Positions 1 to 57,322 of a DNA stretch of 57,322 nt are shown here, in pieces (the first letter of the stretch is position 1; every line of letters begins with the position of its first letter). The DNA lies in assembly GCA_964409515.1 (NCBI GenBank), contig CAYPDY010000001.1:6072-63393 (forward strand), in the 5' to 3' direction. The position numbers and the translations under genes are program-made. Under the pieces are notes generated by a model. The model had not been told where the DNA came from and did no database searches. It was given only the letters and a program-made list of their open reading frames with translations. The stretch is from an uncultured Dehalococcoidia bacterium (GTDB lineage: Bacteria; Chloroflexota; Dehalococcoidia; UBA2247; RBG-13-53-26).

Positions 1-958
1 AGTCGCAGCACGGCTCGCCCTGCTCGGTCTTGGTGGGGAGCCCTATGGCGGGTCCCGGCCTCTGGCCCAGCACGACCACCATCGGTGTCTCGGTCATCGC
101 CGCCAGGCTCAGTGCCTCCACCATCAGGCAGAAGCCGCCGCCGGATGTCGCCGTCATGGCCCTGGCGCCGGCATAGGCGGCGCCGACCACCATGTTCGCC
201 GCCGAGATTTCGTCCTCGGCCTGCACTACCGGGACGTTGAATCGCCGCCCTTTGTCGGCAATGTATTCCAGGATGGTCGTGGTCGGCGTCATCGGGTATC
301 CGGCCACGAAATTGCATCCGGCTACCATGGCTCCCAGGGCCACGGCTTCATTCCCGGTCATCATGATCCTTCGGCCTGGCTCTCGCGGCAATATGTGGTG
401 CGATCCGCTGTTGGTCAAGTGCTGCCTTGCGTGGTCGTAGCCGGCGCGCGCTGCCGCCAGGTTGCCCTCCACGGTCTTCTCTCCATGTCGGCCAAACTCC
501 TCGCGCAGGACGGCTGATAGCAGTCCGAAGTCATAGTCCATCAGGCCGAATACGGCACCGACGGCGACTGAATTGGACATCAGCCGATCGCCGCCCGTCT
601 CGGTGGCCAGGCGCTCCAGCGGGACGTCCAGGAAGTGGTCGCCATTGGTTTCACTGACCTTGGTCTTTGTGCGGTCAAAGACGATGACACCAGCGGGGTC
701 CACCTCGCCCCTGTGGATGTCTATCGTCTCCGAGTTCAACGCCACGAGGATGTCGACCCTCTCGGTCACGGCCTGTATCTCCTTGTCGGCAGTCCTCACT
801 CTGGCAAAGCTGTGGCCCCCCCGTATCCTCGACTCGAAGTCCTGGCCGATGAAGACCTCATATCCTCCGCGCATAAGGGTCTTTCCCAGGACGAAGCTCA
901 TGGACTGTATCCCCTGTCCGGCTTCTCCGCCGATCATGATGCTGGTGTCGACTGCCAT
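1..958 (-). CDS. 2-oxoacid:ferredoxin (acceptor) oxidoreductase alpha subunit with N-terminal gamma-like domain; 3' part runs off the window
   Basis: Absent from the ORF track because it is open at the window edge. My reverse translation from ATG 958..956 (purine-rich GGGAGACAGGAGG directly upstream) reads MAVDTSIMIGGEAGQGIQSMSFVLGK...ESRIRGGHSFARVR (gamma-type domain). It continues MMTGNEAVALGAMVAGCNFVAGYPMTPTTTILE...AEDEISAANMVVGAAYAGARAMTATSGGGF (alpha N-domain). Exact start is approximate. Confidence 0.85.
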   Translation of the reverse strand, partial: MAVDTSIMIGGEAGQGIQSMSFVLGKTLMRGGYEVFIGQDFESRIRGGHSFARVRTADKEIQAVTERVDILVALNSETIDIHRGEVDPAGVIVFDRTKTKVSETNGDHFLDVPLERLATETGGDRLMSNSVAVGAVFGLMDYDFGLLSAVLREEFGRHGEKTVEGNLAAARAGYDHARQHLTNSGSHHILPREPGRRIMMTGNEAVALGAMVAGCNFVAGYPMTPTTTILEYIADKGRRFNVPVVQAEDEISAANMVVGAAYAGARAMTATSGGGFCLMVEALSLAAMTETPMVVVLGQRPGPAIGLPTKTEQGEPCCD

Positions 959-1145
959 CCTCCTGTCTCCCTTTCTGCCGCCCGGCAACTGCCAGGTCTG
1001 CTTCTTCAGACCGGTGCCGGGCGGCGCCGCAGCCTGAAGACAGTATGGCATCTTCCGGGCTGGCGGCCAGCCGTAGAACTAACTAGATGAAGCTTGTGTA
1101 AAATACGTATTCCGTCTGTTCCTGACCTGGGGAGCGTTGCCGGCA

Positions 1146-2459
1146 TCAGGAATGACTGGGAGGCGGCGCGCGCAAGCCGGAACACGACTCCGATGGCAGA
1201 ATCAGCCTGATCGCCCGCTCATACAGAAGGAAGTCCCAGGCCCAGTTGACCATCACCAGCACCCGGTTGCGGAAACCGATGAGGTTGAAGATATGCACTC
1301 CCAGCCAGAGCGCCCAGGCGCCAGTCCCACTGAACTCGCGTTGGCCGATTCGGGCCACTGCCGCCATGCGCCCGATGGTGGCCAGCGATCCCTTGTCCCG
1401 GTACCGAAACGGCAGAGGATCGGAAGCCTGCAGCTGGCGCTTAATGTTAAGCCCGGCCGCCTCCCCCTCCTGGATGGCGGGAGGGGCGGTGAACGGCAGA
1501 GGGCGTCCGTCTTTGTCCACGCGGGCGCAGTCGCCGATGGCGTACACCTCGGGATACCCGGGCACCTGCAGGGACGGCAAGACCTGGACTCGACCGTCGG
1601 CTGCCACCGGCAGGCCGGAGGTCTCCGCCAGGCCGTCCCCGCGCACGCCCGCTGTCCAGACCACAGTCCGGGTTGGTATGAGATTCCCGTCCTTGAGCTG
1701 CACCCCTCGGGGGGTAACGCGCGCTGCGGCGGCGCCCAGGAGTACCTCGATCCCCATTTTGCGAAGCCGCTGCAGGGCATAGTGGCGCAGGCGCTGGGGG
1801 AGATCAGCCAGAACGCTATCGGTGGCCTCAAGGAGCGCTACTCGGGCCTCACCCGGATTCAGCGCCGGGTAGTCTTTCATGGCCGGGCCCCGAACAAGCT
1901 CTGCCAGCGCCCCGGCAAACTCTACTCCGGTGGCACCGCCGCCGATGACCACGAAGGTGAGCAGACTCCGGCGGACTTCAGCATCGGTATCGCCGCCCGC
2001 CTGCTCCAGGCAGCACAGTATGTGGTTCCGCAAAGCGATGGCATGATCGAGTGTTTTCAGGGCAAAGGCATTCTCGGCGGCGCCATCCACGCCGTAGAAC
2101 CGGGTCGTGCTCCCGGTAGCCAGGATCAGGTAGTCGTACTCAACAGCGTGACCGGCCACCAGGAGTCTCCTGGCGCCGGGATCGATCCGCTCCACCTGGC
2201 CCATCAGGAAGCCGACATTCGGCATGCGGCGAAGGACGGTGCGCACGGGATACGAGATCTGCTCCGGTTCCAGCTCGGCCGCGGCCACCTGATAGAGGAG
2301 TGCATGAAAGGTGTGGTAGTTGTTGCGGTCGATGATGAGCGTGTCCACAGGGGAGCGGGCCAGCGCTCGAGCTGCGGACAGACCCCCGAAGCCCGCTCCG
2401 ACAATCACCACCCTGGGTCGTCCGCTCCGGCTGCCGTCCATACGGGGCGACCCGCTCAT
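1146..2459 (-). CDS. ndh: type II NADH:quinone oxidoreductase (NDH-2 family)
   Basis: ORF 1146..2537. It has RVVIVGAGFGGL and a second VVIGGGATGVE dinucleotide-binding motif, plus a hydrophobic C-terminal tail. Start trimmed to ATG 2459, which forms an ATGA overlap with the stop of the upstream VOC gene. Confidence 0.85.
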   Translation of the reverse strand: MSGSPRMDGSRSGRPRVVIVGAGFGGLSAARALARSPVDTLIIDRNNYHTFHALLYQVAAAELEPEQISYPVRTVLRRMPNVGFLMGQVERIDPGARRLLVAGHAVEYDYLILATGSTTRFYGVDGAAENAFALKTLDHAIALRNHILCCLEQAGGDTDAEVRRSLLTFVVIGGGATGVEFAGALAELVRGPAMKDYPALNPGEARVALLEATDSVLADLPQRLRHYALQRLRKMGIEVLLGAAAARVTPRGVQLKDGNLIPTRTVVWTAGVRGDGLAETSGLPVAADGRVQVLPSLQVPGYPEVYAIGDCARVDKDGRPLPFTAPPAIQEGEAAGLNIKRQLQASDPLPFRYRDKGSLATIGRMAAVARIGQREFSGTGAWALWLGVHIFNLIGFRNRVLVMVNWAWDFLLYERAIRLILPSESCSGLRAPPPSHS

Positions 2460-2926
2460 CGGGAGGCCATCATGGCCTTCATGCGCTTCTCCATCTCCTC
2501 CGGAGGTACGTCCTCGATGTGGGTTGCCAGCGACCACCAGAAACCGAAAGGGTCTGTAACGACGCCGTAGCGATCGCCCCAGAACATGTTCTCCACACCC
2601 ATCACCTGCCTGGCTCCGGCTTCCAGGGCGCGTTTGAATGATGCGTCCACATCAGCGACGTACAGATGGAGGGCCATCGGCGTGCCATTCAGGGTCGTCG
2701 GCGATTTCCGGCCGAACCTGGGGTCCTCATCGGCGAGCATGACTATGGAGTCGCCGATCTGGATCTCCGCGTGGAGAATGGATCCGCCCGGGCCGGACAT
2801 ACGACCCTTCTCGACGGCCCCGAAGGCCTTCTTGCAGAACTCTATCGCGGCACTCGCGCCGGTGACAGTCAAGTCCGGCGTGATAGTGTGGTACTCTCTC
2901 GGGATGGGATCGACTTTCTTGTCCAT
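2456..2926 (-). CDS. VOC/glyoxalase-family protein (PhnB-like)
   Basis: ORF 2456..3118 trimmed to MDKKVDPIPREYHTITPDLTV (GGAGGAGGAGGAAATGAG upstream of ATG 2926). Contains HAEIQIGDSIVMLADE and FWGDRYGVVTDPFGFWWSL, typical of this fold. The 64-aa N-terminal extension in the track is P/R/G-rich and lacks an SD. Confidence 0.8.
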   Translation of the reverse strand: MDKKVDPIPREYHTITPDLTVTGASAAIEFCKKAFGAVEKGRMSGPGGSILHAEIQIGDSIVMLADEDPRFGRKSPTTLNGTPMALHLYVADVDASFKRALEAGARQVMGVENMFWGDRYGVVTDPFGFWWSLATHIEDVPPEEMEKRMKAMMASR

Positions 2927-2984
2927 CTCATTTCCTCCTCCTCCAGATGCGAAAACTCGGCTGCCCGCTGCTCCGGGGCCTGGC

Positions 2985-3173
2985 TCACGACAGCGCCTTG
3001 GCGACCTGGGCCACCCGGTGGCCCAGGTACCTGGCCACCTTAGGGTCGCCGTCGGTCGGAGGCTTGTCGGCCCCGGGGCCGCTGACGGAAGTGGCTCCGT
3101 AAGGCGATCCGGCGCCAAAAAGGACGGGGTCGCCGTAGCCCGGTGTGACCACGATCATGCCGTGGTGATACAT
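2985..3173 (-). pseudogene. C-terminal remnant of a WrbA-type NAD(P)H:quinone oxidoreductase (flavodoxin-like)
   Basis: The 62-aa ORF MYHHGMIVVTPGYGDPVLFGAGSPYGATSVSGPGADKPPTDGDPKVARYLGHRVAQVAKAL aligns by eye with only the last third of WrbA (HHGM..V....GG(S/T)PYGA(S/T)...G..PS..EL..AR.QG..VA). Only 18 nt separate it from the stop of the next upstream gene, so no N-terminal flavodoxin part exists. Confidence 0.5.
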
Positions 3174-3191
3174 GGCGCCCCGTCGTGCTTC

Positions 3192-3437
3192 TCAGGTGAG
3201 GTCTCTCCTGATCTGGTCAAACTGCTCCCGGTTGATCTCTCCTCTGGCGTAGCGTTCCCTGGCGATGTCCAGCGGCGCGTTGGACTTCCTCCCCGCCGGC
3301 GAACTGGAGCCCCCTTGCCCCACCAGTCTGGCGACCACCCAGACCGCCAGAGCGATGATCGCGGCCCAGAAGAGAATCGTTAGAATGCCGCCAAACACCA
3401 TCCACCACCCCATACCTTCATGTGCCTGCCACATCAT
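3192..3437 (-). CDS. small membrane protein with C-terminal SHOCT domain
   Basis: Trimmed to MMWQAHEGMGWWMVFGGILTILFWAAIIALAVWVVARL (one TM). The C-terminal part is PLDIARERYARGEINREQFDQIRRDL (SHOCT-like). GAGGAGG lies 5 nt upstream of ATG 3437. Confidence 0.7.
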   Translation of the reverse strand: MMWQAHEGMGWWMVFGGILTILFWAAIIALAVWVVARLVGQGGSSSPAGRKSNAPLDIARERYARGEINREQFDQIRRDLT

Positions 3438-3725
3438 ATGGACCTCCTCGTTGGGTGAAACCCACCTGGATGAGAGTAACCCGCAACGACAGTATTGCAG
3501 GTGGTCCAGGGTGTCACTATTCGGCAATCTACTTAGCGGGAGGATGTGGATGGTACGTACTCGTTACGTAGAAACCACTAGCCCCGGCTAAGTACGTTCA
3601 CGAATGGTGATCTCGGTCCCGGGGCACCTAAACTGGTTGCATCTGCGGGTCGGACGGCCCTCTTGACGCTGTCTCCTGCGATATTGTTGTACTAGTGTTT
3701 TACTAAGAGGGGTGGTAGGGGGGAT

Positions 3726-4589
3726 ATGTGCGAGTTCTGCCACAAACACGGCGAAGGCCAGAAGTGGTACCTCCGGGCAGAGAACTACTGCGAGGACTTC
3801 CTTAGCGACGCCCGGCGGCGCAGGTTCATCGAGGGTTTCATCAGTGACCCGGAGTACTTCAGGCGGGCCCTGAGAAGGCTGGAGGGTCTGAGGCGGCTTC
3901 CGTCCTATGTTCGTGCAGTCGTCACTCCGTTCTCCGTGCACAGACAAAAGAGGTCTCACTTCGGGCAGGTCCTGCCCATCGAGGAAATTGAGCGCGTCTT
4001 TGGTTTCGTCAACTCCATCACCAGGCTCCCCTGCATGTGCCGTCAGGCCCTGCTGGGCAGCGAGCACCGGCACTGCTATGCGCTCAGCATGGTTCCGCGC
4101 GAAAGATCGCGGTTACTGGACGTGGTCCGGGCGGTGGATGCGAGCTACCTTACGGGTCCGGACACGGGCGGCCTGGAGGCGTTGTCTAAAGAGGAGGCCC
4201 TTGACAGCCTCAGGGCGCTCGAGACAAAGGGCCTCTGCCACACCGTTTGGACTTTCAGGACCCCCTTCATCGGAAGCATCTGCAACTGCGACCGGTCAGA
4301 TTGCGTGGCGATGCGGGCCACCGTCAACCTGGACTACCGAATGATGTTCCCGGCGGAGTACACAGCCGAAATCAACCCCGACCTGTGCAATGGGTGTCGC
4401 CAGTGCATGGGTGTGTGCCAGTTCGGGGCCATGGGGTATGGCCCTGCCCGGGAGAAGGTGGCGATCGATCCCAGGCGATGCTATGGTTGCGGCATTTGTC
4501 GTGCCAGCTGCACGCGGAATGCGATAGTGCTCAGGGAGCGCTCGCCTGTGCCTCTGGCACAAGGCGGGGTTGTGCTGAAGACCGGATGA
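3726..4589 (+). CDS. Cys-rich Fe-S protein with C-terminal 2x[4Fe-4S] ferredoxin domain, function unknown
   Basis: N-terminal MCEFCHKHGEGQKWYL. Internal LPCMCRQ and CNCDRSDC. Two ferredoxin motifs, CNGCRQCMGVCQFGA and CYGCGICRASCTRNA. Confidence 0.8.
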   Translation: MCEFCHKHGEGQKWYLRAENYCEDFLSDARRRRFIEGFISDPEYFRRALRRLEGLRRLPSYVRAVVTPFSVHRQKRSHFGQVLPIEEIERVFGFVNSITRLPCMCRQALLGSEHRHCYALSMVPRERSRLLDVVRAVDASYLTGPDTGGLEALSKEEALDSLRALETKGLCHTVWTFRTPFIGSICNCDRSDCVAMRATVNLDYRMMFPAEYTAEINPDLCNGCRQCMGVCQFGAMGYGPAREKVAIDPRRCYGCGICRASCTRNAIVLRERSPVPLAQGGVVLKTG

Positions 4590-4682
4590 CGTTCCCGCAA
4601 TACTGTTGGAGGCCGCGGGGTCACCGGAAGGATCAACCAGCAGAGTCGACACCCAGAGACTGGTTTATGAAAGGAGGCAGAC

Positions 4683-5018
4683 ATGGCGACCGTTGAGAAG
4701 AGGAGTCTGGATCAGCCCAAGGAGACGAAGAAGCTCGAGAAGGCGAAGATGGAGTCTGTCAGCGTCGCCGGTATCACCATTACCCGGGTCACTGCTGAAC
4801 CCGGCTGGCGGTGGTCCAGGAATCTAGGACCTGCGGCAGGGACAAAGAGCTGTCAGATGAACCATCTCATATATGTCGTTTCCGGTGGCCTCAAAGTGCG
4901 TATGGATGATGGGAAAGAAGAGGAGTTTGGTCCGGGTGACATAGGCAGTGTGCCTCCCGGACACGACGGCTGGACTCTCGGAGACAAGCCGGCGGTGTGG
5001 CTCGAAATCCCGCATTGA
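4683..5018 (+). CDS. cupin domain protein
   Basis: AAAGGAGG SD upstream of the ATG. Small beta-barrel-like sequence with HLIYVVSGGLKVRMDDGKEEEFGPGDIGSVPPGHDGW. Confidence 0.75.
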   Translation: MATVEKRSLDQPKETKKLEKAKMESVSVAGITITRVTAEPGWRWSRNLGPAAGTKSCQMNHLIYVVSGGLKVRMDDGKEEEFGPGDIGSVPPGHDGWTLGDKPAVWLEIPH

Positions 5019-5058
5019 CACCGCGAACACTGTTGGTGCTACGGACCACTGTCTCGCC

Positions 5059-5406
5059 CTATTTTGCGATGACGAAAGTGTGGGTGTGTCCACTATTGGA
5101 GGTTGACTCTGCGGTCACTTCCGCACCGCCCTGTATCGATTCGTAGTCCTGCGTGGTCAGAGTTATGCTGTGCGTGTGGCCACCCGAACGAGTGGTTTCG
5201 ATCGTCTTGTCTGCGGCAGGCGGGTTGTTGATGTCGGCGCCGTTGATGGTGACCTGATGGGTGTGGCCCGAATTGACGGAAGAGGTGATCGTGATATCGC
5301 CGGTGGACGCGGACTTGTCAGAACAGGCGAACCCAATCAGACTTCCGGCCAGTGCCACGACAAGTGCACTGACGGTTGCTGCTTTGACTAGCGTTCCATA
5401 AGACAT
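5059..5406 (-). CDS. lipoprotein with three internal (S/G)GHTH repeats
   Basis: Trimmed to MSYGTLVKAATVSALVVALAGSLIGFAC (signal peptide plus lipobox-like GFAC; GGAGGT SD). The mature part carries NSGHTHQVTI, SGGHTHSITL and NSGHTHTFVI. Confidence 0.7.
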   Translation of the reverse strand: MSYGTLVKAATVSALVVALAGSLIGFACSDKSASTGDITITSSVNSGHTHQVTINGADINNPPAADKTIETTRSGGHTHSITLTTQDYESIQGGAEVTAESTSNSGHTHTFVIAK

Positions 5407-5467
5407 GGTGACCTCCACTTCTGCTTGTATTGTCTGCCACGGAAGGCCAGCTTCGTTCGAAGACACC

Positions 5468-5716
5468 TCAGCGTGGCCAGCCGAGATACATGATGGCCAG
5501 GAATGCGTGCACGACTACCGAAGGCCACAACATGGCCCACAAGTAGCAGTGGTTTCCAAAGAACCGCTTGTACCACCCGATCTTCATCAATCTGCGTCCC
5601 GGCCTGCTCCCCGGAAGGCAACGGCACGACAGGAAGATGAGCAGGATCAGGACGAAGTTGAGTATCCCCAGGAAGAGGATCACCCTGGCTACCGCTACTG
5701 ACTGAAACGCGTCCAC
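5468..5716 (-). CDS. small two-TM membrane protein (hypothetical)
   Basis: GTG start with GGGGTG upstream. Two hydrophobic spans (VAVARVILFLGILNFVLILLIFL and CYLWAMLWPSVVVHAFLAIMYL). Lies 61 nt upstream of the lipoprotein gene on the same strand. Confidence 0.4.
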   Translation of the reverse strand: MDAFQSVAVARVILFLGILNFVLILLIFLSCRCLPGSRPGRRLMKIGWYKRFFGNHCYLWAMLWPSVVVHAFLAIMYLGWPR

Positions 5717-5806
5717 TTACACCCCACGCAGGTGGCGACGCCCCGTCGTGAACCCATGGCATCACAGTCGGCAAGGGGAAGCCGCTTCCCGGGGTCATTC
5801 ACCGAA

Positions 5807-6028
5807 TTACCGCGCTGACTTCGGGGGTTGCTTTCGGTGACCAACGATTCTGGAAGCCACCAGGTCGGGCCGGCTCACCACGTCTTCCGCCATGTGCTCC
5901 GTCTGGTCTCGCTGCTCTTGACACATGGCTTCAGCTCTGAACCAGTGCTCCTGGTCGCGTCCCTGGGGGTGGCCTTCGTCCTCCCAGATCCTGTAGGCGA
6001 TCTCTCTTACCTCGTCAGATCGGTGCAT
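5807..6028 (-). CDS. DUF2934-like small protein
   Basis: VREIAYRIWEDEGHPQGRDQEHWFRAEA matches the I-A-x-R-A-Y-x-x-W-E-x-x-G-x-P-x-G-x-D-x-x-x-W-x-x-A-E pattern of DUF2934. Confidence 0.7.
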   Translation of the reverse strand: MHRSDEVREIAYRIWEDEGHPQGRDQEHWFRAEAMCQEQRDQTEHMAEDVVSRPDLVASRIVGHRKQPPKSAR

Positions 6029-6066
6029 GATGATGTTCTCCCTTCTGCCTCAACATCCAGCTTTCC

Positions 6067-6753
6067 TCATGCGGCCACGCTGTCGGCCGTACCCGCGCCG
6101 CAGCGGCCCAAGCTCCAGATGAGGCCTGACATCAAGCGATAGGGGATGGTAACGAAGAGCTCCGTCGGGTCGTACTCCTGATATCTCCGTGAGGCATAGT
6201 CCATGAGACTGACGTTTATTTCACCGGTTACCAGGGGATAGGCGATCACCATGTGGCAAGTCGAGCCGGCGATCTCCGCCTTCGGCGGTTTCCCGCTGGG
6301 ATAGGTGGCCAGGGTGACCAGGCGGCAGGCCTGCTCCGGATTGCACAGGAAGACCACCAGATCGGGCGCCAGCTCCGCCTTCTCCAGCGGTGAGAAGACC
6401 ACGTAGTGCGCCCGACCGAGAGGAGGCTGAGACGTTGAGGACATGGTGCGTTTGACGGTGGCGGGAGAACAGAAGAGTCTCTCGCCGTTGACCAGGAACT
6501 CCTCCCACAGCAGGTAGATGTCATCTGCGGGGCGCGGCTCGAGACCCAGGTGCCAGGCTCCTCCCGGGCAGTTGCAGCTGTCCCGGTTCAGGCTCACGAC
6601 GGCGCCGGACCTCGCCTGGAGCAGCGCCTGGCACGCGGAGCGGCGCTGGCCGTTTGTCCCCGCGGGGGGCATCATGGAATAGGTCACCGCAATCGGGCTG
6701 CCCTTCAGGGCCAGCACTCGCTTGATCTCGGGTGAGTATCCCCTCCAGTCCAT
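6067..6753 (-). CDS. DUF169 domain protein
   Basis: Trimmed to MDWRGYSPEIKRVLALKGSPIAVTYS. Overall pattern (CQALLQARSG, CNCPGGAWHLG, AGSTCHMV) is typical of DUF169. Confidence 0.8.
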   Translation of the reverse strand: MDWRGYSPEIKRVLALKGSPIAVTYSMMPPAGTNGQRRSACQALLQARSGAVVSLNRDSCNCPGGAWHLGLEPRPADDIYLLWEEFLVNGERLFCSPATVKRTMSSTSQPPLGRAHYVVFSPLEKAELAPDLVVFLCNPEQACRLVTLATYPSGKPPKAEIAGSTCHMVIAYPLVTGEINVSLMDYASRRYQEYDPTELFVTIPYRLMSGLIWSLGRCGAGTADSVAA

Positions 6754-6919
6754 CAGCCGGGGCTCCCGGCTCTGACGCTCGCACCCATACCGCCTCCTCT
6801 CAGGTCCTCCACCAGTTTGCGTCGAGGAGCCGCGCCCAGACATCCGCAAGACTACTTAGTTGCGGGCTGTGGAGCCGACGTATATTCGCTGGTCCGCTGC
6901 AGATGCGGACGATCCTGGC

Positions 6920-8419
6920 CTACTCGTGCCGCAGCGTCTCCACCAACCTGACCATCGCCTCGGTGTCCCGCCCGCAGTACAGGAGCAGGTCCGCCCTCAG
7001 GTCCTGGCGGCGGTCGTCCGGGGTCGCCGGGTCGATGATCTCCGCATAGGCCAGCGATGCCGCCTGGCCGTCGGTGATCTCCAGGTCGTCATAGCCCAGC
7101 TCAGGCACCAGCGCCGGGAGGACCGCCTTCAAGGAGAATGACCCGTGGAAGTCGGGGTGGTAGCAGTTGCCCCGTACCAGGGGCAGCAGGTCCACAATGC
7201 GCTCGTCCAGCAGCGCGAGCAGGTCTTTCGACAGGTGGGGCAGGGCCTCCGCCAGCTCGCCGATGCGGGTTTCCTCGAACTTGGAGTAGACCACGATGGA
7301 TCCGGTCTCGCCCAGGGTCTTCAGGAGGCTCCTGGCCAGCGGCTCGCGGGGGTCGCCGGAGCCCTCGTGCAGGAACTCCCGGTGCGACAGCCTGCCGTCC
7401 GGGCCCAGAATGTGGTCTGACCACTGGAAGGGGATCACCTGGTAGGGATGTGTTCCGATGTACAGGGGGAGGGCCGGGTTGAACGACTCGAAATCCAGGA
7501 AGTGAACGGGGTACACCAGACGCTCCAGATCGCGGCGGATGGCCTGGTTGAGGTAGACCCGGTTGTTCACCACGCAGTCGCGGACCCGCCGCTGCATCTC
7601 GTTCAGCCCGGCGAAGCCGGGGTCGATCTGGCGGATGTCCTCGATGCCGCGCTCCTTCAGGAGCGACAGCAGCTTCTGGCTGGCCTTGGGGAGCTGACTG
7701 ACGGGATGCTCGGTTCCGCCCTCACTGCAGTAGTCAATGAAGGGGCACTCATGCGGGCTGGTGCACTGCCGGCCCGGCCTGATATCCGGCGGCACCGACC
7801 CCCGGAGCGCCTGTCGCATGGACTTGAGGTGCTCCGCTATCCCGGGCAGGTACCCCCGCACCTGTTCGGAGACATCCTCCACGGCGAAGAGCTGTTGCAC
7901 ATTGTAGCCGCCGCCGGGATAGGCGTAGTCCTTGTTCAGGTGGGCCAGGCAGGCCCGCCGCGGTTTCACCCCGGACCCCTCCAGGACGTAGAGCTGGATG
8001 GCCACGTCCGGGATGTGCTCCTCCTTCACGCTGGTGGTGGACTTCACCTCGACCAGGTCGTGCCGGCCCCCGATCGCGCGCGGCAGGATGTCGACACGGA
8101 CCCTGACATCATCGAAAATGAAGCCGGCCTCATAGACAGCCGGAACTGGGGGACCGGCGAGGACCGCCCTGGTGCCGGCAATGGCCTCGTTAATGTGGAG
8201 GTGGTCTTGCTCCATCAGGGTACCGCCGGGATACAGGTCCCGGGCCAGCTCTCCGACCCGGGTTCCGGCATCGAAGACCGCCTGCTGGGCTTCGTCCACC
8301 GGCGGCATCAGCTCCCGGTGGAGACTCTCCAGGTAGAGGCGCTTCAGACACTGGAGTCCCGCGTTGAAGCTGGACTTGGACAGCTTCGGTATCTGCCTGC
8401 GTATGGATGACTGGTTCAT
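6920..8419 (-). CDS. DUF2779-type protein: Cas4/AddB-like PD-(D/E)XK nuclease domain fused to DnaQ/RNase H-fold exonuclease-like domain
   Basis: N-terminal half has C24, D110, E124-V-K126, Q142-L-Y144 and C219-x5-C225-x5-C231. C-terminal half has FLD309-F-E311-SF and Y481-CGR-D485. The ATG overlaps the upstream stop (ATGA at 8416-8419). Confidence 0.85.
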   Translation of the reverse strand: MNQSSIRRQIPKLSKSSFNAGLQCLKRLYLESLHRELMPPVDEAQQAVFDAGTRVGELARDLYPGGTLMEQDHLHINEAIAGTRAVLAGPPVPAVYEAGFIFDDVRVRVDILPRAIGGRHDLVEVKSTTSVKEEHIPDVAIQLYVLEGSGVKPRRACLAHLNKDYAYPGGGYNVQQLFAVEDVSEQVRGYLPGIAEHLKSMRQALRGSVPPDIRPGRQCTSPHECPFIDYCSEGGTEHPVSQLPKASQKLLSLLKERGIEDIRQIDPGFAGLNEMQRRVRDCVVNNRVYLNQAIRRDLERLVYPVHFLDFESFNPALPLYIGTHPYQVIPFQWSDHILGPDGRLSHREFLHEGSGDPREPLARSLLKTLGETGSIVVYSKFEETRIGELAEALPHLSKDLLALLDERIVDLLPLVRGNCYHPDFHGSFSLKAVLPALVPELGYDDLEITDGQAASLAYAEIIDPATPDDRRQDLRADLLLYCGRDTEAMVRLVETLRHE

Positions 8420-9372
8420 TTCCCCCCCTCAGTTCCGACGGGCCGCTGTTGACTGTCCTTCCGGCTGGCCTGGTCCCCGAACTCCAGCCACACCAGGTAC
8501 TGCCCGGCGCACCCATCGCAGACCGTGGCCAGCACGCCGTGCACCTCAAGCGTCTCCACGCACCCCGGCCGCGATGTCTCTTGGGAGAGCTCGATCGTGA
8601 CGTACCGCTCGCCCCGGGCTATCCCGGCCTGGCAGAGGCTGCAGGACTCACCCCCGGGCGCGTCCTGGCGGCGCAGCGACGCCCAGTCGCCTCGCTCTCT
8701 GGCGAAGCGGCGGAAGCCCTCCTGTTCCAGCCGGAACAGGGGCATGGGGGCATGGCCGAAAGCGATGGACTGGTTCTCGGCCTTCTTCCGGCAGTCCGCG
8801 CACACCTGCAGCGAGGCGGTGCTGTCCAGTATTGTGTCTTCGGGCTGGCCCTGGCCGCCCTTCTCCCTCAGCACGCGGGAGACGCAGTAGTAGTGCTCCC
8901 CGTGCTCGATGCTGCGGTCACAGGAGAAGCAGGTCACCAGTCCGGGGTCGGCGGCGGCGGCGGCCCTGCGTTTCCACAGCCTCTCACGGAAGATGACGTA
9001 GCCGGCCATCTCGCCCATGCTGAGCACCAGGTGCACATCGCGCAGATAGGCCGGAGCATCCGCGCCCGAGCCGGGCTCCAGGAAAGCAGGCTGGGCCCTG
9101 TCGTCGAGCCTGTCCAGGAACTCGTCCTCCTCGGTCCGCCAGCGCGGCGCGTATTGAACGCAGAAGCCCTTCTCGGGATCATGGTAGAAGACATCCGCGG
9201 GCAGATGGTCGGTGAAGCTGCAGCTGCGGCAGCGATAGAGGTTGAGCTTGCCCGCCAGCAGGTCCTTCCTCGCTCTGGGGTCGGCCTGCGCATCTATGAA
9301 CTGCCTTATCCGGGCCCTGCCGGAGCTCCCGCACCGGGGACACTCAACTTCGACCAGTGTCTTCTGTTCCAT
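8416..9372 (-). CDS. CpXC-domain / triple zinc-ribbon protein
   Basis: CPRCG(11-15)...YRCRSC(47-51) followed by FYHDPEKGF (CpXC pattern). Two more CxxC...CxxC pairs follow: TCFSCDRS...VCADCRKK and SCSLCQAG...VCDGCAG. AGGAGGGG SD upstream of ATG 9372. Confidence 0.75.
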   Translation of the reverse strand: MEQKTLVEVECPRCGSSGRARIRQFIDAQADPRARKDLLAGKLNLYRCRSCSFTDHLPADVFYHDPEKGFCVQYAPRWRTEEDEFLDRLDDRAQPAFLEPGSGADAPAYLRDVHLVLSMGEMAGYVIFRERLWKRRAAAAADPGLVTCFSCDRSIEHGEHYYCVSRVLREKGGQGQPEDTILDSTASLQVCADCRKKAENQSIAFGHAPMPLFRLEQEGFRRFARERGDWASLRRQDAPGGESCSLCQAGIARGERYVTIELSQETSRPGCVETLEVHGVLATVCDGCAGQYLVWLEFGDQASRKDSQQRPVGTEGGK

Positions 9373-9399
9373 ACTTCACCCCTCCTGCTGCCGCTATCG

Positions 9400-9428
9400 T
9401 TGGCTTCTCCTTTTCCTGGACCTAGAAT
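9400..9428 (+). promoter_or_regulatory. possible distal promoter TTGGCT-N17-TAGAAT
   Basis: Hexamers at 9400-9405 and 9423-9428 with a 17-nt spacer, oriented toward the WYL gene. Confidence 0.3.
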
Positions 9429-9439
9429 AGCACAGCGCT

Positions 9440-9457
9440 TTGACAGGTGTATGTCAA
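9440..9457. promoter_or_regulatory. inverted repeat TTGAC-N8-GTCAA (candidate operator)
   Basis: TTGAC at 9440-9444 and GTCAA at 9453-9457, in the divergent intergenic region. On the minus strand the right arm reads TTGACA after a T-tract. Confidence 0.35.
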
Positions 9458-9484
9458 AAAAGCGCGGATTCGTCCGAACAACCG

Positions 9485-9513
9485 GTGACATTTCTGGACA
9501 AGAGGGCTAGAAT
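9485..9513 (+). promoter_or_regulatory. candidate sigma-70-type promoter GTGACA-N17-TAGAAT for the WYL regulator
   Basis: GTGACA at 9485-9490 and TAGAAT at 9508-9513, with an exact 17-nt spacer. It sits about 30 nt upstream of ATG 9545, which has GAGGAGG 6 nt upstream. Confidence 0.45.
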
Positions 9514-9544
9514 GCGCCAGGAGCTCCGGGCGAGGAGGTGGCGC

Positions 9545-10531
9545 ATGTATGAAGACGGGCTGAGGAAGATAGAGCGGCTTACCAGGATATGGTTCCTCAT
9601 CCAGACCGAACCCTTTCATTTCACGGCAAAGGCCCTGGCGGAGAGGTTCGATGTTACGGTGAAGACCATATACCGGGACCTGGACACCCTGGACGTGGAG
9701 CTGCGGGTGCCGATAGAGAAACGGGGCCCCAGACTGGGAGTCAGCGAGGGCTACTACCTGCCGCCGATCCGGCTGACGGTCCCTGAGGCGCTGACCATCT
9801 TCCTGTCGGCCAGGCTCATGCTCGGCTACTCCCACCGCTACGACCCGCGGGTCGACTCCACCTTCACCAAGCTGGGCGCGGCGGTGCCGCTGCCGCTCCG
9901 GGAGCAGATACAGAAGACCCTGGACTGGATGCGGAAGCTGCCCCGGGATGACCGGTCACTGCGGAACATGGCCAGGCTGGCCGAGGGATGGGTGTCGCAG
10001 AAGAGGCTCAAGATACGCTACCGGTCGCAGGGGGCCAGGGAGGCGGTGGACCGCGTCATAGAGCCGTACTTCATCGAGCCGGCGGCGCCCGGGCACTCCA
10101 GCTACGTCATCGCCTACTGCCGCCGCGCGCAGGGGATCCGGGTCTTCAAGGTGGAGCGCATCGAGGGCATTGAGATCATGGAAGAGACCTATGCCGTACC
10201 AGGCGACTTCGACGCCAACGAGTACCTGAGGGGCGCCTGGGGCATCGTGGTGGAGGGTGAGGAGCAGACGGTGCGGCTCAGGTTCAGCCCGGAAATCGCC
10301 CGCTTGATGGAGGAGACCATCTGGCATCCGTCCCAGAAGCTCGAGAAGCAGGTTGACGGTTCGGTTAGCATGACGCTGACGGTCTTCCAGACCCCGGAGC
10401 TGCTCACCTGGATACTGGGCTGGGGGGAGAAGGTGGAGGTGCTGGAGCCGGAGGAGCTGCGGAGGCAAGTGCGGAAGACAGCGAGGGCGATGGTGGGGGT
10501 GTACGCAGGCACCGGCCGCAGGTCATCGTGA
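9545..10531 (+). CDS. HTH-WYL-WCX transcriptional regulator
   Basis: N-terminal HTH (FTAKALAERFDVTVKTIYRDLDTLD). Central WYL-like region (LKIRYRSQGAREAVDRVIEPYFIE...SYVIAYCRRAQGIRVFKVERI). C-terminal WCX-like region (LRFSPEIARLMEETIWHPSQ...ELLTWILGWGEKVEVLEPEELR). Start moved from 9440 to 9545 because of the SD and the promoter elements lying inside the longer ORF. Confidence 0.85.
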   Translation: MYEDGLRKIERLTRIWFLIQTEPFHFTAKALAERFDVTVKTIYRDLDTLDVELRVPIEKRGPRLGVSEGYYLPPIRLTVPEALTIFLSARLMLGYSHRYDPRVDSTFTKLGAAVPLPLREQIQKTLDWMRKLPRDDRSLRNMARLAEGWVSQKRLKIRYRSQGAREAVDRVIEPYFIEPAAPGHSSYVIAYCRRAQGIRVFKVERIEGIEIMEETYAVPGDFDANEYLRGAWGIVVEGEEQTVRLRFSPEIARLMEETIWHPSQKLEKQVDGSVSMTLTVFQTPELLTWILGWGEKVEVLEPEELRRQVRKTARAMVGVYAGTGRRSS

Positions 10532-10557
10532 TGGCTGATTGGTTGGTCTGGTGAGGA

Positions 10558-10959
10558 CTACTTGACCAGGGCCAGGCCGACCTCGAAGAAGCCGAGCCCG
10601 CTCCTGCAGGGGACAGGCTGCTCGTAGGCCACGGGGTTGGCCAGGACAAAGCCATATGTGCCCGCGAACCAGGGGCTCCGGCTCGAGGTCACGCAGTCGA
10701 CGATGTCAACTTCGCCGACGATGCAGCCCGGCTTGCCGTCGCGCTGCATCTGGAGCCACTTCGCCTGTGCCTCTTCCTGTCCGCATTCTCGTCCGAGCAG
10801 GCGCAGGGCTGTTCGGTGTCCGCTGGCTGTGTCCCACTGACTCGAGGCGTGAACGTAGATCCGCCCCCGGAACTTCGTGGGCCAGCCTCTGTTCTCTACA
10901 TCCTTGAAGCCGTGCACGATCAGCCAGGCCCACGGCTGCTTTATGCTGAGTGCTTTCAT
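10558..10959 (-). CDS. ASCH domain protein (PUA-like fold)
   Basis: MKALSIKQPWAWLIVHGFKDVENRGW is the canonical ASCH N-terminus. Length of 133 aa fits. Confidence 0.8.
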   Translation of the reverse strand: MKALSIKQPWAWLIVHGFKDVENRGWPTKFRGRIYVHASSQWDTASGHRTALRLLGRECGQEEAQAKWLQMQRDGKPGCIVGEVDIVDCVTSSRSPWFAGTYGFVLANPVAYEQPVPCRSGLGFFEVGLALVK

Positions 10960-10991
10960 GTTGCGTCCATTCTCTCAGCCGGCAGGTGAAA

Positions 10992-11195
10992 TCAGCCGGC
11001 GGTCCCTCCGCTGCCAAATACGAGATCCGGTGTCGCCGATGAGGGACCTGTTCTACCGGTCTTGTGGTACTTGAACCGAGCGGTGTTCTGCGGAAAGTCC
11101 CTTTCCTCGCCGCAAACCTTGCATGTTGCATGGTACGAGCCGCCCACGGGTCGGGTCTCGATCAGCCAGTGATGGGCGGTAGCGCATGGGTCCAT
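10992..11195 (-). CDS. small Cys/His protein (C-x3-HHW ... CKVCGEER-x-F), paralog of 16153..16428
   Basis: MDPCATAHHWLIETRPVGGSYHATCKVCGEERDFPQN. The same core is found in a second ORF 5 kb away. Confidence 0.55.
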   Translation of the reverse strand: MDPCATAHHWLIETRPVGGSYHATCKVCGEERDFPQNTARFKYHKTGRTGPSSATPDLVFGSGGTAG

Positions 11196-11260
11196 CGGGT
11201 GTAACCCTCCTTTCAGGGGGAGAAGGCCGTCGGGGTGATCGCTATTTCAGGATAACGACA

Positions 11261-11289
11261 GCAGAGGGCGGGACAGACCCGCCCTCTGC
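11261..11289 (-). terminator. perfect 12-bp GC-rich hairpin just downstream of the zinc-ribbon gene
   Basis: GCAGAGGGCGGG (11261-11272), 5-nt loop, CCCGCCCTCTGC (11278-11289). It begins 10 nt after the stop at 11299. The following U-tract is weak. Confidence 0.5.
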
Positions 11290-11298
11290 TCATTGTGA

Positions 11299-11610
11299 CT
11301 AGTATCGCGAGGCGCTGGGCTTGACCTTGCTGAAGCACTCTCGGCAGTACACCGGTCGGCCGTTTCTGGGTTCAAATGGCAGTTCCGTGGCCTTGCCGCA
11401 CTGAGAGCACGTTGCCGGATACATCTGTCGCCTTGACCCGCCGAAACCAGAAGAATTGCCATTCTGGGCTTTTCGGGCGGAGCGGCAGACAGGGCAGCGC
11501 TTGGGCTCATTGGTGTAGCCCTTCTCGGCGAAGAAGTCCTGCTCGGTGGCGGTGAAGGTGAAATCCGCACCGCACTCGGAGCAATTGAGTGTCTTGTCCA
11601 CAAAGCTCAT
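11299..11610 (-). CDS. CxxC-x17-CxxC zinc-ribbon protein (two copies of the motif)
   Basis: KTLNCSECGADFTFTATEQDFFAEKGYTNEPKRCPVCR and ATCSQCGKATELPFEPRNGRPVYCRECF. AAGGAGGT SD. Confidence 0.8.
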   Translation of the reverse strand: MSFVDKTLNCSECGADFTFTATEQDFFAEKGYTNEPKRCPVCRSARKAQNGNSSGFGGSRRQMYPATCSQCGKATELPFEPRNGRPVYCRECFSKVKPSASRY

Positions 11611-11839
11611 GAGGTGACCTCCTTTCTTGAGATACTAGGCTAGAGTAGAAGTCATCCAGAGCCCGTGGCTACGCTCGTGAGGCATACAGACTGTTGATAA
11701 CCTGAACTTAAACCAGTAGCCTGATCATACCACGTTGCCGGACAACTTACAAACGCGGACCGTGCAGATCCGTCCCCTGCCTGTGCGGCCGGTGTCTGCT
11801 TCCCCGTATAATCTACTTGATTCACATTCGGGGCAAGGA

Positions 11840-13831
11840 ATGCTCAGAGTATCGGAACTGTCCAAGTCATTCGCCGAGCGGGTGCTGTTCTCCGGGGTCA
11901 GCTTCGGCATCGAGCCCGGGGACCGCGTGGCCCTCATCGGACCCAACGGCTCCGGGAAGACCACGCTCCTCGATATCCTGGCCGGCGCCGCGGCTCCCGA
12001 CTCCGGCGAGGTGGTCAAGAGGAAGAACCTGACCATCGGGTACCTGCGTCAGGACATCAGCCCCTTCTCCGACCGGCTGCTGCTTGACGACATGCTACTC
12101 GCCTCCCCGAAGCTGACCGGGCTGCTGAAGCGCATCGGCCGGCTCCAGGAGACGCTGGCGCATTCTCAGCCCGGCGAGGGGACTGCGCAGCGGCTGGCTG
12201 AGGAGCTGGGCGGCCTGCAGCACGCCTACGAAGCGGCCGGCGGCTACGACCTGGAGCACCAGGCGAAGGCCGTACTGTCCGGGCTGGGATTTCACCGGCC
12301 GGACTTCTCCCGCCCGCTCGCCGAGTTCCGTGGCGGATGGCTGATGCGCGCCTCGCTGGCCAAGCTGCTGGTGACCCGGCCCGACCTGCTGCTCCTGGAC
12401 GAGCCAACCAACCACCTGGACCTTGAGGCGTGCATCTGGTTCGAGAAATACCTCGCCTCGTACCGAGGGGCGGTCGTCGTCACATCTCATGACCGCGCCT
12501 TCCTCAACCGCGCCGTCAACCGGGTGCTGTCCATCGAGCCCGAGGGGGTGATGCAGCACCGCGGCAGCTATGACGACTACGTGCTGGCCAGGCAGCAGCA
12601 GGTGGAGGTGATGCAGAGCACGGCGGAAAGGCAGGAGAGGGAGATCGAGCGCGAGATGCGCTTCGTCGACAGGTTCCGGGCGAAGGCCACCAAGGCCCGG
12701 CAGGTGCAGAGCCGCCTGAAGCGCCTGGAGAAGATGGAGAGGGTGGCCGTGCCCCGGACCACGAAGAAGATACACTTCCATTTCCCCTCGCCGGTGCAGA
12801 GCGGCAGGGAGGTCATCTCCCTGGCCCACGTCGACAAGGCCTACGGCGACCTGGCGGTCTACCGCGACCTGAACCTGGCGCTGCACCGGGGTGACCGCGC
12901 AGCCCTGGTCGGACCCAACGGCGCCGGCAAAACGACTCTGCTCAAGATCCTGGCCGGGGTGCTTCCCTTCGAGAAGGGAGAGCGCCGTCTGGGCCACAAC
13001 GTGGTCATGGCCTACTACGCCCAGTACGTGCTGGAGCTGCTGGATCCCGGCAACACGGTCCTGGAGGAGATGCGCCGGTCGGCCGAGACCGTCTCGGACC
13101 AGAATCTGAGGCGCATACTGGGCGGCTTTCTGTTCAGCGGCGACGACGTCCGGAAGCCGGTTTCCGTCCTTTCCGGGGGCGAGAAGGCCCGTGTCGCCCT
13201 GGCCAAGATGCTGACGCAGCCCAACAATCTGCTCCTGCTGGACGAGCCCACCAACCACCTCGACATCGCCTCGCGCGAGGTGCTGATCGATGCCCTGAAC
13301 GAGCACCAGGGGACCATCTGCCTCATAACACACGACCGCACGCTGATCCGGGAGGTGGCCAACAAGATCGTCGAAATACGGGACGGGAAACCGCACCTGT
13401 ACCCGGGTGACTATGACAGCTACCTCTTCCACAAGGAGGAGGAGCAGCGGCAGTCAATTGAAGCGCTTGCTGGTGCCGCGGCGCGCCCGGAGCCCGGCCA
13501 AACGGCCGGGAAGGCGGCCGGCGCCCCGGGCCCGGCCAGGCACGGGAGGCAGCCCGTCAGCGCGGACGAGCAGCTCCGGCGCCAGCTGAGGCGCCGCCGG
13601 GCCGAGATCGCGAGGGGCATTGAAGCCGTGGAGGGCCGGCTCTCAAAGCGAGAGTCAGAGCTGGCGGATCTGGAAGTGGTCTTCGCCGACCCGGAGCTGT
13701 ACCGCGACGGCGCCAGGACGGCGGCCTCGGTCGAGCGGCACCGGGCCCTGAAAGAGGAGATCCGCGCCCTCACCCAGGAGTGGGAGGATCTGCTGGCCGC
13801 CGCCGAGGAAGCGAAACAAGAGGATCCATGA
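11840..13831 (+). CDS. ABC-F family ATPase (two NBDs, C-terminal coiled-coil extension)
   Basis: Walker A motifs GPNGSGKTT and GPNGAGKTT. Signature motifs GGWLMR and LSGGEKARV. Walker B motifs [12 protein letters not shown] (twice). Arg/Lys-rich inter-domain linker. Start trimmed to [11 protein letters not shown] (ATG 11840). Confidence 0.9.
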
Positions 13832-13946
13832 AGCGGGCGGCTCCGTCCGCCCTCCGTCGCGCTTGCCGGTGGCGGGCGGACGCGCGTATTCTTAGAATAG
13901 ATGAGTTGGCGGACCTGGCCGCCATACTTCGCAGGGAGGTACTTGA

Positions 13947-14189
13947 TTGACTACTTCGGAACAAGCGGAAGGGCTGGCGGGAGAGTTCGTTGACATTGAA
14001 ACAGACATCGTTGTCGGTGCCTGCATCGACGGAGATGGACGGATCTGGCTCAATATCGATGCCACTGAGCACTCGCCTGACTGTCTCAGTTGTGATTACT
14101 GCGGCACCGAGACGGCCAAGGGGATGCTCTGCGTCGACACCAAAGAGAGCGTGTGCCAGCGTTGCTTTCGCGCCAACTACGCCAGGTAG
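13947..14189 (+). CDS. small Cys-rich hypothetical protein (TTG start)
   Basis: GGAGG lies 7 nt upstream of TTG 13947. Contains CLSCDYCG...LCVDTKESVCQRCF. The region is visibly less GC-rich than its flanks. The overlapping minus ORF 13770..14246 is Arg-rich and looks spurious. Confidence 0.45.
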   Translation: MTTSEQAEGLAGEFVDIETDIVVGACIDGDGRIWLNIDATEHSPDCLSCDYCGTETAKGMLCVDTKESVCQRCFRANYAR

Positions 14190-14223
14190 CCTCAGCCGCC
14201 CGCCTGCCCGGTCGCGGCGGCGA

Positions 14224-15210
14224 CTAGGCCCTTCGGCCGGCCACATCCTTTGCGGGCCGGGCGGCTTCAGCCCCGGCCGCCGCTGGCCTGACCATCAGGA
14301 TCGGGCTTGAGGAGCCGGTAAGGACCTTCTGGGCCACACTGCCGTAAGCCCACCTGCTCACTCCGGTGCGGCCATGCGTTGCCATCACGATCAGGCTGAA
14401 AGGGATCTTGTTGGCATAGTCGACGATCTCCTCGGCGGCGCTGGCCTTCAGCTGCTCTATGGGCTCCGAACGCACCTGCAGCCCGGTCTCCTTCAGGTGT
14501 TTCTCGACGCCGGCCAGGTACTGCAGGGTGGTCCGGCGGCATGCCGCCCAGTTCTCATCCATCAGCTTCTGCCAGTCGAATGGTATCTCGGGGCCGGCCA
14601 CGGGCGGCGTCGGCGGAGGCTCGCAGACCATGAGCAGCACCACATTCAGCATCTCATTGCCAACCTGTCGCGCGAGTGCCTGGACATGGGGCAGCACTGA
14701 CTCCGCCAGGGGCGAGCCGTCCAGCGGCACGATCACGGTGATGTCCGTCCACTTCTCGAGCTTGCCCTCGTCTGCGGTCTCGGGCCGCACCAGCAGCACC
14801 GGGACTGTTGAGTGGCGCAGCACCTCGTCCGCCACGCTCCCCAGGACCCAGCGCCGCACTCCGGTTCGCCCGTGCGTCGACATGACCATCAGGTCAATGC
14901 CCTTCTCCCGGGCATAGCGCAGTATCTCGTCCGGGGCGTGTCCCACAACGACTTCGCCGGCGATCTGCGGTTCTTCCGACCCCGTCCTGGTTCCCAGCTT
15001 CCTCTGTACGTCGTACACCCGGCGCCTCACCATCTCCGCCGAGTGACTGGCATATGCCTGGTGCATTGGGAGTGACTCGGACTCTACGGGGTCCACAACG
15101 TGCAGCACCGTGACATTGGCGCCCAGCCGGCTGGCGAGTTCCCTGGCATAGGCGAAGGCGGACTCCGCCAGCCTGGAGCCATCTACCGGTACCAACATAT
15201 TCTTGTACAT
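14224..15210 (-). CDS. tandem universal stress protein (two UspA domains)
   Basis: MYKNMLVPVDGSRLAESAFAYA...LMVMSTHGRTGVRRWVLGSVADEVLRHSTVPVLLV, with a second copy ...LIVMATHGRTGVSRWAYGSVAQKVL. GGGAGGTG SD before ATG 15210. Confidence 0.9.
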   Translation of the reverse strand: MYKNMLVPVDGSRLAESAFAYARELASRLGANVTVLHVVDPVESESLPMHQAYASHSAEMVRRRVYDVQRKLGTRTGSEEPQIAGEVVVGHAPDEILRYAREKGIDLMVMSTHGRTGVRRWVLGSVADEVLRHSTVPVLLVRPETADEGKLEKWTDITVIVPLDGSPLAESVLPHVQALARQVGNEMLNVVLLMVCEPPPTPPVAGPEIPFDWQKLMDENWAACRRTTLQYLAGVEKHLKETGLQVRSEPIEQLKASAAEEIVDYANKIPFSLIVMATHGRTGVSRWAYGSVAQKVLTGSSSPILMVRPAAAGAEAARPAKDVAGRRA

Positions 15211-15303
15211 CTTCACACCTCCCATAATCCCGATTCTCCCAGCACCCGACCGGGGCCGCCATTGGGAGAGGTACTTAGGCAGAGGTTGTGGCGTGTACGT
15301 AGT

Positions 15304-15331
15304 TTGACAAGACGGGACGGGCGCCTATAAT
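15304..15331 (+). promoter_or_regulatory. consensus sigma-70-type promoter TTGACA-N16-TATAAT
   Basis: TTGACA at 15304-15309 and TATAAT at 15326-15331, directly upstream of the NarL-type regulator ORF. Confidence 0.5.
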
Positions 15332-15336
15332 CGACA

Positions 15337-16077
15337 TTGTCGACCGGGCCTGGCTTCGCCGGAGGAAGCACCCTCGTTGACTCCCGCCGGGAGAGAAACG
15401 GTCAGGGCGAAAGAGAGGCAAGGGGAACGATAACTGCAGTTCTGGCTGACGACCACAACATTGTGCGCCAGGGCCTGCGGAAGCTGCTCGAGGCGCAACC
15501 GGACGTTCGTGTTGTCGGCGAGGCGGCTGACGGTGCGGAGGCAACACAGCTCGTGGAGCAGCTGCAGCCCAACGTGCTGGTAGTTGACATCATGATGGGC
15601 GGCATGAACGGCATCGAAGTCACGCGTTATGTCAAGAAGTTGTCTCCCAAGACCGCCGTGGTGGTCCTGTCCATGCATGCCGACGAGGGGTATGTCATGG
15701 AGGCCTTGCGAGCCGGAGCCAGGGGCTATGTTCTGAAGGACTCCATTGCCGATGACCTGCTGCATGCCATGCGGGAGGCGGCCCTGGGGCGCCGGTACCT
15801 CAGCCCGCCGCTTTCGGAGTTCGTCATCGATGGCTACCTCCAGAAGCAGGAAGGCACGGCGCTCAAGCCTCACGAGAGGCTCACTGTGAGGGAACGCGAG
15901 GTCCTGCACCTGCTGGCGGAGGGTTTCTCCAACGCCGACATAGCGGCGCGGCTTTGTGTCAGCCGGCGCACTATTGAGGTGCATCGGGCCCACGTGATGC
16001 GCAAGCTTGGCCTGCGCAACCAGGTCCAGTTGCTCCGCTATGCCATCGAGGCGGGCATTGCGCCGCCAGGCAAGTAA
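15337..16077 (+). CDS. NarL/FixJ-family response regulator (REC + LuxR HTH)
   Basis: REC domain: VLADDH, VLVVDIMMGGMNG, VVVLSMHAD, YVLKD. HTH domain: LTVREREVLHLLAEGFSNADIAARLCVSRRTIEVHRAHVMRKLG. The start is uncertain (see findings). 15337 is the ORF-track TTG. Confidence 0.9.
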   Translation: MSTGPGFAGGSTLVDSRRERNGQGEREARGTITAVLADDHNIVRQGLRKLLEAQPDVRVVGEAADGAEATQLVEQLQPNVLVVDIMMGGMNGIEVTRYVKKLSPKTAVVVLSMHADEGYVMEALRAGARGYVLKDSIADDLLHAMREAALGRRYLSPPLSEFVIDGYLQKQEGTALKPHERLTVREREVLHLLAEGFSNADIAARLCVSRRTIEVHRAHVMRKLGLRNQVQLLRYAIEAGIAPPGK

Positions 16078-16152
16078 GTAACCCCCACACCCTCGCATTA
16101 AGTAGCATCCCCAATATCCCCTATTATCGGCGGCCTGCGATACTGGTTTCGG

Positions 16153-16428
16153 TTGCAGGCCAGAGAGGGGGTGAGGGAAGTGAGGAAGAGGCAGTGTTCC
16201 CATCATTGGATGATTGACTTTGCCGTGGGGCCCCTGAGCAAGGGGTCGTGCAAGGTGTGCGGGGAAGAGAGGCTGTTCAGGAACAATCTTATGTGGTCTG
16301 AGGTTGCGCCGCTGGGAGCCATGAACGACCGGCGCGAAGCAGGTGCGGGCCCGGATCTGCCGCCTCGTAACAGGTGCCGTCCGTTTATGCTGCCGCGAGG
16401 GAACGGCGGGAAATCCCTGGCCCTGTAG
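16153..16428 (+). CDS. small Cys/His protein, paralog of 10992..11195
   Basis: RQCSHHWMIDFAVGPLSKGSCKVCGEERLFRNN. The true start is probably GTG 16171 or 16180, after the purine-rich GAGAGGGGGTGAGGGAA. Confidence 0.5.
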   Translation: MQAREGVREVRKRQCSHHWMIDFAVGPLSKGSCKVCGEERLFRNNLMWSEVAPLGAMNDRREAGAGPDLPPRNRCRPFMLPRGNGGKSLAL

Positions 16429-16438
16429 TTGAGGGATC

Positions 16439-16918
16439 TCACGCGGCTCGAGCGGGAGCCGCCTTCTGTCTCAGTACAGCCGAACCACCCAGACTGAGCG
16501 CCACGCCCACAATGATCATGAATACCCCGACGGCGAGCACGACCGTAGTGACGCCGAAGCCCGCCACCGAGAGATACAGGTAGTTCTCCATGTTCAGCGC
16601 CTGCATGTACCTGATCTGGGTTGGATTTGCCGGATCAAACGGCTGACCACCCAGGAGATCGTTGTAGGTCGGGGCTATCTTCTGGCGATGTGCCCTGATG
16701 GTGTCAGCTGCCTTCTGCGCTTCAGCGGCACTGTCGACCACTTCGCCCCGGGCGACGGCTTCATCGGAGAGGCCCAGGGTGATGTTCTCCTGGCGCATCG
16801 CATCCTTCATCCAGTTGGATTTGACCTGTGCCTCAACCACGAAGCCTATCCCGATCCCCATGCTTGCCAGGCCAATCGCCAGAACTGCTACTGCCACCCA
16901 GCGATTCAATCCAGACAT
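16439..16918 (-). CDS. two-TM membrane protein (hypothetical)
   Basis: Trimmed to MSGLNRWVAVAVLAIGLASMGIGIGFVV (GAGGAGGAAAGGGAC before the ATG). C-terminal TM is GFGVTTVVLAVGVFMIIVGVAL. Confidence 0.6.
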   Translation of the reverse strand: MSGLNRWVAVAVLAIGLASMGIGIGFVVEAQVKSNWMKDAMRQENITLGLSDEAVARGEVVDSAAEAQKAADTIRAHRQKIAPTYNDLLGGQPFDPANPTQIRYMQALNMENYLYLSVAGFGVTTVVLAVGVFMIIVGVALSLGGSAVLRQKAAPARAA

Positions 16919-17190
16919 GTCCCTTTCCTCCTCATCGTCAGAATCTCGCTGTGACCTGTACTGAACTGACAGGCGTGAGGACATTCTCCCCAATCCGGCC
17001 CCGAGGCGCCATTCGGATACGTACTTAGCTCCGGGCTGTGTGCCGTACTTACCCTCCTTGCCGTCCAGGGCGCAATCAGTCGGCTCCACACTGTGCCGCT
17101 AAGCATGACTACGTATTGTCTGTCTGGTCCGGAGACTGTACCGTTGGGGGTGCAGGTTGGTGGCCTCCAATTCTCGATGAGGGGTGCGAC

Positions 17191-17400
17191 GTGAAAGTGA
17201 AGGTGGACAGAGGACTGTGCACTGGCGTCGGCAACTGCGTGGCGCTGGCCCCGGGTGTCTTCAGGCTGGATGAGACGAAGAAAGCGGTGGCCGTCCAGGC
17301 TCCCTCCGTAGAGGACCAGACACTCTGGGACGCCGCCCAGAGCTGCCCGGAGAACGCCATCATCCTGGAGGACGACGAAGGACGCCAGTTGTACCCGTAG
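17191..17400 (+). CDS. small ferredoxin (C-x5-C ... CP, three-Cys [3Fe-4S]-type pattern)
   Basis: GTG start after GAGGGG. VKVKVDRGLCTGVGNCVALAPGVFRLDE...AAQSCPENAIILED. Confidence 0.75.
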   Translation: MKVKVDRGLCTGVGNCVALAPGVFRLDETKKAVAVQAPSVEDQTLWDAAQSCPENAIILEDDEGRQLYP

Positions 17401-17434
17401 GTGCTCAATTAGAGGATAAGACGAGGTGTTGGCC

Positions 17435-17881
17435 ATGAAGCTCGAGGTGCCGCAGTCGCTGAGGTCGGAGCATGAAGAGCTGCACGCTGAGCTCAAGCAA
17501 GCCGCCAGCGAGGCTGGCGATGTTGGCCAGGCCGCGCAGGCAGTGGACAGGGCCCTCCGCCCGCATTTCATCAAGGAGGAAGAGTACGCCCTGCCGCCCC
17601 TCGGACTGCTGTCCTCTCTGGCGCAAGGAATCGTCGCCGGTGATACCGAGGCGGCCCTCGAAATGGCCGGCCGGCTGAAGAGGGATCTGGGGCAGATGCT
17701 CGAGGAGCACAGGACGATAGTCGCCCGGCTTGAAGGCCTCACCGAGGCATCGAGGAAAGGTAACAAGCCGGAGTACGTCCGCTTTGCCGAGAAGCTGGTG
17801 CTCCACGCCCGGATGGAGGAAGAAGTGCTTTACCCGGCCGCGATACTTGTCGGCGAGTACCTCAGGACGAAAAGAAGATGA
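17435..17881 (+). CDS. hemerythrin-like (HHE cation-binding) domain protein
   Basis: SEHEELHAELK, RPHFIKEEEYALPPL, LEEHRTIV and VLHARMEEEVLYPAA. Confidence 0.7.
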   Translation: MKLEVPQSLRSEHEELHAELKQAASEAGDVGQAAQAVDRALRPHFIKEEEYALPPLGLLSSLAQGIVAGDTEAALEMAGRLKRDLGQMLEEHRTIVARLEGLTEASRKGNKPEYVRFAEKLVLHARMEEEVLYPAAILVGEYLRTKRR

Positions 17882-17889
17882 AGAAGCTG

Positions 17890-18672
17890 CTACTGCAGAT
17901 AGAGGTCCCGGCGCCGGTCCGCAAAGACGGGCATCGCAGCCCTCACCTCATCGACCCTGCCCTTGCTGACCTCGGCGACGAGGAGCTGTTCCCCGGCTTC
18001 CGGCGCCGAACCGAGGATCACGCCGTAGGGATCGATGACCCGGCTGGAACCGCAGAACTGGAGACTGCCATCCGATCCCGCCCGGTTGGCGCCGATGACG
18101 TACAGCTGATTCTCGATGGCCCGGCCGGCCAGCAGCGTGCACCAGTGATTGATCCTGGCGGATGGCCAGGCTGACGGCACCACGATCACCTCTGCTCCTT
18201 TCAGGGCCAGGGACCGGGCCATCTCGGGGAAGCGAATGTCATAGCAGAGCATGATGCCCCACTGCAGACCCTCGATAGTGGTCAGGGTCAGCGATTCCCC
18301 GCGCTTCAGGAAGCGCGGCTCGCGGGCCAGGGTGAACAGGTGCGCCTTGCGGTAGCGGGCCGCCAGCCGCCCGCTTCGATCCACGACGGCCGCGGAGTTG
18401 TAGACGTCGTTCCGTTCCCGCTCGGAGAGGCCGCAGACGATCCAGATGCCCAGCCGGGAGGCCGCTTCCTGGAGGTGCTGCAGGGGCCCGGATTCCCATC
18501 CCGAGGCCTTCTCGACGATGGTCTTCATGTCATAGCCGGTGTCGGCCATCTCCGGAAAGACCACGGCGTCGCATCCCGCCTCGCTGGCCTGCTTCGCCAG
18601 GCGCTGCATGGTGCCGCAGTTGGCGGCCACGTTCCCCACCTCGCAAATCATCTGGGCCAAAGCTACTCTCAT
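17890..18672 (-). CDS. carbon-nitrogen hydrolase (nitrilase superfamily amidohydrolase)
   Basis: MRVALAQM...AVVFPEMADTGY (Glu), RYRKAHLF (Lys), MLCYDIRFPE (Cys). Confidence 0.9.
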   Translation of the reverse strand: MRVALAQMICEVGNVAANCGTMQRLAKQASEAGCDAVVFPEMADTGYDMKTIVEKASGWESGPLQHLQEAASRLGIWIVCGLSERERNDVYNSAAVVDRSGRLAARYRKAHLFTLAREPRFLKRGESLTLTTIEGLQWGIMLCYDIRFPEMARSLALKGAEVIVVPSAWPSARINHWCTLLAGRAIENQLYVIGANRAGSDGSLQFCGSSRVIDPYGVILGSAPEAGEQLLVAEVSKGRVDEVRAAMPVFADRRRDLYLQ

Positions 18673-18710
18673 CTGGGCCTATCTCCTTGCCCGGCCGCGA
18701 TGGCCGCCCT

Positions 18711-19274
18711 CTAGTCCCCTTCTTCCTCTTCCTCGGCCAACAACCGGTTTCTAAAGAGGAGAGCAGCCCTGTTGTCGAAGCTCATCACACCCATCATATA
18801 GAAGTGCTTCCTCAGATCAGCGTCCGCTGGTGAGCCGATGAAGCATATGGTGCTGTGATTCTCGGGGTTGGAGAACCAGAGCATGATGTGGGAATCCCTC
18901 ATGCCGAAGTACCACCGGGCATCGTTGTCCCTCAGCCATTCTATCAACTGGTACTCGTTAACCGGAGGCAGTACCAGAACGCAGTCGACATCGCGATTGG
19001 CCGCCCTGATGGCTGCCAGCCTAATCAAGGCCTCGAGGGCCTGGTCCAGGTTGTCGCGAACGAAGCCCACAACTTCGAAAGCGGACGCGCCGCTGGTGCG
19101 CTTCGCTCGAAAATCCGGCTCGACCAGGCCCATGTACTTCGTGGCCTTGATGGTGTACCCGGCATGCTTCAGAAGCTGTTCCGTCTGAGTGCGGACCTCA
19201 GCCCTGCTGAAGACGTAGTGGCGGAACTCGCCTTCACTGATTCTCTGTCCAGGTTGCTCTGTATTGTCTGTCAT
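18711..19274 (-). CDS. hypothetical protein with acidic C-terminus
   Basis: Trimmed to MTDNTEQPGQ. I recognised no family. GYTIKATKYMGLVEPDFRAKR...FEVVGFV is faintly endonuclease-like but lacks a clear (D/E)xK. Confidence 0.6.
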   Translation of the reverse strand: MTDNTEQPGQRISEGEFRHYVFSRAEVRTQTEQLLKHAGYTIKATKYMGLVEPDFRAKRTSGASAFEVVGFVRDNLDQALEALIRLAAIRAANRDVDCVLVLPPVNEYQLIEWLRDNDARWYFGMRDSHIMLWFSNPENHSTICFIGSPADADLRKHFYMMGVMSFDNRAALLFRNRLLAEEEEEGD

Positions 19275-19427
19275 GGTTCCCCCGGGCTGAGCAGATTGTA
19301 GCACCTGAACCGGGCCGGTCTCCAGGGGCACACGCCGGTCACTTCGCCCATGGCAGCCGCGGCCCTGGAAATGGTACAACTATGGCAGGCCCATGACCGC
19401 CTGGTCTGTTGGTGGAGCTAAGGCAGG

Positions 19428-21371
19428 ATGAAATCGCCACATCATGGATATGCCGGGCGGATTCTGACGGTCGATCTCTCGTCCAGGACGACCGGGGATC
19501 TGCCCACCCGGGACTATGCTCCCGAGTTCGTGGGGGGTCGGGGCATCGCGGCCAGGCTGTACTGGGACCGGGTGCCTGCTGCCGCGGGCGCTCTCGACCC
19601 CCGGAACGCGCTCATCCTGGCCACCGGTCCCCTGGCGGGGGCGCCGCTCATCGGAGGATCGCGGTGGGTGGCCTGCGCCCGATCCCCGGCCCTGTATCCG
19701 GAGTACTTCACCTGTGCCAACCTGGGCGGCAACCTGGGCCTGAGGCTCAAGTCTGCCGGGTATGATGCCCTGTTTGTCCAGGGCCAGGCGGAACGTCCCG
19801 TCTACCTGGTGATCAGTGACGGCCGGGTTGAGTTCAAGGATGCCTTGGAGTACTGGGGCCTGGGCACCATCAAGACCAAGGAGCTTCTGGGGAGGGAGTG
19901 GGGGGAAGCGGCGTCCGTGCTGACCATCGGCCCCGCCGGCGAGAACCTGGCGGTCATGGCCGTGCTCTCGGCCGACCACGATGCCACCGGCGCCGGGGGG
20001 CTGGGGGCGGTGATGGGTGCGAAGAGGCTGAAGGCTGTTGTGGTCAGGGCCGGCCTGAGGCGGATCGAACCGGCCCACCCGGAGAGGCTCCGGGAGCTGA
20101 CCCGCCACTTCGCCGGCCTGGGCACCGAGATGATGTCCGTGGTGGGGAACATGGAGTTCCGCATCACCGGGCCCCAGACCCGGAAGGCGCCGTGCTATGG
20201 CTGTTTGGGCCACTGCCTGCGGCGGACCTACGAGGCCCGGGACGGCGACCGGGGCAAGTTCATGTGCCAGCCGGCCACCTTCTACCGGCCCATGGCCGAG
20301 GCCTACTACGGTCCCGGGCTGGACGTGCCGTTCCACGCGGTCCGGCTCTGTGATGACTACGGACTGGACACCATGGCCGCCTCCATGATAGTGCTCTGGC
20401 TGCACCGCTGCCTGAAGGCCGGGATCCTCAGCGACGAAGAAACCGGGATCCCCCTGACCAGGCTGGGCAGCCTGGAGTTCATAGAGGGCCTGGTGCGCAA
20501 GATTTCACTGCGGCAGGGGTTTGGCGGCCTCCTGGCCCGGGGGCTGCTGGAGGCGGCCGACCAGGTAGGACCGGCGGCCAGGGACCAGATCGGCGGCTTC
20601 CTCTCAAAGGCCGGGCAGCCCAACGTGGCAGACCCCCGGCTCTATGTTACCTCCGAGCTGCTCCACGCCACAGAGCCCGCCCCGTCCCGTCCCCAGCTGC
20701 GGGAGGTCAGCGTGGTGGTGACCCGCTGGGTGGCCTGGCTGAAGCACCAGGAGGGCGGCTATGTGTCCCCTGACGTGGTGCGGCGCATAGCGCAGCGGTT
20801 CTGGGGCGGGGAGGCGGCGGCCGATTTCTCAACCCATGAAGGCAAGGCGCTGGCGGCCAAGATCATACAGGACCGGGAGTACGCCAAGGACTGCCTAGTC
20901 CTCTGTAGTTTCTTCTGGCCGGCCCTCGATGCTGCTAACTCTGACGACCACGCCGGCGACCCTGGCCTGGAGAGCCGGCTCCTTTCCGCGGTGACGGGTC
21001 GGGAGGCAGGTGAAGAGGATCTCTGCCGGACGGGCGAGCGCGTCTTCAACCTGCAGAGGGCGATAATGGTCAGGGAAGGCCACCGGGGTAGAGACGAGGA
21101 CCAGCTGCCCGAGACCTGGTTTACCAGGCCCTTGAGGAGCGACCCCACCAACCCGGAGTGCCTGGTGCCGGGCCGGAACGGCGAGCCTTTGTCCCGCAAG
21201 GGCGCGGTGGTGGACCGGGCCGCATTCGAGAAGAGCCGGGAGGAGTACTATCGCCTCAGGGGTTGGGACCCGGCCGCCGGCCAGCCGACCAGGGAGCGGT
21301 TGGAACGGCTGGGCCTGCCGGACGCGGCCGCTGCCGCGGGCCTGCCGCCGGAGCCTCCGGCGGGCCATTGA
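19428..21371 (+). CDS. aldehyde:ferredoxin oxidoreductase (AOR) family tungsto/molybdopterin enzyme
   Basis: GYAGRILTVDLSS..., GGRGIAARLYWD, ATGPLAG, NLGGNLGLRLKSAGYDALFVQG, TIGPAGENLAVMAV, GAVMGAKRLKAVVV. Confidence 0.9.
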   Translation: MKSPHHGYAGRILTVDLSSRTTGDLPTRDYAPEFVGGRGIAARLYWDRVPAAAGALDPRNALILATGPLAGAPLIGGSRWVACARSPALYPEYFTCANLGGNLGLRLKSAGYDALFVQGQAERPVYLVISDGRVEFKDALEYWGLGTIKTKELLGREWGEAASVLTIGPAGENLAVMAVLSADHDATGAGGLGAVMGAKRLKAVVVRAGLRRIEPAHPERLRELTRHFAGLGTEMMSVVGNMEFRITGPQTRKAPCYGCLGHCLRRTYEARDGDRGKFMCQPATFYRPMAEAYYGPGLDVPFHAVRLCDDYGLDTMAASMIVLWLHRCLKAGILSDEETGIPLTRLGSLEFIEGLVRKISLRQGFGGLLARGLLEAADQVGPAARDQIGGFLSKAGQPNVADPRLYVTSELLHATEPAPSRPQLREVSVVVTRWVAWLKHQEGGYVSPDVVRRIAQRFWGGEAAADFSTHEGKALAAKIIQDREYAKDCLVLCSFFWPALDAANSDDHAGDPGLESRLLSAVTGREAGEEDLCRTGERVFNLQRAIMVREGHRGRDEDQLPETWFTRPLRSDPTNPECLVPGRNGEPLSRKGAVVDRAAFEKSREEYYRLRGWDPAAGQPTRERLERLGLPDAAAAAGLPPEPPAGH

Positions 21372-21398
21372 CGGTCTCCGCGGCCGCCGCCAGCGGGC

Positions 21399-22109
21399 TC
21401 ACGCCCGCCACAGCCGAACACCGAAGCGGAAGAGGCGGCGCCAGCTTCTGGCGATGCGCCACCACAGTGGGGTCTTGGGGTAGTTCCCGGCGAAAGAGCT
21501 CACCTTCTGATGCCCCTCTGACTGCACCGGCGGCCCATGACCGAAACAGCAGACCCTGAACTCCAGCCCGGCCAGTCTCTCCAGTGACCGCTCTGACTGG
21601 CCGCGGTCACTCCCGAACGGCAGCGGCCGGCTGAGACGGTCTTCGTTATTGATGATGGTATCTCCGACAAAGAGCACCCGGTCCCTCTCCAGGAGCACAG
21701 ACACGCTGCCGGGGGTGTGCCCCGGCGTGTGGACCAGGCGCAGGCCGCCCAGGTAGGGGAGCACCTCCCCGTCCGTGACCGGCAGATCGATGCAGCCGGG
21801 GTTGAGGCCCCGCGCCGGCCTCCGCCTGCCCTCCCGGGCGCGGGCCAGTTCATCTCTGTGGGCCACCGTTCTGGCCCCGGTCAGGCGCTGCAGCTCCGCC
21901 GCGCTGCCGGCGTGGTCGATGTGCCAGTGGGTGAGAACGATGTGCTTCAGTTCCGCCGGGTCCCGGCCAAGTTCATGTATGAAGCAGAGTATGCGGGATG
22001 CGTTTCCCGGCATCCCGGTGTCGATCAGCGCCATCCGGTTGTCCGCGAGCAGGTAGACATTGCCCCCTCTGACGCCATCAACCAGGTATACCCCGGGTGC
22101 GATCTGCAT
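21399..22109 (-). CDS. MBL-fold metallo-hydrolase
   Basis: THWHIDHAG and HTPGHTPGS motifs. Start placed at MQIAPGVYLVDG (GGAGA SD). The alternative upstream ATG at 22166 has no SD. Confidence 0.85.
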   Translation of the reverse strand: MQIAPGVYLVDGVRGGNVYLLADNRMALIDTGMPGNASRILCFIHELGRDPAELKHIVLTHWHIDHAGSAAELQRLTGARTVAHRDELARAREGRRRPARGLNPGCIDLPVTDGEVLPYLGGLRLVHTPGHTPGSVSVLLERDRVLFVGDTIINNEDRLSRPLPFGSDRGQSERSLERLAGLEFRVCCFGHGPPVQSEGHQKVSSFAGNYPKTPLWWRIARSWRRLFRFGVRLWRA

Positions 22110-22396
22110 CTGTCTCCAGTCTACAGGATACCATCCGGGTGTCTGGCCAGGCGTTTGGCGAGACATACCACCGTGAGGGCCGGCGGCTGACCGGGCGCTT
22201 CGTGAAAGACGCTGGTGTCACAGCAGTAGAGGTTCCTTATCCGGGTCTGCAGATCAGTGTCCAGCATCCGGCCCACCGGCCATGGATGCGAAAGCACATG
22301 CGGGGGCTGGTGCCGCGCTTTGCCGAGGTCCATGTCCGTTGCTCCGTCGGCCGCCGACCGCTATCCCGCCCGGTGACAAAGGCATCAGGGGATGGA

Positions 22397-22432
22397 GAGG
22401 GGCACCGACCTTGCTGGAGGCCGGTGCCCCTC
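22397..22432 (-). terminator. 11-bp perfect hairpin (possible terminator of the 23506-to-22502 minus-strand unit)
   Basis: GAGGGGCACCG (22397-22407), 14-nt loop, CGGTGCCCCTC (22422-22432). No convincing U-tract. Confidence 0.3.
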
Positions 22433-22501
22433 CCTTGGACCGGGCAGGACATGTCAGAACCAGACAAAGGACATTCCGCTGCCCGGGGGGACGGGGTCGG
22501 A

Positions 22502-22726
22502 TCACAAGGCACCGGAGGAGGCCCATCCGGGTGCCTCGCTCATCCGGTCCAGGTCAGCCTGCAGGCCGTCGCTGTCATCATCGGTGAGGCGTGTGCCCCG
22601 ATAGGCAGGATAGCTCAGGCCGCCGCCGGCATCCCCGGCCAGCATGAACCCGGTGCGATGCCTCATGCCAAGCCGGGGGCGCCCCGCCACAACGGGGCGC
22701 CCTTGCGCTGTGTCTCCCTCAAGCAT
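22502..22726 (-). CDS. possible small protein (hypothetical)
   Basis: ATG lies 2 nt after the stop of the upstream membrane-protein gene. Third codon positions are mostly G/C. No recognisable domain. Low confidence. Confidence 0.25.
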   Translation of the reverse strand: MLEGDTAQGRPVVAGRPRLGMRHRTGFMLAGDAGGGLSYPAYRGTRLTDDDSDGLQADLDRMSEAPGWASSGAL

Positions 22727-22728
22727 GC

Positions 22729-23106
22729 CTATTCACCCGGCTTGGCGGTGGCGATCACGGCCTTGATGGCCACGATGATGGCCGCCGGGGCCATGAGCAG
22801 ACCGAAGCAGTAGACGATACCCTGCGTCTCGTTCGCCAGCGTCTCGTTCACATCAGCGACCGGCAGGAAGCCCCCCGCGAGTCCCCAGACGCTGATGACG
22901 ATCAGGGCGACGGCGGCGGTCAGCACGATGGCCGCCTCCTTGGCGGTGACGTTCAGCAGCCCGATGAGAATACCGGCGATCAGCAGGATCCAGATAACCC
23001 AGTCCTTCTCCGGGAGGACGTCACCACCCCAGATGCCGCCGATGATGGCGATGAGCACGCCGACCACGAACGCGATCTTGCCTACGAGTGCTAGAGCATT
23101 GGCCAT
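22729..23106 (-). CDS. four-TM membrane protein (hypothetical)
   Basis: MANALALVGKIAFVVGVLIAIIGGIWGG..., with four hydrophobic spans. GGAGGGGGAAAG SD region. Confidence 0.7.
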   Translation of the reverse strand: MANALALVGKIAFVVGVLIAIIGGIWGGDVLPEKDWVIWILLIAGILIGLLNVTAKEAAIVLTAAVALIVISVWGLAGGFLPVADVNETLANETQGIVYCFGLLMAPAAIIVAIKAVIATAKPGE

Positions 23107-23146
23107 TTCTTTCCCCCTCCTCTCGGCGCTTGAGCGCCTTTTGACA

Positions 23147-23506
23147 CTACCTTGTACGGCCGGGATCCGCCCGGTCGCCGTTGAACACTGGAATGCCCTC
23201 TGGCATCACGTGGGCGGCGACTGTGGCCGATTTCACAGAGGCCAGGGCGTGAGCGGCCAGCGCATCCAGGCTCTTCTGATCCGAGGCCTCCAGTGTCATT
23301 ATCACGCCGGGCTCCGCCCCTCCCCGATCCTCGTCTTCCACGTCCGCTCCCAACACCATGGCCTCCATTACGCCCGGCGTGTGGCTCAGCACGTGGGCCA
23401 CGTAGATGGAGAACCCATGCTTCACGTTCAACACCACGGACGCCCTGGCCATCTGTCCCGATCGTCCCACTGTGCGTGCGCTTGCTGAAGTTGCCAACAT
23501 CGACAT
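23147..23506 (-). CDS. hypothetical protein, possibly Lrp/AsnC-type ligand-binding (RAM-like) domain
   Basis: AGGAAGGAAAC before ATG 23506. ARASVVLNVKHGFSIYVAHVLSHTPGVMEAMVLGADVE...IMTLEASDQKSLDALA resembles the beta-alpha-beta-beta-alpha-beta pattern. The assignment is weak. Confidence 0.45.
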   Translation of the reverse strand: MSMLATSASARTVGRSGQMARASVVLNVKHGFSIYVAHVLSHTPGVMEAMVLGADVEDEDRGGAEPGVIMTLEASDQKSLDALAAHALASVKSATVAAHVMPEGIPVFNGDRADPGRTR

Positions 23507-23646
23507 GTTTCCTTCCTGTCGTATGTTATAGGGCCTGGCGGCTCAACAACATGTTGCTGTGGGGGGTGGAGTAGTCAACGAATTGTCAATAGCGGAGAGG
23601 TGCCCGGCAATGGGCATCCGTGGCCCCGGGGGAGTCCGGGCGCGAT

Positions 23647-24345
23647 TCAGAGGATGTTGAAGCGGTAGCCAACGCCGCTGATGCTCTCGATAACCTGTTG
23701 CCCGGCTCTCTCCAGGCGGAGCTTCTTGCGCAGCCGGCTGACGAACACGTGCAGGTACCGGAGCTCACTGCCGTACTCCGGGCCCCAGACACGGCCCAGC
23801 AGGTGGGTGTGGGTCAGCACCTTGCCGTTCTGCTGCGCCAGCTCCTGGAGCAGATTGAACTCGGTCGGCGTGAGCTTGACTTCCTCCCCGGCCACGGTCA
23901 CCCGGCGGCTCAGGAAGTCGATCTCCAGGTCGCCGCTGGCCAGCCTGGGGCATGATGGCGCGGGGAAGGTCATCTGGCTTCGCCTGAGCACCGCCCGCAC
24001 CCTGGCCAGGAGCTCCCGGGTGGAGAAGGGCTTGGTGATGTAGTCGTCGGCGCCTTCGTCCAGCCCCTTCACCTTGTCCTCGTCATGGGCCCTGGCCGTG
24101 ATGAGGATGACCGGGATCGTGGAGAAGCTGCGGATATGCTTGCATACCGCCATTCCGTCGACGCCCGGCAGCATGAGGTCCAGCAGCGCCAGGTCAAACT
24201 CCCCCTGCTCTACCATGCGGACCGCGGCATCGCCCGTCTCCGCCGTGGTGACCTCAAAGCCTTCCATCTCCAGCACCCGCCTGATCAGGCGCAGGAGCTC
24301 CTCATCGTCATCGACGGCCAGTACTCTAACAGCTTTCTGCGACAT
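23647..24345 (-). CDS. OmpR/PhoB-family response regulator
   Basis: VLAVDDDEELL, LALLDLMLPGVDG, VILITAR, DDYITKPF. Winged-helix C-terminus LTPTEFNLLQELAQQNGKVLTHTHLLGRVWG...YLHVFVSRLRKKL. Confidence 0.9.
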   Translation of the reverse strand: MSQKAVRVLAVDDDEELLRLIRRVLEMEGFEVTTAETGDAAVRMVEQGEFDLALLDLMLPGVDGMAVCKHIRSFSTIPVILITARAHDEDKVKGLDEGADDYITKPFSTRELLARVRAVLRRSQMTFPAPSCPRLASGDLEIDFLSRRVTVAGEEVKLTPTEFNLLQELAQQNGKVLTHTHLLGRVWGPEYGSELRYLHVFVSRLRKKLRLERAGQQVIESISGVGYRFNIL

Positions 24346-26005
24346 CTACGTTTGCCTCCTGGGCCCCGAGCGGAAGGGTGAAGTAGAACTGGCTGCCCTC
24401 ACCGGGCTGGCTCTCCGCCCAGATGCGGCCTCCGTGAGCCTCCACCAGCCCCTTGCAGATGGAGAGGCCCAGGCCCAGCCCGTGCACCGCGGGTCTCTGC
24501 CGCTCCTTGATGCGGTACATCCGATCGAAGATGGTCTGGAGCTCTCCTGCGGGGATGCCGGGGCCGTGATCAGCCACGCAGAAGACGAGCTCTCCCTCCC
24601 GGCGGCGGGCCGACACTGTAAACCCTTTCGCGTCCGTGGCGTACTTGAGAGCATTGTCGATCAGGTTGTCGAGCACCTGGCGAATGCGGTTGACGTCCAT
24701 GCTGACCAGCGGCAGATCCGGTGGCACATCGGCTTCGAGCCGCTGGTCCGGCTCCCTCAACCTGGCCTCCGCCACCGCCTGCTCTATGAGCGCGGCGGGA
24801 TCGACCAGCTCTTTCTCCAGCTTGAGCAGCCCGGCGTCCATGCGGGACATCTCCAGCAGCTGGTCCACCACGCCGACCAGACGGTCCGTGGCCCTGTCGA
24901 TGGACTCCAATGACTTGTTCCTCTCCTCGTTCTCCAGCCTGCCGTTGTACTCCAGCAGCATCGTCGAATACCCCTTGATCGTGGACAGCGGCGTGCGCAG
25001 CTCGTGGGAGACCATGGAGAGCAGGTCACTCTTGAGCTGGTCCATCTCCTCCAGTCTCCGGCGCTCCATGGTAGCCGCACGGAGCGCCCTGGTCCCGGCC
25101 CTCACCTGAAGCCTCTGAGCCAGGCCCACTCCGGCCAGGACCAGCGCCAGGCCCAGGACGACCATCAACGTGAAGATCACCCAGGAGGGTATCACGTCCT
25201 TCTCCTGCCCGGCCGGCCTGACCCCCAGCCAGTCCTCCATGGCCCGGTAGTAGATGGAGCCCTCATCGGCCTTAAGCTCCCTCACCAGGTAGTCGACCCT
25301 TTCCATAAGTTGGGGCGTCGGGCCCGCATCACGGGTGAAAGCGAAGTGGAGGGACGAAGGCGCGAAGATGATGGCCGTTTCCACAATATCGTGATCGGCG
25401 CTGTGCAGATGGCCGAAGTCCTTGCTCACTACCCCGGCATCGGCCTCCCCGCTGTCCAGCAGCTCGAAGACGCTGGCATAGCCGTCGGTTTCGATGTAGT
25501 TGCAGCTGACGTGAAACGCGCCGGCCAGCTTCTTGATGCCCTCTGGGCCCTCCACATTCACGCTGCCCTGGAGCACTGCCACGTTCTTTCCTTCAAGGTC
25601 GAGGACGGATTCGATGCTGACCCCTCTCTTGGCGTACACGCGCGACCAGCTCACATACACGGCCTCGCTGGAGAAGCTGTAGAGCGCGGCCCTTTCCTCC
25701 GTGTAGGCCACGTCAGGCATTATGTCGATCTCATTGTTCTCCAGCCTGGCCAGGCACTCGTTCCAGGTGCCGGGCACGTACTGCGCCCCCCACCCCTCTT
25801 GCGCGGCGATGTAGCCAACCACATCCCCCCAGAATCCGGACGCACGGCCTTGCTCATCGGCGAAGACCTTCGGACTGTTCTCGTACACGCCTATCCGCAC
25901 GGTGATGGCCGCGTCTGCGGGGGCAGGTGCAATCAGGGCGGAGAGAGGGGCCATCGCCAGGATGAGCAGCAGAAAGAGCAGCGCCCTCTCGATCCTGGCT
26001 CTCAT
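24326..26005 (-). CDS. sensor histidine kinase with periplasmic solute-binding (SBP family 3-like) domain
   Basis: Trimmed to MRARIERALLFLLLILAMAP (signal/TM). Sensor domain: IGVYENSPKVFADEQGRASGFWGDVVGYIA...NEIDIMPDVAYTEERA. HisKA: SMVSHELRTPL. HATPase: DNLIDNALKY, DHGPGIP, GLGLSICKGLVEAHGG. The stop overlaps the RR start by 20 nt. Confidence 0.9.
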   Translation of the reverse strand: MRARIERALLFLLLILAMAPLSALIAPAPADAAITVRIGVYENSPKVFADEQGRASGFWGDVVGYIAAQEGWGAQYVPGTWNECLARLENNEIDIMPDVAYTEERAALYSFSSEAVYVSWSRVYAKRGVSIESVLDLEGKNVAVLQGSVNVEGPEGIKKLAGAFHVSCNYIETDGYASVFELLDSGEADAGVVSKDFGHLHSADHDIVETAIIFAPSSLHFAFTRDAGPTPQLMERVDYLVRELKADEGSIYYRAMEDWLGVRPAGQEKDVIPSWVIFTLMVVLGLALVLAGVGLAQRLQVRAGTRALRAATMERRRLEEMDQLKSDLLSMVSHELRTPLSTIKGYSTMLLEYNGRLENEERNKSLESIDRATDRLVGVVDQLLEMSRMDAGLLKLEKELVDPAALIEQAVAEARLREPDQRLEADVPPDLPLVSMDVNRIRQVLDNLIDNALKYATDAKGFTVSARRREGELVFCVADHGPGIPAGELQTIFDRMYRIKERQRPAVHGLGLGLSICKGLVEAHGGRIWAESQPGEGSQFYFTLPLGAQEANVDVAESC

Positions 26006-26254
26006 GGCTTCCGGCAGTCTCACGTCACCCAACAGTCCCTCCTCGGCCGAAGGCTGCCTGCAGTCCGGCCCGGGGGCCAGGAGCTCCCCGCACCCGGCGA
26101 CCCGCCTCGGATATGGTACCACGCGGCGGCGAGGTCTGCAGACTGCGGCGGATGAACCAGTCGTCATCACCGTGAAGTACACTCAGGCGGACCTGGATGC
26201 ACTGGGAAGAGACGTCGGCATGGCCGTGGTCCTGGACCACAGTAACACTGAGTG

Positions 26255-28294
26255 TCACCGGGCCGGCTGGCTGCGCTCGGTCTTGAAGACGGCCACGGTC
26301 TGCTCCAGCCCATCGGCCGTCTCCGACAGTGACTGCGCGGCCGCCAGCGATGCTTCTATCTGGGCGGACATCTCTTCCGTGGAGGCCGAAACCTGCTGCG
26401 ACGCGGCGCTGTTCTCCTCGGCCACCCCCGCCGTCGTCTCGATGCTGGCCGACACCTCGCTGGAGCTGGCCGCCATCTGCTGGCTGGCGGCCGCGTTCTC
26501 CTCCGCTATCTTGTTGATCCGCCTTATGTTGTCCATCATGTTGCGGCCGAGGTCCCTCAGCGCCTGAGCGGCCGCCGAGATCTCCGACACCTGCCTCTTG
26601 ACGGTCTGCGACCGGGTCAGAATATCATCCAGTGCCCCACCGGCGTCCATTGCCAGCCTGTACCCCTCATCCACCTCCTGTCCGCCCTGCTGCATGGCGC
26701 TCACTGCGTCCCTCACTCCGGCCTGGGTACTGCGGACCAGGACCGTTATCTCCTTGGTCGCTATTGAGGCCCTCTCCGCCAGCTTGCGGACCTCGTCTGC
26801 CACCACTGCAAACCCCCGTCCCTGCTCTCCGGCCCGCGCCGCCTCTATGGCGGCATTCAGCGCCAGCAGGTTGGTCTGGTCGGCTATGTCATCGATGGTG
26901 GCCACGATATTGCCGATCTCGTCCGACCTGTCTCCCAGGTCCATCACCCTCGCCGACACTGCGTCCATGGCCTTCTTCATCTTCTCCATCCCGGCCACCG
27001 TCTGGTGGGTCTTCTGGGCGCCTCCGACGGCGGACTCCGCCGTGCTCTCCCACTCCCGGGCTCCCGCCTGCGCATTGTTCGACACGGTCTCGATGGCCGC
27101 CGACAGCGTCTCCACGGCCCGCGTGGCCTCTTCTACGGCCTTGGCCTGTTCGTGTGCTCCCGTGGCTATCTGCTCAATGGCCCGGGCCAGCTGGTCCATG
27201 GATCCGGTAGTCTGCTGCAGCGCCGTCGACTGCTCGCCGGCGCCCCGGGCCACCTGCTGTATCGTGCCGGCGATCTGCTGGGCCGCCTGGGCGGTCTGCT
27301 CCGAAGCCTTGGTCAGCTGCTTGCTGGCCTCGGCCACGCCGGCCGCCGCGGCCTTCGTCTTGCCGATGAGGTCGCGCTGCCTGGCAATGAGGCGGGCGTG
27401 CGCCTGGCCCAGGACATCCCGGTCGGACCTGGGCCTGGCTTCGACGGTCAGATCTCCGTCCGCCATTCTCTCGGCGACCTCCGCCATCTCGTTGACGTAC
27501 TCCACGAACCTGGAGTACGAGTCGGCCAGGTCGGCTATCTCGTCACCGGAATCAACTCGTATCTGCTGCCGGATGTCCCCCGAAGCCAGGGCCTCGGAGG
27601 TCTTCCTAAGGTAGGCCAGGGGCTGGCTCAGGACGCGGCGCATGGCGAACACGCAGTACAGGAAGAGGACGAACATAATGGCCACGGCCCAGTACCAGGT
27701 CGAGTCCTGGAACCGCTGGAAGCCGCCCATGGCATCGCTGGCGTAGACTCCCGTTCCCACCACCCATCCCCAGGGCTGGAAGGACCTGACATAGAGGAGC
27801 CGGGCCTCGGTCCGCCGCACGTCATCATAGTACGGCCAGTCGTGCCGGTAGAACCCTTCCCCATCGGCGCTGCAGATCCCGGCGCAGTCCGCGAAGACGG
27901 CCTTGCCGTCCGGGCCCCGGACATCGCGGACATTGGTGTTGACCAGCTCCGGCTCCAGGGGGTCTGCCAGCAGCACCAGCTCCTGATCAGTTACCCAGAA
28001 GCCTCCGTCCTCTCCGTACCGGAGCTGCGCCACCATGGCCAGGGCGGCGGCCCGGGCGTCTTCGTCGCTCACCCGGCCGGAAGCGGCCAGGTCGTGCCAG
28101 TACTGCAGGGTGCCGCAGGCCACCTCGACCTCCTGCTGCAGCCCCGTCTCCACCTGGTCCCAGGCGGCCGCCTCCGCTCCCGGCAGGCTGTAGGTCCCCA
28201 TGAACACGGCGACCGACAGCGGTATCAGCAGGAACGCCAGAAAGACCTTGGGCAGGAGCCCAACGCTGAAGCGCCTCTTCCAGGACTTCTCCAC
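26255..28294 (-). CDS. methyl-accepting chemotaxis protein (single Cache-type sensor, HAMP, MCP signalling domain)
   Basis: Cache-like: [11 protein letters not shown]...[10 protein letters not shown]...[14 protein letters not shown] follows. Highly conserved hairpin: [39 protein letters not shown]. Confidence 0.9.
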
Positions 28295-28382
28295 AGTAGC
28301 CAGGATAGTATGTCACGCCGGTCTCAGACGAGTATCAAAGGATTCCGCGCGGCTCACGCCGTCCTCACCACAGCGCGCGAAA

Positions 28383-28400
28383 ACGTCACAGAGACGTCAC
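28383..28400. repeat. direct repeat ACGTCAC-N4-ACGTCAC (11-bp period) upstream of the chemoreceptor gene
   Basis: Copies at 28383-28389 and 28394-28400, about 90-105 nt upstream of the MCP start at 28294. Confidence 0.3.
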
Positions 28401-28432
28401 TGGCCGCCGCTTTGTTGATTGACGCTCCGGCC

Positions 28433-29065
28433 CTACTCCGGCGCACCCTGGCTGATGCCGGCCTGGGCCTTCATCTCGTCGATATCCAGTCCCCGGACCC
28501 ACGCGGCGAGACTGAACCAGACCCAGTTGTAGCCGAAGCCGCCCCGGGTCATCTCCTCGATGGCGTCTTCCTTGCTCCACCCCTGCACCGCGATGCGGTA
28601 CACGGCGCACATGGTGCCGGTGCGGTCGGAGCCGAGGTTGCAGTGCACCAGCACGGGAACGCGGTCGGGATCCGTGACTATTCGCAGGAACTCGACCGCT
28701 TCCTCCTCTTCCGCGTGCCACGCCTTCGTTCGGATGTGCACGTACTCGAGGCCGGAGCCCTCCATCTCATCCCGGTCCGAGGTCAATAAACGCAGATTGA
28801 CGATGGTCTTGATGCCCATCTCCTCCAGGTTGGCCACTCCTTCCGCCGAGGGCTGGGCGCTTCTGTAGAGATCGTCCGACAGCTTGTACAGATTGGGCAC
28901 GCCCTCCAGCTCCACAGGCTGTGCCCAGTTCTCCGGCCGCGGAACCGGGGCCGTCTCATCGTGGCAGAGTTGGCTCACGGCCAGGTACGCGGCAACGACG
29001 ACCATGATCAGGACGACCGCGCCGACGGTCTGCCTGGAACCGAAACGCTTCTTCACTTCGCTCAT
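28433..29065 (-). CDS. membrane-anchored dual-specificity/tyrosine protein phosphatase
   Basis: N-terminal TM (VGAVVLIMVVVAAYLAV). P-loop VHCNLGSDRTG (C-x5-R). Confidence 0.8.
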   Translation of the reverse strand: MSEVKKRFGSRQTVGAVVLIMVVVAAYLAVSQLCHDETAPVPRPENWAQPVELEGVPNLYKLSDDLYRSAQPSAEGVANLEEMGIKTIVNLRLLTSDRDEMEGSGLEYVHIRTKAWHAEEEEAVEFLRIVTDPDRVPVLVHCNLGSDRTGTMCAVYRIAVQGWSKEDAIEEMTRGGFGYNWVWFSLAAWVRGLDIDEMKAQAGISQGAPE

Positions 29066-29083
29066 GCCCCTGCAGAGTCTCCC

Positions 29084-29614
29084 TTACCAGGGCCTCACGC
29101 CGAGCGCCGCCGGAACGCCGATGGTCACCCCCACGGCGTACACCAGATCAAGCCAGAACATGGAGCCCAGGGCTCCCAGGTAGATGAAGCCGGCGATCGG
29201 TACGGCCGCCATCTTCACTATGATCGGGCACGTCCGGTCGCGGACCGTCCCCCATATGCCCCGGGCATCGCCCACGCTCGGGAAGGAGTGCATGGCCACG
29301 GAGACGGCCAGCCATATCACGGCCACGCGAACAGCGATCGCCGTGGTGGTGCCCCCGTCCCGCAGCAGGGACGCGGACAGAGCGATGAAAAGACCGGCCA
29401 GGGTGTTCACGAAGAAGGGCCCGGTGCCGATCAGGATGGTCTTCCAGGCGCCGGAGGGGTGCTCGTGCATGACGTACCCCGCGGGGTTGCCCAGGCGGAA
29501 GAGCCTCACCTTGAGGACCCTGGTTCCGGTCAAGAGGCAGCACAGTGTGTGCGCCAGCTCGTGCACCATGACCCCGGGGAACGTGAGAATGGTGACGGCC
29601 TGGTTCTGAGCCAC
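29084..29614 (-). CDS. membrane protein with HExxH motif (putative zincin; DUF3267-like)
   Basis: VMVHELAHTLC near the N-terminus, followed by about four hydrophobic spans. Confidence 0.6.
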   Translation of the reverse strand: MAQNQAVTILTFPGVMVHELAHTLCCLLTGTRVLKVRLFRLGNPAGYVMHEHPSGAWKTILIGTGPFFVNTLAGLFIALSASLLRDGGTTTAIAVRVAVIWLAVSVAMHSFPSVGDARGIWGTVRDRTCPIIVKMAAVPIAGFIYLGALGSMFWLDLVYAVGVTIGVPAALGVRPW

Positions 29615-29646
29615 TGCCCCCGGATTCTATCACGTCCTGGCCAGGC

Positions 29647-29676
29647 TTGACATGCTCCGCGGCTCCCCGATAGGAT
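29647..29676 (+). promoter_or_regulatory. candidate promoter TTGACA-N18-TAGGAT for the methyltransferase gene
   Basis: TTGACA at 29647-29652 and TAGGAT at 29671-29676. The ORF-track TTG start at 29652 lies inside the -35. Confidence 0.4.
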
Positions 29677-29708
29677 GCAGGCAAGGACCATGGAGTATCT
29701 GCCACCTC

Positions 29709-30548
29709 ATGAATGACCGGAAGACGCCCGAGCCGAACATCGCCACCAAGGGGATGATCGAACAGCTCTTCGATGGTGCGGCGGACATATACGACTGCAC
29801 CGGCCCCAGCATCTTCACCCGCTTCGGCGTTCGCCTGGCGGAGCACCTTTCCCTCGCCCCCGGCATGAGGATTCTCGACGTAGCCACGGGCAAGGGGGCC
29901 GTGCTGCTGCCCATGGCCCGGCAGGTGGGTTCAGCCGGACACGTGACCGGGGTCGACCTCTCGGGCGCCATACTCCGGGAGGCGGACCGGGCGGTGTGTG
30001 CGGCGGGATTGCACAATGTCGATTTGTGCCGGATGGATGCCGAGCGCCTGGAGTTTCCTGACGGGTCCTTCGATGCCGTTACCTGCGCCCTTTCGCTCTT
30101 CCTGGTCCCGGACATCGATGCTGCGCTGCGCGAGATGTATCGAGTGTGCCGGCCGGGCGGCTGCGTCGGCGTGTCCTTCTTCGACCGCACGCCGCCGCCG
30201 TTTGACCCGGGCTGGCCGATACTGCTGCGCCAGTTCCTGGAGTACGGAAAGGGAGTGCGGATGCCGCAGCCGGTGGTCCATCCGCCGGAGGAAGTGGCGG
30301 CCATGCTCACCAGGAACGGCTTCCATTCCGCCGTCGCGCAGAGCGAGACGAACGACATCGTCTATGCCGCCCTGGAGGACTGGTGGCGCTTCCAGTTCAC
30401 CGTGGGGACCAGGCTGACCATCCAGTCCATGGACGAGGAGACACGGGCCAGGTTCAAAGAGGAGTACCTGGGCAAGCTGCGCCCGATGCTGAAACCGGAC
30501 GGCTTCCACGTCTCGGTGGCGGTGGTCTACGCCGTGGCCCGGCGCTGA
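29709..30548 (+). CDS. class I SAM-dependent methyltransferase
   Basis: ILDVATGKGAVLL (motif I), VTGVDLS, CRMDAERLEFPDGSFDAVTC, RVCRPGGCVGV. Start set to the first ATG downstream of the candidate promoter. The SD is weak. Confidence 0.8.
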   Translation: MNDRKTPEPNIATKGMIEQLFDGAADIYDCTGPSIFTRFGVRLAEHLSLAPGMRILDVATGKGAVLLPMARQVGSAGHVTGVDLSGAILREADRAVCAAGLHNVDLCRMDAERLEFPDGSFDAVTCALSLFLVPDIDAALREMYRVCRPGGCVGVSFFDRTPPPFDPGWPILLRQFLEYGKGVRMPQPVVHPPEEVAAMLTRNGFHSAVAQSETNDIVYAALEDWWRFQFTVGTRLTIQSMDEETRARFKEEYLGKLRPMLKPDGFHVSVAVVYAVARR

Positions 30549-30562
30549 GCGGCGGAACCGCC

Positions 30563-31414
30563 TCAGGCCCCCATCGCGTCCGCCAGCTTTGAGACGATAT
30601 GGCTCGCCTGGCCGGCCCGCAGGAAGTCCAGTACCTCGCGGTTGAACCGGCCGGCCATCTCCAGATTGAAGCCGTGCGAGCCGCCCTTGACCATCACCAG
30701 GCTGGCGCCCGGTATCCTGGATGCGAGGAGCTCCGAGGCCACCGGGCGGATGATCCGGTCGGCCGACCCGGTTATCACCAGCGTCCGGGCCTGGATGAGG
30801 TGCAGCAGGTCGAGCGTGGTGTGCCCGGCCATGGCCGCGACCTGGTCCGACAGGCCGGCGAACATCTCCGGCTTCACGAAGAGCCGGGAGCCGATCTGCA
30901 GCGCCTTCCGGTACGGCCACCTGTTGAATGTCATGGCGATCAGGGCCTTCATGGTCTTCCCGGTGTCTACTACGGAGGAGCCTGCTGCTCCCGTCCCGTC
31001 GGAGGGACCGAAGGTCTTGACGATGTCGGGACTGACGGCCTCCGTGTCCCCGCCGGCCAGGGTGCTGACGAGGACAAGCTTGAGCACCCGGTCGGGGTAG
31101 TCGATGGCTGTCTCCTGGGCCACGATCCCTCCCAGGGACTGGCCCAGGATGTGGGCTTTCCCGATGCCCAGATGGTCCATCAGTCCGGCCACGTCATCCG
31201 CCAGAGCCTTGAAGGCGTACGGCTCTTTGGGCCGGCTGCTCTTCCCGATGCCCCTGGGGTCGAAGATGATGACGCGGTAGTGCTTCTGGAAGGCGGAGAG
31301 CTGGCGGAACCAGGAGAAATGGTCCGCGCCCATGCCCGGCACCAGGACCAGGGCTTCGCCCTGCCCGCGTACCTGGTAGTACAGCCTGATCCCGCTCAAG
31401 TCGGCGTAGGCCAT
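30563..31414 (-). CDS. alpha/beta hydrolase
   Basis: Trimmed to MAYADLSGIRLYY. LVLVPGMGAD, nucleophile elbow GQSLGG, and C-terminal GGSHGFNLE. Confidence 0.9.
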   Translation of the reverse strand: MAYADLSGIRLYYQVRGQGEALVLVPGMGADHFSWFRQLSAFQKHYRVIIFDPRGIGKSSRPKEPYAFKALADDVAGLMDHLGIGKAHILGQSLGGIVAQETAIDYPDRVLKLVLVSTLAGGDTEAVSPDIVKTFGPSDGTGAAGSSVVDTGKTMKALIAMTFNRWPYRKALQIGSRLFVKPEMFAGLSDQVAAMAGHTTLDLLHLIQARTLVITGSADRIIRPVASELLASRIPGASLVMVKGGSHGFNLEMAGRFNREVLDFLRAGQASHIVSKLADAMGA

Positions 31415-31526
31415 ATTGGTCCGACCACGAGTACCGGTGGCGCGGCCGCCGGTGCCGGCCGCCACTGTGTGCCTGCGGCGAAGCCTATCACCCGCGGTCA
31501 GGCGCTGTCAAAGGGATCCGGGCAAC

Positions 31527-32558
31527 CTATGCCGGAGGATCCTCGCCGTCAGGTCGCTTCCCCATTCGGGCCAGCAGGTAGTAGTTGGCTACGCCCAGCA
31601 TAACCATGGCCACCAGGAAGATAGGGTAGGCGATCCGCCAGTTGTCCTGACCGGTCATCATGGTCCACTCCGACATGCCGAAGAACCCCGCCAGGAAGCC
31701 GAGGGGCATGAAGATGGTGGTAATCAGCGTCAGGCGCCTGACGCTGGCATTGGTCTGCTGGGCGGCCCTGGTCATGCGGTTGTTCAGCAGCGACAGGTGG
31801 ATCTCCATGAGGCTGGCGACCAGCTCCCGGCAGTTCTCCGCCTGCTCGAAGAACTTGGCCAGGTGGTCGTAGACGTCTCGATAGTGGTATATGGCCTTCT
31901 CCGGGACGAATGGACAGTCGCCGCGGCAGATCCGGGTCAGGATCTCCCGCTCGTGAAAGATGCTCTTGCGCAGTGCCGCCAGGTAGCGGCGCCGCCGGAT
32001 CAGATCACCGGGTCGGAAGCTGGGGACGGATGCCATGATGGCCTCCTCCATCGCGTCGAGCTCGTCCTCCAGGCTTTCGAGGGCGGTGAACTTCCGGTCC
32101 ACGATGTGGTCCAGGATGGCGTGCAACAGGAAGGCCGGTCCCTGGCGGACTCGCTCCAGCTCTCGCCCCACCACCTCCTCGATGCCGGCCAGCGGTCGAC
32201 CGGCTTGGGGACCGGCTCCGGACACCGTGACCACATAGTCCTGGCCGATGAACAGGTCGATCTCATCAACGGACAGCTGTCCATCGGCATAGTCAAAGGC
32301 GTTGAACAGGATGAAGGTGTTACGGTGGTAGTCCTCCATCTTGGGGACCTGGTTATCGTCGAAGCAGTCCTCGATGGCAAGCGGGTGGAGGCCGAGGGGC
32401 TCCATGAGCGCCGACAGCTCCTCCCGGGCCGGCTGGCAGAAAAGGAGCCAAGTGAATCCGCCGTCGGGCGCGGGCGCCAGCGCCTCGGCCGCGCTGGCGA
32501 AGCCCGTCAGCTTTCCGGCGGGGGAGACGTGATAGAACCTGGATTCGGACATGGCCAC
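31527..32558 (-). CDS. CorA-family divalent cation transporter (GMS instead of GMN)
   Basis: C-terminal LTLITTIFMPLGFLAGFFGMSEW followed by a second TM. The cytoplasmic N-domain is of typical length. Confidence 0.85.
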   Translation of the reverse strand: MAMSESRFYHVSPAGKLTGFASAAEALAPAPDGGFTWLLFCQPAREELSALMEPLGLHPLAIEDCFDDNQVPKMEDYHRNTFILFNAFDYADGQLSVDEIDLFIGQDYVVTVSGAGPQAGRPLAGIEEVVGRELERVRQGPAFLLHAILDHIVDRKFTALESLEDELDAMEEAIMASVPSFRPGDLIRRRRYLAALRKSIFHEREILTRICRGDCPFVPEKAIYHYRDVYDHLAKFFEQAENCRELVASLMEIHLSLLNNRMTRAAQQTNASVRRLTLITTIFMPLGFLAGFFGMSEWTMMTGQDNWRIAYPIFLVAMVMLGVANYYLLARMGKRPDGEDPPA

Positions 32559-32592
32559 CTCCGCGGTACGGTCTGATTCAGCCCGGCATAGC

Positions 32593-35304
32593 CTATCGCA
32601 GCAGGACCCGGCTGTCCACTACCCGGTAGCCCTCGCCCTGCGGCATGACCCTCACCGGGTTCAGGTCCAGCTCGCTGATCTGCGGCACGTCCTCCACCAG
32701 CGCCGACAGCCGCAGCAGCATGTCCCGCAGGGCCGGCGTGTCGGCGGGAGGCGACCCCCTGAATCCTTCGAACAGCCGGGCCATCCTGACCGAGCCTATG
32801 AGATCCCTGGCGTCCCTGTCCGTCAGGGGGTGGAGCGCCACCGCCACATCATTGAGGAGCTCAGCGTAGATGCCGCCGATCCCGAACATGATGACCGGCC
32901 CGAAGGACGGGTCCTGGGTCACCCCGGCTATGGCCTCGACCCCGCCTTTGACCATGCGCTGCACGGTCACCCCCCGCATCTCGGACTCGCGCCCGATCTC
33001 CTGGAGCTTGCCCCTGATGATGTCGAAGGCCGCCTCGACCTCCTCGGCCGATGCTATGTTCAGCATCACTCCGCCGACGTCGGTCTTGTGCGTGATGGTA
33101 GCCGAGTTGAGCTTCACGGCGACGGGGAACCCCATCTTCGCGGCGATGGCCGCGGCCTCGCCCGGCGTCCGCGCCGCCAGCGTCTCAATGGTCTGTATGC
33201 CGTAGCAGCTCAGCAGCTCGGAGACGGCGTCCGCGGGCAGCCACAGGGGCCTCTGGGGGTTGCCGGCCATTGCTTCCTGGACGATCTTGCCGGCCCGGGC
33301 CCGCCGGAGGCCGCGTATCCGCGGAATGCTTCCGGGCTGGCGCCGGGCTATTTCCCCGCACTGGACGGCCTTCTCCAGCGCCGCCACGGCACCCTCCGGG
33401 AAGAGGAAACTGGGCACGGGTTTGTGGCCTGTTCCCAGCTTCCTCAGCATGCCTCTCTGCCCGATGAAACAGGTCAGCAGGACCTTCCCCCGGCGCCGGA
33501 AGACCGGCATCATCCGCCGCAGGGCGTTGTCCATCTCCTCGTAGCCGATGACCACGGGGGGCACGAATATGGCCAGCACCGCATCGATATCCGGGTCCTG
33601 GGCCAGTACCTTCAGGACGCCCAGGAACTCTGCGGCGGTAGCGCCGGCAGTTAGGTCCAGCGGATTTCCGAAGCTGATGTCCCGCCTGGCGACGGCCTTC
33701 ACGGCGGCCCGGGTCTCGGCGGAGAGCTCCGGCAGCACCAGCCGGTGATGGGTGGCGGCATCGGCGGCGATGATGCCCGGTCCGCCACCGTTGGTGACTA
33801 TGGCCAGCCTTCGGCCCCGCGGCATGGGCTGGGTGGACAGCAGGCCGGCGACATCGAAGAGCTGCTCAACGGTATTTACCCGGACGACCCCCGCCTGGCG
33901 GAAGAGGGCGTCGGACATGATGTCGGGCGTGGCCAGGGAGCCGGTGTGGGACTCCGCCGCGCGTGAGCCGGCGGCGGTGCTGCCGCCTTTGACCACGACT
34001 ATGGGCTTGGAGGCCGAGACCCGGCGGGCAATGCGGCCGAGCTTGCGCGGATCGCCGAATGATTCCAGGTAGAGCAGGATGACCCTGGTGGCCGGGTCCT
34101 GCTCCCAGTACTGCAGCAGGTCGATCGGCGAGATGTCGGCCCGGTTGCCGATGCTGGCGAAGGATGAGAGGCCGAGGTTGAAGTTGCGGGCGTATTCCAG
34201 GACCACGAGGCCCATGGCGCCGCTCTGGGACAGGAAGGCGATGTTGCCTGGCTGGGGCCGGACCAGGGAGAAGGTGGCATTGAGCCTCACGGCCGGATCG
34301 GTGTTGATCACCCCCATGCAGTTCGGCCCCACCAGCCGCATACCGTGTCCCAGGGTGACCAGGCGCAGCTCCTGTTCCCGCAGGGCGCCCTCGGCGCCCC
34401 TCTCCCGGAACCCGTCGGAGATGACGATGAGCGCCTGCACCCCCTTCCGCCCGCACTCATCCGCCACGCCGACCACGGCCGGGGCCGGCACCGCGATGAG
34501 CGCCATGTCGACCTGGCCGGGGATGTCGAGGACGGAGGGATAGGCCTTGACCGAGAGTATGGCTTCCGCCTTCGGGTTGACCGGGTACACGACCCCGGAG
34601 AACTCGCCTTGCATGATGGACTGCATCACCAGGTGGCCGATGGTGCCGGCTTCCCGGGAGGCGCCGATGACGGCCACTGAGCGGGGGTGGAGGACGGCGC
34701 GGAGCGCGGCCAGGGTGGAGTCCATCTCCCGTTTCTCCTCCTTCCTGACCACGGCCCGGGTGCGGACTATAGGGAAAACGACGTGGTAGACGCCGCCCAC
34801 CATCACGCTGGTGACGTGGAAGCCATAGTCGCTGAAGACCTTCATCATGGCCCCGTTCTCCGCCAGGACGTCGGCTTCAAAGACCTTGATGCCGTTGCGG
34901 CGGGCCACCCTGATCAGCCATTCCAGCAGCCTGGTGCCGATGCCCTTTCCCTGGTGAGCCTCATCGACGACGAAGGCTACCTCGGCGGAGCGCTCGTCGG
35001 GCAGGCGGACATAGCGGCCGATGGCGATGATGTCCCGGGTCTCTCCCCGGGGCAGCTCGGCCACAAAAGCGAAGGTGTTCTTGTAGTCCACGGTGCAGAA
35101 CCGGACGGCGTCCTCCGGCTCCATCATGCCCCGCGCGTGATGGAAGCGGAGATAGAGGCTGTGGGGGGTGAGCCCGTTGACAAAGGCGAGCCAGCGCCCG
35201 GTGTCATCGGCCCTGATCGGGCGGAAGATGGCGAGTGAGCCGTCCTTGAGGACTACCTCGGTCTCGACCTCTGATGGGGATGGCCTCCCGGCTTCCGTGG
35301 TCAT
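32593..35304 (-). CDS. GNAT acetyltransferase fused to ADP-forming acyl-CoA synthetase-like (CoA-binding, CoA-ligase, ATP-grasp) domains
   Basis: GNAT: FVVDEAHQGKGIGTRLLEWL. CoA-binding: PRSVAVIGASRE...VYPVNPK...DMALIAVPA. LVGPNCMGVIN. C-terminal ATP-grasp: GFPVAVKL...HKTDVGGV. Start at MTTEAGRP (GGGGGAGGTG SD). Confidence 0.9.
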   Translation of the reverse strand: MTTEAGRPSPSEVETEVVLKDGSLAIFRPIRADDTGRWLAFVNGLTPHSLYLRFHHARGMMEPEDAVRFCTVDYKNTFAFVAELPRGETRDIIAIGRYVRLPDERSAEVAFVVDEAHQGKGIGTRLLEWLIRVARRNGIKVFEADVLAENGAMMKVFSDYGFHVTSVMVGGVYHVVFPIVRTRAVVRKEEKREMDSTLAALRAVLHPRSVAVIGASREAGTIGHLVMQSIMQGEFSGVVYPVNPKAEAILSVKAYPSVLDIPGQVDMALIAVPAPAVVGVADECGRKGVQALIVISDGFRERGAEGALREQELRLVTLGHGMRLVGPNCMGVINTDPAVRLNATFSLVRPQPGNIAFLSQSGAMGLVVLEYARNFNLGLSSFASIGNRADISPIDLLQYWEQDPATRVILLYLESFGDPRKLGRIARRVSASKPIVVVKGGSTAAGSRAAESHTGSLATPDIMSDALFRQAGVVRVNTVEQLFDVAGLLSTQPMPRGRRLAIVTNGGGPGIIAADAATHHRLVLPELSAETRAAVKAVARRDISFGNPLDLTAGATAAEFLGVLKVLAQDPDIDAVLAIFVPPVVIGYEEMDNALRRMMPVFRRRGKVLLTCFIGQRGMLRKLGTGHKPVPSFLFPEGAVAALEKAVQCGEIARRQPGSIPRIRGLRRARAGKIVQEAMAGNPQRPLWLPADAVSELLSCYGIQTIETLAARTPGEAAAIAAKMGFPVAVKLNSATITHKTDVGGVMLNIASAEEVEAAFDIIRGKLQEIGRESEMRGVTVQRMVKGGVEAIAGVTQDPSFGPVIMFGIGGIYAELLNDVAVALHPLTDRDARDLIGSVRMARLFEGFRGSPPADTPALRDMLLRLSALVEDVPQISELDLNPVRVMPQGEGYRVVDSRVLLR

Positions 35305-35344
35305 CTGCACCTCCCCCCGATCGCCGCCCGAGTCGTGGACCGCC

Positions 35345-35842
35345 TCAGTGGAACTCGGCCAGCAACTCTTGCGCCCAACGCCGCGCGCGCTCCAGCCTGG
35401 CGGCATCGGGCAGACCGACGGTTGACGGCCGGTCCTTGGCCCAGGCCATCAGCTTCTCGTCCTTGCTCCTGGTCATGAAATCGGCCACCTGCTCTGAGAG
35501 CTCGCCCTGGCAGTCAAAGACACCGGCCAGTTTGGCCCCGGCCGCGGCCGCCCTGCAGTTGGCCAGCCACCCCGGCAGCTCCGGGGAGTCCTCGGGCGTG
35601 GCATGGGTGATGAACAGGGCGATGTTCCGCCCGGCAGCGTGCTTCTGGAGGAAATCGGCGGCGGGCTTGGCTGGCCCGTACGCCTGGATGGGGAAGCCGA
35701 CGAAGGCCAGGTCGCAGCCGTCAAGGCTCTGGACCTGCTGCAGCTCTTTGATCTCTTTCGCACCCTTGACCTGGTCGAAGATGGCCTGGGCTACCTTCCT
35801 GGTGTTGCCTGTCTGCGAAACGTAGGTGACCAGGACCTTCAT
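35345..35842 (-). CDS. flavodoxin-family protein
   Basis: MKVLVTYVSQTGNTRKVAQAI is an FMN phosphate-binding loop. Confidence 0.85.
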   Translation of the reverse strand: MKVLVTYVSQTGNTRKVAQAIFDQVKGAKEIKELQQVQSLDGCDLAFVGFPIQAYGPAKPAADFLQKHAAGRNIALFITHATPEDSPELPGWLANCRAAAAGAKLAGVFDCQGELSEQVADFMTRSKDEKLMAWAKDRPSTVGLPDAARLERARRWAQELLAEFH

Positions 35843-35891
35843 GACTATCCCTCCTTGAAATCAATGTCCGATACGCCATTCTACCATGGCG

Positions 35892-38800
35892 CTACCCCTC
35901 CAGCATTCGGAGTATGGCCCTGATCGGCACGCTCACCCAGTCGGGGTGGCTGTCGAGCTCGGTGGCGATCTCCGAGAGGGCCCGGGCCAGCAGCAGCGCA
36001 TTGAGGAGGGTTGCCGTTTCCTTCTGGCCGGCGGGCAGCAGCGAGGCTGTCTTCATCGTATCCAGGTAGGACGTGAGGAAGACCGCTGTCGACCAGGTGG
36101 TCCAGAATCGGGCCCACAGCTCGGGCATGGGCGCGTGCCGGGGGTCCAGCCCCGTGGCCCCCTGGCGCGCCACGGAGAAGCCGGCCGCGTAGTCGAAGGA
36201 GCGGACCATTCCGGCCACATCGGTGAGCGGCGAGCGCTTCAGGCGCCGTTCAGTCAGGGGTCGTCTCGTGTCCCCCTCGAAATCGATGATCACGAAATCC
36301 TTCCCGGTGTAGAGCACCTGTCCCAGGTGGTAGTCGCCGTGACAGCGGATGCGCCCGCCGCCGAACTTGAGGTGGCGCATCGTCTGAAAGCGGGCGACCG
36401 TCTTGTCCTCCAGCGACAGAAGGTGTTCGGCCTCCTGTCTCAGTGCCTCGGGCAGGTCTTCCAGCCGGGCCCGCAGCAGCTCCATGGTCTGCACCGCCGA
36501 GCTCCTCATGGCGTGGTAGACCGCGTTCTGATAGATCATCGAGAAGGGTTCGGGGGCGAACTCCGGGTCGGCGGGGTCTGACGCCAGCGCCAGATGCATC
36601 CGGGCGGTGCGCTCCCCGAGCAGGTGCAGCGACGACAGGAAGGGCCCCATGGTCTCCTCGACCAGCGCCGGAACCGGTTCATTCAAGAACAGGGGGGGCG
36701 TCAGGGGAATGGGGGGCACCTGGACCGTGGGATGGGCCAGGGCCCGCTTGTAGTAGCGATCGAGGGCGTCCGCCGTGTGGCGCCAGCCGTCCACCGCGTT
36801 GGGCACCAGGCCGTGCAGGACCGCCAGGGTCGATGGACGCCTGTTGCGCACCCGGTACTCCAGGGCGCCGACCAGTGGCGGTGTGTGGGGGAATCCGGCC
36901 TTCTCCGTCAGGAAGCGCCCCACCTCGAGGTCCGGGTTCAGCCCCTCTTCGAGGTGCCGGAACAGCTTCAGGATCAGCCGGTCTCCGTAGGTGACGGAGG
37001 TGTTGCTGCTCCCGGCCTTGACCGGCGCGCTGTCCAGTCCCAGCTTGTCCCTGCTCACCTCTCCCACAAACTCCAACAGTCGGCCGGGCATGGCCGTGAT
37101 GGCGCCCTTGTCGCCTTTGAACCGGCGGCGTTTGCCGATGGCATCCAGGAGGTGACCGCAGAAGGTCTTGTCCACGGTGGCATCGTAAAGCCATCGTGGT
37201 GTCTCCTCCGCCGCGCCCCTCGACGTCAGGCGGGCCACCAGGGCATGGGGGTGCTCGGCCAGTACCCTCAGGGCCGCCTCCTGGTCCCCCACGGCCAGGG
37301 CGATGGCGTAGGTCTCCGATTCGCCTTCGCAGAAGTTGATCCTGGCCAGGACCAGGTGGGCGGCATGGTCCGGGAAATCGAAGGGGACAACGTCCTCTAT
37401 TTCGCACGATTGGGTCCGGTCCGCCTTGCCGCGGAACCAGCGGCGGTGGGGGAGGTACTCCAGCAGCACTGGTTCCAGGACCGGCCACTGCTCCCGTTCC
37501 ATCAGCTGACTTTCGTCCAGAACGATGGCCGGCACGTCCGCGGAGACCCCTGGGGTCTCCGCCGGCAGGAGACGCTGGTGCGGCGCCTCCATGGGCTCCG
37601 GCCTGAGGGAAAGCCAGTAGAAACCGTACGGGCCGAGGGTCAGGCCGTACTCGCCATCGCCGATCGGGGCAAACTCGGAGCGGCCGAACAGCTCCACCGG
37701 AGAAACCCCCTTGAAGGCGGAGAGGTCGAGCCGGCCATGCTGGGCGCTGTGCGAGAGGTTGGCCACCACCAGGATGGCCTCGTCCCGGTACTGCCGGATG
37801 AAGGCCAGGACCTTGCGGTTCTCCGGATGCAGGAAGGAGATGCTGCCCCTGCCCAGGCTCCTGAAGCGCTTCCTCAACGCCACCAGGCGCTTCATCCACC
37901 ACAGCAGGGAGTCGGGATTGCCCTGCTGGTTCTCCACGTTCACCGATTCGTAGTGGTATTCGGGGTCGATGATGGGCGGCAGGTACAGTTTCTGAGGGTT
38001 GGTCCGGGAGAAGCCGGCGTTGCGGTCCGGGCTCCACTGCATCGGAGTGCGCACCCCGTTGCGGTCGCCCAGGTAGACGTTGTCGCCCATGCCGATCTCA
38101 TCTCCGTAGTAGACCACCGGCGTGCCAGGCAGAGAGAAGAGCAGGATGTTCATCAGCTCGATCTTGCGGCGGTCGTTATTGAGGAGCGGGGCCAGGCGGC
38201 GGCGGATGCCCAGGTTCAGCCGGGCCACCGGGTCATGGGCGTACACCCGGTACATGTAGTCGCGTTCCTCATCGGCCACCATCTCCAGGGTCAGCTCATC
38301 GTGGTTGCGGAGAAAGAGCGCCCACTGGCAGCTCTCCGGAACCGTGGGCGTCTGCTCCATGACATCCAGGATGGGGAAGCGGTCTTCCATGCGGATGGCC
38401 ATGAACATGCGGGGCATCAGGGGGAAGTGAAAGGCCATGTGGGACTCGTCTCCATCGCCGAAGTAGGCCACCGCGTCCTCGGGCCACTGGTTGGCCTCAG
38501 CCAGGAGCATCCGGTTCTTGAATTTGGCGTCGATATGCCGGCGCAGGCTCCTTAGAAAGACATGGGTTTGGGGCAGGTTCTCGCAGGTGGTGCCTTCCCG
38601 CTTGTAGAGGTAGGGCACCGCGTCCGCCCGGAAGCCGTCCACCCCCAGGCGCAGCCAGAAATTCACCACATTCATGATCGCCCGGTGCACCGCCGGATTG
38701 TCGTAGTTCAGGTCGGGCTGATGTGAATAGAAACGGTGAAAGTAGTAGGCTTTGGCCACGGGGTCCCAGGACCAGTTTGACTGCTCGAACTGGGTGAAGA

Positions 38801-39266
38801 TGATGCGCGCATCACGGTACCTGTTGGTGTTGTCGCTCCAGATATAGTAATCCCGCCACCGGCTTCCCGGGGGGGAGCGGCGGGCCCGCTGGAACCATGG
38901 ATGCTGGTCCGAAGTGTGGTTCAGGACCAGCTCGATGATGATCCTCAGGCCGCGCTGATGGGCCTCGTCCACCAGCGTGCGGAAATCGGCCATGTTGCCG
39001 TAGACGGGCTGTATGTCCGTGTAGTCCGAGACATCGTACCCGTCATCCTTCAGGGGAGAGGGAAAGAAGGGCAGCAGCCAGACGGCCGTCACCCCCAGGT
39101 CGTGAAGATAGTCGAGCTTGTCTATCAGCCCCCGGATGTCGCCCACGCCGTCCATGTCGCTGTCCGAGAAGGCCCGGATATGGAGCTCGTAGACTACTGC
39201 CTCTTTGTACCAGAGAGGGTCGTTGTCAACGAACGGGTGCCTGTCGCTCCGCCTGCGCATGCTCAT
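35892..39266 (-). CDS. treS: trehalose synthase (maltose alpha-D-glucosyltransferase) fused to maltokinase
   Basis: GH13 N-terminal half: WYKEAVVYELHIRAF, GFRADAVPYL, FLRNHDELTLE. C-terminal kinase-like half: RIRCHGDYHLGQVLYTGKDFVIIDFEG. Start at MSMRRR, approximate. Confidence 0.9.
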   Translation of the reverse strand: MSMRRRSDRHPFVDNDPLWYKEAVVYELHIRAFSDSDMDGVGDIRGLIDKLDYLHDLGVTAVWLLPFFPSPLKDDGYDVSDYTDIQPVYGNMADFRTLVDEAHQRGLRIIIELVLNHTSDQHPWFQRARRSPPGSRWRDYYIWSDNTNRYRDARIIFTQFEQSNWSWDPVAKAYYFHRFYSHQPDLNYDNPAVHRAIMNVVNFWLRLGVDGFRADAVPYLYKREGTTCENLPQTHVFLRSLRRHIDAKFKNRMLLAEANQWPEDAVAYFGDGDESHMAFHFPLMPRMFMAIRMEDRFPILDVMEQTPTVPESCQWALFLRNHDELTLEMVADEERDYMYRVYAHDPVARLNLGIRRRLAPLLNNDRRKIELMNILLFSLPGTPVVYYGDEIGMGDNVYLGDRNGVRTPMQWSPDRNAGFSRTNPQKLYLPPIIDPEYHYESVNVENQQGNPDSLLWWMKRLVALRKRFRSLGRGSISFLHPENRKVLAFIRQYRDEAILVVANLSHSAQHGRLDLSAFKGVSPVELFGRSEFAPIGDGEYGLTLGPYGFYWLSLRPEPMEAPHQRLLPAETPGVSADVPAIVLDESQLMEREQWPVLEPVLLEYLPHRRWFRGKADRTQSCEIEDVVPFDFPDHAAHLVLARINFCEGESETYAIALAVGDQEAALRVLAEHPHALVARLTSRGAAEETPRWLYDATVDKTFCGHLLDAIGKRRRFKGDKGAITAMPGRLLEFVGEVSRDKLGLDSAPVKAGSSNTSVTYGDRLILKLFRHLEEGLNPDLEVGRFLTEKAGFPHTPPLVGALEYRVRNRRPSTLAVLHGLVPNAVDGWRHTADALDRYYKRALAHPTVQVPPIPLTPPLFLNEPVPALVEETMGPFLSSLHLLGERTARMHLALASDPADPEFAPEPFSMIYQNAVYHAMRSSAVQTMELLRARLEDLPEALRQEAEHLLSLEDKTVARFQTMRHLKFGGGRIRCHGDYHLGQVLYTGKDFVIIDFEGDTRRPLTERRLKRSPLTDVAGMVRSFDYAAGFSVARQGATGLDPRHAPMPELWARFWTTWSTAVFLTSYLDTMKTASLLPAGQKETATLLNALLLARALSEIATELDSHPDWVSVPIRAILRMLEG

Positions 39267-39344
39267 CTTATAACCATACCGTCCCACTACCCTTTCTACA
39301 GCCCGGTCCGGCAAGAGTCCGGCCCTGCCGGCTGGGGCTCGAAC

Positions 39345-39761
39345 TTACCTGCCCAGGGTCGCCCGCACGTACTCCGCCAGCTCCCTCCCGGCCAGGGGCC
39401 CGGTGAACACCCCCCTGGCCCCGTGCAGCAGGCTCTCCGTCTGCAACGAGGGGCTGCGCTGGTCCGTGATCACCAGGAATGGTATGCTGGCTGCCTGAAG
39501 CCTCTCGCAGTGTTTCCACACGACCCGGCCGAGACCGGCCAGGTCGATGACCACCAGCGCCACCTTCTTCCCGCTTTGGATCACCGTCTCCATTCCGGCC
39601 AGGCTGGTGGCGATGCTTACGTCATATCTATGCTGCTTGAGAGACTGACTCTGCTGCTCGGCATCGCCGGGGCTGGTGCTCACCAGCATCACCGCCGATC
39701 TGGCCGGGCGCCTCTCCCCCGGCCCCTGAATGCCTCCCGGGTTCACGCGTTGCACACCCAT
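39345..39761 (-). CDS. receiver-like (CheY fold) protein with degenerate active-site residues
   Basis: Has VALVVIDLAG (Asp) and PFLVITDQ (Thr). VMLVSTSPGD replaces the DD pair and GVFTGPL replaces K-P. The start may be internal (VML... at about 39689). Confidence 0.55.
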   Translation of the reverse strand: MGVQRVNPGGIQGPGERRPARSAVMLVSTSPGDAEQQSQSLKQHRYDVSIATSLAGMETVIQSGKKVALVVIDLAGLGRVVWKHCERLQAASIPFLVITDQRSPSLQTESLLHGARGVFTGPLAGRELAEYVRATLGR

Positions 39762-39790
39762 CTCACCACCTCACTACGCCGTGATCCTAT

Positions 39791-39819
39791 ATTCTGTCGG
39801 CGATCGCCGACGTTGTCAA
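39791..39819 (-). promoter_or_regulatory. candidate promoter TTGACA-N17-CAGAAT whose spacer is a perfect 16-bp palindrome GTCGGCGATCGCCGAC
   Basis: On the minus strand, TTGACA is at 39819-39814 and CAGAAT at 39796-39791. The palindrome spans 39796-39811. Confidence 0.4.
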
Positions 39820-39880
39820 AAGGCCCGCACCAGCAGTTTAGTGGGTCCGGCCGCGCCAATCAACCGCCATCTCTGGTAAT

Positions 39881-42367
39881 ATGGGGCCAGCCATGCCAGA
39901 CGCCGCAATGGGGGGAAGCGCTCCACAGCCCGGGCGGGCTACGGAGGCGTCGCTGCGGTCCCGGCTGGGCATCCCGGCCGGGGCGAAGCGGGTCATCGTT
40001 TTCGCGGAATCCAGCCACTGGGACCCCAACTGGAGGCTCACCTCGGGGGACTATTTCCGGCGGCTGGTCGGCCCCAACCTCGATAAGGCCGTCAGCGAGC
40101 TCCTGCGGGAGCCCCGCCGCGTCTACTCGATCGAGTGTGTCTTCTTCCTCCGGCTGTACTGGGAGGGCCGCCCCCGGCAGCAGGATGCCGTGCGGCAGCT
40201 GGTGAACGAGGGCCGGCTCCGGCTCACCTCCAGCGGCGTCACCACCGCCGACACCATCCTGCCCAGTGCCGAGGCGATCCTGCGGGACCTGCTGCTGGGC
40301 CAGGAGTGGCTGCGCTCGAACGGAATGGTGCAGGAGCCGCCGCTGGCCTACTTCCCCGACAGCTTCGGCGGCTCGCCCGCTCTGCCGTCCCTGCTGCGGG
40401 CGGCCGGCTTCAGCCAGGCGGCCATGACCCACATCGACGGCGCGCTGCACCCCAGCTCTTATCATGAGGTGTTGTTCAGACGGTTCCCCCGCCCAGGTTC
40501 CAGCGCCGCGCGGCTCATGGAGCAAGAGCGCTGCCTGGATTTCATCTGGCGCGGCCGCGACGGCGCCGAGGTCCTCTGCCACTGGAACCGGCACGGATAC
40601 AATCAGGGTGATACCCTAGCCTACCGCGGCCTGGGGCGGGGAGGGCTCAGCACCTTCGCCATTCCCGACCCTTCCGACCGGAACGTGGCCGGCAAGGTGC
40701 GCCGCTTCGCCCGCCAGCTGATACCCTTTTCGCGGACGCCGTATCTGTTCTGCGCCATCGGCGGCGATTTCATCGACCCTACCCCCGGTCTGGTGGCCTT
40801 GCTGGACCGCTGCAACCAGCGCCACTACCCCTCCACGGGCATCTGGGCGGTCAACGCCGGGCTGGATGACTACCTGGCCCTGGTGGACTGCCACCGGGAG
40901 GTATTACCCGTCCTCGAGCTTGATCCCAACCCGTGCTGGACCGGGTTCTACGCGACCCGGCCTACCCTGAAGAGGAAATGCCGGGACCTGGTCGACCTGC
41001 TGCTGCTGGCCGAGCAGTTCTCGCTTCTGCCGCAGAACGAGGGTCAGGCGAGGCGGGTGGCCCGGGCCATCGAGGACGCCTGGTGGCATGCCGCCGCTTC
41101 CAACCACCATGACTTCATCACCGGAACGGCGGCGGACGGCGTAGTGCGCACCGAGCAGGAGCCGTGGCTCGACAAGGGGATAGCAGAGGCCAGGGCGGCC
41201 ATGGAAGGCCTGGCGCCGCCCGCGGGTCAGGCGGCGAAGGCCGCGCCGGCCGCCGGGGCGCTCGCCTGCAGCCGGCACGACGGCGTCCTGGAGATAACAA
41301 CGCCCTACTACGTTATGGAGCTGGCCGAGCGCAGGGGCGGGTCAATCCTGCGCGCGCGGCGCCCGGGCTCGCAGGCGCCGCTGCTGTCGCTGTCCAACTG
41401 TGTCGTGAGCTACCGGGATTCCGGCGGATTGTGGAGGATGGGCCATGAGTACCTGGGCGGGTGGTTGAGAGAGGCCGGCCGGTCGTGCGACCGGCCCGCC
41501 CGGCTGGAGGTCAGCGGCGATGGCGGCCGCCCTGGCGGGGAGGAAGGCGGCCGGTGCCTGCAGGTTTCCGCCACCGTGGAGGTGGATGGCCAGACGGTCC
41601 GCCAGGTCTGCCAGTTCGGCTCCGACTCGCCGGCGATCAGGTTTCGCGTGGAAGGTCAGGCCGGCCACCGCCGCACGTTGACCGTCCGGTTCGGCACGGG
41701 CCTGGCCCCGGACCGCCTGGCCATGGACGCGCCGGGCGGCATCGTAGTCAGGCCGCTGGACAGGATATACTCACCGACCTTCTGGCCGGCCCAGAGCTTC
41801 GTCCACTTCCAGGACAGGGCCAGCGGCCGCGGCGTGGCCCTCTGCCTTTCCATGCCGGGGGCCGTGGCCTGCCGGTCCGACGGGACGCTGGAGCTGGTGG
41901 CCCTGCGCAACGCCACCGGCGAGCGGGTACTGGGCATCTTCCCGCTCCAGGGTATGACGGTGGCGGGGCACGAGATGTCCCGGCACATCTGCGAATACGC
42001 GCTGCTGTTTACCGAAGCCGGCGACTGGCGCCAGAACGCCATCCCGCTGGCGGCGCGGAGGGTGTTCCCCGGGCCCGAGGGTCCGGCGGGGCGGGGCGGG
42101 ATGGCGGAATCCCTGGCGGCCACCGATCGGCCCGAGGTAACGGTGACTGCGGTGAAGCGCGCCTCCCGCGGGGATGGCATCATCGTGCGTCTATGCTGCT
42201 GGGGGGAGGCCGGCCTGCCGGTCGTGGTGAGCCTTCGCGGATTTCTCCCGAAGGCCGCCTTCCTCTGCGACGCCCGGGAGCGCGACCTGGGGCCGCTGCT
42301 GGTCAGCGGCCGGGAAGTTCGCCTGGCCATGCCCGGGGCCATCGCCTCCATCAGGATACTGGCCTGA
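39881..42367 (+). CDS. glycoside hydrolase family 38 (alpha-mannosidase-like)
   Basis: VIVFAESSHWDPNW, YFPDSFGGSPALPSLL and a large C-terminal beta-rich region. The N-terminal Met choice (39881, 39893 or 39908) is uncertain. Confidence 0.85.
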   Translation: MGPAMPDAAMGGSAPQPGRATEASLRSRLGIPAGAKRVIVFAESSHWDPNWRLTSGDYFRRLVGPNLDKAVSELLREPRRVYSIECVFFLRLYWEGRPRQQDAVRQLVNEGRLRLTSSGVTTADTILPSAEAILRDLLLGQEWLRSNGMVQEPPLAYFPDSFGGSPALPSLLRAAGFSQAAMTHIDGALHPSSYHEVLFRRFPRPGSSAARLMEQERCLDFIWRGRDGAEVLCHWNRHGYNQGDTLAYRGLGRGGLSTFAIPDPSDRNVAGKVRRFARQLIPFSRTPYLFCAIGGDFIDPTPGLVALLDRCNQRHYPSTGIWAVNAGLDDYLALVDCHREVLPVLELDPNPCWTGFYATRPTLKRKCRDLVDLLLLAEQFSLLPQNEGQARRVARAIEDAWWHAAASNHHDFITGTAADGVVRTEQEPWLDKGIAEARAAMEGLAPPAGQAAKAAPAAGALACSRHDGVLEITTPYYVMELAERRGGSILRARRPGSQAPLLSLSNCVVSYRDSGGLWRMGHEYLGGWLREAGRSCDRPARLEVSGDGGRPGGEEGGRCLQVSATVEVDGQTVRQVCQFGSDSPAIRFRVEGQAGHRRTLTVRFGTGLAPDRLAMDAPGGIVVRPLDRIYSPTFWPAQSFVHFQDRASGRGVALCLSMPGAVACRSDGTLELVALRNATGERVLGIFPLQGMTVAGHEMSRHICEYALLFTEAGDWRQNAIPLAARRVFPGPEGPAGRGGMAESLAATDRPEVTVTAVKRASRGDGIIVRLCCWGEAGLPVVVSLRGFLPKAAFLCDARERDLGPLLVSGREVRLAMPGAIASIRILA

Positions 42368-42418
42368 CACAGGGTGCGCGTCTGCTGTGGCACCCGGTGA
42401 CCGGTCGGCCGCTGGCCG

Positions 42419-45400
42419 TCAGGAGGCTGTACTCTCTCCCACCGAGACCCGATTCTTCCCGGATTTCTTGGAGGCGTAGAGGGCGCCGTCGGCGGACCGG
42501 ATCAGGCCGTCCTTGTCGCTGGCATGGTGGGGGAAGGCAGCCAGGCCGATGCTGACCGTCAGTTTCGAGCTTCCTGCGGAGTGGCGGATCTCCATCTCTT
42601 CGATCGAGCGGCGCAGCTTCTCGGCGGCCACCAGACCGGCCTCCAGGTCGGTTTCCGGCAGGATTACGGCGAACTCCTCGCCGCCGTATCGGGCGGAGAT
42701 GTCCACGGTGCGCGTGTTCTGGCGGATGGCGCGGGCCACATGCCTCAACACCTCGTCGCCCACCTGGTGGCCGCAGGTATCGTTGAACTCCTTGAAGTTG
42801 TCGATGTCGATCATGGCCAGGGAGAATGACTGGCCGTAGCGCCGCGAGCGCTGGACCTCCTGGTCCAGCAGGATGTGGAAGTAGCGGTGCACGAAGAGCT
42901 TGGTCAGGCCGTCGGTGGTGGCCAGGTCGAAGAGCTTGGCGTTCTCCAGCGATATGGCCGCCTGGGCGGCGATGATGCCCAGGATTTCCAGGCGGTCCGG
43001 GGTGAAGGCCCCTGCGGCCAGGTTGTTCTCCATGTACAGGATGCCGTAGAGCTTGCCCTTGTTCAGGATCGGCGTGCACAGGATGGACTGGCAGCGGCGG
43101 CTGATGACGTGCGGGTCGTTCATGAAGGCGCCCTCCTGGGCGGCGTTGGCCAGGATAACGGGTGTGCCGCTGCGGGACACGTAGTTGATGATGGCCACCG
43201 AGAGGCCTTTGCAGTCCTCCAGCGGGGTGGACTGCAGCACGCGTGACTCATGGGCACCGACGTCCTCACTGGCCTCCACTGTCAGCCGGGCGTCCGATTC
43301 CAGGCACAGGTAGCCGAGCTGCGCGCCGGCAGTCGTGATGGACATGTGCATGATCTTCTGCAGCAGGCGGTCCAGCATGATCTCGCTGGATATGACCTGG
43401 GAGACCTGCATCACCGCGGACAGGTCCAGCAGGCGGGAGCCGGCAGACGTCTGCTCCATGTTCCCGGGCAGGCCCGGCCTGGCCTCGCCGCGGACGAGAT
43501 CCGGGTAGCGCTCCTCGAGGTCCTTCTGCTTGGCCGACGCTCCCCAGGAGCGGTACAGATGGTGGGCCCGCTGCATGAAGAGTCCGGCTTCACCTCCCAG
43601 GTCACGAGTGAGATAGTACAGCGCCAGGTGCTCGCAGGCCCGGGCCTCGTCGTGGAGATAGTCGTTCCGGCGAGCCCCCTCAATGGCGGCATGGTAGAGC
43701 CTGATGGCCTCGTTCGGCCGGCCGGCCAGGGCCGCCATCTCCGCAGCGACCAGGTCATGCTTGTGCTGGAAGTTCTCGGGGCAGAGGGCCGCCCAGGTGC
43801 GCATCTTGCGCTGGTTGCGGCGCAGGATGTCTGTGAACTTCTGGCGTCGCTTCACCTCCCCCTGTGCGAGCAGGGCTGTCAGGATCAGGGAATAGTAGAA
43901 GTAGTGGTCGACGACCAGGAGGGCGCCGATGGGGACATGGACGTGCTGGTCTATTTCTGTGGAAACCTCCAGAGCCTCCTCGTACCGTCCGTACCAGGAG
44001 AGCAGGATGGCCCGGGGAAGGAGCGCCAGGCACAGGCCGAAATGGTGGCCTTCTTTTCGGAAATGGTCGGTGTAGGCGGCCATATCGAAGCCGTCTCCGG
44101 AGAGGTCATCACGCAATGGTGAGGCGCCCTTCAAGACCAGGATGTAGCGGATGAGCGCCCGGTACTGGGCCGTAATCAGCGGATCCTGCAGGACATCCAT
44201 GAACTCCTGGTATCTCTTGAGGTCATCCAGGACGTCGTCCAGGCGCGGGGAGATCCTGAGCCGGGTCTCCCCCGCGGCGTTGATGCTGTGTCCGGCATAG
44301 ATGAAATCGCCCGCGTTAATGGACAGCTCGTAGACCTTGGGATAGACCGCCAGGTCGTACCTGATATGTCTCTTCCAGTGCTGGATAAAGAAGGCGAAGA
44401 TGTGGTGGACCTGGCCGGCCACGCTGCGATTGTCGAGCCTTTCGTTCAGTTTGAGGGCCATCTCGCCCAGGCGGTAGCCGAGCGCATAGTCGCCCTGGGC
44501 ATTTTCCACAATAGTTGCCAGGGCGGCGAAGGCCAGTGCGGCATGCGGCACATGCCCGTAGCGAAGGCTGGCGTTCACCCCCTTGAGCACCAGCAGGGCG
44601 AAGAGGTTGGCGTTGACGTAGTAGGCGGGTGTGGCGATGCTCAGCATTAGATCGTGCGCGGCCAGGAGCTCTTCGTCCTGCATGCGGGGCAGTTCCAGGA
44701 TGTCCTCCAGCTTCCGCCTCCTGAGGGCTGCGCGCGCCTTGATAAGCTCGACAGCGACCGGGGCCTTGCCGACATCGATCGATATGTGGATGCCGAACAG
44801 CTTGAGGGCGGCCAGGCCCAGCTCGATGGCCTCGCGTGGAGAGCGCAGGCTGGTGTAAACCACTACCATGGTGGTGTAGACCCGGGCCTTGTCCACCCTG
44901 GTGCGCGACATGGCCACGATGACCTCGGACAGCCTCTCAGCCTCCTCGAAATCACGATTGAGGAACTGGCACTCCATCAGCTGCTTATGAAGATCGTACG
45001 TCAGTTGATAGTCCGCCTGCCACGAGTCCGCCGCCAGGAGCTCCCGCCCCGCGCTGAGATAGGCCGCCGCCGCGGCATAGGCGGTGGACTCCTTGGCCTT
45101 GATCCCCGCCTCAAGGTTCAGTTCAGCCAGGCGGCGCCGCCCGGCCGGCGAGCAGATGTGAGCCTTCCCCTGGTTCAGCTGGTCGACGATGTAGAAGATG
45201 CGGTTGAACAGCTGGTCCGGCGGGGTGCGCTGGAGCTCCATGATACCGATCTCGAAGTGGATCCGTTCCCGCTCGGCCGGAGTCAGCAGGGAATAGGCGG
45301 CTTCCTGGATGCGGTCATGGTGAAAGCGGTAGCGGTCACCCCTGCGGTTGACGAGCCCTTCCTGGATCAGGGCGTCGAGTGTGATGAGCACCTCCTCCAG

Positions 45401-47320
45401 GGGCTGGCCGGCGACGGAGGCCAGGGTCACGGCGTCAAAACGGTTGCCGATAACGGCGCAGGTCTGAAGGAGTCTCCGGGGCGCGGGCGCCAGAACATGG
45501 ATCCTCTCGGCCATGAACTGCACCACGTTGTCGGTGACCTGCATCTCCTGGATCCTGACCATGTCCCAGGTCCAGCCCCGCACCGGGTCGAGGACGATGC
45601 AGCGCTCCGCGTAGAGGGTCTTCAGGAACTGGTTGACGAAGAAGGGGTTGCCCCTGGTCTTGGCCTGCATCAGGTATGCCAGGGGCTGGCTGCTCTCGGG
45701 CGGGCAGCGCAGGAAGTTGGCGATGAACTGGTTCACGTCAACGGGGCGGAGACCCCCCAGGGTGACGGTGTTGATCGTCAGCCCGGTCCGGCGCATGGTC
45801 TCCAGCGTCAGGCTGAGGGGGTGGTGGGGGGGCACCTCCGTGTCGCGGTACGCGCCGATGAACAAGAGGCAGCGCAGCTCGCCGTCGGTGGCGATGGTCT
45901 CGATCAGGTGGAGGCTGGCGCTGTCGGCCCACTGCAGGTCATCGAGGAAGAGCACCAGCGGGTGCGACGCATCGGCGAAGACCCGGACGAAGTTCCGGCA
46001 GCAGAGGTTGAAGCGGTTCTGGGTCTCCTCCGGGCCGAGGTCCGGGATGTCCGGCTGCGGGCCGATGATGAGCTCGACCTCCGGGATGGCGTCGGTGATG
46101 ATCTTGCCGTTGGGCCCCAGGCTGCGGAGGATCTTCGTCTTCCACTCCCGGACGCGCTCGTCGCTCTCCGCCAGGATCTGGCGGGCCAGGCTCTGGAAGG
46201 CCTGGATGATGGAGCTGTAAGGGACCGAGCGCCGGAACTGGTCGTACTTGCCGCTGATGAAGTAGCCTCTCTTGGCCAGGATGGGCTTGTGGATCTCCTT
46301 GACCAGGGCCGACTTGCCGATCCCGGGCTCGCCCTGGACCAGCATCACCTCCACTGCGCCCCGGGCGACGCGGTCGAAGGCGGCGTGGAGGACCGCCAGC
46401 TCGGCGTCGCGGCCGACTACGATCTGGGGGATGATGAAACGCAGGGAGACGTCCTGGCGGCCCAGGTCGAACGGCTCGATGCCGCCGGTGAGCTCCAGCC
46501 GGGCCAGGCACTCACGCAGGTCGGCGGCCAGGCCGAAGCAGTTCTGGTAGCGGTCGGCGGCGGCCTTGGACATGAGCCTCATGACGATGTCGGACACCAC
46601 TGTCGGGATGCCCTGCCTGAGCTTCGCCGGCGCGGGGGGAACTCGGGCGATGTGGGCATGGATCATCTCCATGGCGTCACTGGAGGTGAAGGGCAGCTGG
46701 CCGGTGAGCATCTCGTAGAAGGTGACGCCCAGGGAGTACAGGTCGGTGCGGTAGTCGACGGCGCAGTTCATGCGGCCGGTCTGCTCCGGGGAGATATAGG
46801 CCAGGGCGCCCTGGATGATCTCCGGGTTGTAGAACTCCGCGCTCTGGCGGGTGAACTCGGCGGCGATGCCGAAGTCGGTTACCTTCACGGTACCGGATTC
46901 CCGGCCCACGATGATATTGGCCGGCTTGATGTCGCGGTGAGAGATGTTGTTCTGGTGGAGGTGGCCCAGGATGTCGGCCAGGCATATCGCCAGCTCGAGG
47001 AACCTCTTGACGGGAAGGCCGCCGCGGATCACTTCCTTGAGGGCCACACCCCCGAAGTCCTCCAGAACCAGGGCCACGCCGCCTTCGGCATCCAGCACGT
47101 CGAGGACGCGCACGATGCCTTCCACGTTGAGGCCGCGGATGATCTGATACTCATGCTTGAGGCGGGCGACCTCCGCGGGGGTGGGATACTCGGCGCGGAG
47201 GGCCTTGATGATGACGGTGCCGGGCGGGTCCTCCCGGTGCGCCCGAAAGACGACGGAGTGGAGCGTCTCATCGATCTGCTCCACAACAGCGTAGCCCGGG
47301 AAAGCGCTCACTGCACACAC
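42419..47320 (-). CDS. multidomain signalling protein: Ser/Thr kinase - AAA/STAND ATPase - helical (TPR-like) repeats - GAF - GGDEF diguanylate cyclase
   Basis: GTG start. Kinase: VIIKAL, HRDIKPANI, VTDFG, YISPEQ. P-loop GEPGIGKS and Walker B LVLFLDDLQWAD. Then about 600 aa of helical repeats. GAF: ...CTPILNKGKLYGILYMEN. GGDEF: RTVD-ISARY-GGEEF. Confidence 0.9.
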   Translation of the reverse strand: MCAVSAFPGYAVVEQIDETLHSVVFRAHREDPPGTVIIKALRAEYPTPAEVARLKHEYQIIRGLNVEGIVRVLDVLDAEGGVALVLEDFGGVALKEVIRGGLPVKRFLELAICLADILGHLHQNNISHRDIKPANIIVGRESGTVKVTDFGIAAEFTRQSAEFYNPEIIQGALAYISPEQTGRMNCAVDYRTDLYSLGVTFYEMLTGQLPFTSSDAMEMIHAHIARVPPAPAKLRQGIPTVVSDIVMRLMSKAAADRYQNCFGLAADLRECLARLELTGGIEPFDLGRQDVSLRFIIPQIVVGRDAELAVLHAAFDRVARGAVEVMLVQGEPGIGKSALVKEIHKPILAKRGYFISGKYDQFRRSVPYSSIIQAFQSLARQILAESDERVREWKTKILRSLGPNGKIITDAIPEVELIIGPQPDIPDLGPEETQNRFNLCCRNFVRVFADASHPLVLFLDDLQWADSASLHLIETIATDGELRCLLFIGAYRDTEVPPHHPLSLTLETMRRTGLTINTVTLGGLRPVDVNQFIANFLRCPPESSQPLAYLMQAKTRGNPFFVNQFLKTLYAERCIVLDPVRGWTWDMVRIQEMQVTDNVVQFMAERIHVLAPAPRRLLQTCAVIGNRFDAVTLASVAGQPLEEVLITLDALIQEGLVNRRGDRYRFHHDRIQEAAYSLLTPAERERIHFEIGIMELQRTPPDQLFNRIFYIVDQLNQGKAHICSPAGRRRLAELNLEAGIKAKESTAYAAAAAYLSAGRELLAADSWQADYQLTYDLHKQLMECQFLNRDFEEAERLSEVIVAMSRTRVDKARVYTTMVVVYTSLRSPREAIELGLAALKLFGIHISIDVGKAPVAVELIKARAALRRRKLEDILELPRMQDEELLAAHDLMLSIATPAYYVNANLFALLVLKGVNASLRYGHVPHAALAFAALATIVENAQGDYALGYRLGEMALKLNERLDNRSVAGQVHHIFAFFIQHWKRHIRYDLAVYPKVYELSINAGDFIYAGHSINAAGETRLRISPRLDDVLDDLKRYQEFMDVLQDPLITAQYRALIRYILVLKGASPLRDDLSGDGFDMAAYTDHFRKEGHHFGLCLALLPRAILLSWYGRYEEALEVSTEIDQHVHVPIGALLVVDHYFYYSLILTALLAQGEVKRRQKFTDILRRNQRKMRTWAALCPENFQHKHDLVAAEMAALAGRPNEAIRLYHAAIEGARRNDYLHDEARACEHLALYYLTRDLGGEAGLFMQRAHHLYRSWGASAKQKDLEERYPDLVRGEARPGLPGNMEQTSAGSRLLDLSAVMQVSQVISSEIMLDRLLQKIMHMSITTAGAQLGYLCLESDARLTVEASEDVGAHESRVLQSTPLEDCKGLSVAIINYVSRSGTPVILANAAQEGAFMNDPHVISRRCQSILCTPILNKGKLYGILYMENNLAAGAFTPDRLEILGIIAAQAAISLENAKLFDLATTDGLTKLFVHRYFHILLDQEVQRSRRYGQSFSLAMIDIDNFKEFNDTCGHQVGDEVLRHVARAIRQNTRTVDISARYGGEEFAVILPETDLEAGLVAAEKLRRSIEEMEIRHSAGSSKLTVSIGLAAFPHHASDKDGLIRSADGALYASKKSGKNRVSVGESTAS

Positions 47321-47396
47321 ACTCCATTCACTGGCGGCCTGCCCGCGATGCGTCCGCCGCCGGGAGGGGTGCTGCCCGGGTGAGACTCGACGCGGG

Positions 47397-49337
47397 CTAT
47401 CTTGCCGTCTGGGTGGCGGTAACCCTGGACGCGGCCTTCTTCGCCTGCTTGTCCTGGTACATGCGGTTGTCAGCCTCTCTCATGATCTCGGCCAGCTGGC
47501 AGCCCTCTCCACCGGTGGCTACGCCCATGGAGAAGCTCAGGGAAACCCCCCGGTGCTCGCTGTTGTGGATCGCCAATGTGGCCCTCAGTCGTTCCATGGC
47601 CTTCTCGGCCACGGCGGTGTCGGCGCCGGGGAGCAGCACGGCGAACTCGTCGCCCCCGATCCTTGACACTACATCTCCCGAGCGGAAGGTGGCTATGAGG
47701 ACCGTGGCCGTCCGCCTCAGGAGCGCATCCCCGGCGACGTGGCCCTGGGTGTCATTGACCGCCTTCAACCCGTCCACGTCCACCATCACTACGCTCACCG
47801 GGAAGGGGCCTCCGGCACGTTCCATCCGGGCGAACTCGCTCTCGAAATAGGCCCGGTTGTGCAGGCCGCTGAGGGCATCGTGGCTGCTGACGAACTCCAG
47901 CCTCATCTCCGCCCGCTTCCGCTCGGTGACGTCGCGCACCATGACCAGCGCCTCGTTCTCGCGGCTGGCCGCCACGCGGGCCTCGTAAAAGGCCGTTTCC
48001 CCCTTGAGCGGGACCTGGATCTCGAAGGTCTGCGTCTCTCCCGTTTGCAGTGCCCGCTTTACCAGCGGCAGGCCGCGGCGGACGACCTCTGCCGACAGGA
48101 CATCGTACTGCGGCATCTCCTTGTACAGTCTGCCCTCCGTGAACCTGACCTTGGCCCCCGGCGCGCCGCCTTTCTCGGCGGCCCGGGCGTCGATGATGGT
48201 GCCGTCCGCGGCCACCCGGAACATCAGGTCCGGCACCGCGTTGAGCAGGGCCCGCTTCTCCGCCTCCCGTTCGCTCAGCTCACGCTGCGACCGGCCCAGC
48301 GAGGCCAGCAGGCCGTTGATGGCCTCGCCCAGCCCCGAGACTTCATCCTGCCCCTCAACCGCGAGCCGGGCGGTCAGGTCGCCGGTTTCGCGCACGCTGT
48401 TGATGCCCTTGCTCAAACCCACCAGCCGGGAGAGGACCACCCGGTTCCCTACCAGTGCGAGGCCCATGGTGAAGACCACCGCTATCGCGGCCAGGAGGCC
48501 TATGAGCCAGTAGACCGTCTGCTGCCCCTGGTGGTAGATGTCGCGGGGCAGGTTGGCCCTCATTATCATCGCCGGCTGGCCGTAGACGTCATTCAGCAGG
48601 CCGTAGCCGGACACCGTGTCGCCGTCCAGCGGCCGGCTGACCACCGGGCATTCGTCCGATAGCCGGGGCTGCACCTCCTGCAAGTCCGTGGGCATGTTGA
48701 TTTCGTCCCAGCGGAAGACGCCCAGGGACATGTGCGTTTGCTCCGAAAGGCGCTCCAACTCGCCATCATCCAGCAGGCGGGCGAAGACCGTGCGGCCCTT
48801 GACCGGCCCGTAGTTGGTCTCGACGTTGATGGGAAACGACTGGACGAGCAGAGCATCGTTGGCCAGAAGGAGTATGCCGGTCCCGGAGGCATTCTCGTCC
48901 TCCGGCGCTGTAATCGGGTTGTCCTCGCGCATCAGCTCTTCGGCGAATCCGTCAGGGAAAGGTATCGCCACGCCCGTATCCGGGTCGTATCCCATGCCCG
49001 AGGGAGGCTCGCCGGGAGTCATGATGAAGGCGACGAAGTTGATGTTGAGGATGGCGAAGGACTGGCCGTCGAAGTTCACCTCCAGGTGTGTCCCCTCCTC
49101 ATCCTCGACCCACTTGAAAGACCCGCTCTCGAAGATCTCCGGTCCGAAGTTGACGTTCAGGTTGGTGAAGTCCTGGTACAGGGCGCTGACGGCCCGCTGA
49201 GTGTTCTCTTCCGTATTGTCCCTCTCCATTGCGGCGAAGCGCTTGGTCACCACGTTCTGGGCCACCAGCAGGGTCAGGACCAGCGCCACGGCAAAGCCGG
49301 CGCCGATCATCAGCATAAACTTGGTGCGCAGTCTCAT
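47397..49337 (-). CDS. membrane diguanylate cyclase (extracytoplasmic sensor, HAMP, PAS, GGDEF)
   Basis: N-terminal TM, a periplasmic domain of about 260 aa (family not assigned, possibly CHASE4-like), a second TM, then HAMP (DEVSGLGEAINGL), PAS (LLNAVPDLMFRVAADGTIID) and RSGD-VVSRI-GGDEF. Confidence 0.9.
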   Translation of the reverse strand: MRLRTKFMLMIGAGFAVALVLTLLVAQNVVTKRFAAMERDNTEENTQRAVSALYQDFTNLNVNFGPEIFESGSFKWVEDEEGTHLEVNFDGQSFAILNINFVAFIMTPGEPPSGMGYDPDTGVAIPFPDGFAEELMREDNPITAPEDENASGTGILLLANDALLVQSFPINVETNYGPVKGRTVFARLLDDGELERLSEQTHMSLGVFRWDEINMPTDLQEVQPRLSDECPVVSRPLDGDTVSGYGLLNDVYGQPAMIMRANLPRDIYHQGQQTVYWLIGLLAAIAVVFTMGLALVGNRVVLSRLVGLSKGINSVRETGDLTARLAVEGQDEVSGLGEAINGLLASLGRSQRELSEREAEKRALLNAVPDLMFRVAADGTIIDARAAEKGGAPGAKVRFTEGRLYKEMPQYDVLSAEVVRRGLPLVKRALQTGETQTFEIQVPLKGETAFYEARVAASRENEALVMVRDVTERKRAEMRLEFVSSHDALSGLHNRAYFESEFARMERAGGPFPVSVVMVDVDGLKAVNDTQGHVAGDALLRRTATVLIATFRSGDVVSRIGGDEFAVLLPGADTAVAEKAMERLRATLAIHNSEHRGVSLSFSMGVATGGEGCQLAEIMREADNRMYQDKQAKKAASRVTATQTAR

Positions 49338-49594
49338 CCAAATCTCTCTCGATCAGGACGCCTGAACGGGAACCTCGCCCGGCCCGGCCTCAAGCGCCGG
49401 CCCCGCGGAGCACTCCGCGAGACGCGCGCCAGACGTTCCTCCCCGGGCAGAGGTTTCACCTCCTACAGTATGGGGACGTGCTGTCACGGCGGCGTATCAA
49501 GACAACCGGGGGACCTCACGATTTCATCTCCGAAGGCCACCCAATCCCTCTCATGTATCTCTCCGGGCGGCCCTCCGGCCGGGCGCCGGGCCTT

Positions 49595-49624
49595 TTGACT
49601 TTTCGCGGCTGCGGTGCGTATCAT
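49595..49624 (+). promoter_or_regulatory. candidate promoter TTGACT-N18-TATCAT for the helicase gene
   Basis: TTGACT at 49595-49600 and TATCAT at 49619-49624. GGGAGA SD at 49635-49640. ATG at 49645. Confidence 0.45.
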
Positions 49625-49644
49625 GTCGCGGCCGGGAGACGCTG

Positions 49645-52600
49645 ATGGTTGAGAGCGAGAAACAGCTGGAGATCGCCAGGGGCAGGCTGCTGGACCTGTC
49701 GCTGCGCAATCGGCTGCTGAACTTCCGGCCCACCAGGCGCCGGTCCATTGGGATCGTCGATGAGGTCCCGGCCGAGATCTATGACATCCTGGTCCTGAAC
49801 GAGAAGTCCATGCACTTCCGCCCGGGAGACCGGGCCGCGGCCCCGGATCCGGAGGGTGTTGACCGGCCGCCGGACCGCTTCCTCCAGACGGCGCTGGAGA
49901 GCGGGGAGCTCCAGGAGAGGCTGTACTTCCTCTACCAGGAGTCCGCGTCCAGCATGGAGGAAGCGGGGTACTCCATCCTCTACCTGGCCCTTGGCTTCCT
50001 GGAGTGGCAGGAAAGCGATGCTTTGCCGGAGACCCGGAAGGCGCCGCTGGTGCTCATCCCGGTGGAGCTGGAGCGCGCCGGCGTCAGGACGGCCTTCTCG
50101 CTGCGCTGGAGCGGCGAGGACCTGTCCACCAACATCTCCCTGCAGGCCGCGCTGGCCAGGCAGGGGGTCCTCCTGCCCGACTTCGAGATGCCGGACGAGA
50201 ACGAGAAGGAAGGCATCAACGAGTACTTCCAGGCGGTCTCCCGGAACATCCAGGAAAAGCCCCGCTGGCGGGTGGTCACCGACATCTACCTGGGCTTCTT
50301 CAGCTTCAGGAAGTTCACCATGTACCGGGACCTGGACCCGCATGCCTGGCCGGAGGACGCGTCTCCGGCGGACGCTCCCCTCATCCGGGCCCTCTTTGAT
50401 CCTGCCTACCGCGCGGAGAGCGTGCCCGGCTTCGATGGCGAGGAGTCCGACGAGAAACTGAGGGCCGCCGATCTCTATCATATTGTGGATGCCGACCCCT
50501 CGCAGATCGCCGCCATAGAGGACGTCAAGTCGGGGCGCAACCTGGTGGTGGAAGGACCGCCGGGGACCGGGAAATCACAGACCATCGCCAACGTCATCGC
50601 CGAATCCCTGGCGGCGGGCCGGAGCGTCCTGTTCGTCAGTGAGAAGATGGCGGCCCTGGAGGTGGTGAAGGCCCGGCTGGACCAGGCCGGGATAGGGGAC
50701 TTCTGCCTGCAGTTGCACAGCCACAAGTCGAACAAGAGGGAGGTGCTGGATGAGCTGCGCCGCACCCTGGAGATGGCGGCCCCCGGGGAAGTTCGTCTGG
50801 AGGAGGAGTTCGACCGGCTGGACAGCCTCAGGTCGGAGCTGAACGGGTACGCCAGGGAGCTCCGGGAGCCGTGGGGAAACCTCGCGCGCTCGCCGTTCGA
50901 CCTGTACTGCGCCGGCGAGGGCGTGAGGCGGCATTTCGAGGCGGCGGGCCGGCCGATGCCCGCAGTCAGCATGTCCCTCCCGGAGGGTTTCGACCAGAAG
51001 CAGTGGACGCAGGCCAGGTCCGCCTTCGAGGGGTTGGGGCAGGCTCTGCCGCTGGTGGCCCCCGTGGGTGCCAACCCGTGGCTGGGGTGCCGCCCTGCCA
51101 GCCTGCTGCCGTCGGATGTGGAGGAAGTCCGGGACCTGCTGGCCCGCTGCGCGGCTTCGCTCCGCCGGCTCGAGGAGAGCATCGACGCCGTGGTTGGCCT
51201 GTGCGCCATAAGCCGTCCGGCCAGCCTCGAGGAGCTGGGAAAGGCCACCACCGCGGCGGACATCATGGCGGCCTCCGTGCCCGTGGAGGCGGAGGCGCTG
51301 GCCAACCCGAAATGGGACGGGGCGGGCAGCCCGGCCCGGGACATCATCAGTGTCGTCGAGTCGACCCGGGAGGAAGCTGGCTTTCTGAAGTTTCGGTTCA
51401 GGGAAGACGCCCTGGGACGGGCCGACGAGATCGCCCGAATGCATGAGGAGTATGCCAGGAGTGCCGGCAGCCCCCTCCGGTTCCTCAGCGGCCGCTACCG
51501 GGATCTCAACCGGCAGGTGGCCGGGCTGTACCGGGACGGGGCCCCCGGGGACAACTCGCGGAAGGTCTCCGACCTTGGCCATTTCCGCCGGTACCGGGAA
51601 CTGCGCCAGCGGATCCAGGAGGACGATGGCATGGCCCGCTCCCTGTTCGGCCGGCACTGGCAGGCAGAGGCGAGCGATCCGGCCCTGCTGCGCCGGGTGG
51701 CGGACTGGGTGCCGTCGTTTCGCCAGATGCTGTCCTCGGGGACCATTGCCGGGGCGGCGGTGTCCCTGGTGGCCGCCGGGCTGCCGGCGGCGGAGCTGCA
51801 GAAGGCCACCGGGATGCTGAGGACGGCGGGCGAGGCGTTCTCCCGGGACCTGACCATGGTCCTGGAGAGGGTCGGCGCGGACTGCGCGGCGGTCTTCGGC
51901 GGCCCGAAGGACGGGGCGCGATTCCCGGACATAGGCCGGCGCCTGGAAGTCTGGAGCGGCAGTCTGTCCGGTCTCGATCGGTGGTCGCAGTTCGTGATGC
52001 TCAGGGACCGCTGCCTGGAGTCGGTGGGCTCGCCCGTGGCGGACGTGGTGATGCAGGACCGTGTGGAGGCGGCCGACCTTGTTCCCTGTTTCGAAGGCAA
52101 CCTGGTCAACGCGCTCCTGCGGCAGGCGTTCGAGAAGCGGCCCCACCTGGCGCGCTTCTTCGGCCTGGTGCACGAGAAGAAGATACAGGATTTCGCCGAT
52201 CTGGACCGCGGCCTGATTGCGGCCAACCGGCGCCGGCTGCGGCAGAAGCTGTGGAGGGCCATGCCGCGGGACCCGGCGGATGCCTCCCCCGGATCGGCGG
52301 CCGGGATCCTCCAGGGGGAGCTGCGCAAGACGCGCCGCCATATGCCCATCCGCAAGCTGCTGGTCAGGTGCGGCCCGCATATCCAGAAGATCAAGCCGTG
52401 TTTCATGATGAGCCCCCTGTCCATCGCTCAGTTCCTGGATCCCCGGAGCGTGCGCTTCGACCTCATCCTTTTCGACGAAGCCAGCCAGGTGCGGCCGGAG
52501 GACGCCCTGGGTGCGCTGCTGCGGGCCAACCAGGTGGTGGTCATGGGGGACCGGCGCCAGCTGCCTCCCACCACCTTTTTCGACCGGATCGTCCATGAAG

Positions 52601-54423
52601 ATGAAGATGATTTCGAGACGGACGAGGCGACGGTGGGAGACATGGACAGCATCCTGGACCAGTGCGCCACGCGGTTCCCGTCGCGGCGCCTGATCTGGCA
52701 CTACCGCAGCCGGCACGAGTCCCTGATCGCGGTCTCCAACCAGGAGTTCTACGAGAACCGTCTGCTGATCTACCCCAGTGCGGTCAGCTCCTCCGGCGAT
52801 CTCGGGCTCCATTTCATCCACGTCCCGGGAGCGGTCTACGAGCGCGGCCGCGGCCAGGTGAACCGCCGGGAAGCCAGGGTTGTGGCCGAGGCCGTCATGG
52901 AGCACTTCCGCCGGCGTCCCGGCAAGAGCCTGGGTGTGGGGGCGTTCAGCATCAAGCAGCAGCAGGCGATTGACAGCGAGATAGAGCTGGCCAGACGGCG
53001 GAGCCCGGGGATGGACCGTTTCTTCTCCCGCGACCGCGAGGAGCATTTCTTCGTCAAGAACCTGGAAACCATCCAGGGTGATGAGCGGGACGTCATCTTC
53101 CTCAGCATCGGGTACGGGTTCGATGCCGACGGTGTCCTGACGCACAACTTCGGTCCCCTGAACCAGGAAGGGGGCGAGCGCCGGCTGAACGTGCTCATAA
53201 CCAGGGCCAGGGAGAAGTGCGTGGTCTTCTCGAGCTTCCGGGCCGCCGACCTGTCGCTGGAGAGGGACGCCCGGCCCGGCCCCCGGGCGCTCGCGGTGTT
53301 CCTGGAGTACGCCGAGAACCGGACGCTGGCGAGCGTCGAGCAGGAGGGAGAAGCCGGGTCGCCGTTCGAGGACGCGGTGTTTGAGTTCCTGCGGGCCCGG
53401 GGCCACGCGGTGCGCCGGCAGGTGGGGTGCGCCCGTTTCCGTGTCGACCTGGGCATAGTCCATCCTCAGTCACCGGGCTGCTACCTCCTGGGCATCGAAG
53501 GCGACGGGGCCCAGTACCATTCTTCGAGGGTGGCGCGCGACCGGGACCGGCTGCGCGACGCGGTGCTGAGGGACAGAGGGTGGAGGATCCACCACGTCTG
53601 GTCGACCGACTGGTACCGGAGGCGGGAGGAGAGCCAGAAGACACTCCTCGCGGCCATCGAGCGGGCGGCGTCGGGGCCGCCGGCCCTGCCCGGTGCCGAC
53701 AGCGATGCAGCCGCCGGGGGGACAAGACAGACCGGGGACGACGCCGAAGACGAGGCCGGAGCGACGGCCGACCCGGCCGTCGGATCTGCGAATACGGCCG
53801 ACTTCGGCGAGGGCGCGGGAGCGACAGCGGCAGAGGCTGCGCTCTCCGGGGAGCGGCTGGAGGACATGGTATCTGACTACGAGGTCTGCCGGTCACTCGG
53901 GGTGCGCCGCAACGGGGAGCTGCAGAAGCAGACGCCGGCCGTCCTGGCCCTGGCCGTCGAGAACGTGGTGGCGGTGGAAGGGCCGGTCTGCCTCGATGAG
54001 GTGGTGCGCCGCGTCCGCCTCCTCTGGAACCGGGCGCGGTCCGGCGACCGCGTCCGCCAGGTAGTGGAGGAAGGCGTGCGGGTGGCGGCTGCCAACGGCC
54101 GCGTAGTGCGGCGCGGTGATTTCCTGTGGCCGCCCGGGGACGCCCCGCCCCGGGTGCGGCGCCGGCTCCAGGACCCGCCGGCAAAGATAGCCCTGATATG
54201 TGACGAGGAGATCGCGGAGGCGGTCAAACTGGTGGTCCGCTACCAGTCCGCCACACTGCCAGATGATCTGGCGACGCAGGCCTCCCGGGTGCTGGGGATG
54301 CAGAGCACCCCGGCCGGCGCGCGCGAGCGCATCGAAGGGGTGATTCGGAGCGCCCTCCGGGCCGGGGACCTTCGGGAGCTTCAGAACGGTATGATCGACC
54401 TGGAACAGGCGGCGGGCGGCTAG
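49645..54423 (+). CDS. DUF4011 - SF1 (Upf1-like, AAA_11/AAA_12) helicase - Vsr/DUF559-like endonuclease - DUF3320 protein
   Basis: DUF4011: RLLDLSLRNRLLNFRP. Walker A: GPPGTGKSQT (nt about 50554-50577). Motif II: LILFDEASQV. Also VVVMGDRRQLPPT, ETIQGDERDVIFLS and RRLNVLITRAREK. Endonuclease-like: FRVDLGIVHP...YLLGIEGDGAQYHSS...RDRGWRIHHVWSTDW (about 53350-53640). Low-complexity acidic/Ala linker. DUF3320-like tail: EGPVCLDEVVRRVRLLWN. Confidence 0.9.
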   Translation: MVESEKQLEIARGRLLDLSLRNRLLNFRPTRRRSIGIVDEVPAEIYDILVLNEKSMHFRPGDRAAAPDPEGVDRPPDRFLQTALESGELQERLYFLYQESASSMEEAGYSILYLALGFLEWQESDALPETRKAPLVLIPVELERAGVRTAFSLRWSGEDLSTNISLQAALARQGVLLPDFEMPDENEKEGINEYFQAVSRNIQEKPRWRVVTDIYLGFFSFRKFTMYRDLDPHAWPEDASPADAPLIRALFDPAYRAESVPGFDGEESDEKLRAADLYHIVDADPSQIAAIEDVKSGRNLVVEGPPGTGKSQTIANVIAESLAAGRSVLFVSEKMAALEVVKARLDQAGIGDFCLQLHSHKSNKREVLDELRRTLEMAAPGEVRLEEEFDRLDSLRSELNGYARELREPWGNLARSPFDLYCAGEGVRRHFEAAGRPMPAVSMSLPEGFDQKQWTQARSAFEGLGQALPLVAPVGANPWLGCRPASLLPSDVEEVRDLLARCAASLRRLEESIDAVVGLCAISRPASLEELGKATTAADIMAASVPVEAEALANPKWDGAGSPARDIISVVESTREEAGFLKFRFREDALGRADEIARMHEEYARSAGSPLRFLSGRYRDLNRQVAGLYRDGAPGDNSRKVSDLGHFRRYRELRQRIQEDDGMARSLFGRHWQAEASDPALLRRVADWVPSFRQMLSSGTIAGAAVSLVAAGLPAAELQKATGMLRTAGEAFSRDLTMVLERVGADCAAVFGGPKDGARFPDIGRRLEVWSGSLSGLDRWSQFVMLRDRCLESVGSPVADVVMQDRVEAADLVPCFEGNLVNALLRQAFEKRPHLARFFGLVHEKKIQDFADLDRGLIAANRRRLRQKLWRAMPRDPADASPGSAAGILQGELRKTRRHMPIRKLLVRCGPHIQKIKPCFMMSPLSIAQFLDPRSVRFDLILFDEASQVRPEDALGALLRANQVVVMGDRRQLPPTTFFDRIVHEDEDDFETDEATVGDMDSILDQCATRFPSRRLIWHYRSRHESLIAVSNQEFYENRLLIYPSAVSSSGDLGLHFIHVPGAVYERGRGQVNRREARVVAEAVMEHFRRRPGKSLGVGAFSIKQQQAIDSEIELARRRSPGMDRFFSRDREEHFFVKNLETIQGDERDVIFLSIGYGFDADGVLTHNFGPLNQEGGERRLNVLITRAREKCVVFSSFRAADLSLERDARPGPRALAVFLEYAENRTLASVEQEGEAGSPFEDAVFEFLRARGHAVRRQVGCARFRVDLGIVHPQSPGCYLLGIEGDGAQYHSSRVARDRDRLRDAVLRDRGWRIHHVWSTDWYRRREESQKTLLAAIERAASGPPALPGADSDAAAGGTRQTGDDAEDEAGATADPAVGSANTADFGEGAGATAAEAALSGERLEDMVSDYEVCRSLGVRRNGELQKQTPAVLALAVENVVAVEGPVCLDEVVRRVRLLWNRARSGDRVRQVVEEGVRVAAANGRVVRRGDFLWPPGDAPPRVRRRLQDPPAKIALICDEEIAEAVKLVVRYQSATLPDDLATQASRVLGMQSTPAGARERIEGVIRSALRAGDLRELQNGMIDLEQAAGG

Positions 54424-54432
54424 CCGGCCGGG

Positions 54433-54813
54433 CTACTCCATGCGCTTCACAATCCAGTCCTTGGCTTCCTCAAGGCTTCCGGCCACGTGCAGGTCGGGCC
54501 TGATGAGCTGAATGGCCATGACGATGGCCTTCTGCGCCCCCGACAGGCCCACCAGCACCGCCGGGCTGTCCGGTATCCCGTAGGACTTGGACGTTGCCAG
54601 CAGCTGCTTGCCCCTTTCGGTCACCGCCTTGGTTACCCGGGTGTCGCTCACATCCATGATCAGTGGCAGGATGCGGCCTTTCGGCTGTTTCAGGATTTCC
54701 CGTTCCAGGTCGGCGATGGCCTCGACGTAGGTCTTCTCGTCCTTGAGGCCGGTGAACTTGACCAGCAGAAGCCGCTTGCCCTTGTGTTCCGTCCACTGCC
54801 AGTATTGACTCAT
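54433..54813 (-). CDS. STAS/SpoIIAA-like small protein (hypothetical)
   Basis: Trimmed to MSQYWQWTEHKGKRLLLVKFTGL (GAGGAGGGG SD). The pattern resembles SpoIIAA-like/STAS folds. The assignment is weak. Confidence 0.5.
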   Translation of the reverse strand: MSQYWQWTEHKGKRLLLVKFTGLKDEKTYVEAIADLEREILKQPKGRILPLIMDVSDTRVTKAVTERGKQLLATSKSYGIPDSPAVLVGLSGAQKAIVMAIQLIRPDLHVAGSLEEAKDWIVKRME

Positions 54814-54915
54814 CACCCCTCCTCTAGAGTCAGCCCTTCCTCGCCACCCCATTGTATATGCGCGGGATATACAAGTCGAGACTCGAGGTTCTTTGTCGTG
54901 CCGGTCGACGCCCGT

Positions 54916-56352
54916 TCAGGAATTCGCGCCGAGCCTCTTGCCCAGCAGTTCCCGGATGATCCTGGGGTTGGCTTTGCCGCCGGAGGCCTGCATCACCTGG
55001 CCCACCAGGAACCCCATGGCCTTGGCCTGGCCCTTGCGGACGTCGGCCACCGCCTGTGGCTGAGCGGCCAGGACGCCGTCGATCAGGGCGTCCAGGGCGG
55101 CCTGGTCGGAGACCTGCCGGAAACCGCGGGCGCTGACGATCGTCTCCGGTGACTCGTCGCTGTCGAAGAGGTGCCCCAGCACCTCCCGTGCTGCGTTGGC
55201 GTTGATCTCGTCCTTCGCCAGCATCCGCAGCAGGGCGGCGAAGCGAGCGGGGGGCACCGGCGAAGCGGACAGCTCCTGCTGGCGCTCCCTGATGGTCGGG
55301 ATCAGCTGGGTGGTCAGCCAGTGCATGGCGGTGCGCGGCGCGATCCCCTCCCGCAGCAGCGCCTCGAAGTAGCCGGCCGTCTCCGGATCGGAGCTCAGGA
55401 ACCTGGCCTCCTCGCCGCTCAGCCCGTGCTGCCGGACTAGGCGCTCGGCCCTGGCCGCCGGCATCTCCGGGAGTCGCGAGCGCATCCTCTCGATCCATTC
55501 CGCAGACAGCTCGATGGCCGGCACCGAGGGGTCGGGGACGCACGGGCCCTCGAACTTGGCGCGCATGGGCAGCGTGGCCTTCTTGTCGGGGTCCCAGAGG
55601 CGGGTGTGCAGTATGACAGCCTCGCCCGCCTGCACGGCCGCGCCCTGGCGGCCGATCTCGTAGGCGATGGCGTCGGCCACGTGGCGGATGGAGTTCATGT
55701 TCTTGACCTCCACCTTGGTGTTCATCTGGGTGGTCCCCCGGGGGCGGATGGAGATGTTGGCATCGACCCGCATGGTGCCGCTCTCCATGCTGCACTCGGA
55801 GGAGCCCACGTAGCGCACCTGGGTGCGCAGCGCCTTGAGGAACTCCATGGCCTCGTAGGGCGCCCGGAAGTCCGGCTCGGTGACGATCTCCACCAGCGGG
55901 GCGCCGGCCCGGTTGAAGTCCACCAGGCTGATGGGTAGGCGCCCCTCCATCTCGTGCACCAGCCGGGCGACGTCTTCCTCCATGTGAATGTGATGGATGC
56001 GCAGTCTCTTCGGCTGGCCGACCTCGTCCGTGATGTCGATGCCGCCGCCCCGGGAAAGGGGGAGGTGGGCCTGCGACAGCTGGAATCCCTTGGGCAGGTC
56101 CGGGTAGTAGTAGACCTTCTGGTCGAAGGCGCTGCGGGGCTGCAGCTCGGCACCCAGTCCCAGGCACAGGAGCGAGGCCTTCTCCAGCGCCTCCTGGCTG
56201 AGGCGGGGCATGGCGCCCGGGAACCACAGGCAGGTGGGGCAGGTGTTGACGTTGGGCTCGTCGCCGGGGCGGTTGGGGCAATCGCAGAACATCTTGGTGG
56301 CGCAGTTGAGCTCAACGTGGATCTCCAGCCCGATGACAGCCTCGAACTCCAT
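54916..56352 (-). CDS. gatB: Asp-tRNA(Asn)/Glu-tRNA(Gln) amidotransferase subunit B
   Basis: Trimmed to MEFEAVIGLEIHVELNCATKMFCDCPN. Also FDQKVYYYPDLPKGFQLSQ, HMEEDVARL and a C-terminal YqeY-like tail (GKANPRIIRELL). Confidence 0.95.
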   Translation of the reverse strand: MEFEAVIGLEIHVELNCATKMFCDCPNRPGDEPNVNTCPTCLWFPGAMPRLSQEALEKASLLCLGLGAELQPRSAFDQKVYYYPDLPKGFQLSQAHLPLSRGGGIDITDEVGQPKRLRIHHIHMEEDVARLVHEMEGRLPISLVDFNRAGAPLVEIVTEPDFRAPYEAMEFLKALRTQVRYVGSSECSMESGTMRVDANISIRPRGTTQMNTKVEVKNMNSIRHVADAIAYEIGRQGAAVQAGEAVILHTRLWDPDKKATLPMRAKFEGPCVPDPSVPAIELSAEWIERMRSRLPEMPAARAERLVRQHGLSGEEARFLSSDPETAGYFEALLREGIAPRTAMHWLTTQLIPTIRERQQELSASPVPPARFAALLRMLAKDEINANAAREVLGHLFDSDESPETIVSARGFRQVSDQAALDALIDGVLAAQPQAVADVRKGQAKAMGFLVGQVMQASGGKANPRIIRELLGKRLGANS

Positions 56353-56354
56353 GG

Positions 56355-57322
56355 CTAGGCGCTCCTCCGGCGATGCGCCAGCAGGTATTCGCCCAGCGCC
56401 AGCAGGCGCCCGTCGCCCAGCCTCGGTCCGGCCAGCTGGAGTGCCGGGTGCGCCGCGCCCGGTGAGGCCGGGAGGCACAGGGCCGGCTGGCCGGTGACAT
56501 TGGCGAAGAGGGTGGGGGCGAACTCGGCATAGGTGTCGGACAGAGACTCGGGAGCATCGGATGAAGCGCCCGCCGGGAGCAGCAGGAAGTCCGCGTGCGC
56601 GGTGAGCTGCCGCATGCCGGCCAGGAGCCTGGCGCGGATGCGGCAGGCGTCCTCGAACGCCCCGTAGCGCTCAAACTGGAAGAAAGCCCCCTGGAACAGG
56701 TAGCTCTTCACCAGCGGGCCAAAGGCAGCGCCGCGCGAGAGCAGGTACATCTCGTTCCAGTTGCGGGCGCCCGGCGCCCGCGGGCCGTAGCGCACCGAAT
56801 CATAGCGACCGGCGCAGGACGAGGCCTCCACCGAGCCCACAATGCGATGGACGAGGGCGAACAGGGGATAGTCGGGGAACGACATATCGCGCAGGGAGAA
56901 GCCCGCCGCCGCGATCTCGTCGACCGCTGCCCGGAAGGCCTCCGCTTGTTCGGCGGTCAGGCTGCCGCACGCCTCGGTGATCACCCCGATGGCGGTCTTC
57001 TTCGGGTCGATTTCACTGGGGGAGAAGGCCGGCGGCCCTTCATCGGGCAGCGAGTAGTCCAACCCGTCCTGGCCGGCGATGGCCTGCAGGATGTCCCGCA
57101 CCTGGTCCAGGCTGCGGGAAAGCACGCCGCAGCACTCCATGGACGGGATCAGGCCGACCAATCCGAAGCGCGATACCAGCCCGTAGCTCGGCTTGAAGCC
57201 GCAGATGCCCGCGCGGGCCGCGGCCAGGCGGGTCTCGCCCATGAGGTCCAGCACCAGCTCGGCATCGGCTCCGCGCTCCGCGACGGAGCCGATGGCTTCC
57301 TGCTGTCCCACCGAGCCGCCGG
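56355..57322 (-). CDS. GatA-like amidase-signature protein, 5' part outside the window; nucleophile motif degenerate
   Basis: The open frame continues to the window edge (..PGGSVGQQEAIG..). It is collinear with GatA to the C-terminus (GFKPSYGLVSRFGLV, SVEASSCAGRYDSVRYG, ANVTGQPALCLP). The stop lies 2 nt before the gatB ATG. Confidence 0.85.
   Translation of the reverse strand, partial: GGSVGQQEAIGSVAERGADAELVLDLMGETRLAAARAGICGFKPSYGLVSRFGLVGLIPSMECCGVLSRSLDQVRDILQAIAGQDGLDYSLPDEGPPAFSPSEIDPKKTAIGVITEACGSLTAEQAEAFRAAVDEIAAAGFSLRDMSFPDYPLFALVHRIVGSVEASSCAGRYDSVRYGPRAPGARNWNEMYLLSRGAAFGPLVKSYLFQGAFFQFERYGAFEDACRIRARLLAGMRQLTAHADFLLLPAGASSDAPESLSDTYAEFAPTLFANVTGQPALCLPASPGAAHPALQLAGPRLGDGRLLALGEYLLAHRRRSA

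Follow-up and report, generated by a model that had tools for sequence, protein, structure and literature searches.

The window (the whole 57-kb stretch of DNA that was analysed, 57,322 nucleotides) contains a two-gene operon on the minus strand, in which the CpXC gene is proximal and the DUF2779 gene distal to the promoter, and a divergent gene encoding a WYL transcription factor. The locus has the following features.

6920..8419, minus strand: DUF2779 protein, 499 aa, a fusion of two nuclease domains (ORF, PF11074, >3000 homologues, conserved residues)
6920..7522, minus strand: RNase H-fold DEDDy 3′-5′ exonuclease-like domain, aa ~300-499 (PF11074, D309, E311, D410, Y481, D485)
7715..8419, minus strand: Cas4/RecB-like PD-(D/E)XK domain, aa ~1-235 (D110, E124-x-K126, Q142, four Cys)
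8416..9372, minus strand: CpXC plus double zinc-ribbon protein, 318 aa (ORF, PF14353, twelve conserved Cys)
9379..9386, minus strand: Shine-Dalgarno sequence of the CpXC gene, AGGAGGGG (read from the sequence)
9424..9432, minus strand: extended −10, TGcTATTCT, of the operon promoter (alignment A2 conserves GTGcTATTCT as a block)
9441..9456: operator, perfect palindrome TGACA-N6-TGTCA (invariant columns in alignment A2; recurs)
9485..9513, plus strand: canonical sigma-70-type promoter of the WYL gene, GTGACA-17 nt-TAGAAT (promoter scan 10/12; conserved in A2)
9545..10531, plus strand: HTH_11-WYL-WCX transcription factor, 328 aa, divergent from the operon (Pfam, independent gene call)

The initial annotation had described these ORFs, an ATGA overlap between the operon genes, their CpXC, DUF2779 and HTH-WYL-WCX domains, and their catalytic and cysteine motifs. 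All are present and, with the exception of Y144 of the DUF2779 protein, conserved, and Pfam searches recover CpXC, DUF2779 and HTH_11/WYL/WCX. The overlap at 8416-8419, which joins the CpXC stop to the DUF2779 start and is preceded by a G-rich Shine-Dalgarno sequence, is real: the same 4-nt overlap is found in loci L001, L003 and L004, while an 85-nt gap separates the genes in L005. Housekeeping and metabolic genes flank the operon. Because these flanks are syntenic between relatives, the locus looks chromosomal and vertically inherited in a Dehalococcoidia-type bacterium.

The DUF2779 protein matches Pfam PF11074 at aa 306-429 (E = 5.5e−36) and the PADLOC Cas4 model at aa 24-233 (E = 1.5e−6). 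Among 26 DUF2779 sequences (56-77% identity), C24, D110, E124, K126, Q142, C219, C225 and C231 of the N-terminal half and D309, E311, D410, Y481 and D485 of the C-terminal half are invariant. The residues listed in the initial annotation are therefore conserved apart from Y144, which is not invariant, and the third acidic residue of the DEDDy set, D410, had been left unlisted. The four cysteines are putative Fe-S cluster ligands. In the AF2 model, the C-terminal half has pLDDT values mostly of 80-97, and Foldseek matches it to a family-B polymerase (5mdn, E = 3.7e−4) and to the ERI2 nuclease; the Cas4-like half, modeled with low confidence, gives weak matches to RecE, Cas4 and ACE1. The combination of Cas4-like and DnaQ-like domains, put forward in the initial annotation as part of an uncharacterised module, is not new: it was described in 2014 (PMC3985635) and a second time in 2026 (PMC13621843). 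DUF2779 was classified as RNase H-like family F.17, in an exonuclease clade without substrate information (PMC3985635), and its member MMSYN1_0389 of JCVI-syn3.0 is quasi-essential in the minimal cell (PMC13621843). Both belong to the same Pfam family as our protein and share with it the Cas4-like PD-(D/E)XK domain and the DEDD exonuclease in which Tyr replaces His, but the Mycoplasma protein retains two of the four cysteines that are all present here (PMC13621843). Neither of these two analyses of DUF2779 describes a regulator, a partner protein or a link to DNA damage (PMC13621843, PMC3985635). What our protein shares with the RecB-like nucleases of TM0106/COG2251 (TIGR03491) and Cas4 is a Cas4-like nuclease at the N terminus that bears an Fe-S Cys set and is followed by an RNase H-fold exonuclease domain; it differs from them in having no CRISPR context. 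Its TIGR03491 score of 24.6 bits is far below the cut-off of 97.45, so it is not a member of that family.

The CpXC protein is a fusion of two modules, each of which is also found separately. PF14353 matches aa 9-122 (E = 1.5e−17). In 15 homologues (47-79% identity), C11/C14/C48/C51 and the FYHDPEKGF motif (aa 62-70) are invariant or ≥90% conserved, as are the cysteines of the two further CxxC...CxxC ribbons (C148/C151/C191/C194 and C244/C247/C285/C288), which bears out the three-ribbon composition proposed initially. The protein has no match in the PDB by sequence or by fold.

Although the mechanically called ORF of the WYL gene begins at 9440, its likely start is the ATG at 9545, which has AGGAGG upstream and agrees with an independent gene call on an identical contig. 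This start gives a protein of 328 aa with Pfam HTH_11, WYL and WCX domains, transcribed divergently across a gap of exactly 172 nt, as initially reported. In a PDB sequence search, its closest solved relatives are PafC (E = 4e−13) and DriD (E about 1e−8), and no BrxR or CapW chain is among the matches listed at E ≤ 0.01. We compared residues on the basis of PMC10853764 and PMC11804915. The ssDNA-contacting residues R178, Y192, R204, W206 and R207 of DriD align with R170, Y187, R199, F201 and K202, and the recognition-helix pair that reads GTC aligns with K/R40 and R44 of the HTH. The protein also matches CRISPR-associated WYL models of PADLOC and the WYL-like N-terminal part of its "Cas3c" model (E = 5e−76).

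A feature newly found in the divergent intergenic region is the conserved TGACA-N6-TGTCA palindrome with PafBC geometry. Its promoter-proximal TGTC (9442-9445, minus strand) is positioned where the PafBC −26 element sits, and the TATTCT −10 box is located 12 nt downstream. This TGTC-N2-N10-TAnnnT spacing equals that of the PafBC −26/−10 consensus, tGTCgg(N10)tA(N3)T (PMC8635444), and the promoter scan detected no sigma-70 promoter and no −35 box at working distance on the operon strand. We found 11 palindrome sites in 1.13 Mb of related loci, against 0.69 ± 0.81 expected, although many box-bearing loci come from related genomes and are not fully independent. The box occurs once in the 57-kb window, and every orthologous locus has it upstream of CpXC. 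DUF2779 genes without CpXC (L015, L016) and a gene for a stand-alone small DEDDy exonuclease (L005) are preceded by it as well, and in L012 it lies beside the orthologous WYL gene. The proposed gating of the two-gene operon by the WYL protein is thus supported by a conserved operator/promoter box that lies between the genes and recurs in related loci.

This arrangement resembles three characterized regulators. SiwR of Mycobacterium smegmatis, an HTH-WYL-WCX homodimer that activates the msmeg_1357-56 operon next to it, is, as here, a single-chain WYL regulator adjoining its target (PMC10693628). Its palindromic operator lies between −35 and −10 and the −26 region is needed, similar to the palindrome and −26 element at our locus; its WYL domain binds ssDNA, and genotoxic stress induces the operon (PMC10693628). 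However, SiwR targets are DinB/YfiT-like metalloenzymes and not predicted nucleases, its conserved −26 triplet is GGA instead of GTC, and SiwR is actinobacterial, whereas our locus is of Chloroflexota type. PafBC, the mycobacterial DNA-damage activator that works by sigma adaptation (PMC8635444, PMC11804915), includes the closest solved relative of our protein, and both promoters have a conserved GTC and lack a −35 at working distance. The PafBC WYL arginines that bind ssDNA are retained as R199 and K202. Unlike PafBC, which is a heterodimer or fusion of two chains, binds a site that is not a palindrome and has a regulon of about 150 genes, our regulator is one 328-aa chain with a palindromic site and that single box in the window. 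DriD of Caulobacter crescentus, which as a WYL homodimer activates the SOS-independent damage response (PMC9186387, PMC10853764), has a similar homodimer-type architecture (about 327 aa) and reads palindromic GAC...GTC half-sites through two basic recognition-helix residues, as is expected here. Its ssDNA contacts (R, Y, R, W, R) are conserved or conservatively replaced. The half-sites are separated by N7 in DriD and by N8 here, the DriD regulon consists of recA, recJ, didA, bapE and dnaG in place of a CpXC-DUF2779 operon, and the similarity is limited to the WYL-WCX part.

We lean, if modestly, toward the view that the locus is a chromosomal regulator-plus-operon unit, in which WYL gates a nuclease operon that is probably inducible by DNA damage. 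The WYL protein would be made from its own ordinary promoter and would probably bind TGACA-N6-TGTCA as a homodimer, overlapping the −35/−26 region of the divergent promoter. If it works like PafBC, DriD and SiwR, ssDNA derived from damage or resection would bind its WYL domain, and the ssDNA-bound regulator would let RNA polymerase start at the −26/−10 hybrid promoter. The transcript would yield the zinc-ribbon protein, with its CpXC and two further ribbons, as a presumed lineage-specific accessory subunit, followed by the translationally coupled DUF2779 nuclease, and the two proteins would probably act together in trimming or resecting damaged DNA ends or flaps. We infer the ligand, activation over repression, the nuclease activity, its substrate and any CpXC-DUF2779 complex, the first two from homology at E values of 1e−8 to 4e−13. 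The locus would thereby apply the promoter-regulator pattern of ssDNA-sensing damage regulators to a CpXC-DUF2779 operon.

The initial annotation had suggested either defence or DNA damage. Damage has several independent supports, namely similarity to PafC and DriD, a promoter with PafBC-type geometry, and neighbouring DinB, MutS2, NucS and glycosylase genes, while defence has little. In four loci the gene directly upstream of DUF2779 is DinB, which overlaps it by 4 nt in two of them, MutS2 and NucS are also direct upstream neighbours, and UDG/glycosylase genes occur nearby. Given the PafBC/DriD/SiwR-like promoter and the adjoining WYL regulator, a damage-inducible DNA-processing unit is more likely than a phage-defence system. 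In the latter, which we regard as unlikely, a BrxR/CapW-type WYL repressor on the palindrome would be released by infection or phage-derived nucleic acid, and the CpXC-DUF2779 pair would degrade invading DNA. WYL regulators do gate BREX and CBASS, according to work cited in PMC10693628 and PMC11804915, and DNA-damage and defence genes alike are under the control of the WYL activator DdaA (PMC12392091). Because the extended −10 may allow basal transcription, a repressor could also act at this site. The PADLOC run proposed initially assigns WYL models that are CRISPR-associated, as given above, yet it matches the Cas4-like DUF2779 protein to a generic Cas4 model only and the CpXC protein to none. 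In L090, a 63%-identical DUF2779 gene directly follows McrBC; other homologues adjoin Uma2 or DUF559 endonuclease-like genes, lie near an integrase and a D12 methyltransferase, or, in one case, are fused to an SLFN/AlbA_2 domain. Against defence, the neighbours in 75-77 loci show no enrichment in defence genes, yet include DinB and MutS2; the surroundings in the window are metabolic or housekeeping, with the sole strong defence-model gene about 39 kb away; and flank synteny indicates vertical inheritance. PafC and DriD, not BrxR or CapW, are among the PDB relatives listed at E ≤ 0.01, and the quasi-essential family member in the minimal cell would be unusual for a defence gene. Both effector families (CpXC and DUF2779) are almost absent from viral contigs.

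It is also conceivable, though in our judgment quite improbable, that the operon processes nucleic acids independently of DNA damage, e.g., by trimming RNA 3′ ends or handling recombination intermediates. The ligand of the WYL protein would then be some other nucleic acid or nucleotide, and the neighbour links would be a sign of nucleic-acid metabolism in general. Many RNases are DEDD exonucleases, the clade of DUF2779 offers no guide to substrate (PMC3985635), and WYL domains, which have an Sm-like fold, were originally proposed as RNA binders (PMC6789036). Most genes near DUF2779 are unrelated housekeeping genes, and CpXC occurs elsewhere in fusions with GNAT, TPR and methyltransferase domains, which suggests a generic module. 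However, Cas4/RecB-like domains with Fe-S Cys are typically those of DNA-end nucleases, DNA-repair genes (DinB, MutS2, NucS, UDG) recur as neighbours, and promoter geometry and WYL residues fit ssDNA-responsive regulators. That the nuclease is a true Cas4 strayed from a cas operon, acting as an accessory in CRISPR adaptation, is hardly credible. In JGI, several homologues carry the name "CRISPR/Cas system-associated exonuclease Cas4," the PADLOC Cas4 model matches, and two homologues have precomputed PF01930 matches. However, the 57 kb contain no tandem or CRISPR-like array, no cas family is among the best 25 PADLOC and best 25 Pfam families in the rest of the window, and cas1 and cas2 are absent from the fully read gene maps and from the top-25 neighbour families. 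The protein also has an extra DEDDy domain, and its cysteines are spaced C-x5-C-x5-C, unlike the C-x2-C-x5-C of Cas4.

Within the favoured damage-inducible unit, the two partners of DUF2779 differ in distribution. The CpXC-DUF2779 pair, initially proposed as a module, is not general: CpXC adjoins DUF2779 in 2 of 80 species-level loci, all within the window's own clade, which restricts the CpXC partner to a single lineage. Nor is the pair obligate, since one relative has deleted DUF2779 while retaining WYL and CpXC. In contrast, the WYL neighbour, whose synteny beyond this genome had been raised as a check, stands up: WYL-WCX genes lie ≤8 kb from DUF2779 in 10 of the 80 loci, and WYL-DUF2779 is the wider, recurrent link, found in several phyla and in groups that include Binatota, Myxococcota, Gamma- and Deltaproteobacteria.

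The conserved regulatory region between the divergent genes is the main new result of the analysis. The 499-aa and 318-aa open reading frames claimed in the initial annotation are both present in the sequence, and the 172-nt gap to the regulator is confirmed with that gene starting at ATG 9545 (AGGAGG upstream), which gives a protein of 328 aa. The mechanical regulator ORF begins at 9440; an independent gene call on an identical contig uses the ATG 9545 boundaries. The elements of the locus are as follows.

6920..8419, minus strand: gene of the DUF2779 protein, 499 aa
8416..9372, minus strand: gene of the CpXC zinc-ribbon protein, 318 aa
9441-9456: perfect palindrome TGACA-N6-TGTCA, from the sequence search
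Minus strand (operon strand): conserved block TTTGACA-N6-cTGTCAA-N10-TATTCT
9485-9513, plus strand: canonical promoter of the WYL gene, GTGACA-17-TAGAAT, from the promoter scan and in a conserved block
9545..10531, plus strand: gene of the WYL regulator, 328 aa

An alignment of the intergenic region between the divergent genes, from the window and four relatives, shows low identity outside two blocks. The promoter scan of the operon strand returned no sigma-70 -35/-10 pair, and the TTGACA half-site, at 22 nt from the -10 box, is too distant to serve as a -35 box. The proximal TGTC is exactly 12 nt ahead of a TAnnnT -10 box that has an upstream TG. In the motif of PafBC, a characterised WYL regulator of DNA damage responses, tGTCgg(N10)tA(N3)T, a -26 element with GTC stands in for the -35 box (PMC8635444). 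In its sequence, the operon promoter has this PafBC-type hybrid geometry: GTC near -26, TGTC followed at 12 nt by a -10 box, and no -35 box. The TGTCAA-N10-TATTCT spacing of the window also occurs in seven of the related loci fetched for comparison (L001, L003, L004, L005, L006, L012 and L016). Chance could account for a one-mismatch palindrome at 4840-4855, which is within a cupin ORF.

The perfect palindrome occurs 11 times in 1.13 Mb of distinct sequence, against 0.69 ± 0.81 times in shuffles. A full-spacing box, that is, the palindrome with a -10 box at promoter spacing, lies upstream of CpXC in every orthologous locus and directly upstream of DUF2779 genes without CpXC in L015 and L016. 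L005 has two, one before an inserted stand-alone RNase_H_2 gene and one before CpXC. In L012, the orthologous WYL gene has a full-spacing box on either side, and the box heads a same-strand cluster, which on the map of the related locus L088 comprises DUF559, RNase_H_2, a 384-aa protein with a weak, sub-threshold methyladenine-glycosylase match, and DUF2779. Because of this recurrence, we conclude that this Chloroflexota group has a small WYL regulon marked by the box, and that DUF2779 is a recurrent member of it.

Other genes also lie next to the box. A full box at 7013-7028 (minus strand) of L008/L090 points at a DnaJ-domain gene (L090 6202-6870), and one at 2352-2367 (minus strand) of L012 points at an AAA ATPase gene that diverges from the WYL orthologue (1943-3289 on L088); judged by these positions, both genes are possible additional regulon members. 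The small stand-alone DEDDy exonucleases (PF13482 RNase_H_2, 161-167 aa) of L005 (3506-3991, between the WYL gene and CpXC and with its own box) and L088 (7125-7628, in the WYL-DUF2779 cluster) are 61% identical to each other, and neither has detectable sequence similarity to the C-terminal domain of DUF2779.

The WYL/WCX assignment was borne out by profile searches, which placed HTH_11 (E = 3.9e-9), WYL (E = 3.6e-15) and WCX (E = 3.2e-21) in one chain. The best solved-structure matches of the protein are PafC (E = 4e-13), DriD (about 1e-8) and PafBC (1e-4), and no BrxR or CapW chain is among the matches listed at E ≤ 0.01. Residues R170, Y187, R199, F201 and K202 align with DriD R178, Y192, R204, W206 and R207 and with PafC R201/R204, all of which contact single-stranded DNA (ssDNA) in those proteins (PMC10853764, PMC11804915); DriD R176 and R189 are not kept (V and H). 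On this alignment, the WYL protein would carry an ssDNA-sensing residue set like that of DriD, PafBC and SiwR. The HTH lies outside the alignment, and K40 and R44, placed by positional reading of the RTIxRD motif in the recognition helix, are probably the counterparts of the two arginines with which DriD and PafB recognise the guanines of GTC. Position 40 is K in the window and R in three of the four orthologues examined.

PafBC is a heterodimer or a fusion of two distinct HTH-WYL-WCX chains; its site is not palindromic, and it is linked to the proteasome locus. Membership of the WYL protein in PafBC was rejected: it consists of one 328-aa chain, it has a palindromic site, and there is no other WYL gene within 10 kb. 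The single chain and the palindromic site make the regulator resemble the homodimers DriD and SiwR rather than the PafBC heterodimer. The DriD site is GAC-N7-GTC, whereas the spacing in the window is N8. SiwR, which binds ssDNA and activates an adjacent operon via a palindrome and the -26 region (PMC10693628), is the closest functional precedent.

The DUF2779 assignment of the 499-aa protein holds over the whole Pfam model (PF11074, 124.1 bits against a cut-off of 23.3, E = 5.5e-36). Twelve of the residues proposed as catalytic or cluster-forming (C24, D110, E124, K126, Q142, C219, C225, C231, D309, E311, Y481 and D485) are invariant in an alignment of 26 sequences with 56-77% identity; Y144 is not. 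D410, also invariant in these sequences, completes a DEDDy set. The sequence and the AF2 model, which is confident for the C-terminal half, suggest a DEDDy 3′-5′ exonuclease of RNase H-like clade F, with DxE...D...Yx3D on an RNase H fold. Foldseek matched this half to a family-B polymerase (E = 3.7e-4), presumably via the exonuclease domain of the polymerase, and to ERI2.

The N-terminal half fits a Cas4/RecB-like PD-(D/E)XK nuclease with a putative Fe-S cluster, as suggested by its D...ExK...QxxxY-type motifs and its arrangement of one N-terminal and three C-terminal Cys, and the PADLOC Cas4 model matches aa 24-233 (E = 1.5e-6). The Cys spacing is x5/x5; that of Cas4 is x2/x5. The AF2 model of this half is poor (pLDDT 25-60), and its fold matches to RecE, Cas4 and ACE1, which fall on the poorly modelled region, are weak (E = 0.02-0.08). 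Membership in the TM0106 family of RecB-like nucleases (TIGR03491) was rejected at 24.6 bits against a curated cut-off of 97.45. Neither the single DUF2779 sequence nor a DUF2779 profile gave a meaningful match in PDB sequence searches.

The two-nuclease design of DUF2779 is already known: Majorek et al. 2014 assigned PF11074 to the 3′-5′ exonuclease clade within the RNase H-like proteins and recorded that it occurs together with a PD-(D/E)XK domain (PMC3985635), and a 2026 paper describes the quasi-essential MMSYN1_0389 of JCVI-syn3.0 as a Cas4-like + DEDD(y) fusion (PMC13621843). Our structure modelling agrees modestly with this design, and neither paper describes an experimentally defined role for DUF2779. 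The family is very common, with more than 3000 matches, and at least 509 relatives were confirmed among 599 candidate stretches of species-representative genomes. It is not always single-copy, since some genome bins carry two copies on different contigs (L009/L010, L053/L054 and L023/L080). The DUF2779 gene itself contains a terminator-like site (8124-8143), as can be expected by chance.

The CpXC assignment was likewise upheld (PF14353, 64.1 bits against a gathering score of 25.4, E = 1.5e-17). C11-P-x-C14 and C48-x2-C51 are conserved, and the CxxC ribbons read from the sequence are real to the extent that all twelve ribbon Cys are conserved in 15 homologues. The ATGA overlap with the DUF2779 gene at 8416-8419 exists and is preceded by a G-rich ribosome-binding site. 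The protein is a fusion of two modules that also exist separately: the first ~140 residues are mostly found as independent proteins of ~140 aa, and residues ~145-296, which form two long beta-hairpin ribbons, likewise exist on their own. The full-length architecture is confined to about a dozen 50%-identity clusters, and a metagenome scan with the CpXC alignment found three loci, all close relatives. No PDB relative was detected by profile search or by Foldseek (none better than E = 0.3), and the CpXC fusion partners seen elsewhere (GNAT, TPR, DUF7662, methyltransferase) gave no pointer to function.

CpXC is followed by DUF2779 in every close relative with enough sequence. Among 80 sampled loci, searched with a general CpXC profile as well, adjacency of the two genes occurs only in the window's clade (two loci, plus one with a distance of 3.7 kb). 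In L003 (8918-9046), a clean in-frame deletion joining residues 1-30 to ~486-496 has cut DUF2779 to a 42-aa remnant, and the WYL gene, the box and an intact CpXC gene are kept despite this loss; therefore, CpXC can persist without the nuclease.

The neighbours of DUF2779 were surveyed in the same 80 sampled loci (39-78% identity). The proposed association with a WYL gene does reach beyond this genome, with WYL-WCX genes within 8 kb in 10 of the 80 loci, seven of them within 2 kb, in varying orientations and with one as the abutting upstream gene. These loci span Dehalococcoidia, Binatota, Myxococcota, Gammaproteobacteria and Deltaproteobacteria. Four loci, from four Dehalococcoidia/Chloroflexota genomes, have a DinB-type polymerase gene directly upstream of DUF2779.

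L031, 1836-2936: Y-family (DinB/IMS) gene
L038, 6880-7980: Y-family (DinB/IMS) gene
L043, 5012-6106: Y-family (DinB/IMS) gene
L032, 6788-7858: Y-family (DinB/IMS) gene

The stop and start codons overlap by 4 nt in L031 and L038, which suggests co-translation. Other direct upstream neighbours are MutS2-Smr and NucS, and UvrD-like helicase domains match two upstream genes in the tally. A cluster in L091 (6689-14065) contains NucS, DUF2779 fused to SLFN/AlbA_2, NUDIX and a UDG-family gene, followed by a full-length CpXC-ribbon homologue. It has a D12 methyltransferase on its upstream side and a phage-type integrase on its downstream side, and may represent either a repair cluster or a mobile island.

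The best-supported reading is that of a WYL-gated operon switched on by ssDNA arising from DNA damage or resection, the output of which would be a dual nuclease and its lineage-specific zinc-ribbon partner. The regulator, operator, promoter geometry and recurrent neighbours point to DNA-damage processing, and the locus is a control unit of the SiwR/DriD/PafBC type with an uncharacterised effector pair. From the promoter architecture and the nearest characterised relatives, we favour activation by the WYL protein. The protein may possibly act as a repressor instead, and the extended -10 box might support basal transcription, which would fit that role; signal-dependent induction is the output under activation and repression alike.

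A role of the locus in phage defence we consider unlikely. Defence-like genes do exist near DUF2779 (McrBC in L090, Uma2 in L050, DUF559 in L088, methyltransferase and integrase in L091), but they are only sporadic; the clearest defence-type neighbour seen is the McrBC of L090 (1-3058), where McrB (AAA_5 + McrB_lid) and McrC lie directly upstream of a 63%-identical DUF2779 on the same strand. The view that the locus matches no named defence system was supported by PADLOC-DB v2, which gave CpXC no match and DUF2779 the generic Cas4 model only; the neighbouring DUF169 and ASCH genes also had no match. Viral scans, which were motif-seeded and may undercount, found two weak DUF2779 relatives and no CpXC, and viral contigs carry neither effector family to any notable extent. 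The 57-kb window contains no tandem or CRISPR-like array, and no cas family is among the best 25 families listed for the window and neighbour sets or in the gene maps examined in full. A Cas4 role in CRISPR adaptation was rejected, since neither an array in the window nor cas1/cas2 in these listings and maps came to light. If the defence reading were true, the locus would be a new nuclease-based system.

The main value of the ssDNA-gated reading is a testable functional hypothesis for DUF2779, with a handle in a well-understood regulator type, a 16-bp operator, PafBC promoter geometry and recurrent DinB, MutS2 and WYL neighbours. A wider and rather doubtful proposal is that DUF2779 might be the effector nuclease of an SOS-independent, ssDNA-triggered, WYL-controlled damage response in several phyla, in which a homodimer would perform PafBC-style sigma adaptation outside Actinobacteria, here in Chloroflexota, and CpXC would be a new accessory subunit of the nuclease. 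If the ssDNA-gated reading of the locus is borne out, the orphan nuclease family would gain a physiological role, WYL-controlled damage responses would reach Chloroflexota, and the locus would show whether homodimeric WYL regulators outside Actinobacteria use sigma adaptation.

GC content is uniform across the region. By Pfam, the flanks of the locus encode DUF169, cupin, ferredoxin-like and ASCH proteins, a double treble-clef zinc-finger protein and an ABC-F ATPase, and the relatives share flanking genes (Usp, DUF2934, ABC-F, PTP and ADP-ribosylglycohydrolase), which indicates vertical inheritance. Between the WYL and ABC-F genes, the stretch at 10558-11610 (minus strand) holds the ASCH-domain gene and a gene for a 103-aa protein (zf_Tbcl + zf_Tbcl_2); it has the look of a local insertion, since the WYL gene adjoins the ABC-F gene in L001 and L004. 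About 39 kb from the locus, at 49645-54423 (plus strand), lies the only strong defence-model gene among the families listed for the window; its 1592-aa product matches the PDC-S37 candidate-defence model end to end (1694 bits) and Hhe (E = 7.6e-216), and DUF4011 and MTES_1575 nuclease Pfam matches occur in the same set of window proteins. The 1633-aa protein at 42419-47320 (minus strand) has an N-terminal Ser/Thr kinase domain that matches many PD-T4-6, mad6 and MkoA kinase models, matches that may be generic. It may also be the source of an AAA_16 match seen among these window proteins, and could be a STAND-like signalling protein.
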